Below, one piece after another: positions 1-64,000 of a DNA stretch of 64,000 nt (positions are counted from its first letter, which is position 1; each line of letters opens with the position of its first letter). A program made the position numbers and the translations under genes. Under the pieces are notes generated by a model, which was not told the DNA's origin, searched no databases, and worked only from the letters and a program-made list of their open reading frames with translations. Origin of the DNA: a virus; the IMG/VR virus record IMGVR_UViG_3300036766_002288, positions 1-64,000 of that record. One strand, given 5' to 3'.

Positions 1-372
1 TGCTCTGAATCCTAGATTCTTAAGGAAAAGTTGTGTTGTAAGGTCACTTTCTCTTATGTTCATGCTCAACAAGCTTCTACGTGTGGGATTGAGTCTAGAT
101 TGCAGAAGCCCTACTAAATGAGTGCCGTATTTATGTCTTCTTTTGGATTCGACTACTGCTAAGTTGGTGATATAGAAATTCCCTTTATACAATTCGTAGA
201 TCATGTACCCTACGAATTCTCCATCAACTTCTGCTATCATGCCTATGCAGTTAGTTTTAACTAGTGCTTCAAGAAACTCATCTTCGGTCCAAGGATATTG
301 GAGACTTTCTTGAAGTTTGTAGACACTTGGCATGTCTCTTTTTATCATCCACCTTATATTGACCTTACCCAT
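1..372 (-). CDS. rimI: RimI-like GNAT N-acetyltransferase, paralog 1 (runs off the left edge; not in ORF track)
   Basis: Manual translation from ATG at 372: MGKVNIRWMIKRDMPSVYKLQESLQYPWTEDEFLEALVKTNCIGMIAEVDGEFVGYMIYEL...NLAV...QLFLKNLGFRA; aligns by eye with 1706-2215. Confidence 0.85.
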   Translation of the reverse strand, partial: MGKVNIRWMIKRDMPSVYKLQESLQYPWTEDEFLEALVKTNCIGMIAEVDGEFVGYMIYELYKGNFYITNLAVVESKRRHKYGTHLVGLLQSRLNPTRRSLLSMNIRESDLTTQLFLKNLGFRA

Positions 373-666
373 TTAAAGTTCTTTCCCACATATATTACAT
401 TCATAAAATGAATCATTATTGCCAGAAGGGTCTGGGTGATAAGTTTTAGACCAATGCTCGCATTTCTTTTGCCAATCTTTTATGCAACCTTTTAACTCTT
501 TGACTGTTTTATCGTATTTTATATTTTCGTCATTAATTAATTTACGTGTAATTTTGAGACCAGCCTGTACTTCTTCTATTAATTTGAGCTTTCTATACAG
601 ATGGTCAGCTATATCAGAGCCTTTGTAATCATCTACGATTTGTTTGATTAATTCTTTTGTAATCAT
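373..666 (-). CDS. hypothetical protein, coiled-coil with C-terminal CxxC
   Basis: ORF tightly packed in a minus-strand run; ends CNICGKEL. Confidence 0.6.
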   Translation of the reverse strand: MITKELIKQIVDDYKGSDIADHLYRKLKLIEEVQAGLKITRKLINDENIKYDKTVKELKGCIKDWQKKCEHWSKTYHPDPSGNNDSFYECNICGKEL

Positions 667-896
667 TTTCCAGCCAATCTCTTTCTAACATATTGGGTAA
701 CTTCGGGGTCAGTGAACCCAAGTTGACCACACGCCATCATATACTTAATCTCAAAATTAGCTTCTTTAATTTGGTAATTTAGTTTGGCATCTAGGTCGCT
801 TATGTATTTATAAGTTGGACCGCTTAACTCACCTTCTTTAGGATTGAGTTGAATTTTACTTGCCAATTGTAACGCTTCTACTATTTGTGGATTCAT
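663..896 (-). CDS. hypothetical protein
   Basis: 4-nt overlaps with both neighbours. Confidence 0.6.
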   Translation of the reverse strand: MNPQIVEALQLASKIQLNPKEGELSGPTYKYISDLDAKLNYQIKEANFEIKYMMACGQLGFTDPEVTQYVRKRLAGK

Positions 897-1150
897 ATTT
901 TACACTCCTTACAAGGTAATTCGCTATAGTCATTCCTACCGTAATAATCGCCCCCACAACATTCCCTAATTTTTCCTGTACTTTTACAGGTTTTGCACCA
1001 AGGCTTAAGATTAAGCAACTTTTTTTCTATAACTTTGTTTATAATTAGTATTTGGCATATTGAGCAAATGTCTAGTTCACTGAGTCTATCAAGTTGGGTT
1101 TTCTCTCTTTGCTTACTGCAAATGTCACAGTAATGCGTTGTCTTTTTCAT
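893..1150 (-). CDS. Cys-rich (zinc-finger-like) hypothetical protein
   Basis: CDIC, CSIC, CKTC motifs; GGAG RBS upstream. Confidence 0.6.
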   Translation of the reverse strand: MKKTTHYCDICSKQREKTQLDRLSELDICSICQILIINKVIEKKLLNLKPWCKTCKSTGKIRECCGGDYYGRNDYSELPCKECKI

Positions 1151-1208
1151 TATGACTCCTCAAATATTTAGTCATTCGTGCATATATATTATAACACAGG
1201 AGGTTAGT

Positions 1209-1367
1209 ATGTTAGACGGATGGAAGACGTATATTGCCGCTGTAGGTCTATTTGGCTTAGCCATTTACAACTTCAGCATGGGCGATTACACCACAGGCAT
1301 GACGAATCTTATGGCCGCTCTAGCCGCTTTCGGTATCCGAAATGCAATGGCTCGCTCGGGCATGTAA
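1209..1367 (+). CDS. small two-helix membrane protein (holin-like)
   Basis: GGAGG RBS then MLDGWKTYIAAVGLFGLAIY...LMAALAAFGIRNAM; two hydrophobic segments. Confidence 0.55.
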   Translation: MLDGWKTYIAAVGLFGLAIYNFSMGDYTTGMTNLMAALAAFGIRNAMARSGM

Positions 1368-1371
1368 CGAA

Positions 1372-1404
1372 ACAAAAAGGGCCGTCCGAAAGACGGCCTT
1401 TTGT
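1372..1404. terminator. bidirectional intrinsic terminator
   Basis: GGCCGTC-cgaaa-GACGGCC stem flanked by A and T tracts between convergent genes. Confidence 0.8.
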
Positions 1405-1407
1405 ATT

Positions 1408-1704
1408 TCAGTCGTCTTCTCCACCAACAACTTTGAGTCCACTCCCTGCCAAAACTAATCCTGAGCCAAACTTTGAATTATAGGCATTGAAAACTTCTTC
1501 AGCTACTTCGCCGTAGAAAATTATGTTTGAAGGATGAATAATGATTTTCTCATCCTTCAACAAGGGAGCGTAAGGTGCCATTGCTACGCCTTGTTGCGTA
1601 AATGCAAGTCTTACTGGATTTTCCAGTTCCCAATGTCCCCCTACATCCCTAGCTTTTGCCAAGATTTCTTCGCCAGTGATTAACTTAAAAAATTGTACGT
1701 TCAT
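1408..1704 (-). CDS. conserved T4-like myovirus protein (Sm-like beta fold suspected)
   Basis: KLITGEEILA...ENPVRL...YNSKFGSGLV resembles a widespread T4-like phage hypothetical family (recollection). Confidence 0.55.
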   Translation of the reverse strand: MNVQFFKLITGEEILAKARDVGGHWELENPVRLAFTQQGVAMAPYAPLLKDEKIIIHPSNIIFYGEVAEEVFNAYNSKFGSGLVLAGSGLKVVGGEDD

Positions 1705-1705
1705 A

Positions 1706-2215
1706 TTATTTATCCTCTAATTTATATTTAAAACAATACGCTGTTTCCCCATCATCATAATAGTTATCTTTGACTTTAAATGCCACAAATCCATTTGCTT
1801 TAAAGAAAAGTTGTGCTATTAAGTTGCTTTCTCTAGTCTCTAAGAATATCTTATTCCGCATTGCAGAAGATAGTTTCAATTTTAGTCTATCAATTAATTG
1901 GGTGCCAACACTGCACCCTTGATATTTAGGAAGCACTGCGAAGTTAAGGAGGTGCAGTTTTTCCTTATGTAACTCGTAAATTACGAACCCAGCTATTTCC
2001 TCACCTATTTCCGCAATCATTCCTATAACATTGCGATCTCTTAATGCATGTAGAAAGTTTTCTTCGCTCCAAGGTATTTCAAAACAAACCTGCTCCATCG
2101 CTAGCACTTCTTCCATGTCACGTCGGATAAGCCAGCGAATATGTGCAGAAACTTTTTCTTTAGTGACATTCATGGCTTTTTGAATCTCCACTTTTGGGTT
2201 TTCCCTAAACTGCAA
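1706..2215 (-). CDS. rimI: RimI-like GNAT N-acetyltransferase, paralog 2
   Basis: HIRWLIRRDMEEVL...PWSEENF...IGMIAE...NFAV...YQGCSVGTQL (acetyl-CoA loop)...AQLFFKANGF...YY. Confidence 0.9.
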   Translation of the reverse strand: MQFRENPKVEIQKAMNVTKEKVSAHIRWLIRRDMEEVLAMEQVCFEIPWSEENFLHALRDRNVIGMIAEIGEEIAGFVIYELHKEKLHLLNFAVLPKYQGCSVGTQLIDRLKLKLSSAMRNKIFLETRESNLIAQLFFKANGFVAFKVKDNYYDDGETAYCFKYKLEDK

Positions 2216-2400
2216 TTACCTACGTGCAAACAACGCTCGAACTTCTTCAGCTTACCACGTTCATCACGAAATTCAAGTGAAACTGTGGGCAATCGTCCTT
2301 CGGCATGGTAAGGATTTGTTGGTAGACCGTAAATGGTGGCTTCATATTCTCTATTACTAGCAGAAGTGTAAATTACTTTCAAGCCTATTAAATCATTCAT
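2170..2400 (-). CDS. hypothetical protein
   Basis: ORF in packed minus-strand run. Confidence 0.55.
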   Translation of the reverse strand: MNDLIGLKVIYTSASNREYEATIYGLPTNPYHAEGRLPTVSLEFRDERGKLKKFERCLHVGNCSLGKTQKWRFKKP

Positions 2401-2608
2401 TTTTGGCCTTTTTCACTTGAGACAATTTTTCTGGGAGACTTCCATTTTGAGCAAGCCATTCGTCATCCGCCTCAACATGTTTGTACTTAAAACCAACAGC
2501 TTTCAAAACGTCATGAATTTCTAAACGATGATTTTCCATAACAAGTTTGCCATCAATATACAAACCTTCCCAATCGCCACAATCGCTATCAACAAAAGTA
2601 ATCTTCAT
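2393..2608 (-). CDS. hypothetical protein
   Basis: ORF in packed minus-strand run; DWEGLYIDGKLV. Confidence 0.6.
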   Translation of the reverse strand: MKITFVDSDCGDWEGLYIDGKLVMENHRLEIHDVLKAVGFKYKHVEADDEWLAQNGSLPEKLSQVKKAKNE

Positions 2609-2867
2609 TATAAACCTCTATTTCTGATGGGTCGAACCACATAATGGCATTTCCAGGGTCGTTTTTATTGATATCTAGTATGGCACCGATCCACGCTATT
2701 GAAGTACCATAGATGTGGTAGTCAACAATAGTACCTATTTCTCCTAGATATTTATAATAAAGAACATCGTTAAGTTTGTCAGGTAAAAAGGGACCAGTAA
2801 CCCTTATGCGACTTCCAATAGGAAATGCGTTTTTGAAATCTTTCCTAAACAACCAGACATTTCTCAT
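2589..2867 (-). CDS. hypothetical protein (SH3-like beta barrel suspected)
   Basis: IGSRIRV...GEIGTIVD...WFDPSEIE pattern. Confidence 0.5.
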   Translation of the reverse strand: MRNVWLFRKDFKNAFPIGSRIRVTGPFLPDKLNDVLYYKYLGEIGTIVDYHIYGTSIAWIGAILDINKNDPGNAIMWFDPSEIEVYNEDYFC

Positions 2868-3255
2868 TGAACCCCTTTATCAATAATTCCCTAACTCGTT
2901 CATAAACGCTATTTTTCAACACCCTGTAGGCTGGATGTGGTGTTATAATTAAAGGGCCACTCCACAATTCACTCAATATTTTTTCTGCTTGTTTGCCACA
3001 TGCTACAATGGCTTCTGGCTCCCTTTTATTTATAATACTCTTTATATATTCAATATCTGGTGGTATTACAGAATTCGGTGTCTCCCCAACTATTGGAGTT
3101 GTATTTTCACATAAATCAAACTCATCTTTAACTATAATCCTAAGTCTCTGACCAGACCTTGACCTAGCCAAGGCTTTAAGCCAGCTTCTTCTTGGCCATG
3201 TTCCGCCAGCATATAGTGGCGACCATGCATTTTGTAAGAAAACAATAAATTTCAT
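2845..3255 (-). CDS. short uracil-DNA-glycosylase-fold protein
   Basis: PEAIVACGKQAE and IITPHPA match the UDG superfamily C-terminal motifs. Confidence 0.55.
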   Translation of the reverse strand: MKFIVFLQNAWSPLYAGGTWPRRSWLKALARSRSGQRLRIIVKDEFDLCENTTPIVGETPNSVIPPDIEYIKSIINKREPEAIVACGKQAEKILSELWSGPLIITPHPAYRVLKNSVYERVRELLIKGFNEKCLVV

Positions 3256-3608
3256 TTTTTGTTCTCGTATCGAAGATCGCTATTAAACAAACATGCTATG
3301 AAAACAACCACGCAATATAATGCACTTATTCCAAGTAAAATCCAGTTAAACCATTGATGCCAGGAATTACCATACATAATAAGTGCTTCATAATAACCCA
3401 TATGTGGGCTTCCGCCATGAAAGACTGAATGTAAATTAGCCCGATTGTAATAATGGCCTACATGCATAAGGATAAGAAACAATAATGGTGCTGGCCAAAG
3501 CCACTTGCAATCTGAATACTCCTTAATCAGAGGTGCAAGTGACGCAATAAACCATGTTGCGAATAAAAATAACACAGGAGTAACCCAAAATACAGAAAAA
3601 TCAGTCAT
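3252..3608 (-). CDS. membrane protein, about 3 TM helices
   Basis: three hydrophobic stretches. Confidence 0.6.
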   Translation of the reverse strand: MTDFSVFWVTPVLFLFATWFIASLAPLIKEYSDCKWLWPAPLLFLILMHVGHYYNRANLHSVFHGGSPHMGYYEALIMYGNSWHQWFNWILLGISALYCVVVFIACLFNSDLRYENKK

Positions 3609-4449
3609 AGGCCACCATAAGTTTTTTGTCTAGTTCAATAATATAATCACGTCCATACTCACCATTTTCCAAACCGTCCACTAGGTTCTGGGGTAAGTCC
3701 TGTTTGATTTCTTTGCAAAAGCTAGCTGGACCCATTGCAATAGCACAGATTGTGTCAGTATCTCCAGCAAAGTTCACGCTGTTGACTAACACTTCCGATA
3801 GGCTATCACTGCGAAGTATAGCATCAAGTGCTGCAATAACACAAGGCCAACCTTCAACTGGAATATGGGTTTTATGCTTTTCCAAAATACCTAAATTAAT
3901 GTTTACGAATTGGTTTAACCAGCCTGGCAAATCTTTTTTCCCACCTAAATTAAATCTAAAATAATGAGTCATCAACGCTGCGCATAAAGCCGAATCTCTG
4001 CCTTCTTGTGTATTGTGAGTCAAAGTGCTTTGTATGGCAGACTTAGCCTTTAATTCATCAATGTTTTCAATTAATCCTAATGGGGCGGCTCTCATTGCCG
4101 CACCAGAACGATTGCTATTGCCTTTAATGTCTCTTACAAAATCAGCACCGTTTTTGTGGTCCAGCAAGAATAAATAAAAGCCTGGGGCGTAGCCACGTCT
4201 TGGATCACGATGGAAACATTCAGTAAATTTTTCGGCAAGTCCGTAATGGTCCCACTTTTTATCTTCTAACATGAACTCAGCAACACCTAGCGTCATCTGG
4301 GTGTCGTCAGTGTAATTTCCTGGCTTGATTAGAGATGGGTTTTCCTCAAGCGTGATATAGTGCAATTTGTTCTTATTTCGAATAATCCATTTGTCGCACC
4401 ATTCGTAACAACTTCCGTATGCGTCTCCGACAGCAATTTCTAGTAGCAT
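3601..4449 (-). CDS. ADP-ribosylglycohydrolase (DraG/ARH family)
   Basis: AVGDAYG, YTDDTQMT, SGAAMRAAP, THN, GDTDT motifs; start moved to ATG 4449 after AGGAG RBS. Confidence 0.92.
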   Translation of the reverse strand: MLLEIAVGDAYGSCYEWCDKWIIRNKNKLHYITLEENPSLIKPGNYTDDTQMTLGVAEFMLEDKKWDHYGLAEKFTECFHRDPRRGYAPGFYLFLLDHKNGADFVRDIKGNSNRSGAAMRAAPLGLIENIDELKAKSAIQSTLTHNTQEGRDSALCAALMTHYFRFNLGGKKDLPGWLNQFVNINLGILEKHKTHIPVEGWPCVIAALDAILRSDSLSEVLVNSVNFAGDTDTICAIAMGPASFCKEIKQDLPQNLVDGLENGEYGRDYIIELDKKLMVAYD

Positions 4450-4478
4450 AAATTTCTCCTTTGTTCTATTATAGAAGC

Positions 4479-4972
4479 ATGAATACAAAATTCAGTCTTG
4501 TAAATGGTGCAATGATTCTAGAAATAGATCGTTTTGACGATGACCGTGGATTTTTTGAAGAATTGTATTCAAAAAAATGGAATTTAGACTTTCAATGTAT
4601 GCAAGTCAATTGCTCTCATTCTAAGAAGAATGTTCTACGTGGTATGCACGTTGCACCTTTTGCAAAACTCGTAAACTGCATTAAAGGTGCAATATTTGAT
4701 GTTGTTGTAGATGTGCGGCAAGATTCGACCACCTATTTAAAATGGTTTTACATTATACTAAATGAGGATAACCAGCGTTCATTCTACATTCCTGCTAATT
4801 GCGCGCATGGTTTTCTGGCACTAGAAGAATCTCATGTGGTTTATGCACAAGATGGCCTTTATGACCCAAAAATGGAAGCTCAATTCATTATGATTCACTA
4901 GGAATAGATTGGCCTGTTAAGGACGTGATATTATCTGAGAAAGATAAGAATGCACCTAAATTGGGTAATTAA
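4479..4972 (+). pseudogene. rmlC: dTDP-4-dehydrorhamnose 3,5-epimerase with a 1-nt frameshift near 4880
   Basis: FDDDRGFFEE, SHSKKNVLRGMH, KLVNC..G.IFDVVVDVR..S.TY, AHGFLAL; conserved tail HYDSLGIDWP..ILSEKDKNAP continues in another frame to TAA 4970-4972. Confidence 0.85.
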
Positions 4973-5354
4973 ACAAATTTAAAATAGACAATTTGTCCTT
5001 ACCACAAATAAGAATTTGATTTTTGGGTGCAGTGTGATCTTGATAAACTTCAAATCCCCTTATCCCTGAATGAACATGACCATAGTGCAATACGTCTTCA
5101 ACAGTATTTTCTTGCTTAGAAAATTCAAAAATTATTTTCCTTCCCTGTCCTATGTCCATGCCGTCTAATACAACAAGTGCAGAAATAATCTCAAAGTTTC
5201 CTATGATATAAGGCTTATCTTCTTTTGCTCTAGTAAAAGCAACTATAGAATCTAGTGTTTTATACAGAGTTACATACTTCTCTTTAATCGTATCACCTTC
5301 CGCGAAAACAAAATCCCAAGAAAAAAATTCAATATGCTCATAGAATGATTTCAT
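4956..5354 (-). CDS. hypothetical protein
   Basis: 132-aa ORF overlapping the lat stop. Confidence 0.55.
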   Translation of the reverse strand: MKSFYEHIEFFSWDFVFAEGDTIKEKYVTLYKTLDSIVAFTRAKEDKPYIIGNFEIISALVVLDGMDIGQGRKIIFEFSKQENTVEDVLHYGHVHSGIRGFEVYQDHTAPKNQILICGKDKLSILNLFNYPI

Positions 5355-6598
5355 AATATCCTTTTTATATGTTCGACAGCAAAATCTACTTCTTCTTTAT
5401 TCAGGGTAAGGTGTGGACGCAATCTAATAGATTTCTCCCCTGATTTAAGGCAAAAGAGTTTCTCATTCATTTTTCCAAGGAATGTATCTCTAACACGGGT
5501 ATCTAAAAGATCAAAAGCTATCATTAGGCCACGACCACGAACATTTTTAAGTGGTAATTCTTTCAACTGTTCCAAGAAATATTCGCCCACCACTCTTGCA
5601 TTATCAACGAGGTTATCTTCTTCAATAATTTTCAAGTATATGGTGCTACGGATCATATCGACTAAATTGCCGCCCCATGTTGAATTGATACGACCAGAAA
5701 TGTTGAAGACATTGTTTGGGATTTCGTCTATTTTGTTTGTTGTGCAAAACCCACAAACCTGTGTCTTTTTCCCGAAGCAAATCATATCTGGAATAACATT
5801 GGAATGTTGGTACGCCCACATCTTGCCTGTTAGTCCTAAGCCACATTGGACTTCATCTAGAATAAACATTGCTTCATGTTCAGTGGCTAATCGCTTGAGC
5901 GCCTGAAGATATTCAGGTCTGAAGTGGTTGTCACCCCCTTCGCCTTGGATAGTCTCAAGGATTATTGCTGCCACCTTATTAGACTTTAATGCTTCATATG
6001 CCTGATTTAAGCTAACTTGCTCAAGCCTTTCATGGTCGTATCCTTCAACAATCTTAGGATTAGCTATCCTAGTCCACCTGAACTGTGGATACCACTTAGT
6101 TTTAGTCACACCTGTATTAGTTAAAGATAATGTATAGCCACTTCTTCCATGAAAGGCTTCTGTCAAATGTATTACATCTAAGTCATTAACCTTAGAAAAA
6201 TCGTGGTAATCGTCCCAACCTAACTTCTGGGCCTTCCAGTCAAATGCGGCTTTTAAAGCATTCTCAACACCTAAAGTACCACCAGATATGAAGAAATAAT
6301 GTTTGAAATCAGAAGTGACCTTGGCAAATTCTTCTACAAACTCAAGATAAGGTTCAGTGTATACATCACTGTTTGCAATAGGATTTAGTAGTGCATAGCC
6401 AAATTTAGTTATATTTTGTTTAATTTTAGGATGATTCCAGCCCAGAGGCTGACTAGCAAATTGCGAATAAAGGTCAAGGTATTCTTTGCCTGTAACTGCG
6501 TCCACAAACCAAGAACCATGACTATTTTTAAGGTCAGCAACGTGATGGAAACCATCAACTAGGATATAGTTTTTAAGTTTTTCGTGAATTATTGACAT
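5351..6598 (-). CDS. lat: L-lysine 6-aminotransferase (class III PLP enzyme)
   Basis: YLDLYSQFAS.PLG.NHP, ISGGTLGVENALK.AFDWK, AFHGRSGYTLSLTNT, IQGEGGDNHF, DEVQ.G, FGKKTQVCG, RINSTWGGNLVDM. Confidence 0.9.
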   Translation of the reverse strand: MSIIHEKLKNYILVDGFHHVADLKNSHGSWFVDAVTGKEYLDLYSQFASQPLGWNHPKIKQNITKFGYALLNPIANSDVYTEPYLEFVEEFAKVTSDFKHYFFISGGTLGVENALKAAFDWKAQKLGWDDYHDFSKVNDLDVIHLTEAFHGRSGYTLSLTNTGVTKTKWYPQFRWTRIANPKIVEGYDHERLEQVSLNQAYEALKSNKVAAIILETIQGEGGDNHFRPEYLQALKRLATEHEAMFILDEVQCGLGLTGKMWAYQHSNVIPDMICFGKKTQVCGFCTTNKIDEIPNNVFNISGRINSTWGGNLVDMIRSTIYLKIIEEDNLVDNARVVGEYFLEQLKELPLKNVRGRGLMIAFDLLDTRVRDTFLGKMNEKLFCLKSGEKSIRLRPHLTLNKEEVDFAVEHIKRIL

Positions 6599-6599
6599 A

Positions 6600-6863
6600 T
6601 TAAATCCAACCAGTTCTGAAGGCTTGGTCTATTTCTTGTTTGGTTAAATGTCGGCCCACAAACTCAGAAAGACACTCGCAAAAATGTTTTTCTATATCTG
6701 CTAATGCCAACTTTTTATATTCCACTCCTAGTGCTGATATTTTCCTTAATGCTTCAACGTCTATACTATAATCTAGTAATTCTCCATCAACAAACAATCC
6801 TTTTACTATTTTACCATACTTATCTTTGGTTATCCTGGATTCGAACTTCTTTTTGTCTTCCAT
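6600..6863 (-). CDS. hypothetical protein
   Basis: start shortened to ATG 6863 (MEDKKKFE) to avoid overlap with the divergent glycosyltransferase. Confidence 0.55.
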   Translation of the reverse strand: MEDKKKFESRITKDKYGKIVKGLFVDGELLDYSIDVEALRKISALGVEYKKLALADIEKHFCECLSEFVGRHLTKQEIDQAFRTGWI

Positions 6864-6892
6864 TAAATAATAAAGTAAAACTCTATTATTTA

Positions 6893-7942
6893 ATGACAAA
6901 AATATTTCTTCACATCCCCAATGATACCGCGTGCAGTCTTTATAGGGGAATACTTCCATTAGCACATTGCTATAGTGAATTAACAAAGCATGATATTTGG
7001 CTTATTGGTGACAAAGCCCCTATGAAAGAAGAAGAATTCACCCATTACATATTTAATCGCATTATTAACAAAGATTTCTTTGCCCAGCATGTTGAGCAGT
7101 ATATCAGAGAAGATAAGAAATTAATATGGCAAACTGACGACGATATATGGAATATACCGCCTTGGAATCCAAGTTCCAAGTTAGTAACTCGTGACCTTAT
7201 CGAGTCAACCACTTATTTCATGCATAAATCTAAGAAAATTATTGTTAGTACAGAGCCGCTTGCTCGTTTGATAAACATGCCAGATAAAACAATTGTTTTA
7301 CCCAACTTGATTGACAAGTCCTACTTTAATATGAACTTAGAAAAAGAAGAAGGTCCAGTTAAGATAGTTTGGGCAGGGTCAGTGTCTCATGCAGATGATT
7401 TGGAAGAGATTATTGAGCCGATGATTAAGATATTGGAGAAATATAAAGAAAAGGTGTTTGCTATATTTTGGGGATATCTCCCAACTGGATTGTCGTATTT
7501 TGAACGTGAGCCTGGATTCCCACACGCAAATATAGTGCCTAAATTTCCTAATTTGTTTTATGGGGAATGGTTTGCTGGTAGGGTTTACTATCAAAAACTT
7601 ATGCAGCTTCAGACTGATATAGCTATAATGCCTATTAGTGACTGCCAATTTAACTACTCTAAGAGTAACCTAAAATATCTAGAAATGTCTATGAGTGGGG
7701 CAGCATGTATAGCCACTAAATTACCACCATATGAATGCATTAAACACAATGAAACTGGCTTATTAGTTAATCCTGGAGATAAAGACGCTTGGTTCAATTA
7801 TATGGAAGAATTGATTGAGAATAAAGATTTAAGACTTAAATTAGCTAGGAATGCACGTCAACATGCAATAGAAGAATATTCTTGGCAATGTTCTAAAAGG
7901 GACAAGTGGGTTGAAGCTTTCTTAGAAATTAGTAAATTATAA
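6893..7942 (+). CDS. glycosyltransferase, GT-B fold (GT4-like)
   Basis: QTDDDIW..P.WNP, IVST..LA, VLPN.ID, WAGSVSH..DL, DIAIMP, FN.SKSNLK.LE, TGLLV; start moved to ATG 6893. Confidence 0.85.
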   Translation: MTKIFLHIPNDTACSLYRGILPLAHCYSELTKHDIWLIGDKAPMKEEEFTHYIFNRIINKDFFAQHVEQYIREDKKLIWQTDDDIWNIPPWNPSSKLVTRDLIESTTYFMHKSKKIIVSTEPLARLINMPDKTIVLPNLIDKSYFNMNLEKEEGPVKIVWAGSVSHADDLEEIIEPMIKILEKYKEKVFAIFWGYLPTGLSYFEREPGFPHANIVPKFPNLFYGEWFAGRVYYQKLMQLQTDIAIMPISDCQFNYSKSNLKYLEMSMSGAACIATKLPPYECIKHNETGLLVNPGDKDAWFNYMEELIENKDLRLKLARNARQHAIEEYSWQCSKRDKWVEAFLEISKL

Positions 7943-8218
7943 GGATTTGTGAATCTTAACAGGGTCTTTCTGAGTTTGTTCTTTAGCGGATTCTTCACCA
8001 TCCTGCCAGAAGTATGGCTTGAAAGTCCCCCAATTTGAATATGGTTTGTTTGGGCTTACATCCTTTTCGCTCATGTATGTAATAGCGTCAGCGCCCCAGG
8101 TAATAACATCTTGTGGGCAATAATTAAATATCTGGGTATACAAAGGCGGATATAAACCCGCCTTTGCTCTTGTGGACGTAGAACTATGTTCGACAAACCA
8201 TTCTTTGAAATTTAGCAT
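7937..8218 (-). CDS. putative virion-internal protein
   Basis: N-terminus MLNFKEWFVE resembles the T4 capsid-targeting sequence. Confidence 0.55.
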   Translation of the reverse strand: MLNFKEWFVEHSSTSTRAKAGLYPPLYTQIFNYCPQDVITWGADAITYMSEKDVSPNKPYSNWGTFKPYFWQDGEESAKEQTQKDPVKIHKSL

Positions 8219-8410
8219 TACTTTTTTTCATTATCCTTGTGAATATCACCCTTCTTAAATCTCATTGCTAAAGCCTTACGCCGTGGTGTACAAGTAGACT
8301 TCGTTATAGGGGTGCAAAAACCCTTTATGGGCTGGGTTCACAGCTTTCTGAATCCAATTCTTTTCGTCCAAAGCTATCTTCGCATCATAAAATTCTTTAA
8401 AAGTTATCAT
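8218..8410 (-). pseudogene. small basic putative virion-internal protein, split by a 1-nt homopolymer indel at about 8316-8320
   Basis: MITFKEFYDAKIALDEKNWIQKAVNPAHKGF continues as CTPITKSTCTPRRKALAMRFKK..EKK if one T is removed; GGAG RBS. Confidence 0.55.
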
Positions 8411-8425
8411 TGATTACTCCTATAC

Positions 8426-8653
8426 TTGCACATATATATGCTTAAAAAATTCATAATTAAAGCTCTGGTGTTCATAAATTTGGGCGAAGGTATTATTCAT
8501 TTAGTAGTTTCCGCTGTATCCTTATGGGGAATTTATGATCTAGGAGTGTTTGATTGGCGCGTTCTCACAGCCCCAATTACTGATTTATTTTTAGGATTAG
8601 CTTCTTTATTCACAAGCTATGTTTTGAGAGATTTTGCTAATCATCAGCATTAA
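8426..8653 (+). CDS. small two-TM membrane protein
   Basis: two hydrophobic helices. Confidence 0.55.
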   Translation: MHIYMLKKFIIKALVFINLGEGIIHLVVSAVSLWGIYDLGVFDWRVLTAPITDLFLGLASLFTSYVLRDFANHQH

Positions 8654-8693
8654 ATTTAATAACGATGCATATATAACTAAAATTGGAGGTTCT

Positions 8694-8897
8694 ATGTTAA
8701 GTTGGAATAAATTTGTTGAATCTAAGATGAAAGATTTAGAAGATAAAGAAGAGAAACTTGGTAAGGACTTAGATGGGGATAATGAAGAAGGTGAATCCAA
8801 AGAACACAAGAAGAAGGTTTTTGGGAAAATCTTCGGGAAAGAAAAAGTCGCTCCTGATGAAAAAGAACAGGAAGAAGACGACGAAGAAGAAGAGTAA
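8694..8897 (+). CDS. small acidic putative virion-internal protein
   Basis: GGAGG RBS; MLSWNKFVE start; highly charged. Confidence 0.6.
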   Translation: MLSWNKFVESKMKDLEDKEEKLGKDLDGDNEEGESKEHKKKVFGKIFGKEKVAPDEKEQEEDDEEEE

Positions 8898-8918
8898 TTT
8901 CATAAGTCCATACATATC

Positions 8919-8983
8919 AGCAGGTTAAAAACAATGGCGTTTATTCTATTTTTTGGAATAAACGCCATTGTTTTTAACCTGCT
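8919..8983. repeat. perfect 28-bp inverted repeat with 9-nt loop
   Basis: AGCAGGTTAAAAACAATGGCGTTTATTC / GAATAAACGCCATTGTTTTTAACCTGCT. Confidence 0.95.
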
Positions 8984-9060
8984 TAATAACAAAATGCTTA
9001 CTACACATACGATGTAATAAGCATTTTGTTAATTAGAAAGGCTATCATTCATTCAATTCA

Positions 9061-9435
9061 TTAAGTATTTGCTATGATAGAAGAAGAACCATCGTTCTCA
9101 AGAGAACCCCAAATGCCCTTCTTGACTAATTCCCAGCAAACATCGTCAGCAGCTGCACCCGTGATGTGGAAAGAACTTGCTGTGAAGGCTCCAACATAAG
9201 GATAAGTTGCGTGCGTTCCCTGTAAAAATGCGCAATATAGAGTCGCGCCACCTGGAAGAATTGGATAATAGACAGTAGCGTGACCGCTAGCGTCTAAAAT
9301 AACGTCTCCGCAAGCTACTACTCTTGGGCCAATCAAACGATGGACACCAAGGGACATACGTTCGGAACCTTTATTACCAGCACCATAATTATCGGCTGCG
9401 CCTGTTCCGACGCCTGTTACTGAAGTTGCACCCAT
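9061..9435 (-). CDS. putative virion structural protein (Gly/Ala/Thr-rich)
   Basis: GGAGG RBS, MGATSVTGVGTG start, TATAAATA upstream. Confidence 0.55.
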   Translation of the reverse strand: MGATSVTGVGTGAADNYGAGNKGSERMSLGVHRLIGPRVVACGDVILDASGHATVYYPILPGGATLYCAFLQGTHATYPYVGAFTASSFHITGAAADDVCWELVKKGIWGSLENDGSSSIIANT

Positions 9436-9470
9436 ATAGAAATACCTCCATTGTAAAATTATTTCTACCA

Positions 9471-9478
9471 TATTTATA
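9471..9478 (-). promoter_or_regulatory. T4-like late promoter TATAAATA
   Basis: exact T4 late consensus about 35 nt upstream of the 9435 start. Confidence 0.55.
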
Positions 9479-9547
9479 TATCACATAAATTTTTTATAAG
9501 TAGATTGGTAAAATTTAATATATATACAATATACAAGGAGGGTAAAT

Positions 9548-10123
9548 ATGACCTATTATGATAATCCAAGCGTAGTTGACTGGCACCGCCAAATAATTAT
9601 GGGGACTGTTTTAGGCGGTTCCTCCTTAGTAAAGCCTAAAAAAGGCAAGAATTGTTACCTTTTCATGAGGTCCGCCAACAAGAGATGGTTAGAGTATAAG
9701 GCTTATGAATTAAGCATTCTAGCTTCGCAAAGACCTTTTACTAAGGAAGGCAATACCATAAGATGGCATTCTAACTGCTATCCGATTTTCACCAATTATT
9801 ATGAAGTGTTCTACGATGAGAACAAAAAATCAGTAAAAATGGATATTTTGGATTCATTGCGTGATATTGGATTGGCTATCTGGTATGTCGATTGTGGCAA
9901 ACTAACTAAAAATAGAATAATCTTAAATACTAATAAGTTCGGTGAAGAAGGTACAGAAATAATAGCCAAATATTTTCAAGAAGTGGGAGTTGGGGAGACT
10001 AATTTGATAAGAGAAAGAAAGTATGTGAGGCTTCAATTTTCCTCAGAGGCTACGACCAAGTTTTTGCTAATTGTTGCGAATCGTATTCCAGATTTCATGC
10101 ACAGTAAGCTATTGCCAAAATAA
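9548..10123 (+). CDS. free-standing double-motif LAGLIDADG-family protein with degenerate catalytic residues
   Basis: QIIMGTVLGGSSL and GLAIWYVDCG correspond to the LGDG and WYxDDG motifs. Confidence 0.75.
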   Translation: MTYYDNPSVVDWHRQIIMGTVLGGSSLVKPKKGKNCYLFMRSANKRWLEYKAYELSILASQRPFTKEGNTIRWHSNCYPIFTNYYEVFYDENKKSVKMDILDSLRDIGLAIWYVDCGKLTKNRIILNTNKFGEEGTEIIAKYFQEVGVGETNLIRERKYVRLQFSSEATTKFLLIVANRIPDFMHSKLLPK

Positions 10124-10145
10124 TTTTCATTGTTACAATTGGGAC

Positions 10146-10532
10146 ATGTTCTCACTCAACATCGAACAGTCCAAAGCACTGGAAGTCGGAATTGACGTTC
10201 ATAAGCTACCTGCTGGAACGACAGTTCTGGTAATAACCAAAAACAATCTGTACAAACTGGTTAAAGCGGCAGAAAGGAAGCATGTTATTGCCCAAGGTGG
10301 CAAATATTTGCTTGAGCCAACTGAAGTAGTTTTTACTGGCTCCACCTTTGGTGGGTCAATGCTCAAAATAGGTTGGATTGGTTATGGCATGTTGATGGAG
10401 ATGTTTCTTTTAGACCAAAACAAAAGAATCAAAACTTCTCCAGTGAACGCTGCAAGAGTCATTGGTGATGGTTGGGAGTATGATCTAGATTGGGCGAATA
10501 TGGGAACGGCAAAGGTAATACGGGAAACTTAA
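10146..10532 (+). CDS. hypothetical protein (beta-rich)
   Basis: ORF; start set to ATG 10146. Confidence 0.6.
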   Translation: MFSLNIEQSKALEVGIDVHKLPAGTTVLVITKNNLYKLVKAAERKHVIAQGGKYLLEPTEVVFTGSTFGGSMLKIGWIGYGMLMEMFLLDQNKRIKTSPVNAARVIGDGWEYDLDWANMGTAKVIRET

Positions 10533-10555
10533 TTGCTTCCCGTATTACTCAAATT

Positions 10556-10951
10556 TCAAGGCAATGTATAAACACCACGTTCGGTATTCTTAATAGCCCC
10601 TTCAGCTACGAGCCGACCCAGAGCGACCCCTGGATTAGTATTTCTGCCTAGCCCTAAAAGGAATTTTCTGATTTCCCTTGGACGGGCAGGCCCGTTCTTT
10701 TCTAAAAATTCACGAATTAGCTGTGGGACAGTAAGTTCTTTTCTAGCAAATGTAGGGACTACATTACACTGTTTCTGAATTTGTTGTAGGGTTTCAGTCA
10801 TTTTACTTTGAAGTTGGCGTTTTCGTTCTTGCCAGAGATTAGATTGTTCCTGACAATGATTGATTTCGGAAACAAAGTCCTGCATGATCGTTTCCAGTTT
10901 TATTGAAAACTTACTAGGTTCATTTGCTGTTGTTTCCTGAATGGTTTCCAT
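10556..10951 (-). CDS. coiled-coil plus winged-helix DNA-binding protein
   Basis: C-terminal IREFLEKNGPARPREI...LGRLVAEGAIKNTERGVYTL; GGAG RBS. Confidence 0.7.
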   Translation of the reverse strand: METIQETTANEPSKFSIKLETIMQDFVSEINHCQEQSNLWQERKRQLQSKMTETLQQIQKQCNVVPTFARKELTVPQLIREFLEKNGPARPREIRKFLLGLGRNTNPGVALGRLVAEGAIKNTERGVYTLP

Positions 10952-10996
10952 GAAATACTCCCAAAAAAACGTGATACAGTTCTAAGACACAATTGA

Positions 10997-11024
10997 TTAA
11001 TACCACGAAGTTTCACATTGTCAA
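10997..11024 (-). promoter_or_regulatory. sigma70-like early promoter
   Basis: TTGACA-16nt-TATTAA on the minus strand upstream of 10951. Confidence 0.55.
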
Positions 11025-11057
11025 GTAATTTTACCTACTGACGGGTAAATACTCTTG

Positions 11058-11273
11058 ATGCTTACATTTCAAGAATTTATGAAACTAAAAGAAGAGAATG
11101 GGTTATTCTCACAAGGCCAGGAAACTGGAAACACTAAAAAAAATAAAAAAGACCCCAATCTTGTTCGTGGCGGTGCTAGTGGATTCACAGGCAGCGGCAG
11201 TAGTGGACAAGGGATGTATACAGGTTCAGGCCCAGGTTTAGGTGGAATGCAACCAGTTCGTATGAAAAAATAA
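11058..11273 (+). CDS. small Gly-rich putative virion-internal protein
   Basis: MLTFQEFMKLKEE start; GGTAAATA upstream. Confidence 0.6.
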   Translation: MLTFQEFMKLKEENGLFSQGQETGNTKKNKKDPNLVRGGASGFTGSGSSGQGMYTGSGPGLGGMQPVRMKK

Positions 11274-11280
11274 AATCTTC

Positions 11281-11308
11281 TTGACAAAATATATTGAAAT
11301 ACTATAAT
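11281..11308 (+). promoter_or_regulatory. consensus sigma70 early promoter
   Basis: TTGACA-16nt-TATAAT. Confidence 0.75.
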
Positions 11309-11375
11309 AGATAGTGTTGATGGCAATAGGGCCATCGCAAGTTGCAGCAATTCGGCTGCGAAGAAGGAGAATGTT

Positions 11376-12275
11376 ATGACAATTCAAGAAATGTATGATA
11401 CTGCGCTCGCAGTCATCAAAGAACACAATTCTATCGTTGGTGAAGGTCACTCGGGTTATATCAATCAGGATAAATTCTTAGTAAATGTCAAAGCAAGTGG
11501 CGGCACTACGTTGGATAGGTTAAAAGCCCTATCTTACGAGGATATCCTGGCGTGTATGCCAGTTATAGTTGGCCTAGAAGCAGTAAAGCCAATTGCTATC
11601 GCCAAAGATATCGCCAAAATCTTCCGTGGTAAAGAAGAAACTAAGATTGAAGATATGAACCACCACAAAGTCTTTTCCGCTAAGAAAGCGGATAAAATGA
11701 CTTTACTAGAATTAGTTCAAAATTATGATCCAGAAGAAGACAATGCGGTTTCTAAGAGACTTAAGGACATATCTCGCAATGAACCGTTTATCGTGTTCTC
11801 ATCGGGCAGAACAGTGAATGTTGACCTTACTTTGAAACTCTTGCAGGAAGTCAAGCAAGGCTACGAAGGTCGCAAATCTACAGATGTGAACGGTGAGCCA
11901 CAGGAAGTTTACACCATTGGTAGTTTGCCTGACAATTTTGTAGAAGAAAACCCATTATATCGTAATCGTCCATTACGTCCAGATGGCACCTGTGACCAAA
12001 CTGGCCGCTCATGGAATGGCGTCCCTACGAATGTTCGACAACTCATTCGTCTAGCGATAGAGACTAATGAACTTGAAGTATCCATTGATAAGGCCAACGA
12101 TGTATTGGACTTAGTAATGGCTGATGAACCTTGGAAAAAATTAGTTTCAAGGTACCGTAAAGCCGCGATTGAGTTCAAGAAATTGGATGGAATGGGTAAG
12201 TTACCATTGCTTAAGTTAGTTTTAAGTAAAGGGGGCTGCGAAAGCAAAAACCCTTTTCAGCAGGCAAGAAAGTAG
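11376..12275 (+). CDS. hypothetical early protein
   Basis: 299-aa ORF, AAGGAG RBS, consensus promoter upstream. Confidence 0.7.
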   Translation: MTIQEMYDTALAVIKEHNSIVGEGHSGYINQDKFLVNVKASGGTTLDRLKALSYEDILACMPVIVGLEAVKPIAIAKDIAKIFRGKEETKIEDMNHHKVFSAKKADKMTLLELVQNYDPEEDNAVSKRLKDISRNEPFIVFSSGRTVNVDLTLKLLQEVKQGYEGRKSTDVNGEPQEVYTIGSLPDNFVEENPLYRNRPLRPDGTCDQTGRSWNGVPTNVRQLIRLAIETNELEVSIDKANDVLDLVMADEPWKKLVSRYRKAAIEFKKLDGMGKLPLLKLVLSKGGCESKNPFQQARK

Positions 12276-12381
12276 AAGTTAAAGGGATACAAATAAGAAG
12301 TGTATCAGGTCATTCACTTCAAATGAATGATTACGACAGATATTGGAATAAAGGACAGTAAAGATAAACTTAAGAGTGCAG

Positions 12382-12410
12382 GAAATTCCTGCACTCTTTT
12401 CTCAATTTAA
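12382..12410 (+). terminator. intrinsic terminator
   Basis: AAGAGTGCAGG-aaatt-CCTGCACTCTT followed by TT. Confidence 0.7.
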
Positions 12411-12423
12411 AAAAGGAAAAATA

Positions 12424-13335
12424 ATGAAACCAATTACACATGTAGCAATGATATTGGACCAGTCAGGTTCAATGTGTGACACACGGTCTGCCGCTGTAAA
12501 GAACTACAATGAGCAGATACAACAAGCAAAATTAAATTCTAAGGAACAAGATATATTCTGTTCTCTAGTCACCTTCAACGGTGAAGTTTTTGAACACGTA
12601 TGGGCCGAATCACCTGAAAAGATGAATGAAGCCAATGAAGCAGATTATGTAACTGAAGGTGCTACCGCTATGCGTGACGCAATTGGCTACACTGTTAAAA
12701 GGCTATTAGAAACCACTGATAGCAAGAATGAAAACGTATCTTATTTGGTCGTTATCATATCTGATGGCGAAGAAAATTCTTCTAAACATTTCAAGGCTTT
12801 GAACGAATATGATATTCGTGCAGGCAAAACTGATGAGCTTAAGGCTTTACTACAAGAAGTGCAAGCAACAAAAAGATGGACCTTCACATACATGGGTTGC
12901 GATGAACGTTATATCAAGAAGGTTTCGGAGGAAACTTCCATTCCACTTGCTAATTGTGCAGCGTGGAGTAACGCAACCCCAGCAATGGCTGCTCGCGGCT
13001 TGCACCATAATAGGAACAAACTAAATGAATTTTACGCTTGTAGGTCTAGTGGAGAGTCGGGGTCGGCTAATGTATACTCCCCAGATTCTCTGAAGTGTGC
13101 TGATTTCACAGAAGATATAATTGATTCAGCTTTGCCTGATGCCATTAAACTAACAGTGCCACCAGGAGGTCCAACAGCTATTAATTTAACTGGTCTTTGG
13201 GCACCACCCAACGTCCTTAATGGGCCAAATACTTTTGGTATAGTAGATTCGGTGAATCCTATTAACGTGGTTGCTACGAACACAGGTTCTGCAACACCTT
13301 TCTCTAATCGTTCTCCAGTAAGTTGGAAACAATAA
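12424..13335 (+). CDS. von Willebrand factor A domain protein
   Basis: MIDAS motif ILDQSGSM, T in GATAMRDAIG, D in IISDGEENSS. Confidence 0.88.
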   Translation: MKPITHVAMILDQSGSMCDTRSAAVKNYNEQIQQAKLNSKEQDIFCSLVTFNGEVFEHVWAESPEKMNEANEADYVTEGATAMRDAIGYTVKRLLETTDSKNENVSYLVVIISDGEENSSKHFKALNEYDIRAGKTDELKALLQEVQATKRWTFTYMGCDERYIKKVSEETSIPLANCAAWSNATPAMAARGLHHNRNKLNEFYACRSSGESGSANVYSPDSLKCADFTEDIIDSALPDAIKLTVPPGGPTAINLTGLWAPPNVLNGPNTFGIVDSVNPINVVATNTGSATPFSNRSPVSWKQ

Positions 13336-13344
13336 GCTGACGCT

Positions 13345-13377
13345 AATAAAGGCCACTAACAGTGGCCTTTATTTTTT
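13345..13377. terminator. bidirectional intrinsic terminator
   Basis: AATAAAGGCCACT-aac-AGTGGCCTTTATT between convergent genes. Confidence 0.8.
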
Positions 13378-14136
13378 CACTTCATATTCTCTCAACTTCA
13401 AATAGTAAAAGGGCAATTTTGGCAATTCTTTATTTGTCCATGCAAAGTCTAAATTATTGTTATTGTCTTTGCTCCATACTTTAAATCGTTCTACTGGAAT
13501 TGCGTATGAAATGCCAAAAACGGGTGTATTCTTATATGAGCGAATAGATACCATAATAGCGATTAATTTGTACTCATGAAACAATGGAGACCCAGAATCT
13601 CCTGGTACTGTATGCACTGAAGTTCGAATGAATTGTTTTAATATGTTCTTTTTATATTGTGTTACTTTGCCATAGTCCAATCTTGGTTCATCTCCTAAAC
13701 CACAGCCAATTCTAAAAACTTCATTTCCAATAAATAGTTTTGGCTCAAAATCAATTTTGGCAACAGGCATTTCTTCTTCTGAGTAGAACATTCCAATTGA
13801 TAAGTCCAAGTCTCTGTTAACTCCATAAAAAAACGCTGGATAGATTTTGGTCTCTTTAATGTCCGACCAATTTTCATATACAACTTGTTTTACTTCATAA
13901 TCAAAATAATTTGGAGATTCCAAATGGGCACAACTCATAAAGACATTTTTGTATGTTTTATCATCGACTTTATCACTTCTGACTATGACCCCACTGCCAT
14001 AACTAGTCTTATCCGAACGACCAACATAAATGGTTGGATACAAGCATTTATGATGAAGTTCTTTGTCTGGCGTGCCAGCAAACGAAGATGTGAAGAATAG
14101 AAAAAGAGCAAATGAAGAGATTAGGAAATTTTTCAT
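13369..14136 (-). CDS. exported trypsin-like serine protease
   Basis: signal peptide; SCAH (His), DLSI (Asp), PGDSGSPL (Ser); TATAAATA at 14141-14148. Confidence 0.85.
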   Translation of the reverse strand: MKNFLISSFALFLFFTSSFAGTPDKELHHKCLYPTIYVGRSDKTSYGSGVIVRSDKVDDKTYKNVFMSCAHLESPNYFDYEVKQVVYENWSDIKETKIYPAFFYGVNRDLDLSIGMFYSEEEMPVAKIDFEPKLFIGNEVFRIGCGLGDEPRLDYGKVTQYKKNILKQFIRTSVHTVPGDSGSPLFHEYKLIAIMVSIRSYKNTPVFGISYAIPVERFKVWSKDNNNNLDFAWTNKELPKLPFYYLKLREYEVKK

Positions 14137-14186
14137 ACTTTATTTATATAATTTTTAAGTGAATCTGGCTAGATTAAATTAATAAT

Positions 14187-14414
14187 ATGGCAAAAAACCC
14201 TTGTTACATATATTGGGATGACACCTCCGTAGCCGAGGAGGAGCGTAGGATATACATCCTGTGCGAACTTTGTTTCAATAAAACCAAAAAAGGCTTTAGG
14301 TGGCCTTCCAAAATGTTAAACGGCAAAAATATCATAAAATGCACTTCATGTGACACTATAATATACGAGAAGACAAAGAAAAAAAAGAATAATGAGCCAA
14401 AAAATAAAGATTAG
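14187..14414 (+). CDS. zinc-ribbon protein
   Basis: CELC and CTSC pairs. Confidence 0.6.
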   Translation: MAKNPCYIYWDDTSVAEEERRIYILCELCFNKTKKGFRWPSKMLNGKNIIKCTSCDTIIYEKTKKKKNNEPKNKD

Positions 14415-15198
14415 GCCACCATTCAAATGCCACGGTGGGAAATTTTATCTTAACCAGTGGATTATTGAGCAATTTCCAAAAGAATATGAGTCGATGAGCT
14501 ACATCGAACCTTTCTGTGGCGGGGCAAACGTCCTATTGCATAAAACACCATCAAAGGAAGAACTTATTAATGATCTGGACAGTAGCATAGCGATTATTAT
14601 GCGTATCCTAAGAGATCAAGTCGAAGATTTTGTCAAAAACATCAAAAAGGTAAAATACAAAGAAGAAACTTTCAAAGCAGCTTTAGATAAAACAGAGTTT
14701 GATGACGAGATGGATAAAGCCATCAATGAATTTATATTGAGAAGGATGAGTAGGGGTGGCATGAAAAAGGCTTTTGCTTGGTCTAAAAGACTAAGGGGCA
14801 ATCAGCCTGGAGACCTAAATGCCTGGAAAACAATAATATCTCAATTGCCTAAAATCAGCGAGAGACTTCAAAATGTTTTTATTATAAATCGCTCAGCAAT
14901 GGAAGTACTAAAAATCTTTGATAACGTTAATGTTTTGGCTTATATTGACCCGCCATATCTTCCAGAAACAAGGGAATCTCCTCAAGTATATGACTTTGAG
15001 ATGAATATAGAGGGTCATATGGAATTAGCAGAAGTCCTTAACAATTTTAAAGGTAAAGTATTAATAAGTGCTTATCCTTCACGTCTATACAACAGGCTTT
15101 ATAAAGGCTGGACTTGCGAAAGTAAGAAAATAGTCAATCATTCATCTCAGCAAAAAATAAAACCAACTAAAGTGGAACTATTGTGGCGAAACTTCTAA
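14392..15198 (+). CDS. dam: Dam-like DNA adenine methyltransferase
   Basis: GGKFYL, IEPFCGGANV, ELINDLD, YIDPPY. Confidence 0.92.
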   Translation: MSQKIKIRPPFKCHGGKFYLNQWIIEQFPKEYESMSYIEPFCGGANVLLHKTPSKEELINDLDSSIAIIMRILRDQVEDFVKNIKKVKYKEETFKAALDKTEFDDEMDKAINEFILRRMSRGGMKKAFAWSKRLRGNQPGDLNAWKTIISQLPKISERLQNVFIINRSAMEVLKIFDNVNVLAYIDPPYLPETRESPQVYDFEMNIEGHMELAEVLNNFKGKVLISAYPSRLYNRLYKGWTCESKKIVNHSSQQKIKPTKVELLWRNF

Positions 15199-15228
15199 TG
15201 AATTTGTTAACTCACTAGAAGTAAATCG

Positions 15229-16260
15229 CTATAGGCTATCCACAATTGTCTTGGCTTTTTCATCAAGTAGCTCTTTGAGTTTCCCGTGAAAATATTTGCC
15301 ATAATCAAAAGATTTTGGAGACCTTAGTGGCTCAGCCTTACAATATACAGGGTCAGAAGCGATGGGAGAAACAGATTTTGGAGGCTCCGATGGGCAAATC
15401 CGAGCATGGTTTTTGGCCTTCATGTCGCGGAATTTTTCACTATTTTTTAGTAAATTACTAATCTCCAAACCAATGCTAGAAATATATTTCTCAATATTTG
15501 GATGATTAATACGAGCAAAACTCATGGTTTGATTCTTTTTCCTCTGAACAGGAAGGTTGCCATAAGGCGCACTTTCCTCTTTATACACGGAGAATAACTT
15601 TCCAATTTCTTCATCACTACGCTTTAATAGACTTACAAATTCATTAGTTATTTTCACTTCACCACGGTTAACTCGAACAAAAAATCCCATGTTATTCAAC
15701 AATGAAATGGATATTGTTATAAAAGATTTTTCAAAAGACAAATGTTTACATAATTCCTCTATTGCGGCGGTTTTAAATATCTCATTTATGTTCGTATTTT
15801 TAAGGCTACGAACAAACTTTGTAAATTTAATTGCTTCATTCATTTTTTTATCTCCTGTTAATTTCGTGTGTAACTTTTTAATAGCCTTTTTTATGCTATC
15901 GCCATGCTTGTGTCGATGACAGCCACGATGTATTGCTTCTAAATTACTTAGTTTGAGGTCAAAGTAATGACCTCTACCATTATCTTTATGATGGAGGTCG
16001 AATCTTTCATGTAGTGGCTTCCTGCATATTTCGCAGGTATCAGATTGAAGGTCGTTTACAAAATGTCTAGCAAATGCCCACTTCTCACTTTTGTAGCGAT
16101 AATCCTCTCTTATTTCCGCGTTCTTAGCTCGGGGGTCTCCACGCTTAATATCATCCCAAGGTTCAGGAGGAAGTCCAGCTAAAACCTCGTCTAAAATTGC
16201 TTGATTATTCCCCTGGTAATTACTAATTGCCTTCTCTAGTAATTCTTCAATATCCATCAT
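15229..16260 (-). CDS. HNH endonuclease domain protein
   Basis: CEIC...DLHHKD...NLEAIHRGCHRHKH; TTGATC-17-TATCAT promoter upstream. Confidence 0.75.
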   Translation of the reverse strand: MMDIEELLEKAISNYQGNNQAILDEVLAGLPPEPWDDIKRGDPRAKNAEIREDYRYKSEKWAFARHFVNDLQSDTCEICRKPLHERFDLHHKDNGRGHYFDLKLSNLEAIHRGCHRHKHGDSIKKAIKKLHTKLTGDKKMNEAIKFTKFVRSLKNTNINEIFKTAAIEELCKHLSFEKSFITISISLLNNMGFFVRVNRGEVKITNEFVSLLKRSDEEIGKLFSVYKEESAPYGNLPVQRKKNQTMSFARINHPNIEKYISSIGLEISNLLKNSEKFRDMKAKNHARICPSEPPKSVSPIASDPVYCKAEPLRSPKSFDYGKYFHGKLKELLDEKAKTIVDSL

Positions 16261-16335
16261 TCAAACATGATAGTGTAATACCTCTGAAAGATCAATAGGA
16301 ATTCGCAAAAAATTTTGATTTCATCTAGATAATAC

Positions 16336-16620
16336 ATGGATTTCAGGAAGTTTTGTGAAGAAGAGTGGGGCGGTGCTGGATTTATAGGCACCGCAGACAC
16401 GATCTTAAACACACCAGATTATTGGCCTAACAGTCGATATTTAGGTCCAGGCGACAATAAGGAAAAAGACAATATGCCTAAAGTGAACAAGTTGTTCACT
16501 GGTAAAACTGGTAATAAAAAGAAATATATGGGCAAGGATGGAGACGAATTAAGCAAAGTGGAAAAATTATTCAAACTTGCACCGACTTATGTGATTAAAA
16601 ACATGAAGAAAAAGGATTGA
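16336..16620 (+). CDS. putative virion-internal protein
   Basis: MDFRKFCEEE start. Confidence 0.55.
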   Translation: MDFRKFCEEEWGGAGFIGTADTILNTPDYWPNSRYLGPGDNKEKDNMPKVNKLFTGKTGNKKKYMGKDGDELSKVEKLFKLAPTYVIKNMKKKD

Positions 16621-16648
16621 TAGGATAAATATAATAGGAGGTTAGTAT

Positions 16649-16939
16649 ATGAATAATCCAACATGGCCGATCTACACGTTTAAGGTTAATTTGATCGACC
16701 CACGAAGAAATTCTTGGTCTTTGCCTAATAATACACAACCAGAAGGCAATGAAACCGTTTCAGAAGCAAGTGTAATCCCAACTACTTTCACAGGTTGGTT
16801 GGCGCAAATGCTTCCAGGGTTTGAGTTTATAACTCTACACCAGGATGGTACATTCACAGCTTACGGTCAACAGGCAGCGTATTTAAAGAAGACTTACGTT
16901 CTTGCGGACGGAACTGGCGCACTATCAATAGTGAGTTAA
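16649..16939 (+). CDS. hypothetical late protein
   Basis: GATAAATA at 16624 and GGAGG RBS. Confidence 0.6.
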   Translation: MNNPTWPIYTFKVNLIDPRRNSWSLPNNTQPEGNETVSEASVIPTTFTGWLAQMLPGFEFITLHQDGTFTAYGQQAAYLKKTYVLADGTGALSIVS

Positions 16940-16942
16940 ATT

Positions 16943-17230
16943 ATGAGATTTTTAGAAGCTTGGGACAGAGTGCAGGGATTCGTCGAGAATGACGATACTG
17001 CACTCTCGGCTATTACTACTGGACAAAATGTCGCTAGCGACTTTTGGGATAATTTCATAATGGTATGCAATAACAAAGAAGGCGTAGCTGCGCTTCTAGG
17101 TGTTTCGCCAGATAAAGTTGCAACATGGCCGACGATGATTAAAGAAAAATTAGACCAAGCAGAACCAGAAGATTCAGACCCAACTAAAACTAGTCTAATC
17201 CACACTGGCGACCATGAAGGAGAAGTTTGA
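16943..17230 (+). CDS. acidic hypothetical protein
   Basis: ORF co-transcribed with neighbours. Confidence 0.6.
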   Translation: MRFLEAWDRVQGFVENDDTALSAITTGQNVASDFWDNFIMVCNNKEGVAALLGVSPDKVATWPTMIKEKLDQAEPEDSDPTKTSLIHTGDHEGEV

Positions 17231-17403
17231 AAAGTCTGAGTTACAAACAATGGAAAGAGGCATTAGGTGGAGTCGGTGAGCCAAGCCAACCGCCAATTAA
17301 CCCAAATGAACCTTCCCGAAATCCCAATGCAATGTTTACAAACCGTCCATTAGACATAAGAGCAAAAATGCAAAAACTTAAAATAAATAAGCCAATGCAA
17401 TGA
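17227..17403 (+). CDS. small putative virion-internal protein (58 aa, not in track)
   Basis: TTG start after GGAG, overlapping the upstream stop; MKSLSYKQWKEALGG...; stop overlaps next ATG. Confidence 0.5.
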   Translation: MKSLSYKQWKEALGGVGEPSQPPINPNEPSRNPNAMFTNRPLDIRAKMQKLKINKPMQ

Positions 17404-18416
17404 AAAAGGTTACTCAACAGCACACAAGGGACAATTATAAACCCCCATCTGTAAATTTGAAAATAGAGCCTAACAAAGTCGTTAGACAAGAATTTAAAAG
17501 AGATTTGCCTAAAATTGCACCCGCCAATCTTCCATATCTTATGGATAAAGTAAGAGCGTTCATTAATCCACAAGCAAATTACTACTTAGGATTTGGCGGC
17601 TTGGGAGATGCACTACTCTTATTAGCTACTTGCTGGGATGATCCTAAAGCAAGAGTTGTATATTTTGCCAATCAAACACCATTTGTAAAACAGTTCTTCG
17701 AGTTGTTCAAAGTACCAGTCTTTTTAGAAAAAAACATCATGGGTACTAAGTTGGCTGGCCAGATATTCGACCTAATGACCCACAACCACAATTTCAAACA
17801 GTCTGCACATCTGGCAGACGGTTTATATTTTGAAGATTGGCGAAATGAAGACAAATATATCAAAAGAATAAGAAATTATGTGCCTTGGTCTAATTATCTT
17901 GGTGCAATGAAAACCAATCTTCCCACCTTAATTGTCTGTCCTTCTGGGTCTCACAAAGACCCACATAGACAGCGTTATCTAAATCAAGAAGAATACAAGT
18001 CAATTGTCAACAAAGGTTTAGATGAAGGTTATAATGTTTTTGCATCAGGTTCCATATCAGATTTGCATTACTATAAACTGATTCAAAGAGAAAACTTTCA
18101 TTGGTTAACCTCTGACAAAATATATAACTGGAATAATACTAGCGAAGATATTAATTTAAGAAAAATGCTCCAAATAATCAATGGAGCAGAAAAAGTAATT
18201 AGTATGGATACATGGCTTAAGACTTATACTTTGTTATGCAACATAAATACAGTTGTTATAAAAACAAGGTGGGACAATAATTACATCGCATATGGCAATG
18301 ATGTAACTGATTGGATATTTTTGAATAATAAAATTTGGCCTAATTTAGAACTAGACCAAGTAGAAAACTACTCTAATTTTTTGAGTTCGTCCCTTAACTT
18401 AGCAGCAAGTTCATAG
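17400..18416 (+). CDS. GT9 (heptosyltransferase-like) glycosyltransferase
   Basis: GFGGLGDALL, LIVCPSGS, L..ML.II..A..VISMDT. Confidence 0.65.
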   Translation: MKKVTQQHTRDNYKPPSVNLKIEPNKVVRQEFKRDLPKIAPANLPYLMDKVRAFINPQANYYLGFGGLGDALLLLATCWDDPKARVVYFANQTPFVKQFFELFKVPVFLEKNIMGTKLAGQIFDLMTHNHNFKQSAHLADGLYFEDWRNEDKYIKRIRNYVPWSNYLGAMKTNLPTLIVCPSGSHKDPHRQRYLNQEEYKSIVNKGLDEGYNVFASGSISDLHYYKLIQRENFHWLTSDKIYNWNNTSEDINLRKMLQIINGAEKVISMDTWLKTYTLLCNINTVVIKTRWDNNYIAYGNDVTDWIFLNNKIWPNLELDQVENYSNFLSSSLNLAASS

Positions 18417-18901
18417 TCTTCCTTCTTAATGGCCTCCGCTAAATTTTTCTTTATTGTTTCTAGGTCTGGCTTTTTTTCTTCTACTATTACTGTCTTTTTG
18501 TTTTTAGGGGACTTGCCTACATGCTTTAACGATTGATGATAGCCAAGCATGAAAGGCTCTAAATCCTTGCCGAAACATGTATAGCATTCTCCACAGCCTA
18601 CCCTACTTGTATTAGCAATGTCTTGAATGGTAAATCCACAACCTGTGCAGGTTTTAGTAGTTTTTTTAACTTCCACTGGTTGTGGATTTACAGCTGCTTT
18701 TTCTTTTATTAAGTTACTAATTATATCAAACATACTGCTAACTTCTGGTGGCATTTTGGGCGTGGGCAAACCAGTAGCTACCAGACCACACTGCACGCAC
18801 ATGCTTTTAAAGCTTTGTGCAGTAAGGTCTGGGTTTACTTCAGTAACATGTATGCACTTTTTGTGTGGACAAGGCAAACCACTTAAAGGACAATTTTCCA
18901 T
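18368..18901 (-). CDS. mcsA: McsA-like CxxC and UVR-domain protein
   Basis: CTGCG.T..DI...SRVGCGECY..F, HVGKSP, and C-terminal AIKKEDYELAAKLRDELK. Confidence 0.8.
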   Translation of the reverse strand: MENCPLSGLPCPHKKCIHVTEVNPDLTAQSFKSMCVQCGLVATGLPTPKMPPEVSSMFDIISNLIKEKAAVNPQPVEVKKTTKTCTGCGFTIQDIANTSRVGCGECYTCFGKDLEPFMLGYHQSLKHVGKSPKNKKTVIVEEKKPDLETIKKNLAEAIKKEDYELAAKLRDELKKLE

Positions 18902-19434
18902 TACTTGTCTCTCTTAATTAACTTGTTTTTATCGTTATAAGATTTGACATTTTTCATAAAGAATTCTTTTTCTTCATCAGTAAACTTATCAGAATACTTC
19001 TTAAATAGACCTTCCAACATCCCCTCTAACTTAACGGCATTTTTCTGTCTTAGTTCAAACAGTTTTTTAGAAAATTCTTCTACATCCTTTTTACTTGCTT
19101 CATCCGCATCGTCTGGAGATTCCTCTGAGTTTTTCAATTCTTCTTTCCACTTATCCTGTACATCACCAAGGTCTATTGCTAGGGTTTGGCCATGAAAGAC
19201 CTTTAAGAAGGCACGTTCCATTTCACTAAAATCTGTGAATTTCTTTTTTTCATTTGTACTCTTATTTGTAAATTCCTGATTTTCGAAATATTTGTCTGTT
19301 GAATATTGGTCAACAATTTTTTCAACCTTTTTTAAATAGGTTTCAAAATCCTTTTTTTCTCTAGCTTGTGCCAAATTTGCAAATAGGCATAAAAAGGCTA
19401 TCGCAGCTACGGAAGCTTTCAATATGGTTCTCAT
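18901..19434 (-). CDS. exported charged helical protein
   Basis: signal peptide ending AQA; K/E-rich. Confidence 0.65.
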   Translation of the reverse strand: MRTILKASVAAIAFLCLFANLAQAREKKDFETYLKKVEKIVDQYSTDKYFENQEFTNKSTNEKKKFTDFSEMERAFLKVFHGQTLAIDLGDVQDKWKEELKNSEESPDDADEASKKDVEEFSKKLFELRQKNAVKLEGMLEGLFKKYSDKFTDEEKEFFMKNVKSYNDKNKLIKRDK

Positions 19435-19472
19435 GTTTTTCCTTTTGTTGGAGACATACTAAGATAGTAGCA

Positions 19473-20414
19473 TCATGGGTAAGTTGCATCAATAGTAATT
19501 TGGAAATCATCCAAAAGTTTTGCCATTTGTCCCTGTCTTGCCAAAGCACCAAATGCTGGGTCTGGGAATGGTAAAGTTCGTCTGATCCACAATGGAACAA
19601 AGTCTCCTGGTCGCAAATCCCCTACTCTTACAGGATTGCCCCTAAGATAATAATTAAATGGAATCCCATCTGGTGGTGTAATTTCATCTGGTATTGTGGT
19701 TGCGACTGTGTTAACTGGACTCCCATCCTGAACTGGAAACGGCGTTACAGTACATCCTTGCAGATTATTGCTTACAACTGTAATTAAGTCTATTAGGCGA
19801 TGACTAGCCTGCGTCCACCTAAAATGATCTTGTGTTCCATGTTCTCCAGCATTAGTGGTTTCATGACCACCATAATCAATTGTAAATGTAACATTTGGCA
19901 CTATTCCTACTGCTTTCACAACTACTTCTGGCATACCTTCCACTGCTCGTATTGCTGTTTGGAAATTGCCAACCCACTCAGTTATATTAGGCGAATAGAA
20001 GACTTTAAATGTTGAAGGATAGCCTGGAACCTGTAATTCGAAATATTCACCTTCAAAAGGTGGTGACAGGCCATTAACTACAACCTGCTGGATTTCATTT
20101 TTAAGTAAAACACCAATAGCAACATAAGTCCCTCCAAGATGCCCAGGCACACCACTGCCTGTGCCACTTAGGTATATAATAGCATTTCTTAACGTGTAAG
20201 TATCTGAGATGTTTTTAATATAAAAACATCTATAATCTTCGTGTCCCTTGCGACTAAGTTTGGGACCGATGGAATGAAATAGGTTATCAAGCTCATCGCA
20301 AGTAATATCACAACTAGATATTACGCCGCCTAAGTCATTACATGGGTCGCAATTTGATGGACCCGCTGAATGTTTAAAAGCAATACAACCACAACTGGCT
20401 GGCGTGCATGTCAT
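19473..20414 (-). CDS. putative virion structural protein, paralog B
   Basis: NLF...DYRCFYIKN and GSPVNT.A..I...G.L.P...LWI.R shared with 20425-21636. Confidence 0.6.
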   Translation of the reverse strand: MTCTPASCGCIAFKHSAGPSNCDPCNDLGGVISSCDITCDELDNLFHSIGPKLSRKGHEDYRCFYIKNISDTYTLRNAIIYLSGTGSGVPGHLGGTYVAIGVLLKNEIQQVVVNGLSPPFEGEYFELQVPGYPSTFKVFYSPNITEWVGNFQTAIRAVEGMPEVVVKAVGIVPNVTFTIDYGGHETTNAGEHGTQDHFRWTQASHRLIDLITVVSNNLQGCTVTPFPVQDGSPVNTVATTIPDEITPPDGIPFNYYLRGNPVRVGDLRPGDFVPLWIRRTLPFPDPAFGALARQGQMAKLLDDFQITIDATYP

Positions 20415-20424
20415 ATTTCACCTC

Positions 20425-21636
20425 TTATGATAAAGGCCAATTTACAGCTGTGGCCACTAGTCTTAAACTAAAAAAGACTTGTAAGCATGGACCTGCACCT
20501 GCTGGCGTAATTCTTTCAACCCATATATAAAACCCTTCGTTGGGTTTTAAATTTCCAATATATTTGGCATTCATGTCTAAGCCAGTCGTTTCTGGCACTT
20601 CTATGTCTGTTTTAATTGGCTTTGCATAGGTGTTTATTGGGCTACCTTGTGTTTGCTTATAAATACATACCTGACAATTTTTATCACGTATAGGAGCTTC
20701 TATTACGCCCCAAGGCACAGCTAGTGTTGTGTCGGTTACTGGACTGTTGACAGTTCCTCTTTGCCAGTTTTGTGGATCATCAATATTGCCCCAAGGTGGA
20801 CAATTACCAATAAATCCTACCATATTAAACAACAAAGGCGTTGTTAGAGTGAATATGTCGCCACTATAACCACTATAGGGGTATACATCCCATAAGCCAG
20901 TTAATGGATTATAAATTCTTAAATCCCCAGAGGGTTGTACATAATGACTTATTGGGTACACAGTCTTAACTTGGAAGTCTCCATAACCATTCCAAGGGTC
21001 ACATGAGAAATAGGTAACTGTATTATATCTTCCAACGCCTTTGATTAATAAGTCATTTTGGATAACACGCATAGTTTGCACGTTTCTATGCCCAGCTTCA
21101 CCAGTGAACGTAACGGTATATGGGTTAGCGCCAACCACAGTAACTGCACTACACCAAGGAAGTTCATTTAATCTTGCTTGTAGATCAACTCCAAATTGAA
21201 CAAAATCAGTCCAGTAGACGGTAAAAGGAGGACCAAATTCAGTGTCAAATATTATAAAACCACCTGGGTCAGGTTGCATTTCAAACCCAACACAATTGAT
21301 TTGTACAATTTGCACATCATCGACTAATTTTGACCCAAAATTAACAACAGGTCCAGTTTCTGGGACACCCGAGCATGGGGGTGGACATTCAGTAATTGTC
21401 ATGCTAGCATTTTCTATTGCTGTGGTTGGGCTTGGATTCCAGATATAGAAACAACGATAATCAGTCATTCCGATTTGGGCTTCTTCTGGCATCACGTCAT
21501 CGAACAAGTTATTCATGACATTAGGCTCGCCTGGCGGCTCACCTGATATCTCAAACTTGGAGGGGAAAGCTCCTAAATCATTGGAAGGTTCTTTGTTGAA
21601 AGAACCGCCTGAATGTAACCATTGTAAATCAGCCAT
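20425..21636 (-). CDS. putative virion structural protein, paralog A
   Basis: NNLFDDV.PEEA..G.TDYRCFYI.N, typical of tail or baseplate-associated proteins (recollection). Confidence 0.6.
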   Translation of the reverse strand: MADLQWLHSGGSFNKEPSNDLGAFPSKFEISGEPPGEPNVMNNLFDDVMPEEAQIGMTDYRCFYIWNPSPTTAIENASMTITECPPPCSGVPETGPVVNFGSKLVDDVQIVQINCVGFEMQPDPGGFIIFDTEFGPPFTVYWTDFVQFGVDLQARLNELPWCSAVTVVGANPYTVTFTGEAGHRNVQTMRVIQNDLLIKGVGRYNTVTYFSCDPWNGYGDFQVKTVYPISHYVQPSGDLRIYNPLTGLWDVYPYSGYSGDIFTLTTPLLFNMVGFIGNCPPWGNIDDPQNWQRGTVNSPVTDTTLAVPWGVIEAPIRDKNCQVCIYKQTQGSPINTYAKPIKTDIEVPETTGLDMNAKYIGNLKPNEGFYIWVERITPAGAGPCLQVFFSLRLVATAVNWPLS

Positions 21637-21934
21637 TTTTCACTTTAGACAAAATATATCTGACATTTCTTGGAGTATAACCAGTCAATTCCGCGATTTG
21701 CTGTATGCTCATACCATAATTGAAAAACTCAACAACATTTTTGTGATTAGCTTTTAACCTGTTAGGGATTACGTTGAAACTATGTATTGTTCGGTAAATT
21801 TCACCAATAGATTTGCCTGTAATCTCTGCAATCTCCTTCATTTTCATGTCAGGAGAATGCATATACAAACTCACAAGTTCCTGATCGGAATAATCATTTT
21901 CCTTGTGGGTAAAAAATTCTTTAAAACTTTCCAT
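21629..21934 (-). CDS. tandem helix-turn-helix DNA-binding protein with capsid-targeting-like N-terminus
   Basis: MESFKEFF start; MKEIAEITGKSIGEIYR and SIQQIAELTGYTPRNVRYIL. Confidence 0.7.
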   Translation of the reverse strand: MESFKEFFTHKENDYSDQELVSLYMHSPDMKMKEIAEITGKSIGEIYRTIHSFNVIPNRLKANHKNVVEFFNYGMSIQQIAELTGYTPRNVRYILSKVKNG

Positions 21935-21982
21935 ACAATCTATTTAGAGATTGATTAAGAAAGAAATGGTGAAAAATGGGTG

Positions 21983-22117
21983 TTACTTTTCTTCTTTTAG
22001 AGCAAGAGCCATATCTTGTTGACTCAACAACTCCACTTTTTTGTTATTCTTTTGTGCCCAATTTATCACTCTTAACATTAATTTTTCTTTTATTTTTAGA
22101 AGCCAAAAATTTTTCAT
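21983..22117 (-). CDS. small basic protein (44 aa, not in track)
   Basis: MKNFWLLKIKEKL...; TTGCTT-17-TATAAT immediately upstream. Confidence 0.4.
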   Translation of the reverse strand: MKNFWLLKIKEKLMLRVINWAQKNNKKVELLSQQDMALALKEEK

Positions 22118-22158
22118 GGGCACATTATAATAAAGATAAATTTAAAAAGCAATATACA

Positions 22159-22189
22159 AAAAAAGGCACTCATTTCGAGTGCCTTTTTT
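22159..22189. terminator. intrinsic terminator
   Basis: AAAAAAGGCACTC-atttc-GAGTGCCTTTTTT. Confidence 0.8.
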
Positions 22190-22202
22190 ACTTACTTATT
22201 TG

Positions 22203-23015
22203 TTACTTTTTCCTGGTCTTATTCACATGCTTGGTCGCCCATTCATTAAAACTTCCTGGACCACCGATTTTCTGAGTAGGTGCATAACCAACTTCGCCTG
22301 GTGCAGGCTCAGTGTTTGCTGACTTGTTAGTGTCTTCTGGTGCAATTAAAGTATCTTCATCAACTGGAACCCAATAACCCTCTTCGTCCTTAGCAAACTT
22401 AGTTCCACCTGTCATATCCCTTAATTTAGCAAGGAAGCTGTTCTCTTCCTTTTCTTCTTTCGCCATCATATTACACTTGGAACATTTACCCTTTTGCTTA
22501 TACTTGAGCATGTCCGCACCGTTAGCAGAATTCTGTTTCTTGTCTTTCTCATCAACGGCATCTTTGCCTTCTTTTTTCATCATCATTGGTGGCTTTGCGC
22601 CCATGTCACCGCCTCCAAATGGTGGCTTTTTCTTCTTATCCATAGGTGGTGGTGGACCTTCTTCTCCATCGCCTTCATCACCCATATCATCATGGTCCTC
22701 ACCGTCTTCATCATGGTCATGATCTTCTTCATCGCCGTCTTCATCATGGTCCTCACCGTCTTCATCATCACCCATATCATCATGGTCATGATCTTCTTCA
22801 TCGCCGCCCATATCATCATCATCGGTGGCATCGGCACCGCCCATATCTGGGGCCATACCTGGGTCTTCACCTGGCATAGGCTTCTTGGCTTTTTTCATCA
22901 TGCCAAAAAGTCCAGGGGCTTCGTTTACTGAACCAACAATATTTGCAGACTTGACACCTAGATTTGTATAGCCAAGATTTTCCTGCAAAATTTTCCAAGT
23001 CTTATATGATATCAT
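22203..23015 (-). CDS. low-complexity Asp/Glu/His-rich putative prohead core or internal protein
   Basis: MISYKTWKILQE start; DHDHDD/EDHDEDG repeats; CATAAATA upstream. Confidence 0.65.
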   Translation of the reverse strand: MISYKTWKILQENLGYTNLGVKSANIVGSVNEAPGLFGMMKKAKKPMPGEDPGMAPDMGGADATDDDDMGGDEEDHDHDDMGDDEDGEDHDEDGDEEDHDHDEDGEDHDDMGDEGDGEEGPPPPMDKKKKPPFGGGDMGAKPPMMMKKEGKDAVDEKDKKQNSANGADMLKYKQKGKCSKCNMMAKEEKEENSFLAKLRDMTGGTKFAKDEEGYWVPVDEDTLIAPEDTNKSANTEPAPGEVGYAPTQKIGGPGSFNEWATKHVNKTRKK

Positions 23016-23065
23016 ATTTTGTCTCCATTAATCCTTATTCTATTTATGCTTTAGTCCTAATTATT

Positions 23066-23257
23066 TTAAGGTCTTGTCAGCGCTTTTAGCAAATGTTCTC
23101 TACGAAGCCTTTCTACCTTTCGTCTTTCCTCTGCCAGTTTTTGGACGTTTTGCATCGCAACAACATTAGGATGTAATTGTGCCTGATTTACAATATTGTT
23201 TTGCAAGTGTGGCACTTGTACAGGTCTATTCGCTTTTGCTCCGCATCCACATCCCAT
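23066..23257 (-). CDS. small MGCGCG-motif protein
   Basis: N-terminal GCGC; CATAAATA upstream. Confidence 0.6.
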   Translation of the reverse strand: MGCGCGAKANRPVQVPHLQNNIVNQAQLHPNVVAMQNVQKLAEERRKVERLRREHLLKALTRP

Positions 23258-23315
23258 AAATCCCCTTATCTTTTATTTATGTAGTTAACACTCTTATTTA
23301 GTAATACAAATAAAA

Positions 23316-23346
23316 AAAACTCCGCTATGATTTATAGCGGAGTTTT
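23316..23346 (-). terminator. intrinsic terminator
   Basis: AAAACTCCGCTAT...ATAGCGGAGTTTT; T-run on the minus strand. Confidence 0.75.
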
Positions 23347-23364
23347 ACACCAATTAAGAATTAA

Positions 23365-23622
23365 TTACTTTTTGGCAGTTTTCTTTGCTGCGAACCTGGG
23401 CTTCGGAAAAGCCGCTCGCTCAACTGATAATACACAATTGTATTTTCGGGCGATTTGACGCGCCGCTTGTTCCAAATTAGAAGCGTTTTCATACATTGTA
23501 TTGCCATCTTTCTTCTTAAGCCTAGTCAGGGCGAAATTTGGCATGTTTACCAACCCTTCAAAGCCGTATGGCGTCGAAGTAACTAACAGTTTCATAACTT
23601 GCATAAAATACACCTTTCTCAA
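23365..23622 (-). CDS. small basic hypothetical protein
   Basis: ORF followed by terminator. Confidence 0.55.
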   Translation of the reverse strand: MRKVYFMQVMKLLVTSTPYGFEGLVNMPNFALTRLKKKDGNTMYENASNLEQAARQIARKYNCVLSVERAAFPKPRFAAKKTAKK

Positions 23623-23738
23623 AGAGATGATGGTAAATTACCCTAATCACAGATTAATTTCAAGATCAAATTTTTTAAAAATAGGATAAATATTTGTCTA
23701 CAACCCTATATAATCTAAGGTTATAGTTCAGGAGACAT

Positions 23739-23957
23739 ATGAAAACATTTTTCCAGTGGGCAAAAGATAAGAAATATGAGATTCCAGTAATGGAAAAAAC
23801 ATTGAGAACGGGTATCCACACGGCAATGCCAAGAGGCTATATTAGAAGTCAATATCCTGACGGTTACTTTGCTCCAGTAATTGGAACATGGGAACTAGAC
23901 TTGAAGAATCAGGATAAATTTGTCAAAGACAAGGCACCGTCAGATGGCGCACCTTAA
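23739..23957 (+). CDS. putative virion-internal protein
   Basis: AGGAG RBS, MKTFFQWAK start, GATAAATA at 23685. Confidence 0.6.
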   Translation: MKTFFQWAKDKKYEIPVMEKTLRTGIHTAMPRGYIRSQYPDGYFAPVIGTWELDLKNQDKFVKDKAPSDGAP

Positions 23958-23983
23958 TAAATTTTCCCCCTCATCTCGAAGAT

Positions 23984-24012
23984 AAAAAGGCCCAATAATT
24001 TTGGGCCTTTTT
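23984..24012. terminator. bidirectional intrinsic terminator
   Basis: AAAAAGGCCCAA...TTGGGCCTTTTT between convergent genes. Confidence 0.8.
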
Positions 24013-24337
24013 ATTTGTCTGTAGACTTTTTTATTCTCTGTTTGTGATCCTTGTCTACTAGACTTTGCGGTTTTTTAGGTAGAAGATCAGGCGGCACATT
24101 CCCCCAATAACCCCAACTATCATCGTTTTTAGGATGTGCAAAGATCATTCCCAACTTAAAATACTTATCAATAATTTCTTCAACTCGATCTTTAGGTAAG
24201 CCAGAATCCGTCGAAATACCAGTTGTTGAACGCCATATATATTTTGGATTTCGTGCCAAAGATACAAAGAAAGCAAATTCTTCATCACCTTCCTTAGTGC
24301 CTATTGGATAAACTTCTGTCCATTTTTTTGGTTTCAT
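24011..24337 (-). CDS. hypothetical protein (possible winged helix)
   Basis: WRSTTGISTDSGLPKDRVEEII..Y.K.GMI. Confidence 0.55.
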   Translation of the reverse strand: MKPKKWTEVYPIGTKEGDEEFAFFVSLARNPKYIWRSTTGISTDSGLPKDRVEEIIDKYFKLGMIFAHPKNDDSWGYWGNVPPDLLPKKPQSLVDKDHKQRIKKSTDK

Positions 24338-24401
24338 TTTTCTCCTAAAATTTGAGTCTAAGCTATTATATAGATATAGGTTATATTAGTAAAGGCCATA
24401 T

Positions 24402-24896
24402 ATGAAAAAAAATAAATTAAACAAATTGAACAGGCTGCACCATTCACAGGTGTTAGACATGAAGCGTAAAAAAGCTGCGAACGCAGTCAAAGGTGATGGT
24501 GTATATCTCTTTGTCAACAATACTAGAGGCGATTTAAGTTTGCCTAAACCACCTTTAAAAGGCCCAAATCCAGTACCGCCAGGTAGAACTTTTGAGGGTG
24601 ATAGCTATTTTATGTGCTTATTAAAAACTAATGACGTGAGGTTAATAGAAGTCATTAAACCAGCAGCGAATACTGTTCCTAATGCTGCACCAGTTCTTAT
24701 TAATGAAAGGATAGAAAACATGCCACAGAAATTGATTCTAGATCAACCAGAAACATTTGGCCATCAAGGTAAGATTGAACATGTTGTTCCAGACGGTCAA
24801 AATGTTAAGTTGAATGAAACCCAACCAGCGGAAAAACCAGTTGACAAACTTCTAACAGAAGACCCATTGGCAGGCGTTGAAATCATTCTAAACTAA
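24402..24896 (+). CDS. hypothetical protein
   Basis: 164-aa ORF followed by terminator. Confidence 0.6.
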   Translation: MKKNKLNKLNRLHHSQVLDMKRKKAANAVKGDGVYLFVNNTRGDLSLPKPPLKGPNPVPPGRTFEGDSYFMCLLKTNDVRLIEVIKPAANTVPNAAPVLINERIENMPQKLILDQPETFGHQGKIEHVVPDGQNVKLNETQPAEKPVDKLLTEDPLAGVEIILN

Positions 24897-24908
24897 ACAA
24901 ATTCAAAT

Positions 24909-24943
24909 AAAAAACCCATTGTAAAAATACAATGGGTTTTTTT
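24909..24943. terminator. bidirectional intrinsic terminator closing the exported-protein operon
   Basis: AAAAAACCCATTGTA-aaaa-TACAATGGGTTTTTT. Confidence 0.8.
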
Positions 24944-24958
24944 CATGCCTATTATCTA

Positions 24959-25681
24959 TTAACGACGAACAATCACTCTATTGCCAAAGAGTCCGTTTCT
25001 TACTACTATGTTAGCTCTGCCATTGTTTACAATAACTCTGCTACCAAATAAACCACCAAATAGACCGTTATTGACGACAACAGTATTGTTAAAACCAAAG
25101 CGATTTACTCCAAAAGTATTGAATCCAAAGCGATTGAATCCAACATGGTTAAAACCAACTCCGTAGCCAACACCAAAAGCTGGTGTGTAGGCAAGTGCTG
25201 GAGCTACTGCGCCGACTGGTGCAAAAGCAACAGGGGCAGGACAAGGATCAGCTACTGGTGCTGCAAAAGCAACAGGGGCAGCTTGGCAAGGTGCCGCGAC
25301 TGCATATGAAGCTGCTACTGGATAAGCAACAGGAACGGCCACAGTTACAGGAACAGGAACGGCATAACCAACGCCTACTCCATGAACACCGAAACCAAAT
25401 CCATGATTTACAAATCCGAAATTGTTAAATCCGAAACCAAATCCATGATTTACAAATCCGAAATTGTTAAATCCGAAACCAAATCCATGATTTACAAATC
25501 CGAAATTGTTAAATCCGAAACCAAATCCACGATTGACTACAACTACGTTACGATTGAATCCACGATTGACTACAACTGCATTGCGTCCGAGACCACGACG
25601 AACAACTACTGCGGCATCAGCTACTGGTGCTGCACTAAACAGCATGGCTGCGCCTAAAATCAAACTAGTTAACCACTTCAT
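24959..25681 (-). CDS. exported low-complexity Gly/Phe/Asn/Val repeat protein
   Basis: signal peptide ending ADA; (GFGFGFNNFGFVNH)x3; VVVRR/VVVNR motifs; GGAGG RBS. Confidence 0.75.
   Translation of the reverse strand: MKWLTSLILGAAMLFSAAPVADAAVVVRRGLGRNAVVVNRGFNRNVVVVNRGFGFGFNNFGFVNHGFGFGFNNFGFVNHGFGFGFNNFGFVNHGFGFGVHGVGVGYAVPVPVTVAVPVAYPVAASYAVAAPCQAAPVAFAAPVADPCPAPVAFAPVGAVAPALAYTPAFGVGYGVGFNHVGFNRFGFNTFGVNRFGFNNTVVVNNGLFGGLFGSRVIVNNGRANIVVRNGLFGNRVIVRR
25389..25534. repeat. 42-bp exact tandem repeat, 3 copies plus a partial
   Basis: unit CCGAAACCAAATCCATGATTTACAAATCCGAAATTGTTAAAT at 25389, 25431, 25473. Confidence 0.95.
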
Positions 25682-25749
25682 AATCCTCCTATAATTTAAG
25701 ACACTTTATATATGCCTTCAATACCGCAAAAATTTAATCAATTCACAAA

Positions 25750-26613
25750 TTAATTTACACCAATTTGCCTTAGCCATTCTAAAATACTCTGTCTTTCATA
25801 CACTGAAAGCTGAAATTGCGTTTCTTTTGGGGGCATATGGCCCCTAGCAACTTCTTCTTTAACTTTTAACCAATTAACATTTTGGTTCAAATGTCCAATC
25901 TGAGTATAGATTTGGAACTCCTTTTTAGCTCCTACCCCCGTATGGCATTGGGCACATGTCCTACCAAATGCGTTAAAAACCACCTGCGTTAATTGTTGAT
26001 CGGGTTGCCTGGGAGCCTGTGATTGTTGTGGTTGTGGTTGTGGTTGTGGTTGTGGTTGTGGCGTACCAGGAACGGGTGGAGGGCCACCATCAGAAGTTCC
26101 ATCTGCCATCTTATTCATTTCCTCCAACAACGCTTTAGCAAGTTCTCTAATTTGATCTTTCCTGCTAAGACCCAGCTGTTGTTGCTGTTGTTGCTGTTGT
26201 TGCATGTTATATGCATTGGGTTGCTGATATCCGTATGGTTGTGTTTGCATCCCATAACCATATGGTTGAACTGCCGCTGGATAAGCACCCTGCTGCACGA
26301 CAGGATAAGCTTGTGGGTATCCTGTTACAGGCACGGTCGGCACTGCATATGTGGTTGGGACATATTGAAACTGAAATGCTGGAACCAAAACAGGATATGC
26401 AAAAGTTGGTGTGCATATTGTTTCTACTACGGGGGCGCATACTGTAGTGCAGACGGTATTGCAAACTGGCGCACATACTGTTCCGCAACTCACTGGCGCG
26501 CAGCGACCTCTAAATATTCCACACCTTCTTCCGAAGGCAAAGGCATCGCTGCTTGCAAAAAATAGACTAATCGCTCCTACTGCTAATAATGTTATAAGTA
26601 CCCATTTTCTCAT
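25750..26613 (-). CDS. exported mono-heme c-type cytochrome domain protein with Cys-rich and polyQ/PQ linkers
   Basis: signal peptide ending AFA; CAQCH heme motif; GHMPP probable Met ligand; LS..ER..I..W terminal helix. Confidence 0.75.
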   Translation of the reverse strand: MRKWVLITLLAVGAISLFFASSDAFAFGRRCGIFRGRCAPVSCGTVCAPVCNTVCTTVCAPVVETICTPTFAYPVLVPAFQFQYVPTTYAVPTVPVTGYPQAYPVVQQGAYPAAVQPYGYGMQTQPYGYQQPNAYNMQQQQQQQQQLGLSRKDQIRELAKALLEEMNKMADGTSDGGPPPVPGTPQPQPQPQPQPQQSQAPRQPDQQLTQVVFNAFGRTCAQCHTGVGAKKEFQIYTQIGHLNQNVNWLKVKEEVARGHMPPKETQFQLSVYERQSILEWLRQIGVN

Positions 26614-26632
26614 ATCACTCCTTCTTAGTTAA

Positions 26633-28486
26633 TTATGGCTTCGGTATAGGAATAAGTGGTCCAGGTGGGAACTGATCCGCATGATCTAATCCTTGCTTCC
26701 TTGCCATAATTAAAATCATAAATCTCTGGAATGAATGCTCCCATTGGTCACGTTTAATGGGGCGGATCGGGCTACGCAATAACCCTAGAACCAAATTGTC
26801 CTTACTAGCCTTTATATATCCATCTAATTGGTTAAATTCTACACCAATATCTCTGGAAACCTCTTCATGTGTTAAAAGGTTCTCAATATAATTGTTGTAT
26901 ATCTCGCTCATGACTCTGGATACAACTTCTGATTGCAAACCAGTTGACCTAGAAACAGCATCACGATACAGATTTTGGTCTGCAACTATTTGCCTATCTA
27001 AGTCGGAACCAAATAAATCTTCAATCTTATAAAAATCTTCTTTCCTAGTTACCAATAACTTAAGTTCTCTAGGATTCTTTAATTTGTTTGTCAATGCGCG
27101 AACTTCGTCATTAATTGGTCTAATACCATCAGCATGACAAATCATACAACTTCTTCCTGGTCGTACCAGTCTGTCAACTGAACCATTATCAAGAGCAATT
27201 TCAGGATTAGCAAAATCAACTCTTTTCCCTTTACCATCCGTTAATAAATAAGCTTGCAGTCCATTTGGCAACGTTCCTATTTCTTCGGTTGCATCAAATT
27301 GCTCACGCAATAAGAATTGAACGTAATTCCTATCATCTACTGATTTTAATGAATCATGGCTTCTCCAGATATAGCCGCCCGTAAAAGTAGGGCTTCTATT
27401 TAGAGTCCTATTGTTTCTTGCAACCATTGAAGTTACAACAACAGCTTTATCCTGTGATCTTGCTTTTTCAGCAAGTTTTTCATCTGCAAAAATTAACTTG
27501 TCAAAATCTTCTGCTTTATCTCCTAGTTTCAAGAAATCATAGTAGGCTGGAGGGACTATAACATTTGACATAAACCAATCTCCTCTATAGATTGGAAAGT
27601 CAGAATGTGTGTTGCTCATCAATGTTTGATAACCTAACGGGTCTAACCAAGGCACCTTACAATCAATTACAAACTTTCTTTTATTAGAAACTGTTTCTTC
27701 TACTTCTACGTCCTCTAGAGTGACTACTTCTTTAAAAATCTGCTGACCACGTTGGTCATATTGATTAGTAGGAACTTTCTTAACTTTTTCTACCTGCTTC
27801 TTAACCTTTACCTTTTCAAAAACAGGTTGTTCTACGAACATATGGAAATAAGGTTCTGGCTGTGGATGGACTCCACTACCTTTAAGACCTAATTTCTCCC
27901 ATGCTTCAGGGGTCCATTCATAATCATTGATATTTAAACGAATCAAGGTTTCATCACTAGCCCCTACAAATTCTGGGATGTACATCTGTCTTCGTGTACT
28001 TAGAGAATTACACACGAAGGATAAGGCGGCAGCATATTCTTTCCTTTTGGCTTTTGGTATGTTATAGAGAGATATATAACGTATGTAAGGTCGCATTTCT
28101 ACTGGCAGTGATAATAAGTCACCAGTAGCAAATACAACTGCACTATTAGGCCCATATAAAATTTCAGGTGGTGGATTTAAATTAGGTGGCCCAACATTAG
28201 GCAGAGAATTAACCTGCTGATTAACAGGTGGTGTATCACTCACTTGTGGTGGCGGCGTTGGCGGCTCCACAAGTTTAGGCGGACCATTGTTAACTAATTG
28301 ACTATTTTTAGGCAACGAAACATCAACCCGTGGTGACGTAGTATTAATCACAGGTTGCGTTTTAACTTGCAAATCAGGAGTAGAAGTCTCAACTTTACGG
28401 TCTGCGTTGCGTGATGCTGCTGTTACGAATACTAAGACAGCAGCAACAATCGCTACACACGACATAATAACACTAAATTTTTTCAT
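26633..28486 (-). CDS. membrane-anchored protein with C-terminal CxxCH heme motif
   Basis: N-terminal hydrophobic anchor, Pro-rich linker, WRSHD...EEIGTLPNGLQAYLL...GRSCMICHADGI. Confidence 0.7.
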   Translation of the reverse strand: MKKFSVIMSCVAIVAAVLVFVTAASRNADRKVETSTPDLQVKTQPVINTTSPRVDVSLPKNSQLVNNGPPKLVEPPTPPPQVSDTPPVNQQVNSLPNVGPPNLNPPPEILYGPNSAVVFATGDLLSLPVEMRPYIRYISLYNIPKAKRKEYAAALSFVCNSLSTRRQMYIPEFVGASDETLIRLNINDYEWTPEAWEKLGLKGSGVHPQPEPYFHMFVEQPVFEKVKVKKQVEKVKKVPTNQYDQRGQQIFKEVVTLEDVEVEETVSNKRKFVIDCKVPWLDPLGYQTLMSNTHSDFPIYRGDWFMSNVIVPPAYYDFLKLGDKAEDFDKLIFADEKLAEKARSQDKAVVVTSMVARNNRTLNRSPTFTGGYIWRSHDSLKSVDDRNYVQFLLREQFDATEEIGTLPNGLQAYLLTDGKGKRVDFANPEIALDNGSVDRLVRPGRSCMICHADGIRPINDEVRALTNKLKNPRELKLLVTRKEDFYKIEDLFGSDLDRQIVADQNLYRDAVSRSTGLQSEVVSRVMSEIYNNYIENLLTHEEVSRDIGVEFNQLDGYIKASKDNLVLGLLRSPIRPIKRDQWEHSFQRFMILIMARKQGLDHADQFPPGPLIPIPKP

Positions 28487-28492
28487 TCGGCA

Positions 28493-29158
28493 TCACTTCA
28501 CTGTTGGTTTAGGCTGCAAAGCATTTAAAATCATTTGAACAAGGAACTGCATAATCTGATCTCCGTACTGCTGCTCCAACACAGGAAGATAAGTCGTAAT
28601 CATCTGAACTATGTACTGAACTAATTGCTCTCCATATTGCTGTCCTAATGTAGGGAGAAAATTCGTAATTTCCTGAATAATAAATTGAACGATCTGACTC
28701 CCATATTTTTGTTGTAATGTTGGAAGTATGTTTAATATTGCTTGGACAATAAATTGTATAACTTGGTTCCCATATTTTTGTTCCAAAATAGGGAGGAAGT
28801 TTTTAATAAGTTGTGGTAGATAATTTTCAATAAGAGCTTCTATAAAACTAATATCAATTCCACCAACATTTCCAGTAACACTACTGGTAATATCATTGCC
28901 GACAACAATGTTTCCAGGCACAACTACGTTAGCAGCGGCGAAATTTGCCTGCTTCTTAGCAAATAGGGACACCAAGAACTGTAGTAGTCCAGGACCAAAT
29001 TTATTCATTACCTCAACAATTAAACCAACACTAAATCCATTGCGTGCTGCTTCCACTACAAGGGCGAGTATATCAGCCCCATATTTTTCCAGTATATCAG
29101 TTATCCATGTGGCATCAAAGCCAAAATTTTCTGCACTAATCTTTAATTCTTCCGACAT
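28493..29158 (-). CDS. amphipathic helical protein with four 23-aa repeats
   Basis: LPxLxQxYGxQxxQFIVQxIxNx repeated four times. Confidence 0.7.
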   Translation of the reverse strand: MSEELKISAENFGFDATWITDILEKYGADILALVVEAARNGFSVGLIVEVMNKFGPGLLQFLVSLFAKKQANFAAANVVVPGNIVVGNDITSSVTGNVGGIDISFIEALIENYLPQLIKNFLPILEQKYGNQVIQFIVQAILNILPTLQQKYGSQIVQFIIQEITNFLPTLGQQYGEQLVQYIVQMITTYLPVLEQQYGDQIMQFLVQMILNALQPKPTVK

Positions 29159-29167
29159 TTTTGCTCC

Positions 29168-30004
29168 TTAATTAGGTACAATAGGCACTTCATCAGCTGG
29201 GGTATTATCTTGTGGGTCATCTATAATTGCTTGAATTGCAAAAGCGTCTGGGTTCATCATGTTGAAATGACCCCTTTGCAAATAACAATGTCCATTCTTA
29301 CCAAAATTACTACCCCAACTATTCTGTATCTTAATTAGCCAGCCATATTTAGCTGATTTCTTGAGGCCCATGCCCAATACACAATGACCACCACCACCAC
29401 CTGCTGGCAACGGGGCAACACCTTCACTATCTAAATTTGGGAAATTATTGCCAACATATAATCCAAGAGGACATACAAAACCCAACGTAATTGCAGAACA
29501 AATGTCCTCGAAAGTCTGACAATGATAAGCCTGAGCCAGCTTAAATCTCTTAGCAATTTCAAAAGCGGTTGGCGGGAATTGATTTTGGAACATCGTTCCT
29601 GCTGGTATATCCCCTAATCGACAGATTCCATATTGCATTAAAGCTTTTAACGCATCGGAGATTTGTGCCCCTGCATCCCTTCCACCATTAATTAACCCAT
29701 ATGCAAAGAATGGCGTAAATGGAACCAATGGTCTTCCAGATTGCTTATAGCACATCTCCATACCCGAACATGTCCCATGTCCTACACAACTACTAGTCAT
29801 GCCCTGATTTAGAATCGGTAAGTTGTACCATTCTAAATCAATTTCCTGCCATTGCGATGGATCAAGGGTCGTAGCCATTGCTGACCCAAATTTTGGAAAC
29901 TCCTTTATGGACTCAGAAGTTTCGGGGATACATGCTAAAACTCTATAAAATCCATCGAATTTAATAGAAGGTAAATTACTAATTGAATACTTGCCTATAT
30001 GCAT
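29168..30004 (-). CDS. papain-like cysteine peptidase (C1A)
   Basis: NQG.TSSCVGH (Gln, Cys), GGHCV (His), QNSWG (Asn). Confidence 0.88.
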   Translation of the reverse strand: MHIGKYSISNLPSIKFDGFYRVLACIPETSESIKEFPKFGSAMATTLDPSQWQEIDLEWYNLPILNQGMTSSCVGHGTCSGMEMCYKQSGRPLVPFTPFFAYGLINGGRDAGAQISDALKALMQYGICRLGDIPAGTMFQNQFPPTAFEIAKRFKLAQAYHCQTFEDICSAITLGFVCPLGLYVGNNFPNLDSEGVAPLPAGGGGGHCVLGMGLKKSAKYGWLIKIQNSWGSNFGKNGHCYLQRGHFNMMNPDAFAIQAIIDDPQDNTPADEVPIVPN

Positions 30005-30771
30005 TATTGTCCCCCTAAAACTGAATTTAAATAAGCTAAAACTTCTGCCTCTGTCCTTGGTACGCGAATTGGCTGACCTTTGATGCTACCATTGTTTTCT
30101 TGTATTATTATTATTGGTATGCCGCCCCACTTAGCCACTATTTTATCAAGCCCTTTTTCTTTTAATAAAGGATTGGCAACATCATACACTCTATAAAAAG
30201 CATTTTTGGAAGTAGCCGCGTCCCTAACCTTTTGAGAATTAAGAACTTGGCCTAATTCAGGTGTACTATTGTTCATATCATATACAAAAGTAACATGGAA
30301 AGGCGCACCTCCAACACCAGGAGTTGGCACAGGTGGAGGATTAGGGCCTGGCGGAATAGGAGTTCCACCAACCGTTATATTGGTCCTTGCAAACTCCGTC
30401 ATTTTGCCACCGACTGAGCCGACAGCAAAAATGTTAATTAGCCCACCTTGGGGTGGGATTGAAATAACAATTGTGTTACCTTGGGGTAACGTAAAATACT
30501 TAATCTTAACCGCACTGACTACAAGCCATTTCACATCACCATTGCACTTGGCCTGGATTGTGATAAAGCCTTCATCATTTTTTACTGTCTGGTCTTCAGG
30601 GAGTTCTATCCCTTCTACTTTATTTCCAGACGCTGCAATAGGAGTTACCGTTGGAACTGTTGCCGTTGGAGGTGCTGGATTCTGCGATAAAGCAGGGGAT
30701 ATTAAGCCAAGAAGGAGAACACTACAAAGTAATTTTTTATATACCATATTCACCTGTTGTTTAATAATCAA
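30004..30771 (-). CDS. exported Pro-linker two-domain protein (C-terminal thioredoxin-like fold suspected)
   Basis: signal peptide, beta-rich domain, PPGPNPPPVPTP linker, GIPIIIIQ; no CxxC. Confidence 0.6.
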   Translation of the reverse strand: MIIKQQVNMVYKKLLCSVLLLGLISPALSQNPAPPTATVPTVTPIAASGNKVEGIELPEDQTVKNDEGFITIQAKCNGDVKWLVVSAVKIKYFTLPQGNTIVISIPPQGGLINIFAVGSVGGKMTEFARTNITVGGTPIPPGPNPPPVPTPGVGGAPFHVTFVYDMNNSTPELGQVLNSQKVRDAATSKNAFYRVYDVANPLLKEKGLDKIVAKWGGIPIIIIQENNGSIKGQPIRVPRTEAEVLAYLNSVLGGQ

Positions 30772-30902
30772 AATTTAAGATAGTAATTTTTTAAAAATTA
30801 AGCAAGAAAAAAATTTTCTTTACGGGACAGAAATTCGTGCTATGATACCTTAGTTGTACCAGCCAAGCTGTGTCAATTTATTAGTAATTGAGGAGGTGAA
30901 TT

Positions 30903-31901
30903 ATGTCCACTCACACTTGTCCAGTTGTACCAATTGTGCTGGAAAAACACGATAATGCTGATTCCTTGTCCATTGTTAGGGTCAAGGGCTTTATCTATGT
31001 TGCTCGCACACAGGATTGGGTCAATCATCCGCTTGGCGTTTGGATTGAACCAGATATGGTTGTGCCCGCTGATCGTCCAGAATTTGCTTGGCTGGAAAAA
31101 TCTCATAAACTCATTGAGAACAATGGGGTTAAAGGCTACCGTATTAAGGTTAAGCAGCTTCGTGGCGTTATGTCTATGGGTCTAATGACTCCTGCACCAG
31201 AAGGTACTAAGGAAGGCGACGACCTTATGTCGCATTTTGGTATCGTTCGATACGAACCACCGATGCCGCTTTCCACTTACGGAGAAGCTACTAAACCGCC
31301 GCCAGGTGTCCGCTACTCTTACGACGTGGAAAATGCTTACAACTTCTCTCACCTCTTTACTGATGAGGAAGAGATTGTTGCCACGGAGAAAGTGCATGGT
31401 GCCAACGGTCGGTTTGCTTATGTGCCCGATATTGGAATGTTTGCAGGGAGCAGAACCGAATGGAAGCGACAGAATGATACTAACCTTTGGTGGAAAGCAT
31501 TAGAGAATAACCCAGAAGTTGTAGAGTTCTGTAAAGCTAATCCCGAAATCACCGTATATGGCGAAGTATACGGTCAAGTGCAAGACCTTACCTATGGTTT
31601 TGAAAAAGGCAAGGTTGCTATCATTGTATTCGACCTTCTTCGTAATGGCGAATGGATCAACCACGACGAAGCTAGGGAAATTGGTAAAACTCTTCCTTGG
31701 GTACCGATTATTTACCGTGGGCCTTGGAACAAAGAAAAAATCTTTGCTATTGCAGACGGTAAGTCTGAGGTCGCTAAAGTAAAGGGGAAAGACCAAATTC
31801 GTGAAGGTATTGTTGTTAAACCGCTCAAGGAACGTAGCAATCTTGAAATTGGTCGGACTCAAATTAAGATTGTTTCCAATGCTTACCTTGAACGGGCGTA
31901 A
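30903..31901 (+). CDS. ATP-dependent RNA ligase (DRB0094/Rnl2-like) with N-terminal OB domain
   Basis: KH.NADSL, TEKVHGAN (motif I), YGEVYG, FDL, REGIVVKP, KIVSNAYL. Confidence 0.9.
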   Translation: MSTHTCPVVPIVLEKHDNADSLSIVRVKGFIYVARTQDWVNHPLGVWIEPDMVVPADRPEFAWLEKSHKLIENNGVKGYRIKVKQLRGVMSMGLMTPAPEGTKEGDDLMSHFGIVRYEPPMPLSTYGEATKPPPGVRYSYDVENAYNFSHLFTDEEEIVATEKVHGANGRFAYVPDIGMFAGSRTEWKRQNDTNLWWKALENNPEVVEFCKANPEITVYGEVYGQVQDLTYGFEKGKVAIIVFDLLRNGEWINHDEAREIGKTLPWVPIIYRGPWNKEKIFAIADGKSEVAKVKGKDQIREGIVVKPLKERSNLEIGRTQIKIVSNAYLERA

Positions 31902-31903
31902 TT

Positions 31904-31936
31904 ACATGGCACTGACCTAATAGGTCAGTGCCATGT
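31904..31936 (+). terminator. 15-bp perfect hairpin between ligase and Thg1-like genes
   Basis: ACATGGCACTGACCT-aat-AGGTCAGTGCCATGT. Confidence 0.6.
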
Positions 31937-31951
31937 TTATGGAGTATATAA

Positions 31952-32770
31952 ATGGCATCTGATAAGACTGAAATTGGAAATCGCATGAAATACTATGAAG
32001 GGTTTGAAACTCGTCGTAGACTTATGCCTTTAAATCCTGCTGTCTGCCGTTTAGATGGTAAGAATTTCCACAATTTTTGTCGTGGTTTAGAAAGACCTTA
32101 CGATGAACGCCTATCATCATTAATGTGTGACCTTACTACTTTCCTTGCCAAGGAGTTTTGCGCAGTTGCCGCCTATACTCAAAGTGATGAAATTACTCTT
32201 GTGTGGAATCAGGAAAGGTTTGATTCTGAAATCTTCTGTGATGGCAAGATTCAGAAAATGAATTCTTTATTGGCAGCTAGAACTTCTGTCAAATTTAATT
32301 CATTACTGTCCCAATACATTCCAGAAAAAGTCAGTATGGAACCGATCTTTGACTGCCGAATTTTCTCTTTGCCGAACACTACGGAAGCTGCCAACGTGTT
32401 CTTGTGGAGAGAAATTGATGCTGCGCGTAACAGCGTTCAAATGGCAGGGCGTGCTTATTTTTCTCATAATGAAGTGCAGGATAAGAATGGTTCAGAAATT
32501 CAGGAAATGCTTTTCTCAAAAAAGAACATTAACTGGAATGATTATCCTGCGTTTTTTCGCAGAGGTAGATATATATTACGGAGAATTAAAAAAGGAATAT
32601 TGAAATTTGAAGAAATAGAAACACTGCCACTAAAACACCACGCCCGCAGTAATCCAGAATTAGTTTGTGAACGAAATGTTTATGAAGAAGTTCATTTACC
32701 ACCGTTAAGGAAAATAGTCAATCGAGAAAGAGTTTTATTTTATAATGAGGAACCTAAAACAAAGGAATAG
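31952..32770 (+). CDS. tRNA-His guanylyltransferase Thg1-like protein (3'-5' polymerase)
   Basis: RLDGKNFH, YTQSDEI, GKIQKMNS, FDCR, WRE.DA.RNS. Confidence 0.93.
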   Translation: MASDKTEIGNRMKYYEGFETRRRLMPLNPAVCRLDGKNFHNFCRGLERPYDERLSSLMCDLTTFLAKEFCAVAAYTQSDEITLVWNQERFDSEIFCDGKIQKMNSLLAARTSVKFNSLLSQYIPEKVSMEPIFDCRIFSLPNTTEAANVFLWREIDAARNSVQMAGRAYFSHNEVQDKNGSEIQEMLFSKKNINWNDYPAFFRRGRYILRRIKKGILKFEEIETLPLKHHARSNPELVCERNVYEEVHLPPLRKIVNRERVLFYNEEPKTKE

Positions 32771-32772
32771 AA

Positions 32773-33324
32773 TTGAGTAAAATCAAAGTAACATGCAATT
32801 TTTGTAAAAAAAGGGTCATTAAGAATGCAGCAATTGTCAAATACCAACAAAAAAGAAATAAACCTTTTTATTGCGGATACAGTTGTTCTAACAAATCAAG
32901 AACTGAAGTCATCATAACAATATGTCAATGGTGTAAAAAATCTTATTCCCCAAAATGGAACAAAGCATCGTCTACTTTCTGTTCCATTAAATGCGGGAGT
33001 TTGTATAGTTCCCATCAAAGACATGTGAAGTATATAGAAAGATGGAAATTAGGATTAGAAAACGGAAATACTAGTAAGAATGGCGTCATGGTATCGTCCC
33101 ACATTCGCAAATATTTGTTTAAAAAATACAAAAGCAAATGCAGCGAATGCGGCTGGCATAAAATTCATCCTATAACGAGGCGAATACCTTTAGAAATTGA
33201 CCATTTGGATGGAAATTGGAAAAATAATTGTGAGAGCAACTTACGTTTAATTTGTCCTAATTGCCATTCACTATCCCCTAATTTTCGAGCATTGAACAAA
33301 GGCAGGGGAAGAAAAAACAATTAA
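32773..33324 (+). CDS. HNH homing endonuclease
   Basis: N-terminal Cys repeats; CSECG...LEIDHLDGN..NN..SNLRLICPNCHS. Confidence 0.88.
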   Translation: MSKIKVTCNFCKKRVIKNAAIVKYQQKRNKPFYCGYSCSNKSRTEVIITICQWCKKSYSPKWNKASSTFCSIKCGSLYSSHQRHVKYIERWKLGLENGNTSKNGVMVSSHIRKYLFKKYKSKCSECGWHKIHPITRRIPLEIDHLDGNWKNNCESNLRLICPNCHSLSPNFRALNKGRGRKNN

Positions 33325-33353
33325 CCCAGATTTAGTAAGCATAGGTTAAAATT

Positions 33354-33566
33354 ATGGATGTAGCATTTTTTATGGGACTTGTTTCTGGAGTCTTTATAGG
33401 TTTAGGCTTCAGTCTATTTGTGTGCAAACACGTTAAGAAGGCAGTCTACGAGGCTATAGTGGAAGCCTTAAATACCAAAAAGACGAAACGAAAAGAAGAT
33501 ATTCTTAACGAAGACGAAGAAGAAGATTGGTGGAAGCCGAAAGGCTGGAGACCAGATGATGAATAA
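33354..33566 (+). CDS. small single-TM membrane protein
   Basis: N-terminal hydrophobic helix, acidic tail. Confidence 0.55.
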   Translation: MDVAFFMGLVSGVFIGLGFSLFVCKHVKKAVYEAIVEALNTKKTKRKEDILNEDEEEDWWKPKGWRPDDE

Positions 33567-34131
33567 GTCGCAGATGCTAAGTCTGTTGGATGAGGAGGTT
33601 TGCAAATGTACTAAATGCCCAGAGTTAGTGACAAATCGCACACAAACAGTCCTAGACTCAGGCAATCCTGAGTCTAGGATTTTATTTGTTGGTGAAGCTC
33701 CTGGCCAGTCAGAAGATGAAAAAGGTGAAGTTTTTATAGGCAAAGCTGGGGAACTTCTAACCAATATTATAACTGCTTGTGGTCTCGATAGGGATCAAGA
33801 CACATATCTCATCAATCCCGTAAAATGTCGTCCACCGAATAATCGCAAGCCTTCCAAAATTGAACTGAGTAACTGTGCCCCGTTCTTTAAGTTGCAGATT
33901 AAGATTGCAAACCCAAAGTTTATAGTATGTCTAGGAGCAGTCGCTGCTAAGGCCATCCTTGATGTGGAAGAATCTGTTGGTATGTTGAGGGGGCGTTGGT
34001 TCAAATATGAGGACGGCATAGTAAACGCGGAAGTCCTAGTAACTTATCATCCAAGTTTTCTTCTAAGAAATCCTACCGCAAAAAAGGATGTTGCAGAAGA
34101 TATGCAGTTGTTGTTAGAGAAAATTAAATAG
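33556..34131 (+). CDS. udg: uracil-DNA glycosylase, family 4 (Fe-S)
   Basis: C..C..L...RTQTV, VGEAPG..ED..G..F.G.AG..L, KCRPPNNR, TYHPSFLLR. Confidence 0.93.
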   Translation: MMNKSQMLSLLDEEVCKCTKCPELVTNRTQTVLDSGNPESRILFVGEAPGQSEDEKGEVFIGKAGELLTNIITACGLDRDQDTYLINPVKCRPPNNRKPSKIELSNCAPFFKLQIKIANPKFIVCLGAVAAKAILDVEESVGMLRGRWFKYEDGIVNAEVLVTYHPSFLLRNPTAKKDVAEDMQLLLEKIK

Positions 34132-34232
34132 TATGGCTCTGCTAGTAGTTCGGCTACCTTCGGTACTAGCCCCGTAACGGAGTCATCATTATGCTGTGGC
34201 ACCATTCGTCCGCTCGTCAACTGACCATACTA
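34129..34232. ncRNA. candidate structured RNA, about 104 nt, family not recognised
   Basis: terminal 8-bp stem TAGTATGG/CCATACTA enclosing GCTAGT/ACTAGC, TACC/GGTA, GTAG/CTAC and CCG-TAA-CGG stems; GC-richer than flanks. Confidence 0.45.
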
Positions 34233-34234
34233 TT

Positions 34235-34744
34235 TTAACTCTTCGGTCCTCTCTTCAAAGGCACAGGCTTCAGCTTTTCCATGTGACGGTCTGGTTTACC
34301 TTTAAGTTCGTGCATCATATTATAGACTTGTTTTGTAATTTCGAAAGCGTTCTCGCCTTTGCACTTCTCACTTGATTGCACACTAATTGTTTTTCTGTCT
34401 TTATTATAGAAGCCTTTGGACACTACGAAGCATTTGTGGGCAGGATTCCATGATACCACACAGACCCATTCGCCATCGTCCCAATTCCTGCTAGAGACCA
34501 ATACTCTTATTGGATTTTCGCCATAAACATGTTTAATATGGAAATTATGCTGTTTCAAGCCCGCCGAAACATACCCCAAAGCGATTTTGGCAAAACCATC
34601 TAGCACTTCATCTGGTTTGCTGCGGAAATTGACTTCGATGCTATATCTGGTGGCATTTGAACTCTCATTTAGCTCATCAGCCTGGACCATTAATAAAATA
34701 TCACCGACAGCGTGTTCATCAATATAATCTCTGAAATTTAGCAT
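34235..34744 (-). CDS. putative virion-internal protein
   Basis: start moved to ATG 34744 (MLNFRDYIDE) to avoid overlap with the divergent gene. Confidence 0.6.
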   Translation of the reverse strand: MLNFRDYIDEHAVGDILLMVQADELNESSNATRYSIEVNFRSKPDEVLDGFAKIALGYVSAGLKQHNFHIKHVYGENPIRVLVSSRNWDDGEWVCVVSWNPAHKCFVVSKGFYNKDRKTISVQSSEKCKGENAFEITKQVYNMMHELKGKPDRHMEKLKPVPLKRGPKS

Positions 34745-34765
34745 ATCCACATTATATATATCTTC

Positions 34766-35080
34766 ATGAAGACTTTTAGAGAATGGGTTAAAAAAAGAAT
34801 TGATGAAGATGGGACTTTTACGAATCCTATGGATATTCAGCAAGCTGTAGGTAATGCTTTGAACCCCACTCCTGGTGGTAATCTTAACCCAAACTTAATA
34901 GCTACACAATTCGTGCAGAAAATGAGTAAACCTGTTCTACAAGCTATTGCAAACAATCCTGTAATGCAGAAGCTCCAAGCTGCACAAACACTAGCCAATA
35001 AGAAGGCAACTCCAAACCAAGTAGTTGCGCCGACTACAATGGCAAATCCAGTCACCCCAGGCGGACTGAACTATAATTAG
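34766..35080 (+). CDS. putative virion-internal protein (Gln/Asn/Pro-rich)
   Basis: MKTFREWVKKRIDE start. Confidence 0.65.
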   Translation: MKTFREWVKKRIDEDGTFTNPMDIQQAVGNALNPTPGGNLNPNLIATQFVQKMSKPVLQAIANNPVMQKLQAAQTLANKKATPNQVVAPTTMANPVTPGGLNYN

Positions 35081-35979
35081 TCCATAGTAATTCCTAGAGT
35101 TGGTCCGTCTCCCCATCTGTAGATTAGGTCTTGACGCCAATCTTTAAGTCCCTCTTTGGATTCCTGTAGTAAAGCGGGACCGTCTAGTTGAACACCGCCA
35201 TTAGGCCCTGGAATGTTAGTCCATTTGCCACGAACACGTCCCAACATCGCCATAGCGTGATAAAAAGAACCAGTTATCATGGCGGTTGTAACCTGTTTAA
35301 AATCTGGTTTTTTCTGTAAGTAGTGAACCATTACGGCATTACATCCACACGGGGTAGGGTATAGTTTGATATTACAATAGCCATCAACCCATTCCCAGCC
35401 ACCTAACTGACTTGCCAATCTGTTATACATCTGTTCATACTGCTTATAAAGCACCCATTCTCCTGCTCTACCATAGATTGGAGTATTAGGGTCCATTAAA
35501 CCGCCCTGTATACTTGAATAAGCACCACCTGGGTAGTAGTATTCTATGGGAAGTACGCCGCCGATATCTGAGCCATTGAATGTAATATTAGGTTGTTCAC
35601 GGTAGTATACCATACGAATGAAGCCAACATCGGGGGGCATTGTATAAACGCTCTTGCCAGGTTGCGTATTGAATACATAATAGGTGAAATATTCACGACC
35701 TGCATATTCTTCAAACTCTAATAAGGCAAGGTCAACTGCTGCGTCTAATTGTTGGTCGTCTAATTCTATCTTAATGACTGGCGCACCTAATTGAAGAAGC
35801 ACTAAGTCTTTGATTTGCTCACGTACAATTTCACGACATGGACGCTTACCTATTTTACCACAACAGGCTGGCCCTGTTAAACCATTAGGGAACCCAGAGC
35901 CGTTGCCACTACATTGGTTGGCCTGAGATTGGCTAGGTCGGTTAATAAACAAAGTATTGTTGTTACAACTATTTGACAT
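35077..35979 (-). CDS. neck protein, T4 gp13-like
   Basis: IKDLVLLQLGAPVIKIELDDQQLDAAVD.AL..F.EY; LGRVRGKW...GGVQLDG..L. Confidence 0.82.
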   Translation of the reverse strand: MSNSCNNNTLFINRPSQSQANQCSGNGSGFPNGLTGPACCGKIGKRPCREIVREQIKDLVLLQLGAPVIKIELDDQQLDAAVDLALLEFEEYAGREYFTYYVFNTQPGKSVYTMPPDVGFIRMVYYREQPNITFNGSDIGGVLPIEYYYPGGAYSSIQGGLMDPNTPIYGRAGEWVLYKQYEQMYNRLASQLGGWEWVDGYCNIKLYPTPCGCNAVMVHYLQKKPDFKQVTTAMITGSFYHAMAMLGRVRGKWTNIPGPNGGVQLDGPALLQESKEGLKDWRQDLIYRWGDGPTLGITMD

Positions 35980-36029
35980 TAACTGTATATATAATTGTTA
36001 AGAGGAAATATAGAATAGGGAGAGATAAA

Positions 36030-39000
36030 TTGTTTATTAAACCTTTTGAATTTGAGAGTTTTTTCAATAAAGACTGGAAGAAATTTATAGAGTCAGCCCT
36101 TTTTGAGGCACATCACAAGGCAAAAGAAGCCCTAAGTATGGGTGGTGGTGAAGTTCCAAAGATGCATTTCTTACCAGGAGACTATACAAAAGACCAAAAA
36201 TATTTTACACAATTCCATCCAGAGGCACTTGGTCATGCAGCAAAACAGAGATATGCGGATGACTTACTCAAGATGGGACAACATTGGGACGTAACTGGTA
36301 AGTTACCAGAAGACATGGATCGGGCGGAAGGTGGTTTTAGAACAATTATCAAAAAACCAGGGAGAAAAAGTGCAGAGGAAAGTGGTATTGACCGTTTTCG
36401 CGTCTATAAGCATGTATTAAGTGATATTCTAACTCCTGAAGAATACGCTGATTTGGATGACGAACAAAAAAAGGCATATGATGAAGCACCAACTGAAAAA
36501 GTGAAAGACGAAGAAAGCGGAGAAATGGTGCCAAAGAAGTTATTAAAGATTTACACAGGGCATTCACATCTTGCTAAAGCTCTAAGTGCGCCTGCAAAAA
36601 TAATTTCCAACCAACACGAATACGAAGGCAATACAAAATTCAAGCCAGGCATAGGCTTAAATGATATTAAAATGCACGATGCAGAAGGAAATGTAATAGA
36701 ACCAGACCCACAGCATGTTAAAGATTATTTGGCATCGGGTCATGGCCCATATGATTATGATCTTGGTAAGGTTCGCATGGTTCCAAAAGAACTTTATGAA
36801 AAATTATCTGACGATGAAATTATTGAAAGAATGCATCCAAAATGGAAGTCTTTATATGCACATATTGCAAAAGACCCAAATTGGACTAATATGCGTGATT
36901 CACTAAGGCACGGCGATAAGAAAATCGTTCGTGAAATCATGAGTAAAAACAAAAGTTTCAAAGAACTAAGTAACGCTATTGACAAAACAAAAAAGAAGAT
37001 GCAGGAAGAACCTGGACATAGCATGGCTGGTTTTGAGCCAATTAAGACCGAAAAAGCAACTTCTTTCATGAGTGATTGGATGCGAGCTAGTGCATTGGGC
37101 CTTTTGGGGCCTAGATTAAAAGAAGGAGAAATGGTAAAAGACCCTGTAACTGGAAAGAAAGTTCCAGTGCATCTAATGCCATCTGAAGAAGCTAGTAAAT
37201 ATTTTGGTGGTAGGAATTTTACAGCTGGTTTTCATGCTGGTTTATCGAGAGGCAGCAAAGATGGCAAAAAAGCACATCCAGGCGAACACATTAATCTAGA
37301 AATCCCTGTAATCCCAAGAATGGTTTCTTGGGAAGACCAAAGTGTGAGTGGTGCATCTTTAGGACATGAGCAGAAAAAGATATGGGTTCCTTATTTGTAT
37401 GATGCTAAAACTATACCACATATTCCTTGGAATACAGAACAAAAGGCTATAATGGCACACCGCAAAAATCCAGATTTGTTGCCTGGATTCGGTGATTCAG
37501 ACAAACCATTAACGCCCGAAGAGAAAGAAAAATTAACGGCAGCTTATGAAGACGCCATTAATAATAAAAATTCTAAAGGTGAGCCAACTGCCCAAGCATC
37601 AAAACTAAAACAAGACTCTACGTCCATTGATATTACTAATATAATGAATAATTGGGATTTGTTAACTCCAGAACAAAGAGAGCATGTCGTCAAGAATTCT
37701 AGGAGCTTATTGCAACACGCAAAAGCCATGCATGGAAAATTTGACACAGCGTCAGCTTCCGATAAGTATTCCCACTCAAACTACAGTCACGGACTTGGAT
37801 ATGACGTAAACAAAAGCAGTATAGGTTCTGCATACTTGCATTTAAATGAAGCTCATAGGAAAGCAGTTATAGATAAATATAGCAAGCAAATGGCTGAAGA
37901 AGCAACCAAGGGTGTTTATGGTTGGTTATATGGTTCTAAAGCCGCTGGCGCTATTATGCAAGGTGGAAAACAAGGAGATGAACAAAAACTATCTCAATCT
38001 GCACTTGTGCCGCAATATATTAAGGCCGCGATGGAAAACGTTACTCCAGAACTTATTGAGATTTCCAAATATTATCTCATGACATGGTTAAACGACTATT
38101 GGGTTGGTATTGACGATTCATCTGTAGGTTTAAATGCGGTCAAAGCACCTGCAATTATAGCCAATCCAGAGATTGCAACTAAAGAAAGAATAAATAAAGT
38201 TATATCACTAATGGCCACTCTATCACAAGGAGCAATTAGTAATGCACCACCAAGAAGGGCAAGAACAAAATTTGGCCATCAGACAGGTGCGACTTCTGAC
38301 ATTGGTGGGGATACAGACATTACTAATTTAACTTCTAAAGAAGATCAACAAAAGAAATATGGTCAGTGGCAACAAGATTGGTGGACAAATCGTCTCGCTA
38401 AGCATCCTGGGGAAAAAGTTGGAATGTCATGGAAAGGCAACTTAGGTGAATTCACGTTGCCTAAAATTGCCGAAGGTATCCGCCAAAGAGTTAAAGATTC
38501 CTTGGGCGGTGCTGCTAGCGCAGAAGTTGATAAAGCTATGGCAAAAGCTACAAAAAGAATGCAAATTGCTATTGAGGCAGCACAAGCTTTAACAGGTTAT
38601 TATGATAACGAATATTCGTTAGAAAAAAACGAAAAAGGTGAGCCAAAATATACAGAGGAAGAATTGGAAAAAATAGTAGACGAGCGTGTTAAAAAAGAAC
38701 TTCCAGAAACATTGGCAAAACAAGCGCCAGAACTATTCGCAAATATGAGTAAAGATGAAAAAGAAGATTTAGAAACAAGATTGAGAGAAAAACAACAATC
38801 TGCTGGCTCAATGTATCTGCATCACGATTCTGAAAAAGAAACTCCAGAATATATTAAAGAATTTGAAGAAGCTATGAATGAATTCTGGAGTAATGTTGCC
38901 ACAGAAGAATCAGCATACATGCCAAAATACGATGAAACTAATAAAAAGTTTATAGATGATACTTATAAGATTTACTTACCAGATTTTTGGAAAAGAGGTG

Positions 39001-39578
39001 AGACAGTAAACGCGGCGGACATTATTAAAAAAATAAGTGCCGTATACAGTGCTGTTTCACCTAATCCAGGGTCGAAAATGAAGGCAGTCATTAATAAAAA
39101 CTTAATGGCTAACGCATTTGATATTTATAAGCAAATTCTTCTTGACGCACACCAGGCTTCAGGCAAAACTGATGAACAAATGAAGCAAGAACTACAACAG
39201 GCTGGCTTAGGTACGGCGCATGATGAACCTGTTAAGGCCCCTCTACAAGCCCAGCCAATGCAGCAACAACCACAAGTAGCGGCTGTTGCTGCTAATGAGG
39301 TAGATGCTGTATTGGTTAATCTAGCTAAATATGATAGTGCAGCAGAATTCATAAAATTAGCTAATCAAATATTGACGAATGCAGATGAATTAAAGCAAAG
39401 TCCTAATCATGCTCTAATCGCGGACAAAATATTCCAGGCATTAGAAAAATGGAAAATCCGTAGAAATGAAAAAATGATTCAAAACTCTAAAGCAGGAATA
39501 CTGCCTGATATGGCAGAAACAAATGCTGTAAATACAGCATACAAGAAATTGAGAGACCTACATCAAACTTTGGCATAA
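36030..39578 (+). CDS. very large (about 1180 aa) putative virion-internal or ejected protein
   Basis: long charged ORF; probable TTG start at 36030 after GGGAG; FESFF...WKKFIESALFE N-terminus. Confidence 0.7.
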   Translation: MFIKPFEFESFFNKDWKKFIESALFEAHHKAKEALSMGGGEVPKMHFLPGDYTKDQKYFTQFHPEALGHAAKQRYADDLLKMGQHWDVTGKLPEDMDRAEGGFRTIIKKPGRKSAEESGIDRFRVYKHVLSDILTPEEYADLDDEQKKAYDEAPTEKVKDEESGEMVPKKLLKIYTGHSHLAKALSAPAKIISNQHEYEGNTKFKPGIGLNDIKMHDAEGNVIEPDPQHVKDYLASGHGPYDYDLGKVRMVPKELYEKLSDDEIIERMHPKWKSLYAHIAKDPNWTNMRDSLRHGDKKIVREIMSKNKSFKELSNAIDKTKKKMQEEPGHSMAGFEPIKTEKATSFMSDWMRASALGLLGPRLKEGEMVKDPVTGKKVPVHLMPSEEASKYFGGRNFTAGFHAGLSRGSKDGKKAHPGEHINLEIPVIPRMVSWEDQSVSGASLGHEQKKIWVPYLYDAKTIPHIPWNTEQKAIMAHRKNPDLLPGFGDSDKPLTPEEKEKLTAAYEDAINNKNSKGEPTAQASKLKQDSTSIDITNIMNNWDLLTPEQREHVVKNSRSLLQHAKAMHGKFDTASASDKYSHSNYSHGLGYDVNKSSIGSAYLHLNEAHRKAVIDKYSKQMAEEATKGVYGWLYGSKAAGAIMQGGKQGDEQKLSQSALVPQYIKAAMENVTPELIEISKYYLMTWLNDYWVGIDDSSVGLNAVKAPAIIANPEIATKERINKVISLMATLSQGAISNAPPRRARTKFGHQTGATSDIGGDTDITNLTSKEDQQKKYGQWQQDWWTNRLAKHPGEKVGMSWKGNLGEFTLPKIAEGIRQRVKDSLGGAASAEVDKAMAKATKRMQIAIEAAQALTGYYDNEYSLEKNEKGEPKYTEEELEKIVDERVKKELPETLAKQAPELFANMSKDEKEDLETRLREKQQSAGSMYLHHDSEKETPEYIKEFEEAMNEFWSNVATEESAYMPKYDETNKKFIDDTYKIYLPDFWKRGETVNAADIIKKISAVYSAVSPNPGSKMKAVINKNLMANAFDIYKQILLDAHQASGKTDEQMKQELQQAGLGTAHDEPVKAPLQAQPMQQQPQVAAVAANEVDAVLVNLAKYDSAAEFIKLANQILTNADELKQSPNHALIADKIFQALEKWKIRRNEKMIQNSKAGILPDMAETNAVNTAYKKLRDLHQTLA

Positions 39579-39579
39579 T

Positions 39580-39759
39580 ATGGAAGAATTATCTTTTAAA
39601 AAATGGTTGATGGAGATGGGTGGCGCAACCGATGCCATAGTCGGCAGTTGCGCCTCAACTGCTGACTACCAAGTTCAAGGTGCGTGTAGTGATTTAAAAG
39701 CAAGAAAACCCAAGAGAAAAAAGAATGAACAATCTATCCCAGATGCTACAAAATCCTAA
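39580..39759 (+). CDS. small putative virion-internal protein (59 aa, not in track)
   Basis: MEELSFKKWLMEMGG... Confidence 0.5.
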   Translation: MEELSFKKWLMEMGGATDAIVGSCASTADYQVQGACSDLKARKPKRKKNEQSIPDATKS

Positions 39760-39982
39760 AACAATGGTTTTGAGAAAATTCATGGTAGAGGTTTTAGGTA
39801 ATAAAATCGTAAATTATGAAGACTTGTTAACTAGAATTGGGGTTAATTTGGTTACGGAGAGTGACCTTCAAGCATTTACACACATGATTAATGACATATT
39901 GGGCGTGGGTTATCTAAAAGCAGTCACGGATTACAGGACTCAATTAAACGATATGGGTATTGAAGTTACTATCAAGGAATAA
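39725..39982 (+). CDS. hypothetical protein
   Basis: ORF. Confidence 0.55.
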   Translation: MNNLSQMLQNPKTMVLRKFMVEVLGNKIVNYEDLLTRIGVNLVTESDLQAFTHMINDILGVGYLKAVTDYRTQLNDMGIEVTIKE

Positions 39983-40493
39983 AGTTCGGCTGATAATCAC
40001 TTATCTGTGACGTAACTATCCAGAAATTACTATCTCCATAACTTTCATTACTTTTAATTCTCCACCATCTCCTATCTGTATTCAGTGGAAAAATAACAGA
40101 GTTTTCAGGAACTTCCTGTTTGGTGATTAGTTTTAAATAAAGGTCCGTTGTTTCGTAAACTTTAGCTTCAAAAGTAAACTTATCACCATATTTTATTCTA
40201 TTGTAGTTGGACCCATAAAGCGGATCAACTTTGGTAATAACGGTAGCAGGAAGACACCACACATCAAATACGTCCACATCCTTTTCAGTACTTTCTTTAG
40301 ACTTTTCTATTACTATCCCAGCTTCTTTGATTTCGACCTTAATTTTTTCTGGTTCGGGTTGACTATAGGTTCTTTGCCCAAATTTGTTGTGGAACTTAAT
40401 CTCTTCGCTTTTCGGCCATAGCGATTGGGAATTCATTACAGGATTTGGCTTGCTGTAGCAGTATATGCTACCGTCCTTATTTTTGATGGCCAT
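39972..40493 (-). CDS. possible divergent gp14-like neck paralog
   Basis: N-terminus MAIKNKDGSIY matches MTIKNCDGTPY of 41154; DPLYG...KFTFEA...IFP...WWRI. Confidence 0.45.
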   Translation of the reverse strand: MAIKNKDGSIYCYSKPNPVMNSQSLWPKSEEIKFHNKFGQRTYSQPEPEKIKVEIKEAGIVIEKSKESTEKDVDVFDVWCLPATVITKVDPLYGSNYNRIKYGDKFTFEAKVYETTDLYLKLITKQEVPENSVIFPLNTDRRWWRIKSNESYGDSNFWIVTSQISDYQPNFIP

Positions 40494-40532
40494 AATTTAA
40501 CACTTTTATAGGAATATAACTAAGCTATATGT

Positions 40533-41144
40533 ATGTATGATCCTAATTATCATAAAAACCGAGCCGAAAAACGTAAACTAAGAGGCCAATGCAGATATTG
40601 TGACAGCACAATATGTGCTAATTCCACAGTATCATGTAGTGCTTGTCTTAAAAGGTATAATAACTATAAGAAAAGAAGAAGGGTATTCGAGATATGCAGA
40701 AATTGCCCCAATAAAATCAGTAAAAGATCAAGTTGCCTATGTGATATGTGTCTCGATAAAAATAAGACAAGGATACACGGTTATGTGACAGATATAGACG
40801 AAACTTCTATAGCTAGAAGAAAATATGCTTCAATCAAGTCAAGTGCCAAAAAAAGAGATATTGATTTATCATTAAACATTAGTGAATTTATTGACTGGTA
40901 TATATCGCAACCTCCTGAATGTTATTATTGCGAAATACAGATCAACGAACTTAAAAAAATAAAAAGAAAAAAATCAATAATGACAATAGACAGAAAAGAA
41001 AACTCTCTTGGCTACACTTTGGACAATATTTGTCTGGCTTGTTTTCGCTGTAATAATATGAAAAGCAATTTTTTCAAGAGTAATGAGTGGAAAGAAATAG
41101 CATCCAAATACATTGTGCCAAGAATCAATGAGTATCATGCATAA
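40533..41144 (+). CDS. HNH-type homing endonuclease
   Basis: Cys-rich N-terminus; CYYC...TIDRKENSLGYTLDNICLACFRCNNMK. Confidence 0.85.
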   Translation: MYDPNYHKNRAEKRKLRGQCRYCDSTICANSTVSCSACLKRYNNYKKRRRVFEICRNCPNKISKRSSCLCDMCLDKNKTRIHGYVTDIDETSIARRKYASIKSSAKKRDIDLSLNISEFIDWYISQPPECYYCEIQINELKKIKRKKSIMTIDRKENSLGYTLDNICLACFRCNNMKSNFFKSNEWKEIASKYIVPRINEYHA

Positions 41145-41153
41145 ATAACTTAT

Positions 41154-41741
41154 ATGACTATTAAAAATTGCGACGGAACGCCTTATCAACTTTCTGGTTC
41201 ATTAGACCTTTTCGACCCAACAAGTCCAGATCATGCGCTTGTAAGTTCTTTTGATTCCCAGCTTATTGATATAGCAGGCTCACCTATATTTTACTACGAA
41301 GTCTTTATACAGACTCATAATACTTTAGATAGGTTATATCGTGAAGATCGCGGAAAGATTTTCTCTAACAACCCAATACAACTAAAAGGCTACTACGAAC
41401 CTATACCTTCTCAGAACTTCATCAACCAGTTTGGTATTGATGCACCAGATGAATTAAAGATTCAATTTAATTACAATGACGTGCTTAAAGCCATAGGTCA
41501 TCCGCCAAAGGTTGGGTCTAGAATTTTTACACCACTTAAATCTGAAAATTGGGTTGTTATTCAGAGAAATGCAGGGGACTTCTTCTTATATGACCAGTTA
41601 AGATTAACGCTTATAGTTCAGAGATTCCAGGAATCTGTTTCTACTGGCGAAGGTCGTGTTACTCAGAAACGACCCGACATTAACTTAAATACAGGTAGTG
41701 CAATAGTGGACAATAATAGCAACAATATAAAATGCAAATAA
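41154..41741 (+). CDS. neck/head-completion protein, T4 gp14-like
   Basis: GSPIFYY...LYREDRGK.F...I.LKGY....FGIDAPDEL...PKVGSRIF; CATAAATA at 41140. Confidence 0.72.
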   Translation: MTIKNCDGTPYQLSGSLDLFDPTSPDHALVSSFDSQLIDIAGSPIFYYEVFIQTHNTLDRLYREDRGKIFSNNPIQLKGYYEPIPSQNFINQFGIDAPDELKIQFNYNDVLKAIGHPPKVGSRIFTPLKSENWVVIQRNAGDFFLYDQLRLTLIVQRFQESVSTGEGRVTQKRPDINLNTGSAIVDNNSNNIKCK

Positions 41742-41750
41742 GGATAAGTT

Positions 41751-42857
41751 ATGACGAACATGAAAGATGTAAATGCAGAGAAGTCTCTAGTCGAATGCCA
41801 AGATAGAGACAACGTAAACTCTGTAAACATTGATCCAGTTCCAAAACAATGTGACGATAATTGGCCTTCTCAGAAAAGAGTCCCAAGGAATCCACCTTTA
41901 GATTGGCGTCAAGTGCCCAAAATACCTGATACCAAACTAGGACAAACTGGAAACTGTGACCCTATTCAAACTGGTCAAATCGTAAATGATCTAGACACAC
42001 CAAACAGAGAAGTGGTTTATCGTTATGCTCGTGGCATACGTGCTAATGATGAAGCAATGTTGGATACATTTAGAAATATAAAAGTAATTGATGACCAAGG
42101 CCAGCAACACACTATTCCAATTATATGGGCCAGTCAAGAAAAAGCAGTAGATATGATACTGCAAGATAACGTTAGAAAAGATAATTCTTTAGTAGTTGAC
42201 AGAATCAGGCTCCCAATCATGGCGATTTGGAATAATGGCATGACTCCAGACCTAAAAAGATTTACTTACCAAAAAGCATACTCAATATTGCCTTGGTTAA
42301 GCATGGACGGGCATAGTCCTGGGTTTACTCAGCAAGAAAAATATCAGAAAGATACTTTTTTCGGGGTTACTAGAGGTTGGCCAGTAGACATAAGTTATGT
42401 TTTATACATATGGACTCTTTACGAAGAGGACATGAATCAAATTTTGGAACAATGTTTCTTAAAATTTTCTTCTGTTGCGTATCTACAAGTGAAGGGCGTT
42501 TATTGGGAAGTTATTGTTACACTGGATAGTACAGCCAACAATATTGACTTAGAACCAGGGGATGCCAAGGTCAGAGTTCTTAAATATCAACTCAACATGA
42601 CAGCAAAAAGTTACATTCCGCAGCCAATTTATAGGCTCAAGCATCTTCCACCGTCTATATGTTCAGACCCAACGGCCAAACCTGATGACTTAGTATTTCC
42701 AAGAACTCCTATGGCTCCTGACCTGGAAAATCCAGAAATGCCAGCAGGCGTCCCGATGAATACTATGGAAGTGATGACAGATGAAGAAATGAGAAAGGCT
42801 ATTGCGGAAGTCCGCAATAACTTAGCAGAACTTGAAAAATCTTTAATACAGAAATAA
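41751..42857 (+). CDS. tail terminator/sheath stabiliser, T4 gp15-like
   Basis: IPIIWASQEK, RLPIMAI, PVDISYVLYIWT...DMNQILEQ. Confidence 0.75.
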   Translation: MTNMKDVNAEKSLVECQDRDNVNSVNIDPVPKQCDDNWPSQKRVPRNPPLDWRQVPKIPDTKLGQTGNCDPIQTGQIVNDLDTPNREVVYRYARGIRANDEAMLDTFRNIKVIDDQGQQHTIPIIWASQEKAVDMILQDNVRKDNSLVVDRIRLPIMAIWNNGMTPDLKRFTYQKAYSILPWLSMDGHSPGFTQQEKYQKDTFFGVTRGWPVDISYVLYIWTLYEEDMNQILEQCFLKFSSVAYLQVKGVYWEVIVTLDSTANNIDLEPGDAKVRVLKYQLNMTAKSYIPQPIYRLKHLPPSICSDPTAKPDDLVFPRTPMAPDLENPEMPAGVPMNTMEVMTDEEMRKAIAEVRNNLAELEKSLIQK

Positions 42858-42859
42858 TT

Positions 42860-44116
42860 ATGAAAAAAACAGCACTAATAGGTCCAGCGGGCAAAGGCCC
42901 GATAAACACTCCAATATATGTTCACAACATACAAGAACTAGTTGATAATTTTGGGAGTCATTCAGACTTGGTAAGTACTGCTCAACATCTAATATTTTCT
43001 GGGCATACTCCTTTGATAGTAAGGGTGGCGGGGCCTCAATCTTTACAAACACCGTATGTGAGAATAAAAGACAAAAATCAAAAACTATGCATGGTTATTG
43101 GTGCTGACTCCCCAGGTTCAGAAGGCATCTTAACCAGCATAGATGTGAGTCATAATCAAGACGATACATTCAATTTAGAAGTTTATAACAGCGGTCAACG
43201 AGTAGAGTTTTGGGGTAATCTAAATTTACAGTCCGTCGAAGAGACAATTAATCTAGCTTCCAAGTGGATTAATTTAAAAATAGTAAACAAATCTTTACCC
43301 CCTCCTAAACTCTACCAATTAAAATGTGAAGAAAACTTATTCAACCCTCGCAAGGAAGATGAGCCTCACATATATTTAAATGGCCTAAGAACTTTAGAAG
43401 ATTTTGATATAGAATTTATTTCGATGCCAGGCTGTAGTTCAATCAAGGCTATTAATTTCGCCATAGAGCATTGTGAAGAAAGGGATCGAATTTTAGTAAT
43501 AGACTCCCCAAAAGGCTATAAGCTTTTGGAGACCTATAAATACTGCAAATATTTGACGCCATCGGACAACGCAATGATTGCATGGCCTTGGGTTCTTAAC
43601 AATAAATCATTCGCACCGCCTTCTGGGGTGATTCTATCCAATTTATTAAGTTGGTCCTTTGTGTGGCAACCTGGAAAATTAAAACTAACTGGCATTACTG
43701 GTACAGAGTTCGAGGCATTCTCAGATGAACTATCTTACATATCAAAAGAAAAACACATTATAAATATAATCAAAACAAACCCAGATTCTGTGATTAATAA
43801 CGTATTAAAAACACTGGATGGAAACAAAGTTTCAAAAAGAAGGCTATTAGCTGGTGTAAAGAGAGATATCAAGAAGGCGACCGTCGATTTGTTGCAGAAC
43901 TATAAGCCCACAGACCCTATCTTCAGGGGTAAATTTATGAGTGTAACCGAGTATATACTTAACCAGATCAGGGAGGATCAAGGAATTAATAATTCCTTGA
44001 TCCAGGTGAACGAATTGACAAAAGAGGAAGAATTTTCAGTAAGTATAGGGGTTCAACTAATAGATACTCTAGAATTTATAAATATCGAGTTTAAATTTCT
44101 TGATATAGGGGGATAA
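42860..44116 (+). CDS. tail sheath protein (gp18-like, compact)
   Basis: ALIGPAGKGPINTPIYV...EL..NFG, ISMPG, IDSP, AWPWV, APPSG. Confidence 0.75.
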   Translation: MKKTALIGPAGKGPINTPIYVHNIQELVDNFGSHSDLVSTAQHLIFSGHTPLIVRVAGPQSLQTPYVRIKDKNQKLCMVIGADSPGSEGILTSIDVSHNQDDTFNLEVYNSGQRVEFWGNLNLQSVEETINLASKWINLKIVNKSLPPPKLYQLKCEENLFNPRKEDEPHIYLNGLRTLEDFDIEFISMPGCSSIKAINFAIEHCEERDRILVIDSPKGYKLLETYKYCKYLTPSDNAMIAWPWVLNNKSFAPPSGVILSNLLSWSFVWQPGKLKLTGITGTEFEAFSDELSYISKEKHIINIIKTNPDSVINNVLKTLDGNKVSKRRLLAGVKRDIKKATVDLLQNYKPTDPIFRGKFMSVTEYILNQIREDQGINNSLIQVNELTKEEEFSVSIGVQLIDTLEFINIEFKFLDIGG

Positions 44117-44138
44117 ATAAAGATTAAGGAGATTCAAA

Positions 44139-44804
44139 ATGGCATGTGATATTGATACGTTAGACGAAGCTGCCGTAAGAACCGCTGCCGACCCGAATGA
44201 TTTATGCGGTGGTAATAAGCCTATGGGTCTTGGTGCATTGGGTAACGGAAGTATTATATTCAAACGAAAATTTCGTTGGACTTTGGAAATAGAATATTGC
44301 TGTAATAGTGATGGACCCCCTAAAGTCGTAGCTAAAGAATTCGTTAAAACTGGCAATAGACCACAAATTGAGTTTGATGAAGTTCAAATTGATTACTTGA
44401 ACGCCAGAACGTGGATTCCAGGCAAAGGCGTCTGGCAACCAATAGAGTTCACTTATTATGACGTTGCTGGGAACACAGCTGGAGTTGGTATTAATACAAG
44501 TTCCATTTTAGGTTGGATTGCAAGTATTTATGATTTCAATGAACCAGTATGTTTACCAATGAATAGTGCATTGCAAGCATATGAAGGTATCGGAAGACTT
44601 ATTCTATGGGATGGTTGCGGCAATCCTTTGGAAGGTTGGATATTAAGACATATGTGGCCAAAAACAGTTAATTGGGGTGATTTGGATATGACTAGCAATG
44701 ATGAATGCACAATCACATTGACGATGAGATATAGTGATGTATCCTACATTAGTTATTGCCCAGCACAAACTCTGGACAAGTGCCCATGCATTCCATGTCC
44801 ATAA
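44139..44804 (+). CDS. tail tube protein (gp19-like) 1
   Basis: KRKFRW, RPQIEFDE..I.YLN...WIPGK..WQPI..T.YD, WP..VNWGDLD, ITLTMRY; GATAAATA at 44112. Confidence 0.85.
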   Translation: MACDIDTLDEAAVRTAADPNDLCGGNKPMGLGALGNGSIIFKRKFRWTLEIEYCCNSDGPPKVVAKEFVKTGNRPQIEFDEVQIDYLNARTWIPGKGVWQPIEFTYYDVAGNTAGVGINTSSILGWIASIYDFNEPVCLPMNSALQAYEGIGRLILWDGCGNPLEGWILRHMWPKTVNWGDLDMTSNDECTITLTMRYSDVSYISYCPAQTLDKCPCIPCP

Positions 44805-44819
44805 TTTCATTAAGTTTCG

Positions 44820-44850
44820 AAGAGGGGCGAATTTTCGTCCCTCTTTTTTT
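44820..44850 (+). terminator. intrinsic terminator
   Basis: AAGAGGGGCGAA-tt-TTCGTCCCTCTT followed by a T-run. Confidence 0.75.
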
Positions 44851-44873
44851 ATATATAAACAAAGAGGTATTAT

Positions 44874-45671
44874 ATGGTATGTCAAGGTCAGCCAATGGGC
44901 TTTTATCGTGGTGAATGGGGTTCAGATGGCACCACGTTAAATTTCAACCCAAAACAGAAATCCAGATGGCTATTTCAAATACAAAATATTACAAGCGGTG
45001 ATGCTGGGTCTGGGCCATTACCTTGCATTAGAGCATCACGACCTAAACTACAATTCCGCCAAATGCAAGCAGAACACTTAAATGAGACAATATCTTATCC
45101 AAGTAAACCAGATTGGCAACCAATTCAAATTGTAATCTACGATAGATGTATATCATTTGAACACCCAATTATGACATGGTTGAGACAGCAATATGATCCT
45201 AGTCCTGTTGGTTGCAGTGCTTGGTATCCCTGCATTGATCCTTTGTCTTTTAAGACCTGTGCGCAGTTACTTTTGCTAGATGGATGTGGTAATATTGTTG
45301 AATCATGGACATTGGAACATTGCTATCCAGAAAATGTTGATTTTGGTGAACTTGACATGTCAAACATGGAAATTATTACAGCTGATGTGACACTAAGATA
45401 TGACCGTGCATTTCAAACGTTTCCAGTTGAGCCACATCCTTTATACCCAAGTGAGCCACATCCTTTATACCCAAGCACTACTTGTACATCCTGTGTTGAT
45501 CCAACATGTGATGAGTCTGAAGAAGGCGGCAGTGGCGGTGTTGATAACTCTGGTGGTAGTCAAAATCAACCTTCCAATGATACTAATGTATTCCCACCTG
45601 GCCCTGGAGGGGTCCAGACTAATCCTGGTTTTGCCCCTAGAATTGTGATTCCTGATTTTAGTATGATTTAA
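44874..45671 (+). CDS. tail tube protein (gp19-like) 2 with low-complexity C-terminal extension
   Basis: KSRWLF, SRPKL.F...EHLNE...YP.KPDWQPI.I..YD, YP..VDFGELD, VTLRYD. Confidence 0.85.
   Translation: MVCQGQPMGFYRGEWGSDGTTLNFNPKQKSRWLFQIQNITSGDAGSGPLPCIRASRPKLQFRQMQAEHLNETISYPSKPDWQPIQIVIYDRCISFEHPIMTWLRQQYDPSPVGCSAWYPCIDPLSFKTCAQLLLLDGCGNIVESWTLEHCYPENVDFGELDMSNMEIITADVTLRYDRAFQTFPVEPHPLYPSEPHPLYPSTTCTSCVDPTCDESEEGGSGGVDNSGGSQNQPSNDTNVFPPGPGGVQTNPGFAPRIVIPDFSMI
45428..45475 (+). repeat. 24-bp exact tandem duplication (EPHPLYPS x2)
   Basis: TGAGCCACATCCTTTATACCCAAG twice, in frame. Confidence 0.95.
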
Positions 45672-45901
45672 TATTCAAACAATCCAGGAAAAAGACTTTT
45701 ACATTCTTCAATAATGTCTTCCAATTGTTTTGTTCTACAGTCCAAAACTCGACAAGCCCCGCTTTTGTTTAGTCTGCCTTTTTTTGTATAAACTTTAGAT
45801 TCATTTGTTAATAAAGCATCTATAATTTTACCATAACCCTTATCTATCAGTATTTGAATGATCTCTTGTTGTTCAATCGCTTCAAGCGAATTTTTCGACA
45901 T
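45668..45901 (-). CDS. small hypothetical protein
   Basis: YTKKGRLNKSGACRVL; promoter-like AT tract upstream. Confidence 0.55.
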   Translation of the reverse strand: MSKNSLEAIEQQEIIQILIDKGYGKIIDALLTNESKVYTKKGRLNKSGACRVLDCRTKQLEDIIEECKSLFPGLFEY

Positions 45902-45964
45902 AAAAACCCCCTATTTAAATTAGAATTGATTATATATTAAAATTACAGTGTTGCAACATTAATC

Positions 45965-46381
45965 TTATGGATCAAGGTCGGGACTGTCATCCCAATTATA
46001 AACTCCATATGGGCAATAAGTTACAGGATACCAGCATTCATCAGGCTGACACCAGTAATACCATCCGCCAATATGTGGATTCCAATAGCAGAATGTGCCG
46101 AAATTCACAAACCACTTATGATGGGTCCAATGATTCCATTTAAAACCTTTATAACTATAGCCCCAATTATACTTTACGACTCCGACTTGTTTGAAATGAG
46201 GGTGATTATGATTAATAATAACCGTTGTGTTGTTGTTGTTAATGGTGTTGTTGTGGTTATGATTTGGTGGGGTGTTTGGTTTTTTTGGTGGATTTGGTGG
46301 GGTTGGAACAGGGACAGGAAGGGCCGCACTTAAAGGAATGGAAACTACAAACGCTAAAACTAAACCTAATATATATTTCAT
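45965..46381 (-). CDS. exported His/Asn/Trp/Tyr-rich protein (Planctomycete-like)
   Basis: signal peptide; Pro and Asn tracts; YWNP..GGWYYWC.PD.CWYPV.YCP tail. Confidence 0.65.
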   Translation of the reverse strand: MKYILGLVLAFVVSIPLSAALPVPVPTPPNPPKKPNTPPNHNHNNTINNNNTTVIINHNHPHFKQVGVVKYNWGYSYKGFKWNHWTHHKWFVNFGTFCYWNPHIGGWYYWCQPDECWYPVTYCPYGVYNWDDSPDLDP

Positions 46382-46401
46382 AAAATCTCCTTAATTTTTA
46401 T

Positions 46402-46932
46402 TTAGAACTGACCTTTGGCAACGTAATTATTGGGATTGTTAGGTTTGTGTTTTAGTAGAACTTTTTCAACTTGGCTTTGTAAGAAATCGTGATATTTTTT
46501 CTTCAATTCGTTATAATTACGGGCAGTACGGTACAATTGTCGATAATGGTTTAGTATGCAAGTAGTCATATAATTGAATGCTTTGCCTTTAAGAGGGTCA
46601 AAACGATCAATTTTTTCAAAACAAATCATTACGCCTTCTTGTATAGCATCATCCATGTCTATCAAGTTAAATTTTCTTACAATGTTCTCCGATAAAGTTA
46701 AGAAAGCAACAGCTAATTGTGTCTGGGAGTCACTATAGGATTGTTTGGCTGTTGAATACAAGTCAGTTAAATTTTTCAATTTTTGATGAATTACAACGTT
46801 CTTATTCCCTCGCTTCTTTGACGCCTCTAAATCTTCAATACATATCTCGTATTTGATCTTTTCCCTTTTAGACTGTTGAAACCTATTAATAACTTCCTCA
46901 AATATTCTGTTATTAAGATATTCTGTACTCAA
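46402..46932 (-). CDS. late sigma factor, T4 gp55-like
   Basis: DDAIQEGVMICFEKIDRFDPLKGKAFNYMTTCI.N; region-2-only sigma. Confidence 0.72.
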   Translation of the reverse strand: MSTEYLNNRIFEEVINRFQQSKREKIKYEICIEDLEASKKRGNKNVVIHQKLKNLTDLYSTAKQSYSDSQTQLAVAFLTLSENIVRKFNLIDMDDAIQEGVMICFEKIDRFDPLKGKAFNYMTTCILNHYRQLYRTARNYNELKKKYHDFLQSQVEKVLLKHKPNNPNNYVAKGQF

Positions 46933-46966
46933 ATGCCTCCTAGAAGAAAAATTAAAGCCTATCTAT

Positions 46967-47833
46967 CTATGTCATATCACACGTTTTTCTTACTTTCTTC
47001 CATTCAGTCATTCTTTCGAGTGCCTCTAATTTAGCTTCTTCAAACCATTCTTGCGCCTGTTTATAATAGTCTGGACTGTATAGTTTGCCAGAAGTATAAC
47101 TCCTAATGTGGTCTATATTATCATCTGTTTGTCTGCTGAAATTTTCTTCATGCCCTATTAAATGAGGTTTAATCTTAAATTGTCTTAGGATCATATTGCC
47201 TAAGATTTCTGTATCTGGCCAATTTGGACGTAACGGACTAGGCTTATAATCTACGATATCATGCATATTACAGAGTCTTCTCAAACTCCAACCAAATCCT
47301 ATTTTGTCCATTACTGGCATGTGGTATATGGTTGCAGTGTGAGACACCATGCCACGCCAGTCGTTGTGCATTCTAGGGGACATTTCGTAGCCTACGACAG
47401 GTGAAACTGTGCTGGCCAATTGAACTAATTCTTTAATAAACCCTTGATTTCTTAGGAAACAATCTGCATGAGTAGCAAATAGAAACTCTGTCCTACATAA
47501 AGCAAAAGCAGTGTCCATCGCCATAGCTGGAAAATCACTTGGATGTTGCACCCCATTTAACTGAAAAAAATGCACTTCTAAATCATCCGCTTGCAAGCTA
47601 CGTATTCTTTCTAATTGCTTTCCCCTACTTCCAGTGTCAATAATCATTATGTAAGGCTGTTCTGTTTGGAGTCTCAACAATGCAATACATATTTCTAAAG
47701 TCTCAAAGGTATCCATCACAGGGATAACCGCAGTAACCTTATATTCCCAAGGTTTTTTAGGGGAATTTCCTTCCCACGGTGAAGTGGTTGTATTTATCCC
47801 AAAACCTCTTAATGGAGCAATGTCTTCTTTCAT
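46967..47833 (-). CDS. glycosyltransferase family 2 (GT-A)
   Basis: VTAVIPVM, IMIIDTGS, FLFATHADCFL. Confidence 0.8.
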   Translation of the reverse strand: MKEDIAPLRGFGINTTTSPWEGNSPKKPWEYKVTAVIPVMDTFETLEICIALLRLQTEQPYIMIIDTGSRGKQLERIRSLQADDLEVHFFQLNGVQHPSDFPAMAMDTAFALCRTEFLFATHADCFLRNQGFIKELVQLASTVSPVVGYEMSPRMHNDWRGMVSHTATIYHMPVMDKIGFGWSLRRLCNMHDIVDYKPSPLRPNWPDTEILGNMILRQFKIKPHLIGHEENFSRQTDDNIDHIRSYTSGKLYSPDYYKQAQEWFEEAKLEALERMTEWKKVRKTCDMT

Positions 47834-47852
47834 TTATTTACTCATTTAATTC

Positions 47853-48032
47853 ATGCAGTTAATCGAAGCACTCTATAAAATAGTAGAAAACCCTAGTTCT
47901 TTACAGAATTATAAAAACATCCAGGAATATTATCAAGAAAAAGGCATGGAAAATATTGCCGCAGCCTTCAGTAACCTCATAGAAGTGAGATATGCTAACA
48001 GTCCTAATATTGAACAAGACAAACAAGATTGA
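47853..48032 (+). CDS. small hypothetical protein (59 aa, not in track)
   Basis: MQLIEALYKIVENP... Confidence 0.4.
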   Translation: MQLIEALYKIVENPSSLQNYKNIQEYYQEKGMENIAAAFSNLIEVRYANSPNIEQDKQD

Positions 48033-48912
48033 AAGAACTTTGCAATCTGCATTAAGTTTGAATCCAAAACAAATTTTAATTGGAACATACGTACCTATTA
48101 ATTCAAAATGGGAAGTCGTTGATCTGCACAATAACAACAATTACAGTGCAGATTTAAATAAATTAATAGAACGAACCAAGACGGACTGGATTTTTTATAT
48201 CAAAGAAAACGAGGTTGTTTTACAGACCGATGATATATCATGTCTAGATGAAAATGCAGCTTATGGTGTGCAAATATTACAAGACGATATCATTACAAAA
48301 GAACCTCGATTATGGAATAAGCGCAAGAAAGCTAATTTCAAAAATCCAGTTTTCGAAAAACTAAATATTAGCCCAACAAAATTCCTAGATATTATCCTTT
48401 ATCAAGAAAAATCCAACGACGAAAAAGAATCAAAAATACTAGAAGGCTGGAAAAAATCAAATCCTCTAGCTTTAGACCCGTACTATTACAAGGCTTTTTA
48501 TTCGTTAAGTAACAAAAATTTTAAAGAATTCAAGTCATTAATTACCTATTATCTATTTAATTCAAGACACAACGATACATCGTGTGTAATAGCCAGATAT
48601 TATCTGGCTTTTGTACAAGGTTTAATAGGAAATGAGACGGACGAAGCCATCAATAATTTGGTACTTTGTCTTGCTGAAAATCCATTAATGGCAGAATTTT
48701 GGTGTTTGTTGGGAGATATATTCGTCAAATCTAACAATTTCGAAAAAGCTAATATTTTTTATCAAAATGCAATTTTACTAGGCGGTAGGCGATTGAAACT
48801 GGACGAATGGCCAATGCACATCTCAAAATATCAAGATTATCCCAAAGAAATGATTGAAAAATGCACCAAACTAGTTGATACAGCCCAGCAAATAACAATT
48901 AAGCCTGGCTAA
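47992..48912 (+). CDS. degenerate GT2-like domain plus TPR repeats
   Basis: LTVLIL...IERTLQS, DWIFYI; TPR AEFWCLLGDIF...FEKA..FY..A. Confidence 0.6.
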   Translation: MLTVLILNKTNKIERTLQSALSLNPKQILIGTYVPINSKWEVVDLHNNNNYSADLNKLIERTKTDWIFYIKENEVVLQTDDISCLDENAAYGVQILQDDIITKEPRLWNKRKKANFKNPVFEKLNISPTKFLDIILYQEKSNDEKESKILEGWKKSNPLALDPYYYKAFYSLSNKNFKEFKSLITYYLFNSRHNDTSCVIARYYLAFVQGLIGNETDEAINNLVLCLAENPLMAEFWCLLGDIFVKSNNFEKANIFYQNAILLGGRRLKLDEWPMHISKYQDYPKEMIEKCTKLVDTAQQITIKPG

Positions 48913-49279
48913 AATCTAATTCATTTACAATGACCGTAACTTGGTCTTCCCATCTACTAACAGCTATAGATTTTGTCCCAGGTGCAAGTTCTTTCAACTT
49001 GCTTTCTAGTTGGTCAACATGACAGTTAATAACAGTCCAGTTGTTTTTTACCAATGGTGGCAATTCAAAGTCTGGATTAACTACTTCTTGATTAGGATAC
49101 CGATCTCTTAATTGCTGCGATGCGTATTTAAGGATGTTTCTATAAATAGGCAGATTGCATGGGCAACTTGGGTTTTTCTCGTACTTAATAATGTCTTCGT
49201 GAAGCTCAGGGGGCAGGCTTTGTCTAAAGTTGGTATCTTTCAAAGCCTCCTGCACCTCTTTTATTGATATCTTGTTCAT
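48899..49279 (-). CDS. hypothetical protein with CPCN motif
   Basis: start set to MNKISIKE. Confidence 0.55.
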   Translation of the reverse strand: MNKISIKEVQEALKDTNFRQSLPPELHEDIIKYEKNPSCPCNLPIYRNILKYASQQLRDRYPNQEVVNPDFELPPLVKNNWTVINCHVDQLESKLKELAPGTKSIAVSRWEDQVTVIVNELDFSQA

Positions 49280-49529
49280 TATCATTCTTGGTTTCAAGTT
49301 CTTTTTCCTTAATTTTTTTGGCGGAAAGAAGTCGGCCACATTTTGGGCATTTATATTTCTTTGGCAAAGAAATTAGCGGTGATGGCTTCGAAGTTCTGCC
49401 AGTTTCTGGGTCTAATTTGGGTATCCCGCCTTGTATCTTACTTCTTTTATACTCAACTAATTTTATATTAGCCCCATCTGAATAGAGATTAAACCCACAA
49501 ATTTCACAGTTCAATCTATAGTAAGCCAT
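49224..49529 (-). CDS. zinc-ribbon protein
   Basis: CEICG and CPKCG. Confidence 0.6.
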   Translation of the reverse strand: MAYYRLNCEICGFNLYSDGANIKLVEYKRSKIQGGIPKLDPETGRTSKPSPLISLPKKYKCPKCGRLLSAKKIKEKELETKNDNEQDINKRGAGGFERYQL

Positions 49530-49846
49530 TATTTCCCTTCTTCACTAGGCGGCATATTTATAAATGTTGCTGCTTCTAAATAATTCATAAATACTGCAAC
49601 AAAATTTGCTATGAAACTAGACGCAAACCCGCCTACTATGATCTGCCAAGGTGCGATAGTGGGAAATGCCGCCCAAGCACAAAATAATCCACACCAAAAC
49701 CCAGAACATTGGTAACAATGAATTAATTTTGCAATTTTTTCTGGAAGGTGTTTATCAAAACCATCTCTTATTGGCTGCATAATCGTGCTGTCCACGACAA
49801 TATGAGTCAACCCAATAGACCCAAAAATAAACAAAATAATTTCCAT
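49529..49846 (-). CDS. small membrane protein (DUF1360-like)
   Basis: THIVVDS.I.QPIR, LIHCYQCSGFW, three hydrophobic segments. Confidence 0.6.
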   Translation of the reverse strand: MEIILFIFGSIGLTHIVVDSTIMQPIRDGFDKHLPEKIAKLIHCYQCSGFWCGLFCAWAAFPTIAPWQIIVGGFASSFIANFVAVFMNYLEAATFINMPPSEEGK

Positions 49847-49860
49847 AAAATCTCCTAAGA

Positions 49861-50229
49861 TTAACGTATTAGAGTAATAGATAATTTATCTGCATTTCTG
49901 CTAATAGCAATATTATTGTATCCATTACAATTAGTCAATGCGCTTTCGAGCGGACCCACTAGAGATAACTCTAAATTTTTCACAATATGGTGGTCTAAAC
50001 GTTCAATGAATACCATGTGATTAAATAACCTCGCCAGTTTCTCTACGTGGGTTCCATCGAGAGCATTCAGCAGATCAAGAAGTGCCTGCTTTCTCATGTG
50101 TGTGAGAGCAGGAAATCGGTAGCTTAAAAGCCATTGGTCAAAGATATGTCTAAGGTCTGGAAGGGCTATTTTTACCTTGGAATTTTTAAACAACAATGTT
50201 TCTACATTTTGCAGATTTATAGTTATCAT
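49861..50229 (-). CDS. hypothetical protein
   Basis: ORF; CTAAATA upstream. Confidence 0.55.
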   Translation of the reverse strand: MITINLQNVETLLFKNSKVKIALPDLRHIFDQWLLSYRFPALTHMRKQALLDLLNALDGTHVEKLARLFNHMVFIERLDHHIVKNLELSLVGPLESALTNCNGYNNIAISRNADKLSITLIR

Positions 50230-50257
50230 ACTACTTTATTTAGTAAAAGGAGATTAT

Positions 50258-51349
50258 ATGACAGACATGAATAGAGGTCAAGAGAATAATCCAGAGTCCC
50301 CAATACAGTTTAAGGGAAAGGCACCTCCACAATTTTTCAAAGCTTTAAAACAGTTAAAAGAAGAAAAAAACGACTCTGATATTTCTCGTGGCAAAGACCC
50401 ATATGCGGACATAAGTGCTGCGGCTCCCGCTCCCGAAGAAATGCCAACAGCACCTACCCCACCGCCTGTGCAAAAGAAGCAATATACACCACCAAAACAG
50501 CATCAAACCAAAGCTCGTGTAACTGGTAGTCCCCAATTAGAAGACTTACTAGCTAATTTGATTGACCAAGGCGTGACATATGATGAAATCACGCTCCCAT
50601 CTAGGGGTGTTTTCTATAGCGGCAATGATGGCCCAGCCAATGGTGTATTGCATGTCAGGTCGATGACAGGTGAAGAAGAACAGATTTTATCTACACCTCG
50701 ATATGTTAAAAGGGGTACAGCTATTAATATGATCTTTCAGCGATGTGTTAAGGAAAATATCAAAGCTGATACACTATTAACGGTAGACAGAACTTACTTA
50801 CTAATTTGGTTGAGAGGTATATCTTATGGACATGAATATGAAGTGGAAATTAAATGCCCTGATTGCGATAAGAAATTCAACCATACGATCAATTTAAGTG
50901 AATTAATGGTAAATTACTGCCCAGCGGACATGTCTCCTCCATTAATGGACGTATTGCCCAAGTGTGGATATAAATTCATTTGGCATTTGCCAAAAGGCAT
51001 GGATGAAAATAAAGTTCAAGACTACAGAGATAAAAGGTTAAAGGAATTTGGTGATTCTGGAACCGATGATAGCTTAATATATAGAATGTCTTTAATGTTG
51101 GACGAGATAGAAGGCGTTAAAGATAAGACGGAATTGATGCTTCTTTTAAAAAAGCTGCCAATTCAGGATGTTTCATACTTAAGGAGTTTAACCCTGGACC
51201 CACCTTTTGGCGTTGATACGAAGTGCCAGATTACCTGTGCTTCTTGCTATCACGACTTTGAGGTTGAGTTACCATTGGAGGCAGGTTTTTTCTTCCCACG
51301 GCACAAACGGAAGAAGGAGGGGACATCCTCGGATTCTGGAAATATCTGA
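50258..51349 (+). CDS. baseplate hub/tail assembly chaperone, T4 gp26-like
   Basis: ITLPSRG.FY, VRSMT.EEE.IL, D..YLLI.LR..SYG, CPDC and CASC; AAGGAG RBS. Confidence 0.75.
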   Translation: MTDMNRGQENNPESPIQFKGKAPPQFFKALKQLKEEKNDSDISRGKDPYADISAAAPAPEEMPTAPTPPPVQKKQYTPPKQHQTKARVTGSPQLEDLLANLIDQGVTYDEITLPSRGVFYSGNDGPANGVLHVRSMTGEEEQILSTPRYVKRGTAINMIFQRCVKENIKADTLLTVDRTYLLIWLRGISYGHEYEVEIKCPDCDKKFNHTINLSELMVNYCPADMSPPLMDVLPKCGYKFIWHLPKGMDENKVQDYRDKRLKEFGDSGTDDSLIYRMSLMLDEIEGVKDKTELMLLLKKLPIQDVSYLRSLTLDPPFGVDTKCQITCASCYHDFEVELPLEAGFFFPRHKRKKEGTSSDSGNI

Positions 51350-51504
51350 TGGATGAGCAATTCTTTTTCTTATATCATCTAAATACTTCTAGGACGGATT
51401 TTTTGAAGTATCCTATAAATGAGAGAAAGTATTTAATAGCTAAATTTATTGAGCAGAAAGAAAAAGAACATGAGTATATGGAAAAAGCGAGAAGGAAGAC
51501 TTAA
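51349..51504 (+). CDS. small chaperone-associated ORF (gp51-like), possibly a -1 frameshift extension of the upstream gene (not in track)
   Basis: MDEQFFFLYHL...YPINERKYLI..FIEQKEKE; its frame is open from 51268 through the slippery site TTTTTTC at 51286-51292. Confidence 0.6.
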   Translation: MDEQFFFLYHLNTSRTDFLKYPINERKYLIAKFIEQKEKEHEYMEKARRKT

Positions 51505-51615
51505 TTTCAAGAATTATTGGCTTCAGAAAAGCGAACAGAAAAGAGAAGAAAAAGAATGGAATACAAAATTAGAAGAAATCGCCAAAACAGTCACTAAATT
51601 CATCAGGAGTAATTA

Positions 51616-52362
51616 ATGGGCGTAATCAAAGATCGTTATCAAAATCCTGTAATCGGTGACACGGTAATTTTAAAACTATTTGTTTTAAATTCCAACATGA
51701 GTGCCGAAGTACAGACCATAAACAATGTCAAAATATTTTATTTAGACCGTGCTTCAGTAACACCTTTGAACCCTGACGGTCGTGTATTAATACAGACCAT
51801 ACCAGGAACAGATGTAACAAATCCTGCTCAAGGCGAATATAATCTAAGTTTGTATTTAGACCCTCTTATCTACGTCAATACTGGTCGCTATATCGACGAA
51901 TGGGAAGTGGTATTCAATCCTGGGGATTTACCAGCGACCCTAGATCACCTTTTCCAAGTATACCCTGACTTATGGTTCACTACTCCGATACCTATAGTCT
52001 ATGATTTCAGTTTTTATTTCCAGCCAAATAAAATCAGGCAGGGAAGTAAAAAGTTTATTGAAATCGAAATCATTCCGAATGTGCCGCGTGCAACCGATTT
52101 GCAGGCTTATTATGAAAACTTGGCAATCTCCGCGCAATTATTTGTCTACATAGAACAACAATGCGGAGATTGCCTTCCTTGTGAACAAGATTTAAGAACT
52201 GTGGTTGATGGACAACCCGCACAATATAGAGAGAAAAATAGAGGTTACTACTTCATAGACACTGAGAATTTTGACTGCGGAATTTATGATATGTGGTTTA
52301 AATTAGATTTTGGCGGAAGTGTGTATGTGGGGGATCGAAATCAATTACAAATATACAGTTAA
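51616..52362 (+). CDS. putative baseplate/structural protein (Ig-like beta sandwich suspected)
   Basis: beta-rich; GEYNLSL, GIYDMWFKL; follows the hub chaperone. Confidence 0.5.
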   Translation: MGVIKDRYQNPVIGDTVILKLFVLNSNMSAEVQTINNVKIFYLDRASVTPLNPDGRVLIQTIPGTDVTNPAQGEYNLSLYLDPLIYVNTGRYIDEWEVVFNPGDLPATLDHLFQVYPDLWFTTPIPIVYDFSFYFQPNKIRQGSKKFIEIEIIPNVPRATDLQAYYENLAISAQLFVYIEQQCGDCLPCEQDLRTVVDGQPAQYREKNRGYYFIDTENFDCGIYDMWFKLDFGGSVYVGDRNQLQIYS

Positions 52363-52370
52363 GGAGACAA

Positions 52371-52853
52371 ATGAAAAATGAAGCAAGAAAAGATTTTACT
52401 AGAAGGGTTACAACTAAGGAAAGTAATGTAAAACAAAACCCTATGGGGTTCGCTGGTCATCCAGTTACATCACCATCTATAGTAGTGCCAAGAAAATCAA
52501 GATGGCTCTTAACAAATAAAGAACATCCAAATTTTCACTGGTGGATGAAGTCACTAATAACTGATTACGTAAACAAAAAAATTAAAATTGAAGTATATGA
52601 TGATTCGAAAGGCGACGTTTTTAATTGGAGTCAAGACATACTAAATACACCAAAAACACATGGACCTTTACACCTAGCTCACCTAGACGGCCACGGAACA
52701 ACAATTTCATCTATTACATTTTCAGATTTAAAATTAGTTGAACACTTAACCGAATATGAGTATGGCACAAACGATGTGCTATTGCATAAAGTCACCGTTG
52801 GCTACTCCAAAGTTGAACGACAAAATGAAATTAAAGAAGCTTCCAAGTCGTAA
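52371..52853 (+). CDS. divergent tail-tube-like protein
   Basis: PRKSRWLL, IKIEVYDD, L..LDGHG.......F, YEYGTNDVL...VTVGY parallel the gp19-like genes. Confidence 0.5.
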   Translation: MKNEARKDFTRRVTTKESNVKQNPMGFAGHPVTSPSIVVPRKSRWLLTNKEHPNFHWWMKSLITDYVNKKIKIEVYDDSKGDVFNWSQDILNTPKTHGPLHLAHLDGHGTTISSITFSDLKLVEHLTEYEYGTNDVLLHKVTVGYSKVERQNEIKEASKS

Positions 52854-52866
52854 CAATAAAGATTGA

Positions 52867-52895
52867 TTGACGCCTTACTATACTAATTGTATAGT
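52867..52895 (+). promoter_or_regulatory. sigma70-like promoter
   Basis: TTGACG-17nt-TATAGT. Confidence 0.6.
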
Positions 52896-52903
52896 GAGGC
52901 GTT

Positions 52904-53566
52904 ATGGAAGAATTACTCTACGAATTAGCATATCAGTTATTCAAGGTGGACAACAGTGAGCATACTGTCGAACTCCTAAAAAAAGTCAAAAAACTAGACA
53001 AGAGCAAATTCCAAGAAGCTATTAGCGGCATGGATGTAGAAGATTTAGTAGGCAAAAAGCCTAAAAAGAAAAGACTTAATTCTGGAGTAAAAGGTAAGTC
53101 TGGAGAACGTTCATTAGTCAAATTGTTCAATGAGCGATTCACTGAATTACTAAGTAAAAATAAGAGTTGGGGAGAATTTCATAGGGTGGTTGGTTCTGGG
53201 AATCTTTGGAGCCAAGCAAACTTATCACAAAGATCAGAAGAAATGCATAGCGGTGATGTAGTCTGTGAGAATCTTAAATTTGTAATCGAATCTAAAAATG
53301 GCTATGATGATATCGACCTAATTTCCTTACTTGAAGAAGGCAATAAAGACATAGATTCATTCCTGCAACAAGTAACCAATGATAGTGTGAGAAGTGGAAA
53401 GAAACCACTGCTCATATGGAAGAAGGCAAGGAGACCTAGACTCGCATTTATAAAGGACTTAGGTGAACATGCAGACAAGTTTAAAGGGGCTATGATGCAA
53501 TACAAAGAATGGACCATTATATGCTTAGAAGACTTGTTAAAATTACCAGATGAGTTTTTCTTTTAA
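52904..53566 (+). CDS. Holliday junction resolvase-like PD-(D/E)xK nuclease
   Basis: NSGVKGKSGER, GDVV, FVIESK. Confidence 0.75.
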   Translation: MEELLYELAYQLFKVDNSEHTVELLKKVKKLDKSKFQEAISGMDVEDLVGKKPKKKRLNSGVKGKSGERSLVKLFNERFTELLSKNKSWGEFHRVVGSGNLWSQANLSQRSEEMHSGDVVCENLKFVIESKNGYDDIDLISLLEEGNKDIDSFLQQVTNDSVRSGKKPLLIWKKARRPRLAFIKDLGEHADKFKGAMMQYKEWTIICLEDLLKLPDEFFF

Positions 53567-54099
53567 AGTGCAAATCTAAAACCAAAACTATATCGGTCAC
53601 ATTCTGTGTAAACACAATGCCAGTAAGGTTGTCCCTTGATTACTTGGAATGCTCTAAAATTCCATCCTTTATTCTCCCATTCAGTGTGGACTTTATTGTT
53701 CTTGTAATAGCGGAAAAAACTCTTTTTGTTCTCTTCCGCTTTAGTTGCATATACTCTCCAACCAACCATATTTGAGTTAGTATGCCAGCCCATATATCCT
53801 TTAGGGGTATAGTGAAACCTCCCTGATATAGAAATCAGTTCACTATTTGGGAATAATGCCTGTGCAAGCTGTTTTAATTTGGTCTCATCCTTCAAGTGTT
53901 CCATGTAATACATGTGAACATTAGGAGCAATTAATACGTCACTTTTTGAATTGATAGTTTCCAGCAAATCTTGCTCGGAAAGTTTAGGGTCAGGATCAGG
54001 AGAGCCAACAATCTTCCCAAGTGGTTTATAGGCAGCAATTACCTTATCAAGCTCTGAAGCTAAATTAAGTAGTCTTTGATTGACTGGCATTTTTATCAT
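53563..54099 (-). CDS. 2OG-Fe(II) oxygenase/cupin-like protein
   Basis: Y.P.GYMGWHTN, WHCV, DRYSFGF. Confidence 0.55.
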   Translation of the reverse strand: MIKMPVNQRLLNLASELDKVIAAYKPLGKIVGSPDPDPKLSEQDLLETINSKSDVLIAPNVHMYYMEHLKDETKLKQLAQALFPNSELISISGRFHYTPKGYMGWHTNSNMVGWRVYATKAEENKKSFFRYYKNNKVHTEWENKGWNFRAFQVIKGQPYWHCVYTECDRYSFGFRFAL

Positions 54100-54553
54100 A
54101 ATTATTTTCCTTCAATCTCTTTTCATACCACACTTCAAGTCTTTTCATACAGTCTGGATAGTCCTCAGAAAACACTATGGACAATACTCTTTCCATATCA
54201 TTATATTGTTCTTTTATTTCTTCCAATTCAGGTACAGGAGTAGGACCGAATACATCTTCCAAAATTTTCATACATGCTGCTTTTTCTTCAATTGTTTTTG
54301 GAGTCAATTCTGTTACAGGTTTTCCAGTTTCTTGTAGGTGGTAGTCTTTTTCAAAGTCTTCAAATATAATATCTGATAAAGCAAAATCTAGTGAATTAAG
54401 ATCATGTAATAACCCACAATCGCAAAATGCGCCTCTTTGACCATGCTTATTGGAAGCATAAATTCTACAGTCACAATGATGCCTGACGGCACCACCGCAA
54501 AAATATCGACGACGGATATGTAATAACTTATTTATTTCTGAATGAATACTCAT
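54065..54553 (-). CDS. hypothetical protein with HCDC and CDCG motifs
   Basis: ORF in packed run. Confidence 0.55.
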   Translation of the reverse strand: MSIHSEINKLLHIRRRYFCGGAVRHHCDCRIYASNKHGQRGAFCDCGLLHDLNSLDFALSDIIFEDFEKDYHLQETGKPVTELTPKTIEEKAACMKILEDVFGPTPVPELEEIKEQYNDMERVLSIVFSEDYPDCMKRLEVWYEKRLKENNYDKNASQSKTT

Positions 54554-55014
54554 TGTTGTCCCGTTGTTTGCTGGGCCATATTTGTAGGCGGTGTTGGCAT
54601 TTGTTGCACAGGGCCTGTAGGTTGACCTGGCGGCGGCGGTTCAGGAGCTTTTGGTTTTTCCTCTTCGCCAGTACCAAGTTTATTAACAGGAGTCCTTAAC
54701 TTGCCAGAAAGTTTCTCTAATTCTGCTCTTACACCATTGAAAACTTCTGGCAGATCACCTTTTTCTTCAATGGCTTTCATTAGGGCTACGCCGCATTTCT
54801 GCAATACTTTAAGGTATTTGTGTTCTGAGCGGGGCCAACTTCCATGAAGAATTCTACGAATCTGGCCCGCAATCTCTTCACTATTCTTTACTTGTTGCCT
54901 TGCACCCATCTGTTTGCCAGCTTGCAATAACTCATGAATTCCAGTTAATATATCATTTATTCTATCACCCAGATATTCTTTTTGTTCTGTAAGCAAAAAT
55001 TGTTTGAATCGCAT
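54550..55014 (-). CDS. putative virion-internal protein
   Basis: MRFKQFLLTE start; Pro/Gln tail. Confidence 0.6.
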   Translation of the reverse strand: MRFKQFLLTEQKEYLGDRINDILTGIHELLQAGKQMGARQQVKNSEEIAGQIRRILHGSWPRSEHKYLKVLQKCGVALMKAIEEKGDLPEVFNGVRAELEKLSGKLRTPVNKLGTGEEEKPKAPEPPPPGQPTGPVQQMPTPPTNMAQQTTGQQ

Positions 55015-55019
55015 ATTAC

Positions 55020-56657
55020 TTATGTAGTAATCAACGATTCAGATTTGTGCTTCATACTAGCTTTAATTAAGCCATCAAACAAAGGTGCAGGTGCATTCAA
55101 GCGACTCTTAAATTCTGGGTGCGCTTGAGTTCCAACAAAGAAAGGATGTGATTCAGACTCTAATTCCATCATTTCCACTAAGTTAGTCACAGGATTAGTC
55201 CCAGAAACTTTAAACTTACCTAACGTGGCAAGTGAAGAAACATATTCAGAATTAACCTCATAACGATGGCGATGCCGTTCACTTATTAACTTCTTTTTAT
55301 ATAAACACTGGACAATACTATCTTTGACTAAATCACACTCATACGCACCCAATCGCATTGTTCCAGATTTCTTTTTAATGCTCTCTTGCCCTTCTACAAA
55401 GTGAATTACAGGATGCTTGGCATCTTTATCAAACTCTATACTGTTCGCACCTTCTAGCATACAAATATTACGTGCAACCTCAATTACGGCACATTGTAAG
55501 CCAAGACAAATGCCTAAGAAAGGTATTTTTTTCTCTCTTACATACTTAATTGCTCTGATCTTACCTTCAATACCAGAAGAATCAAACCCACCTGGAACTA
55601 TTATGCCATCTACATCTTCGAAATATTTCCAGACACCACGCATGTCTTTGGGTTGTTCAAGTTCCTTTGAGTTAATCCAACCAATTGTTACTTTTACTTC
55701 ATTTGCAACGGCAGCATGATATATGGCTTCTTTCAACGACAGATAAGCTTCGTCACAATTATCGTATTTGCCTACAATGGCTATATTAATGGTTGGCATG
55801 TCTACGTTGCCAACATACTTCTCAACCAAGTCACGATACTTGTGTATTCTGCATCCGTTTCTTTTCAGATGGAATTTGTCTACGATTAAATCATCAATGT
55901 GCCTTTCATAAAACTCAATTGGCACTTGATAAATTGTCTTAACATCTGGTGCGTCAAATACAGCTTCTCTAGGCACGTTAGTTAAATGTGAAATCTTATC
56001 CAGAATCTTTGGTGGAATTTCCCTGTCTATTCTGCAAAGAAGGATATCAGGCTGAATACCAAAAGATTGTAATTCTTTAATACTATTCTGCAATGGTTTG
56101 GTTTTAAATTCCTTGATGGTAGGAATCCACAAAATTGGGGCTACCATAACAACCAATACGTCATTCCAGTTTTTTTGCTTAAATTGCCTGATGGCTTCAA
56201 GATAAGGCCCGCTTTCAAGATCACCAACAGTACCACCTATTTCGCATATAACAATATCCGATTCCTTTCCTAACTGTGTAAGTCTATCCTGAATCTTATC
56301 TGTGAGATGTGGAATGATTTGTACAGTCTGTCCTAAATATTTTCCATCTTCTTCTTCAGTTAGCAACTCTTTGTATAAAGTCCCACTTGTGAGAATGTTT
56401 TTTGATGAAACTTCGATGCCTATAATACGTTCATAATGACCTAAATCGAGGTCAGTTTCGGTACCATCATCACATAGGAAACATTCCCCATGTTCACGGG
56501 GCGCAAGAACCCCAGCGTTGGTATTGAAATAAGGATCAAATTTGATTGGCTGCACTTTAAGTCCTCTTAAACTTAAGAGAAACCCAATAGATGCAGCAGC
56601 AATTCCCTTACCACCACCAGATATTACACCGCCAAGAACAATAATATACTTACACAT
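55020..56657 (-). CDS. pyrG: CTP synthase
   Basis: GGVISGGGKG, KFDPY.N, EHGE.F...DG.ETDLDLGHYER, EIGGTVGDLES, GICLGLQ, ERHRHRYE, QAHPEF. Confidence 0.98.
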   Translation of the reverse strand: MCKYIIVLGGVISGGGKGIAAASIGFLLSLRGLKVQPIKFDPYFNTNAGVLAPREHGECFLCDDGTETDLDLGHYERIIGIEVSSKNILTSGTLYKELLTEEEDGKYLGQTVQIIPHLTDKIQDRLTQLGKESDIVICEIGGTVGDLESGPYLEAIRQFKQKNWNDVLVVMVAPILWIPTIKEFKTKPLQNSIKELQSFGIQPDILLCRIDREIPPKILDKISHLTNVPREAVFDAPDVKTIYQVPIEFYERHIDDLIVDKFHLKRNGCRIHKYRDLVEKYVGNVDMPTINIAIVGKYDNCDEAYLSLKEAIYHAAVANEVKVTIGWINSKELEQPKDMRGVWKYFEDVDGIIVPGGFDSSGIEGKIRAIKYVREKKIPFLGICLGLQCAVIEVARNICMLEGANSIEFDKDAKHPVIHFVEGQESIKKKSGTMRLGAYECDLVKDSIVQCLYKKKLISERHRHRYEVNSEYVSSLATLGKFKVSGTNPVTNLVEMMELESESHPFFVGTQAHPEFKSRLNAPAPLFDGLIKASMKHKSESLITT

Positions 56658-56661
56658 ATCA

Positions 56662-56862
56662 TCAATAACTCCATTTACTATCGTTTCTTAGGGTTTTAAT
56701 TTGATTCACGGTAATAGGTTTATCTGCACAGGAAGAACAAAAACTTAACCCGAAGTTAAGTTCTACAAATCCTAAAAGTCTTTTCAACTGGATTAGCTCA
56801 ATAAGGCTTTCAGTACTAGGAGTTTCTCTTAGGCACATGCAACATATTGTTTGATAGGTCAT
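56662..56862 (-). CDS. small zinc-finger protein
   Basis: CCMC and CSSC; TATAAATA at 56864-56871. Confidence 0.55.
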   Translation of the reverse strand: MTYQTICCMCLRETPSTESLIELIQLKRLLGFVELNFGLSFCSSCADKPITVNQIKTLRNDSKWSY

Positions 56863-57515
56863 GTATTTATACTAGTAAGTTCCAGTACTCTTTGCTGTGC
56901 AATGTCCACATAGTCTGGATTCATGTCCGCAATTATATACTTTCTATTTTCTTTTAGAGCCGCCACTGCTGTTGTGCCACTTCCAGCACATGGATCGAAA
57001 ACAATATCTCCGACATTAGAACTTACTCTAACCAAATACTGAAATAGTTCAAGTGGTTTCTGCGTAGGATGTTGCTGATTTCTCACAACAGGATACTTCC
57101 ATACAGTATTTTTACAATGTTCATTAAAAACTGCCTTTTTCTTTTTGCCATAAACACAACACTCAACCCCAGAAAGCCATATGTACTGACCATTCATTGG
57201 GCTAGGATTTGCTTTTTCCCAAATACACAATCTAGTAGATAACTTAGCGGATACCATCTCTGCCCTTAAAAAACTGACTTGTTCTGTTGAACAAAAAACA
57301 TAAATGCTTCCTTTTGTAACTCTAATTACATCTTTCAAAAAGACCTCTAAATCAAAAGTCTCAGTATCCGCAGCCTGCTTATCCAAATCTCTTAGCCCAT
57401 TTGAACTCCGATTAATGACACCATACGGTATATCCGTTAGTGTCATTTCAACACTATTGTCCGCCATTGTCTTCATCAAACCTATACAATCGCCACTAAT
57501 AATTTTGTTTGTCAT
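56859..57515 (-). CDS. orphan DNA methyltransferase (N6A/N4C, beta class)
   Basis: GDC, LTDIPY, HPTQKP, VFDPCAGSGTT. Confidence 0.9.
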   Translation of the reverse strand: MTNKIISGDCIGLMKTMADNSVEMTLTDIPYGVINRSSNGLRDLDKQAADTETFDLEVFLKDVIRVTKGSIYVFCSTEQVSFLRAEMVSAKLSTRLCIWEKANPSPMNGQYIWLSGVECCVYGKKKKAVFNEHCKNTVWKYPVVRNQQHPTQKPLELFQYLVRVSSNVGDIVFDPCAGSGTTAVAALKENRKYIIADMNPDYVDIAQQRVLELTSINT

Positions 57516-57565
57516 GTTTTGGAAAAACCAAGCTAACAACAGTAGATACTAGCAAAAGGAGAAAT

Positions 57566-58339
57566 ATGACACAAATACTTCAGACTAAAACAAAATGGGG
57601 CGGTCTTGGATGGCACCCAGGTTTACCAAAATTCGGTTCAGCACAATATATCCCACAGGTTGCAACGCTTCCTGTATCAGTTGATCTAAGGCCAAACTGC
57701 CCAGCAGTCTATGACCAAGGACAACTAGGCTCATGCACGGCCAATGCCGTAGGTGGTTTAGCACAATTCCTGATGATGAAGGAACAGCATACTTCATTTG
57801 TTCCTTCTAGGCTAGCAATTTATTATTGGGAAAGAGTCATTGAAAACAGTGTAAGTCAAGACAGCGGAGCTTCTATTTCTGATAGTCTAGCTGTCGTCAG
57901 CAACACTGGTTGCCCACACGAATCGCTTTGGTGGTACAATATCAATAAATTTGCAGTCCGTCCAAACAATAAAGTAGTCGCAGACGCCAATAAGCACAAG
58001 ATCACAAGTGCTATGCAAGTTAACAACACTAGCTTGGCAACGATGCAATCCTGTCTAAGCAGTGGATTCCCAATTACAATTGGCTTCACTGTATACTCAA
58101 GTTTCGAATCAAGCCAAGTTGCAAGAACAGGCATTGTCCCAATGCCAAATTCGCATGAACAAATTCTTGGTGGTCACGCAGTCCTAATTGTAGGCTATGA
58201 CAATACTCGTAATTGGTTCATTGTTCGCAATTCATGGGGCGCGGGTTGGGGTGCCGCTGGTTATTTCTATATGCCTTACCAATATTTCACAAATTCTAAT
58301 TTGGCATCCGATGCATGGACAGCCAGATTAATAGCGTAA
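57566..58339 (+). CDS. papain-like cysteine peptidase (C1A)
   Basis: VDLR, DQGQLGSCTANA, GGHAV, RNSWG..WG..GY; AAGGAG RBS. Confidence 0.93.
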   Translation: MTQILQTKTKWGGLGWHPGLPKFGSAQYIPQVATLPVSVDLRPNCPAVYDQGQLGSCTANAVGGLAQFLMMKEQHTSFVPSRLAIYYWERVIENSVSQDSGASISDSLAVVSNTGCPHESLWWYNINKFAVRPNNKVVADANKHKITSAMQVNNTSLATMQSCLSSGFPITIGFTVYSSFESSQVARTGIVPMPNSHEQILGGHAVLIVGYDNTRNWFIVRNSWGAGWGAAGYFYMPYQYFTNSNLASDAWTARLIA

Positions 58340-58342
58340 CAT

Positions 58343-58374
58343 AAAAAAAGGGGGTTTTAAAACCCCCTTTTTTC
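58343..58374. terminator. perfectly palindromic bidirectional terminator
   Basis: AAAAAAAGGGGGTTTT-AAAACCCCCTTTTTTT. Confidence 0.8.
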
Positions 58375-58376
58375 TT

Positions 58377-61300
58377 TCATATCGCTTTTTTGAAATCAAC
58401 TGGACACGCACCACCTGCACATTCAACATGCGCAAAATCTACGTCTTCTTCTAAAACCTTCTTGATCTTGTTCAAGGTATCTTCATATTCTGCCTTTGTA
58501 ACAGGTTGTTCTGGAAGATACTCATAACTAGATTTTTCTTCTTGGGGCATGATTGAACAACACTTAACCAATGGCTGATACTTCTGCACCGTCTTTGCAA
58601 AGTCCCTATAGCATACCTTGGCAGGCAAATACTTCAAAGTATAAGATATTTGATTAGCGGTATCCTTTTTCAAAAGCACGCCATTCTCATCGACACCATA
58701 CAACCAATACTTTTCCCCTAACATTATCCATTGATATTGTTCTTCTGGTGTAGCTTCTGCCGCTGTAACTAACTTGTTGCCCATGCCTAATTCAACAATG
58801 ATAGGCATTGTCGGAAAGCCTACTATAGTTGTATTCTGGTACTTTTTAAGTTCTCTAATTGGATATCCAGCCTTCTTGTATGTCTGAATGAGTGGGTCAT
58901 TACTACTGAATTGCACCCATCTCATGAACCATAACATTGAAGGTAAGTGCCACGCCTCTGTAAGCCCGAATAATTTTGAATTAGTTCCTGCTGGCTTTAA
59001 GGTTGTGTCTGTATGTGGCGGGGACATACCATATTTCTTTGAGTAAATCTCTGCCTCTTCCTGAACTGCCCTTTTGAATCTGGCCAAAGTCATCCAGAAG
59101 GCTTTAGATTTTTCCTCATCAATTAAATCTCTAAATCCTAACTTAAAGAACTTCCATGCAAATTCATGAATGCCAGTCATGCCAACACCAATTCTGTTGG
59201 TACGTAGTACCTCTTTCTTGTAAAGAGCATCCATTGTATTAACGCGAATAAGTGCCCTGGCAACTGCTCTAAACGCTTCTTCAGCTTCATCTAGACTGTC
59301 GGCATGGAATGGCACCAAATCACCAATGGTACAGTATGCTCCAAATAATGCGATTGCTATCTCGCCACAGTTATGTGCCCTTATGCCATTTGCATCAAAT
59401 TCATGCACAGTTTCAACACCACAGTCATAAACATCTTCATCGCCAATATGTTCAATAGATTCAATCTTGGCAACAAAGTTTTCCTTATAAATACCACGCT
59501 CAATAGAATTGATAGCAGCATTCAAAGCCGATGCTTTATCAGGCTCACGAAACCCTATTAAATCTGAAAACTGCAAAAGATTATCTTTACTAATGTGCAA
59601 TTCGTGAGACGGTTGGCACCAATACAATTTTTCTCCACCATTACCATCAGGCATTTTCTTGTAACCAGCTTCTTTTCTATCTTTGTAAACAGAAGATATA
59701 ATGCCCAATCTTGAAAGCATTCTTTGTATCGTATAGAGTCTTGGTAAATTAGACTGTGAAAGGCGCACACTTATACCTTTGTTTTTATTTTTACAAACAG
59801 TACCGTCCGCGTCGAACAATCCACCTAGCAATCCGCAGTAAAAATTACTGCCCATTTCTTCAACGGATTTCAACAGATTTTTAGTCAATGGCTCTAGCAA
59901 TGGTTCAGCTAACTTGTTTAATGCAACACAACTAATCGTTCTGCTGTCGTTAATTTCGTTTAATTGACCGCCTTCAAAATTAGCCTTAACCTTCATGTCT
60001 AGCGACTCAATACATTTCAAGGTCGCATCTATCATGTGATCTTTATTCTCACCCCAGAATCTTAAATAAGTGCAATATTTTTCTGGATTAAATCCACCAT
60101 CACCAATTATTTCACCAATCAACCACCCTTCGCCAAAAGTGCCATTGCCATCCCATCGAACATTACGCTGATTGGCAAGAACTAAATGATCGCCTATATT
60201 CAAATCTTTTACTTCAACCCATGAATGCTCATAGTTATAGCCACCATGCAATTTTGAACGTTTGTTTTTCTCAACCAATAATGGATGATTATCAGTTGCC
60301 TTCAAAGTATAGCCACGATTCGTCTTAATCAGATACACGGGCTTGCGACCTGTCTTCCAAAATCCAGAGGCATTGAATGATTTGCCATTGACGATAGCAT
60401 TAAATGGCTTGTTGATTAAATCAGCAACTTGTCTTGGACCATCAGATGTTTGCACCCATGTATCTGCTGTGACACAAGGATTACAGATCATGTAATACTG
60501 TTTTTTCAATGCTTTGCGTAGCAGCCGATTCATGTAAAGATTGGTATCGTCATTAAGCTGATACTTCTTACTACCAATTAAATCACCTTTAGAAAGTTCT
60601 TCTAACCCTTCACGATTCTCATTTAATTTATCGACGTTAATTAGTCCAGGCTCACCAGTGCTGTCTGCATAAGCTGCTGATGTAACTAATTTGAAAACTT
60701 TTCTGGCGTGCTTGGCAAGTGGAGTATGATAATCTGGATTGCTTCTTTTCAACTCTATTAGTTTCCAGAATTCCTTATCAACCATTACGCTGTTGTTGGA
60801 ACTCCATAAGAACCCATTGGGTTTAACAACGTAGCCTTCTCTTAGTTCTATTATTTCTTCAACACTCTTGTCGTAATATTCAATTGGACGCTTAATGGTG
60901 ATGAAGTCGAAAACTGTTACGTCTTTCCAGAACTTAGTGGACATTCTTGCCGCACGTCTTGCCCCACCTACGAGGACACATTCTGCGAAATAGTGGTCAA
61001 TATACATCGTTTGCATGAACGGCGTAAGTCCTGCGCCCTTGAGGGTCAAAGCCTTATAAAATGCATTCATTAAAGGAACGGGACCACTTGCTGGCCTATT
61101 TTGCATCCCTTTGATTGGGGTGCCCTTCGCTCTCACCTTAGAAAAATCTAGAATTAGTAGTTTATCTTTGTGTATTTTCTCAAACGCGGCATTTTCCCAT
61201 ATCTCTAATGCCTTTGCCCAACCTTCTCTAGTATCTTCAACGACATGCCATAATGTATCCTTGCCGCTACCATATTTATGTTTTGCATCCCGCACAGACT

Positions 61301-61739
61301 CATGTGCCATATAGTCATAGTCTGGGTGCGATTCATCTATTACACAACGTACATTTGGGGCATTATCCCAATTTACGAGCATGATATCATCATCATAGGA
61401 ACGGCCAACACCAGAGCCGTTCATTAACAAATAGAACAATGCAAAACTTGTAGCACTAGTAGAACAGTTTGTAAAAACTTCAATATTACGATTTGGTTGT
61501 GTTTCATCACCATGTTGCAGGTGCCTGCCGCTCATCAATATGGTGGCTTTTGATAGGTGCTTATAAAGAACTTTGTATTCTTGCTCTTGTTCTTCTTTTG
61601 TCCTGCATAATAAGGAATTGCCTAAAGCAACACGATGAGCAACGTCATCCCAACTCTCCCATTTGCCATTAGCTTTTTTTCTTAAAATGGTACGCTCTGC
61701 GACCGCCTGGCCCATACCAGGGTGAAAATTCTTCGACAT
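58377..61739 (-). CDS. nrdJ: class II (B12-dependent) ribonucleotide reductase containing an intein
   Basis: GRHLQ, NC, GSGVG.SY, V.VGG.RR.A, split NP|CGEI, KPAGT, CAGGACP C-terminus. Confidence 0.92.
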   Translation of the reverse strand: MSKNFHPGMGQAVAERTILRKKANGKWESWDDVAHRVALGNSLLCRTKEEQEQEYKVLYKHLSKATILMSGRHLQHGDETQPNRNIEVFTNCSTSATSFALFYLLMNGSGVGRSYDDDIMLVNWDNAPNVRCVIDESHPDYDYMAHESVRDAKHKYGSGKDTLWHVVEDTREGWAKALEIWENAAFEKIHKDKLLILDFSKVRAKGTPIKGMQNRPASGPVPLMNAFYKALTLKGAGLTPFMQTMYIDHYFAECVLVGGARRAARMSTKFWKDVTVFDFITIKRPIEYYDKSVEEIIELREGYVVKPNGFLWSSNNSVMVDKEFWKLIELKRSNPDYHTPLAKHARKVFKLVTSAAYADSTGEPGLINVDKLNENREGLEELSKGDLIGSKKYQLNDDTNLYMNRLLRKALKKQYYMICNPCVTADTWVQTSDGPRQVADLINKPFNAIVNGKSFNASGFWKTGRKPVYLIKTNRGYTLKATDNHPLLVEKNKRSKLHGGYNYEHSWVEVKDLNIGDHLVLANQRNVRWDGNGTFGEGWLIGEIIGDGGFNPEKYCTYLRFWGENKDHMIDATLKCIESLDMKVKANFEGGQLNEINDSRTISCVALNKLAEPLLEPLTKNLLKSVEEMGSNFYCGLLGGLFDADGTVCKNKNKGISVRLSQSNLPRLYTIQRMLSRLGIISSVYKDRKEAGYKKMPDGNGGEKLYWCQPSHELHISKDNLLQFSDLIGFREPDKASALNAAINSIERGIYKENFVAKIESIEHIGDEDVYDCGVETVHEFDANGIRAHNCGEIAIALFGAYCTIGDLVPFHADSLDEAEEAFRAVARALIRVNTMDALYKKEVLRTNRIGVGMTGIHEFAWKFFKLGFRDLIDEEKSKAFWMTLARFKRAVQEEAEIYSKKYGMSPPHTDTTLKPAGTNSKLFGLTEAWHLPSMLWFMRWVQFSSNDPLIQTYKKAGYPIRELKKYQNTTIVGFPTMPIIVELGMGNKLVTAAEATPEEQYQWIMLGEKYWLYGVDENGVLLKKDTANQISYTLKYLPAKVCYRDFAKTVQKYQPLVKCCSIMPQEEKSSYEYLPEQPVTKAEYEDTLNKIKKVLEEDVDFAHVECAGGACPVDFKKAI
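59370..60476 (-). mobile_element. intein (369 aa) with LAGLIDADG endonuclease
   Basis: starts CVTADTWV, ends IRAHN before Cys; internal LIGEIIGDG and LFDADG motifs; TDNHP block B. Confidence 0.93.
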
Positions 61740-61832
61740 ATTATCTCCTCAATTCAATCTTTAATGTTGTGGATGTATCTAAGTAGCAATGCAAAAAAAT
61801 TTCTACTATTAAAAGTTAATAATTAAAATGAA

Positions 61833-63836
61833 TCATGTAACCACTGTGCTGACTTCATCTTTCATCTCTAAACATATTGAGTCACAACCAGATAGCATTT
61901 CCAATAATGCTTCATTGTGGTCAATAACAAAAACCTGTTTTTCTTTCGCTAACTCGCAAATCATTCTGTAAATACCAAGAACCCCAATAGCATCAACATT
62001 CATTGTTACTTCGTCTAGAAATATGACCGAAGGGGACGCACCAGAATTTAAAGAAGACACAAATGCCCATGCAGCGGCAACTGTTAGATTCAGTCTTCTT
62101 CTTTGCCCGCCCGACATTCCGTGATACACGTAAGGTCTTCCATTGAATGGATAACGGTCAATTGTTTCTTCGAGTTCGTTATTAAACGTCAATTTGATTT
62201 TATTGTCAATCAAAAATTGTAACCAGTATTCAATTCTGTCATTAAGTGTGGGAATGATACCATCAATGACATATTTCCTGATACCAGTATCCCCAAATGC
62301 CTTTACCCAAAATTCGTAATAAGGTAACAAATCTTCATTTTCCTTAATTTCATCCTTTTTCTTGTTACAGTCTTGGGCTTTAGTATTCAAATCATTGATG
62401 GCAGTGAGTTTAATTGCTTCAAAAGGTGATGAGCCTTTCATCTGCTCCTGTTTCTCAGTTGCTAGTTTCTTCAAATTTTCAAATTGCTCAGCAAGCAGCA
62501 ACTCTGAAATGTTAGAATCAGGCATTGTAACCTTACACAATTCATTAATCGCAAGATGCACACTATTGATTTCTTTGTTAACGTCATTTACCTTGTTTCC
62601 ATAATCTGCGATGACTCTTTCGCCCTTATTTTTAATAGTGTCCAGGCTCGTCAAATTGAGCAACTCGGTGTCGTGTTTTGTTTTAACCTCTTGTAAAAGT
62701 GGCTCATTCTCTTCCAGAACCTTCTTTGCCTGTGTAACGACCTTCGTAAAATTGGTCTCATTAACAACACCTAAACAATAAGGACATTCTTTATTGGTCT
62801 TTTCAGCTATTTCCCTAATACACTTCTGGTTATCAGATATTAGTTTTTCTAACTCGTCTTTTTTCTTCTTAAACACACTTATTGTTTCTTTAGAAGTTTT
62901 AATACTGGCAACAAGTTCATCACAACTGTTTTTGATTGCATTCAAAGCTCGCTGATAAGCTTCTTTTTTCTCTTCCAGGGTTGGCACCTTCTGTTTTAAA
63001 TCTGCTATCTGTTCTTGGGCATCTTGATAAGATGCAAGCGCCGCCCCCGTACTAGATTGCTCCAGTTCATCCCTTTTCTTTTTGATATCAGATAATAATT
63101 CATCTAATTCCTTCTTTAACTTTTCACGCCATTCATGTTCCTGTTTCTCTATTTGAGAAATTCTCGATACACATTCATCCTTCTGCACAACTAGAAACTC
63201 ATATTCTTTGCCAAGGTCTTTGATCTTAGTTTTAAGGTTCTTCTTCAGGTCATTAGTTTTTTCGAAATGGTTTCTATATTTTTCAAGTGACAAAATATTC
63301 TCAACAATCTCGCGTTTCTTGGTACTATCACATTCCAAAAACGGATGTGTATTATCATCACTAAAAATAAATATGTTTATAAACGACTCGTAAGTGAGAC
63401 CAATTTTTGATTCTATTTCAGCTTGCGCCCCTTTGCCCTTCGAAATTTCAGTATCCTTATTCCATATCCCCTCAGCACTCTTCCAAAGTCTTAATACTTG
63501 CTTATTATCACTATTTCTTTCCCTGACAACTCTATAATCATCCCACCTTACTTCTACAACTAGCTTCTTACCATCTTTGTTATTGATGAGATTAAGATGT
63601 GTTAATTTAGTTGGCTTCTTGATGGTTCTACCATAAAGACCATAAACTATGATTTCTGGTATACTGCTTTTACCACTTCCATTAGAAGCTTTCTCACTAT
63701 CTTCATCCACTACATCTAAATTCCTGCCTTTAATGGCCACAATATTCCCGTAAGACTTGAAGTCAATTTCAATTCCATCTTCGCCAAAGCACAGAAAATT
63801 TTGTGCTTTGGCGTATTTAAAATCCAAATTTATCAT
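61833..63836 (-). CDS. SbcC/Rad50-like recombination ATPase (T4 gp46-like)
   Basis: NGSGKS Walker A, CPYC zinc hook, SGGQ signature, FLDE Walker B, IDH. Confidence 0.92.
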   Translation of the reverse strand: MINLDFKYAKAQNFLCFGEDGIEIDFKSYGNIVAIKGRNLDVVDEDSEKASNGSGKSSIPEIIVYGLYGRTIKKPTKLTHLNLINNKDGKKLVVEVRWDDYRVVRERNSDNKQVLRLWKSAEGIWNKDTEISKGKGAQAEIESKIGLTYESFINIFIFSDDNTHPFLECDSTKKREIVENILSLEKYRNHFEKTNDLKKNLKTKIKDLGKEYEFLVVQKDECVSRISQIEKQEHEWREKLKKELDELLSDIKKKRDELEQSSTGAALASYQDAQEQIADLKQKVPTLEEKKEAYQRALNAIKNSCDELVASIKTSKETISVFKKKKDELEKLISDNQKCIREIAEKTNKECPYCLGVVNETNFTKVVTQAKKVLEENEPLLQEVKTKHDTELLNLTSLDTIKNKGERVIADYGNKVNDVNKEINSVHLAINELCKVTMPDSNISELLLAEQFENLKKLATEKQEQMKGSSPFEAIKLTAINDLNTKAQDCNKKKDEIKENEDLLPYYEFWVKAFGDTGIRKYVIDGIIPTLNDRIEYWLQFLIDNKIKLTFNNELEETIDRYPFNGRPYVYHGMSGGQRRRLNLTVAAAWAFVSSLNSGASPSVIFLDEVTMNVDAIGVLGIYRMICELAKEKQVFVIDHNEALLEMLSGCDSICLEMKDEVSTVVT

Positions 63837-64000
63837 ATTAATTCCTTAATACAGGTTATGCCAATTTCAATTAATTTTGTCTTATCAAGGTCGCCTGTGT
63901 CAGACTCCTTAGCATAAGTCTCAATCATTTCATCTTCTTTGTTTAAAATTGCTTTTGCATTTTGCACGACCTGTTTTTGATCGACTTTCATTTTTGGGCG
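63833..64000 (-). CDS. C-terminal end of the upstream gene, probably the gp47/SbcD-like nuclease partner (partial)
   Basis: open frame ...MKVDQKQ...MIETYAKE...LDKTKLIEIG..LI-stop overlapping the gp46 ATG; identity inferred from gene order only. Confidence 0.5.
   Translation of the reverse strand, partial: RPKMKVDQKQVVQNAKAILNKEDEMIETYAKESDTGDLDKTKLIEIGITCIKELI

Follow-up and report, generated by a model that had tools for sequence, protein, structure and literature searches.

What a phage would do with a run of exported proteins, two of which bear motifs for covalent haem attachment, is the question raised by a block of six genes at positions 24959-30771 (minus strand) of the 64,000-nucleotide stretch of viral DNA analysed here, hereafter the window. 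In the reading put forward below, to which a probability of about 0.55 is given as a whole, the block is a self-contained and transferable cassette carried by a lineage of huge (~590 kb) uncultured phages from sediment, and encodes a split two-haem module for sensing or handling a ligand in the host envelope. The original prediction had viewed it as a six-gene redox or envelope system, building for example a filament, a matrix or a redox-gated lysis device. What stands of it is a conserved cassette of exported proteins with invariant haem motifs; to call it a six-gene unit goes too far, and nothing points to filament or matrix formation or to redox-gated lysis.

Organisation and boundaries of the cassette

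ORF calling recovered the six genes as initially described, i.e., co-oriented and tightly packed on the minus strand, with intergenic gaps of -1, 9, 6, 19 and 68 nt from G1 to G6 and a GC content of 0.385-0.42, like that of the rest of the window. The genes and their boundaries are as follows:

30772-30902 (131 nt): divergent intergenic region between G1 and an RNA ligase gene, where the cassette promoter is presumed to lie
30004-30771, minus strand: G1, predicted exported protein with a signal peptide, likely true start at the ATG at 30747, core member
29168-30004, minus strand: G2, papain-family (C1) cysteine peptidase, optional member
28493-29158, minus strand: G3, helical amphipathic repeat protein without cysteine or signal peptide, optional member
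26633-28486, minus strand: G4, 617 aa, predicted membrane-anchored or exported protein
25750-26613, minus strand: G5, predicted exported protein with a signal peptide, a Cys-rich stretch, a tether and a C-terminal cytochrome c domain
24959-25681, minus strand: G6, predicted exported Gly/Phe/Asn/Val repeat protein, its centre rich in Ala/Pro/Val/Tyr and its C-terminus basic
24942-24909: hairpin terminator whose 15-bp stem lies between A and T runs, and thus usable from both sides

The hairpin sits between G6 and a convergent ORF and closes the cassette; at the other end, no convincing sigma-70 site was found on the minus strand within 30772-30902. Four of the proteins had been credited with a signal or anchor peptide, which agrees with the hydrophobic N-terminal segment following Lys/Arg in G1, G4, G5 and G6 (Kyte-Doolittle mean over 12 residues of 2.2-3.3), while neither G2 (0.9) nor G3 exhibits such a segment or a signal peptide. 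Both junctions of the cassette are bridged at even depth by an independent sequencing run and, since at least 12 independent contigs share the gene order, two of them with different flanks, the cassette is a unit and not a misassembled host fragment.

Two predicted haem proteins and their maturation

The two candidate haem proteins are encoded by adjacent genes, G4 and G5, and their diagnostic motifs, all on the minus strand, are located as follows:

25942-25956, minus strand: CAQCH of G5 (residues 220-224), haem-c attachment motif
25828-25836, minus strand: MPP of G5 (residues 260-262), holding the probable distal Met, likely the sixth ligand
27134-27148, minus strand: CMICH of G4 (residues 447-451), candidate haem-c attachment site within R-S-C-x-x-C-H-x-x-G
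27254-27271, minus strand: LPNGLQ of G4 (residues 406-411), a further hallmark of the family, located on the beta-sheet preceding the CxxCH helix

Downstream of its signal peptide, G5 exhibits a Cys-rich stretch (8 Cys in residues 31-67), a low-complexity Tyr/Pro/Val/Gln tether with polyQ and (PQ)n, and a C-terminal mono-haem domain of PSCyt1 type (approximately residues 195-287), which is by sequence a class-I/PSCyt1-type cytochrome c (CxxCH...MPP). The supposition that this CAQCH/HMPP protein is a cytochrome is borne out by profile matches, where all 12 phage copies examined match Cytochrome_CBB3 (best E-value 6.9e-9) and 7 of the 12 match PSCyt1, the window's own domain scoring 22.1 bits, i.e., below the Pfam gathering cut-off of 27. 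Two Cys, a His, the Met-Pro pair and a Trp are invariant in the G5 alignment (A3).

For G4, no sequence match was found in Pfam, NCBIfam, PHROG or PDB, and yet it has at least 326 homologues. In these, the R-S-C-x-x-C-H-x-x-G motif is invariant (alignments A1, A2, A5 and A6, of 27, 65, 100 and 60 sequences, respectively) and CxxCH is present at all 96 loci tested; as such, the haem motifs of both G4 and G5 are conserved in every homologue examined. The L-P-N-G-L-Q-x-Y motif is likewise invariant in phage and bacterial members (A2), where the lack of any conserved distal Met or His fits a five-coordinate haem. In AF2 models (pLDDT 78 for the whole protein; pLDDT 88.8 and pTM 0.83 for the domain), the N-terminus forms a helix (residues 3-28) and the invariant RSCxxCH comes after a five-stranded beta-sheet. 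No clear match to a solved structure was found for the haem domain, Foldseek returning nothing, and in fold searches with both models the only family recurring for the sheet and CxxCH region was cytochrome P460/c'-beta. Among the matches listed, 8brk, 6hiu, 7s5o and 6amg were hit by both models and 2je3 by the domain model only, all spanning the sheet and the CxxCH helix with 100-117 of 135-158 residues aligned, at Z scores of 3.5-5.9, i.e., under 8, a range the search tool calls common. No member of A2 matches the Pfam model of P460, and no sequence relation to P460/c'-beta was found. The weak resemblance of the models is thus a lead on how G4 might work rather than a sign of family membership.

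Regarding haem attachment, neither CcsA/CcmF nor ResB was found in the 187-kb record to which the window belongs, nor did CcsA/CcmF turn up in LR756511.1, the 595-kb relative, or in four further records. With no haem-attachment gene found in the phage, it must rely on the host for this step, and the anticipated need for host Ccm or Ccs machinery holds.

A predicted bacterial two-haem protein, split in the phage

A search with the A2 profile (hmmsearch) placed G4 as the phage branch of a large bacterial family without Pfam model, amounting at 50% identity to 4,921 clusters at E<=1e-3 and 2,402 at E<=1e-30. Its members belong to Blastocatellia and other Acidobacteriota, Planctomycetota, Poribacteria and Verrucomicrobiota, and the family itself is uncharacterised (He et al.). 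The bacterial proteins are composed of a signal peptide, a PSCyt1 domain (PF07635), a domain of approximately 500 aa with a second CxxCH, and a variable tail. PF07635 stands for "Planctomycete cytochrome C" and is carried by 37 of the 60 top family representatives. Nearly all of 80 bacterial G4-like ORFs contain two CxxCH, one at about residue 40-60 and the other some 360 residues further on, of which phage G4 retains only the second. The missing part is supplied by the neighbouring gene, the G5 domain aligning with the N-terminal cytochrome domain of the bacterial G4 relatives at a probability of 98% (hhalign, E-value 1.1e-13). Since the bacterial members have PSCyt1 fused at their N-terminus, G4 and G5 together are the split form of this predicted two-haem protein. 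The phage G4s form their own deep clade (SH-aLRT support 100), which gives no hint of a host or donor.

The bacterial relatives are stand-alone genes without any conserved respiratory neighbour. Some of them form the extracytoplasmic portion of Ser/Thr receptor kinases or of FHA membrane proteins. In P0299, for example, a PknB-like kinase (E-value 1e-41) is followed by a transmembrane segment, the cytochrome and G4-like domains and a PvdO-like tail; in P0258, an FHA domain (found in 4 of the 60 top representatives) precedes a transmembrane segment and the same two domains in that order.

Core and optional members

The same gene order occurs in at least 12 independent contigs of huge phages, so the co-occurrence of the genes extends well beyond the window. 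All six genes keep their order in LR756511.1 and in the IMG/VR contigs L085-L089, L092 and L094, and a reduced order, namely G1-G4-G5(-G6), is found in L090, L091 and L095. Close relatives are collinear beyond the cassette, genes for Thg1, a 108-aa ORF, a 164-aa ORF and an acidic repeat protein also keeping their order. Two distant phages, L096 and L097, carry the cassette with G4 only 29-32% identical and with different flanks, that of L096 interrupting a baseplate-type gene pair, and it is these two, and only these, that show the independence of the cassette from its surroundings. The core consists of three or four proteins predicted to be exported via Sec, i.e., G1, G4, G5 and usually G6, with G2 and G3 as optional insertions. 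Because neither of these two carries an export signal and some cassettes do without them, the term six-gene system overstates the unit, although a conserved, mostly exported phage cassette was rightly recognised; without export signals, they are tied to the exported core by adjacency only.

Within the core, G1 comprises a signal peptide, a beta-rich N-terminal domain, a Pro-rich linker and a C-terminal alpha/beta domain without redox cysteines. It has no match in PDB, Pfam, PHROG or NCBIfam, and its 69 homologues, none with a Pfam domain, all lie on phage-type contigs (up to 595 kb); both domains and the signal peptide, ending in ...S(F/L)SQ, are conserved (A7), down to the copy of L096 (profile match, probability 97.7%, E-value 1.5e-12). 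G6 contains a tandem repeat:

25389-25534: 42-bp unit, 3.5 copies, 99% identity

ORFs resembling G6 in composition, size and signal peptide lie at the same position in L001, L085-L094, L096 and L097, the similarity to the L096 copy being weak (E-value 0.006).

Of the optional members, G2 is indeed the papain-like peptidase it had been taken for, with the catalytic set Gln67, Cys73, His207 and Asn228, a score of 21.4 bits against Pfam Peptidase_C1 (just over the cut-off of 20.7), and matches to phrog_16701 "peptidase" (7e-11) and to xylellain (PDB 3OIS, 8e-9). It is missing from the cassettes of L090, L091, L095 and L096, and present in L097 with an intein. In G3, a conserved N-terminal part is followed by about 4.5 copies of the repeat LPxLxQxYGxQxxQFxVQxIxN, and a self-identity of 46% at period 23 confirms the amphipathic protein with a 23-residue repeat. 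Copy number varies, the protein being 149 aa long in LR756511.1; family searches returned only sub-threshold, repeat-driven matches, and a small ORF at the G3 position in L096 shows no significant similarity. Elsewhere in the same genome, a short G4 paralogue begins within the gene for an exported C39-like peptidase, a pair kept in three other phages.

Alternative explanations

The cassette could be no system at all, i.e., six unrelated genes on one transcript whose shared order is mere collinearity of close genomes, as could be argued from the flanking genes, which also keep their order in close relatives, and from the coming and going of G2 and G3. This is very unlikely, given that G4 and G5 are domains of one bacterial protein and that the order persists in L096 and L097 at ~30% identity with different flanks, in L096 within an interrupted baseplate gene pair; for G1, G4, G5 and G6 the idea is already weakened. 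Were the cassette devoted to breaching the envelope or timing lysis, G2 and G3 would, together with the exported proteins, degrade or permeabilise the envelope late in infection, the haem proteins acting as a redox trigger. The intact C1 peptidase without signal peptide, like canonical endolysins, the amphipathic helical G3 next to it, the second, exported peptidase paired with the G4 paralogue and the strong terminator delimiting a discrete unit would fit, but the cassette has no peptidoglycan hydrolase, holin-like transmembrane protein or spanin-like pair. Moreover, the N-terminus of G3 has no segment above usual transmembrane hydrophobicity and its strongest family matches are noise, several cassettes keep G1-G4-G5 while missing G2 and G3, and the domains fused to the bacterial G4 family are of kinase, FHA, TPR, LRR and FGE-sulfatase type, none of them lytic, all of which makes a lytic role quite unlikely.

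A scaffold at the surface or in the periplasm, serving superinfection exclusion or receptor masking, is an unlikely reading as well. Here, the G5 tether, G6 and G1 would form a coat or mesh, G4 being mainly a binding domain whose CxxCH is structural (metal or disulphide) or whose haem is incidental. In its favour, G6 shares with the N-terminal half of G5 a composition rich in Gly/Phe/Asn/Tyr/Pro, expanding repeats and a propensity for beta structure, equivalent proteins occupy the same positions in distant cassettes, and bacterial G4 relatives usually carry protein-binding repeats as well (LRR, TPR, WD40, cohesin/dockerin). However, the absolute invariance of R-S-C-x-x-C-H-x-x-G across thousands of exported proteins and the constant pairing of the G4-type domain with a bona fide cytochrome c domain fit a cofactor site better, and the searches turned up no homology to known exclusion or amyloid systems. 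G5 and G4 might instead join host periplasmic electron transport and sustain energy during a long infection, like other phage metabolic genes; two exported c-type haem proteins, one with a class-I domain of the soluble-carrier kind, in a phage rich in metabolic genes (e.g., CTP synthase and ribonucleotide reductase) are in keeping with this. Such an auxiliary respiratory role is nonetheless quite unlikely, the bacterial relatives being stand-alone genes that lack conserved respiratory neighbours and carry fused sensor or binding domains, the phage G4s branching as an old clade of their own and not as copies taken recently from a host, and the cassette being devoid of an oxidase or reductase partner.

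A proposed split two-haem module and its relation to known systems

Because some bacterial relatives form the extracytoplasmic portion of Ser/Thr receptor kinases and of FHA membrane proteins, the unit is most likely a module that senses or handles a ligand, and not a part of the respiratory chain. In such a module, G4 and G5 would acquire covalent haem in the periplasm through the Ccm or Ccs machinery of the host. Electrons would pass between G5, on its long tether, and the G4 haem, and the latter, in a pocket weakly like that of cytochrome P460/c'-beta, may bind or convert a redox-active small molecule (O2, NO, peroxide or hydroxylamine class). In the infected cell, the redox or gas state of the envelope would be monitored or buffered, possibly coupled to the neighbouring cysteine peptidases. 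Signalling as in the kinase-linked relatives cannot work for phage G4 since it has no cytoplasmic output domain.

Respective to known systems, G2 shares the catalytic Gln-Cys-His-Asn with papain C1 peptidases, xylellain (3OIS) and phrog_16701, aligning over residues 63-246, but is highly divergent (21 bits in Pfam) and has no signal peptide or recognisable pro-domain. As in cytochromes P460/c'-beta (8BRK, 6HIU, 7S5O, 6AMG and 2JE3), G4 is modelled with a beta-sheet haem domain where CxxCH follows the sheet, whereas its large N- and C-terminal parts are additional. The PSCyt1/PSCyt2-PSD1 (DUF1549/DUF1553) and DUF1501 modules of the PVC superphylum similarly join an exported PSCyt-type cytochrome to large uncharacterised domains and occur in the same phyla as the G4 family; the G4 domain nevertheless belongs to a different family, DUF1549, DUF1553 and DUF1501 being absent from G4, its relatives and its neighbours. 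Closest is the bacterial family of predicted exported proteins described above. There, the cytochrome matched by the G5 domain is N-terminal, whereas in the phage it is encoded by a separate downstream gene, at the C-terminus of a low-complexity protein; the phage G4 also lacks the C-terminal tail domain, and the phage copies stand in their own deep clade. Residues ~113-600 of G4 are nonetheless homologous to the whole post-cytochrome part of the bacterial proteins, with RSCxxCH, LPNGLQxY, D303, R360, W374, D378, E401, D503 and R579 invariant in both.

Gene block and source record

The window, the opening 64 kb of an IMG/VR virus record of 187 kb (CheckV completeness of 37%), carries typical large-phage genes, namely those for an RNA ligase, a Thg1-like enzyme, a tail sheath, a CTP synthase, an SbcC-like nuclease and an intein-bearing ribonucleotide reductase. 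The latter is a class II (B12-type) enzyme encoded at 58377-61739, the intein of which has a LAGLIDADG domain. The closest public genome to this phage is that of the 595-kb uncultured phage LR756511.1. ORF reading confirmed the block of six minus-strand genes described in the original prediction, at exactly the same positions, i.e.:

30004-30771, minus strand: G1, putatively exported protein with a Pro-rich linker
29168-30004, minus strand: G2, papain-family peptidase
28493-29158, minus strand: G3, protein with amphipathic repeats
26633-28486, minus strand: G4, putatively exported or anchored protein with a CMICH motif
25750-26613, minus strand: G5, putatively exported protein with a C-terminal cytochrome domain
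24959-25681, minus strand: G6, putatively exported low-complexity protein
24942-24909: hairpin with a 15-bp stem, closing the block

From G1 to G6, successive ORFs are spaced by -1, 9, 6, 19, and 68 nt, and the G+C content of the block is the same as that of its surroundings and uniform throughout. Hydrophobic N-terminal segments, corresponding to signal peptides or anchors, are present in G1, G4, G5, and G6; none was found at the N-termini of G2 and G3. The signal peptide is conserved across the G1 family alignment, and the ATG at 30747 appears to be the true start of G1, an identical copy of which is encoded on a 590-kb contig. The block is adjoined by divergent genes for the RNA ligase (PF09414, with a PHA02142 OB domain) and the Thg1-like tRNA-His guanylyltransferase (30903-32770); Thg1 remains next to the cassette in the majority of close relatives, and the RNA ligase was matched in a single one (L089). 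Also kept beside the cassette in relatives is the gene for a 270-aa protein (22203-23015) with a long Asp/Glu/His/Gly/Met repeat (DEEDHDHD...) of varying length.

The possibility of a misassembled host fragment, raised in the original prediction, was ruled out with an independent sediment run, where contigs of a 93-95% identical relative bridge both junctions at even depth, i.e., on the left from the upstream ORFs through the terminator to G6, and on the right from G5 through G1 to the RNA ligase and Thg1. These contigs break solely at the internal repeats of G5 and G6.

The cassette in other phages

The distribution of the cassette among other phage loci was established by tblastn together with ORF reading.

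Table. Cassette genes in other phage contigs.
Loci; genes in order
LR756511.1, L085-L089, L092, L094; G1-G2-G3-G4-G5-G6, order unchanged
L090, L091, L095; G1-G4-G5(-G6), without G2 and G3
L096 (distant, G4 29% identical); G1, small ORF, G4, G5, G6-like exported Gly/Phe-rich protein
L097 (distant, G4 32% identical); G1, G2 with intein, G4, G5, G6-like Gly/Tyr-rich protein

Synteny is therefore borne out, the gene order being kept in LR756511.1 and IMG/VR contigs and its core in the distant L096 and L097, where profile matches recognise G1 (L096; probability of 97.7%) and G5 (L097; 96.6%). G1-G4-G5(-G6) forms the core of the cassette, with G2-G3 as an optional pair. The small ORF of L096 was considered as a G3 counterpart and rejected, its similarity to G3 not being significant. 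On the 138-kb phage contig L096, the cassette is found at 3724-11872 between two baseplate-type genes, one of which resembles the "baseplate wedge subunit" of the Tunturiibacter (Acidobacteriota) phage Tunturi_5; in Vibrio phage D181, the counterparts of these two genes lie close to each other. Since the flanks of the cassette in both L096 and L097 are unlike those in the window, and given its position within the baseplate pair of L096, the conserved order reflects more than genome collinearity, and the cassette would appear to insert as a unit.

The cytochrome domain of G5

Over the last 95 residues of G5, residues C, C, H, M-P, and W are invariant among 12 aligned phage copies. The organisation is that of a class-I cytochrome, i.e., a conserved CxxCH (CAQCH at residues 220-224, a motif also present in LR756511.1 and L097), a distal-Met MPP motif some 35-40 residues later and then a C-terminal helix bearing the conserved Trp (M68-P69 and W88 in A3, the alignment of the phage domains, where all are invariant). 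All 12 copies match Cytochrome_CBB3 (PF13442; best E 6.9e-9), the copy of the window scoring 22.1 bits, under the curated cut-off of 27; Cytochrom_C is matched by 8/12 and PSCyt1 (PF07635) by 7/12 (best 7.2e-5). Against the PDB, the search with G5 returned trivial CxxCH matches and nothing beyond. G5 has a signal peptide, and covalent attachment of haem is predicted.

G4 and the split of a bacterial architecture

More than 326 close homologues of G4 were found, all devoid of a Pfam domain and many encoded on contigs of 540-670 kb. Two motifs, namely R-S-C-x-x-C-H-x-x-G and L-P-N-G-L-Q-x-Y, are invariant in each G4 alignment made, so that the CxxCH conservation on which the original prediction depended holds for G4 as for G5. 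For the G4 domain, searches of Pfam, NCBIfam and PDB sequences gave no match, and G4 also matched nothing in PHROGs. With a profile of its C-terminal half, hmmsearch against representatives at 50% identity retrieved 4,921 clusters at E<=1e-3, including 2,402 at E<=1e-30. By tblastn, G4 matched 80 bacterial loci with E of 1e-20 to 1e-36, the relatives (25-36% identity) belonging to Blastocatellia, Poribacteria, Planctomycetota and others.

Two CxxCH motifs occur in almost all of the 80 bacterial ORFs, the first at residue ~40-60, directly past the signal peptide, and the second ~360 residues beyond. Phage G4 has a single CxxCH, which corresponds to the second of the bacterial pair, and no N-terminal PSCyt1 domain was found in its polypeptide. 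Among the 60 top representatives of the family, 37 match PF07635 (best E 2.9e-17); PSCyt1-bearing bacterial clusters had also surfaced for G4 at 0.85 in the ESM Atlas, a lead tested later. The bacterial N-terminal cytochrome domains, once aligned (A4), display the same CxxCH...MPP...Trp pattern as G5, and profile-profile comparison relates them to the G5 domain with a probability of 98% (E 1.1e-13). As judged from sequence, G4 and G5 together are the bacterial fused architecture in split form, with the cytochrome now placed at the C-terminus of a second protein, which is of low complexity and putatively exported. In a quick tree with SH-aLRT support only, all phage copies of G4 form one deep, well-supported clade, separate from every bacterial G4, which indicates that the phage form is old; the tree pointed to no donor or host.

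The bacterial G4-like genes mostly stand alone, with no general conserved neighbour; genes for S9 or S33 peptidases and VWA proteins recur nearby at a few loci only. The tails of the bacterial relatives are diverse, comprising LRR, cohesin, dockerin, TPR, WD40, FGE-sulfatase/PvdO-like and DUF4384 domains, and in Poribacteria the PSCyt1 and G4-like unit is fused into LRR/cohesin/dockerin proteins of 1,200-2,500 aa. In a minority of relatives, a cytoplasmic signalling domain and one transmembrane segment precede the di-haem unit. The representative P0299, for instance, has a PknB-like Ser/Thr kinase (E 1e-41), together with a PvdO/FGE-sulfatase-like tail, and P0258 is an FHA-domain membrane protein with the PSCyt1 and G4-like unit as its outer part; FHA occurs in 4/60 representatives. 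On its predicted domains, this kinase- or FHA-linked layout is that of an extracytoplasmic sensor. PSCyt-domain proteins are generally without known function (PMC5615132).

Structural models of G4

Confident AlphaFold models were obtained for the whole G4 protein (pLDDT 78, pTM 0.73) and, with an alignment of 65 phage and bacterial sequences, for residues 283-605 (pLDDT 88.8, pTM 0.83). Foldseek detected no solved relative of either model in the PDB. In both exhaustive VIA-align searches, the cytochrome P460/c'-beta family surfaced, at Z values so low that they may reflect a common arrangement.

Table. Cytochrome P460/c'-beta matches of the G4 models in VIA-align; Z values this low may reflect a common arrangement.
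PDB entry; protein; Z, whole protein; Z, domain model
8brk; cytochrome c'-beta; 5.9; 5.2
6hiu; cytochrome P460; 5.1; 4.4
7s5o; cytochrome c'-beta; 4.9; 4.2
6amg; cytochrome P460; 4.3; 3.8
2je3; cytochrome P460; not listed; 3.5

These matches align 100-117 of the 135-158 target residues with an rmsd of 3.5-4.2 A, and in every one the aligned part of G4 is a five-stranded sheet together with the CxxCH-bearing helix, the region compared with P460/c'-beta being residues ~320-500. A Pfam scan of 65 members at E<=10 matched 32 families, and the P460 family (PF16694) does not figure in the 25 of them that were listed; the profile of the 65-sequence alignment retrieved no P460 or c' chain from the PDB. 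Based on the models, the resemblance to P460/c'-beta would be a lead and not membership. The C-terminal helices of G4 resemble generic winged-helix-like bundles (Z about 5).

Peptidases and accessory proteins

G2 is an intact, highly divergent papain-family (C1) peptidase without export signal, the catalytic residues Q67, C73, H207, and N228 occurring in order and their motifs also in LR756511.1; it scores 21.4 bits in Pfam (cut-off of 20.7) and matches PDB entry 3OIS over residues 63-246 (E 8e-9). In L097, the G2-type peptidase (4875-6857) contains an intein with LAGLIDADG-like motifs, as read by eye from the translation, inserted right before the catalytic Cys (QGQTSS / CFPAGT...VHN / CTGFG), which is the +1 extein residue. 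Outside the window, a second module (G000:C1:151193-152952; L003:551-2310) encodes an exported Peptidase_C39-like protein and a G4 paralogue. The former (204 aa) scores 25.5 bits in Pfam (cut-off of 22), and its gene shares 4 nt with the beginning of that for the paralogue, which is a short form of G4 (382 aa) with a signal peptide and a CVACH motif; the pair is kept in three other phages, namely LR756511.1 and two IMG/VR records. In L091 and L095, a C39-like gene lies ~3 kb from the main cassette. Because a papain-fold cysteine peptidase stands beside a G4-type protein twice, and from two peptidase families, this gene arrangement is suggestive of a peptidase-G4 coupling.

In G3, a conserved N-terminal part is accompanied by an amphipathic repeat of 23 residues, present in ~4.5 copies here and in differing numbers in other phages. 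G1 is restricted to these phages and consists of two conserved domains with a Pro-rich linker in between; sequence and profile searches of Pfam, NCBIfam, PHROGs and PDB gave nothing useful, and the ESM Atlas returned unnamed viral clusters only. Its assignment as a DsbD-like redox protein, with an Ig and a thioredoxin fold, was rejected, the C-terminal domain having no cysteine and the single Cys of the N-domain not being invariant. Low-complexity sequence (Gly/Phe/Asn/Tyr/Pro/Val) with recent repeat expansion makes up G6 and residues 1-190 of G5, and G6 has no match in Pfam, NCBIfam or PHROGs. G6 contains an exact 42-bp repeat (x3.5; 25389-25534), and G5 contains (GTTGTG)6 and a 9-bp repeat (x3.7) at 26025-26061 and 26175-26208, encoding (PQ)n and polyQ. 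These repeats are the exact break points in the public assemblies of two runs, and in a related strain they carry small in-frame indels.

Haem supply

Neither CcsA/CcmF (PF01578) nor ResB (PF05140) was found in the 187-kb record, and CcsA/CcmF was likewise absent from LR756511.1 and four further records, control genomes being positive in these searches. Any haem attachment would have to rely on a host system.

Discussion

The view of an exported, haem-motif phage cassette is well founded, and the filament, matrix and redox-gated lysis proposed with it in the original prediction found no specific support. Among the six proteins, no holin, peptidoglycan hydrolase or spanin family was detected in Pfam, PHROGs or NCBIfam. 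A curli or Fap-type amyloid system was rejected, the likeness being one of composition only (G6), together with a C39-like peptidase encoded elsewhere. At slightly better than even odds (roughly 0.55), the cassette provides a split di-haem unit in the host periplasm, where G5 would be the electron-transfer partner and G4 the ligand-handling or sensing haem domain. The main evidence that the two proteins work together is the fusion of their domains in bacteria. In this scheme, G1 and G6 would serve as exported accessory proteins, with the cysteine peptidases as possible effectors.

It is improbable, though conceivable, that the cassette equips the phage with a haem-based sensor or enzyme in the envelope of its host, with the haem state of G4 controlling the cysteine peptidases. 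According to this proposal, a five-coordinate, P460/c'-beta-like haem in G4 would bind a gaseous or oxidising ligand (NO, O2, peroxide, or hydroxylamine) and be poised by the tethered cytochrome of G5; the peptidases under control would be C1, beside the long G4 copy, and C39, beside the short one, and the phage would read the redox or respiratory condition of its host to time envelope remodelling or lysis. If true, a bacterial family without Pfam model, thousands of proteins strong, would thereby gain its first assigned function.

A whole lineage of the largest known phages retains, and apparently mobilises as a unit, a cassette exporting two haem-motif proteins and dependent on haem attachment by the host. 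A full-text literature search found no paper on this cassette, and the phage cytochrome or maturation genes met in the literature searched were only those of predicted temperate phages of ammonia oxidisers. G4 defines a domain without Pfam model or clear solved fold, present in ~4,900 clusters from Acidobacteriota, Planctomycetota, Poribacteria and relatives; in some cases it makes up the external portion of a receptor kinase. Being small, split and free of variable tails, the phage G4 offers a convenient entry to the function of this family, which, once known, would also reveal how large phages act on the host envelope during infection. As for known haem proteins, the CxxCH of cytochromes P460 and c'-beta lies past the sheet, and likewise in G4, the invariant columns of which include no Met or His able to serve as sixth ligand; taken together, both features lead to the working inference of a five-coordinate and ligand-accessible haem in G4.
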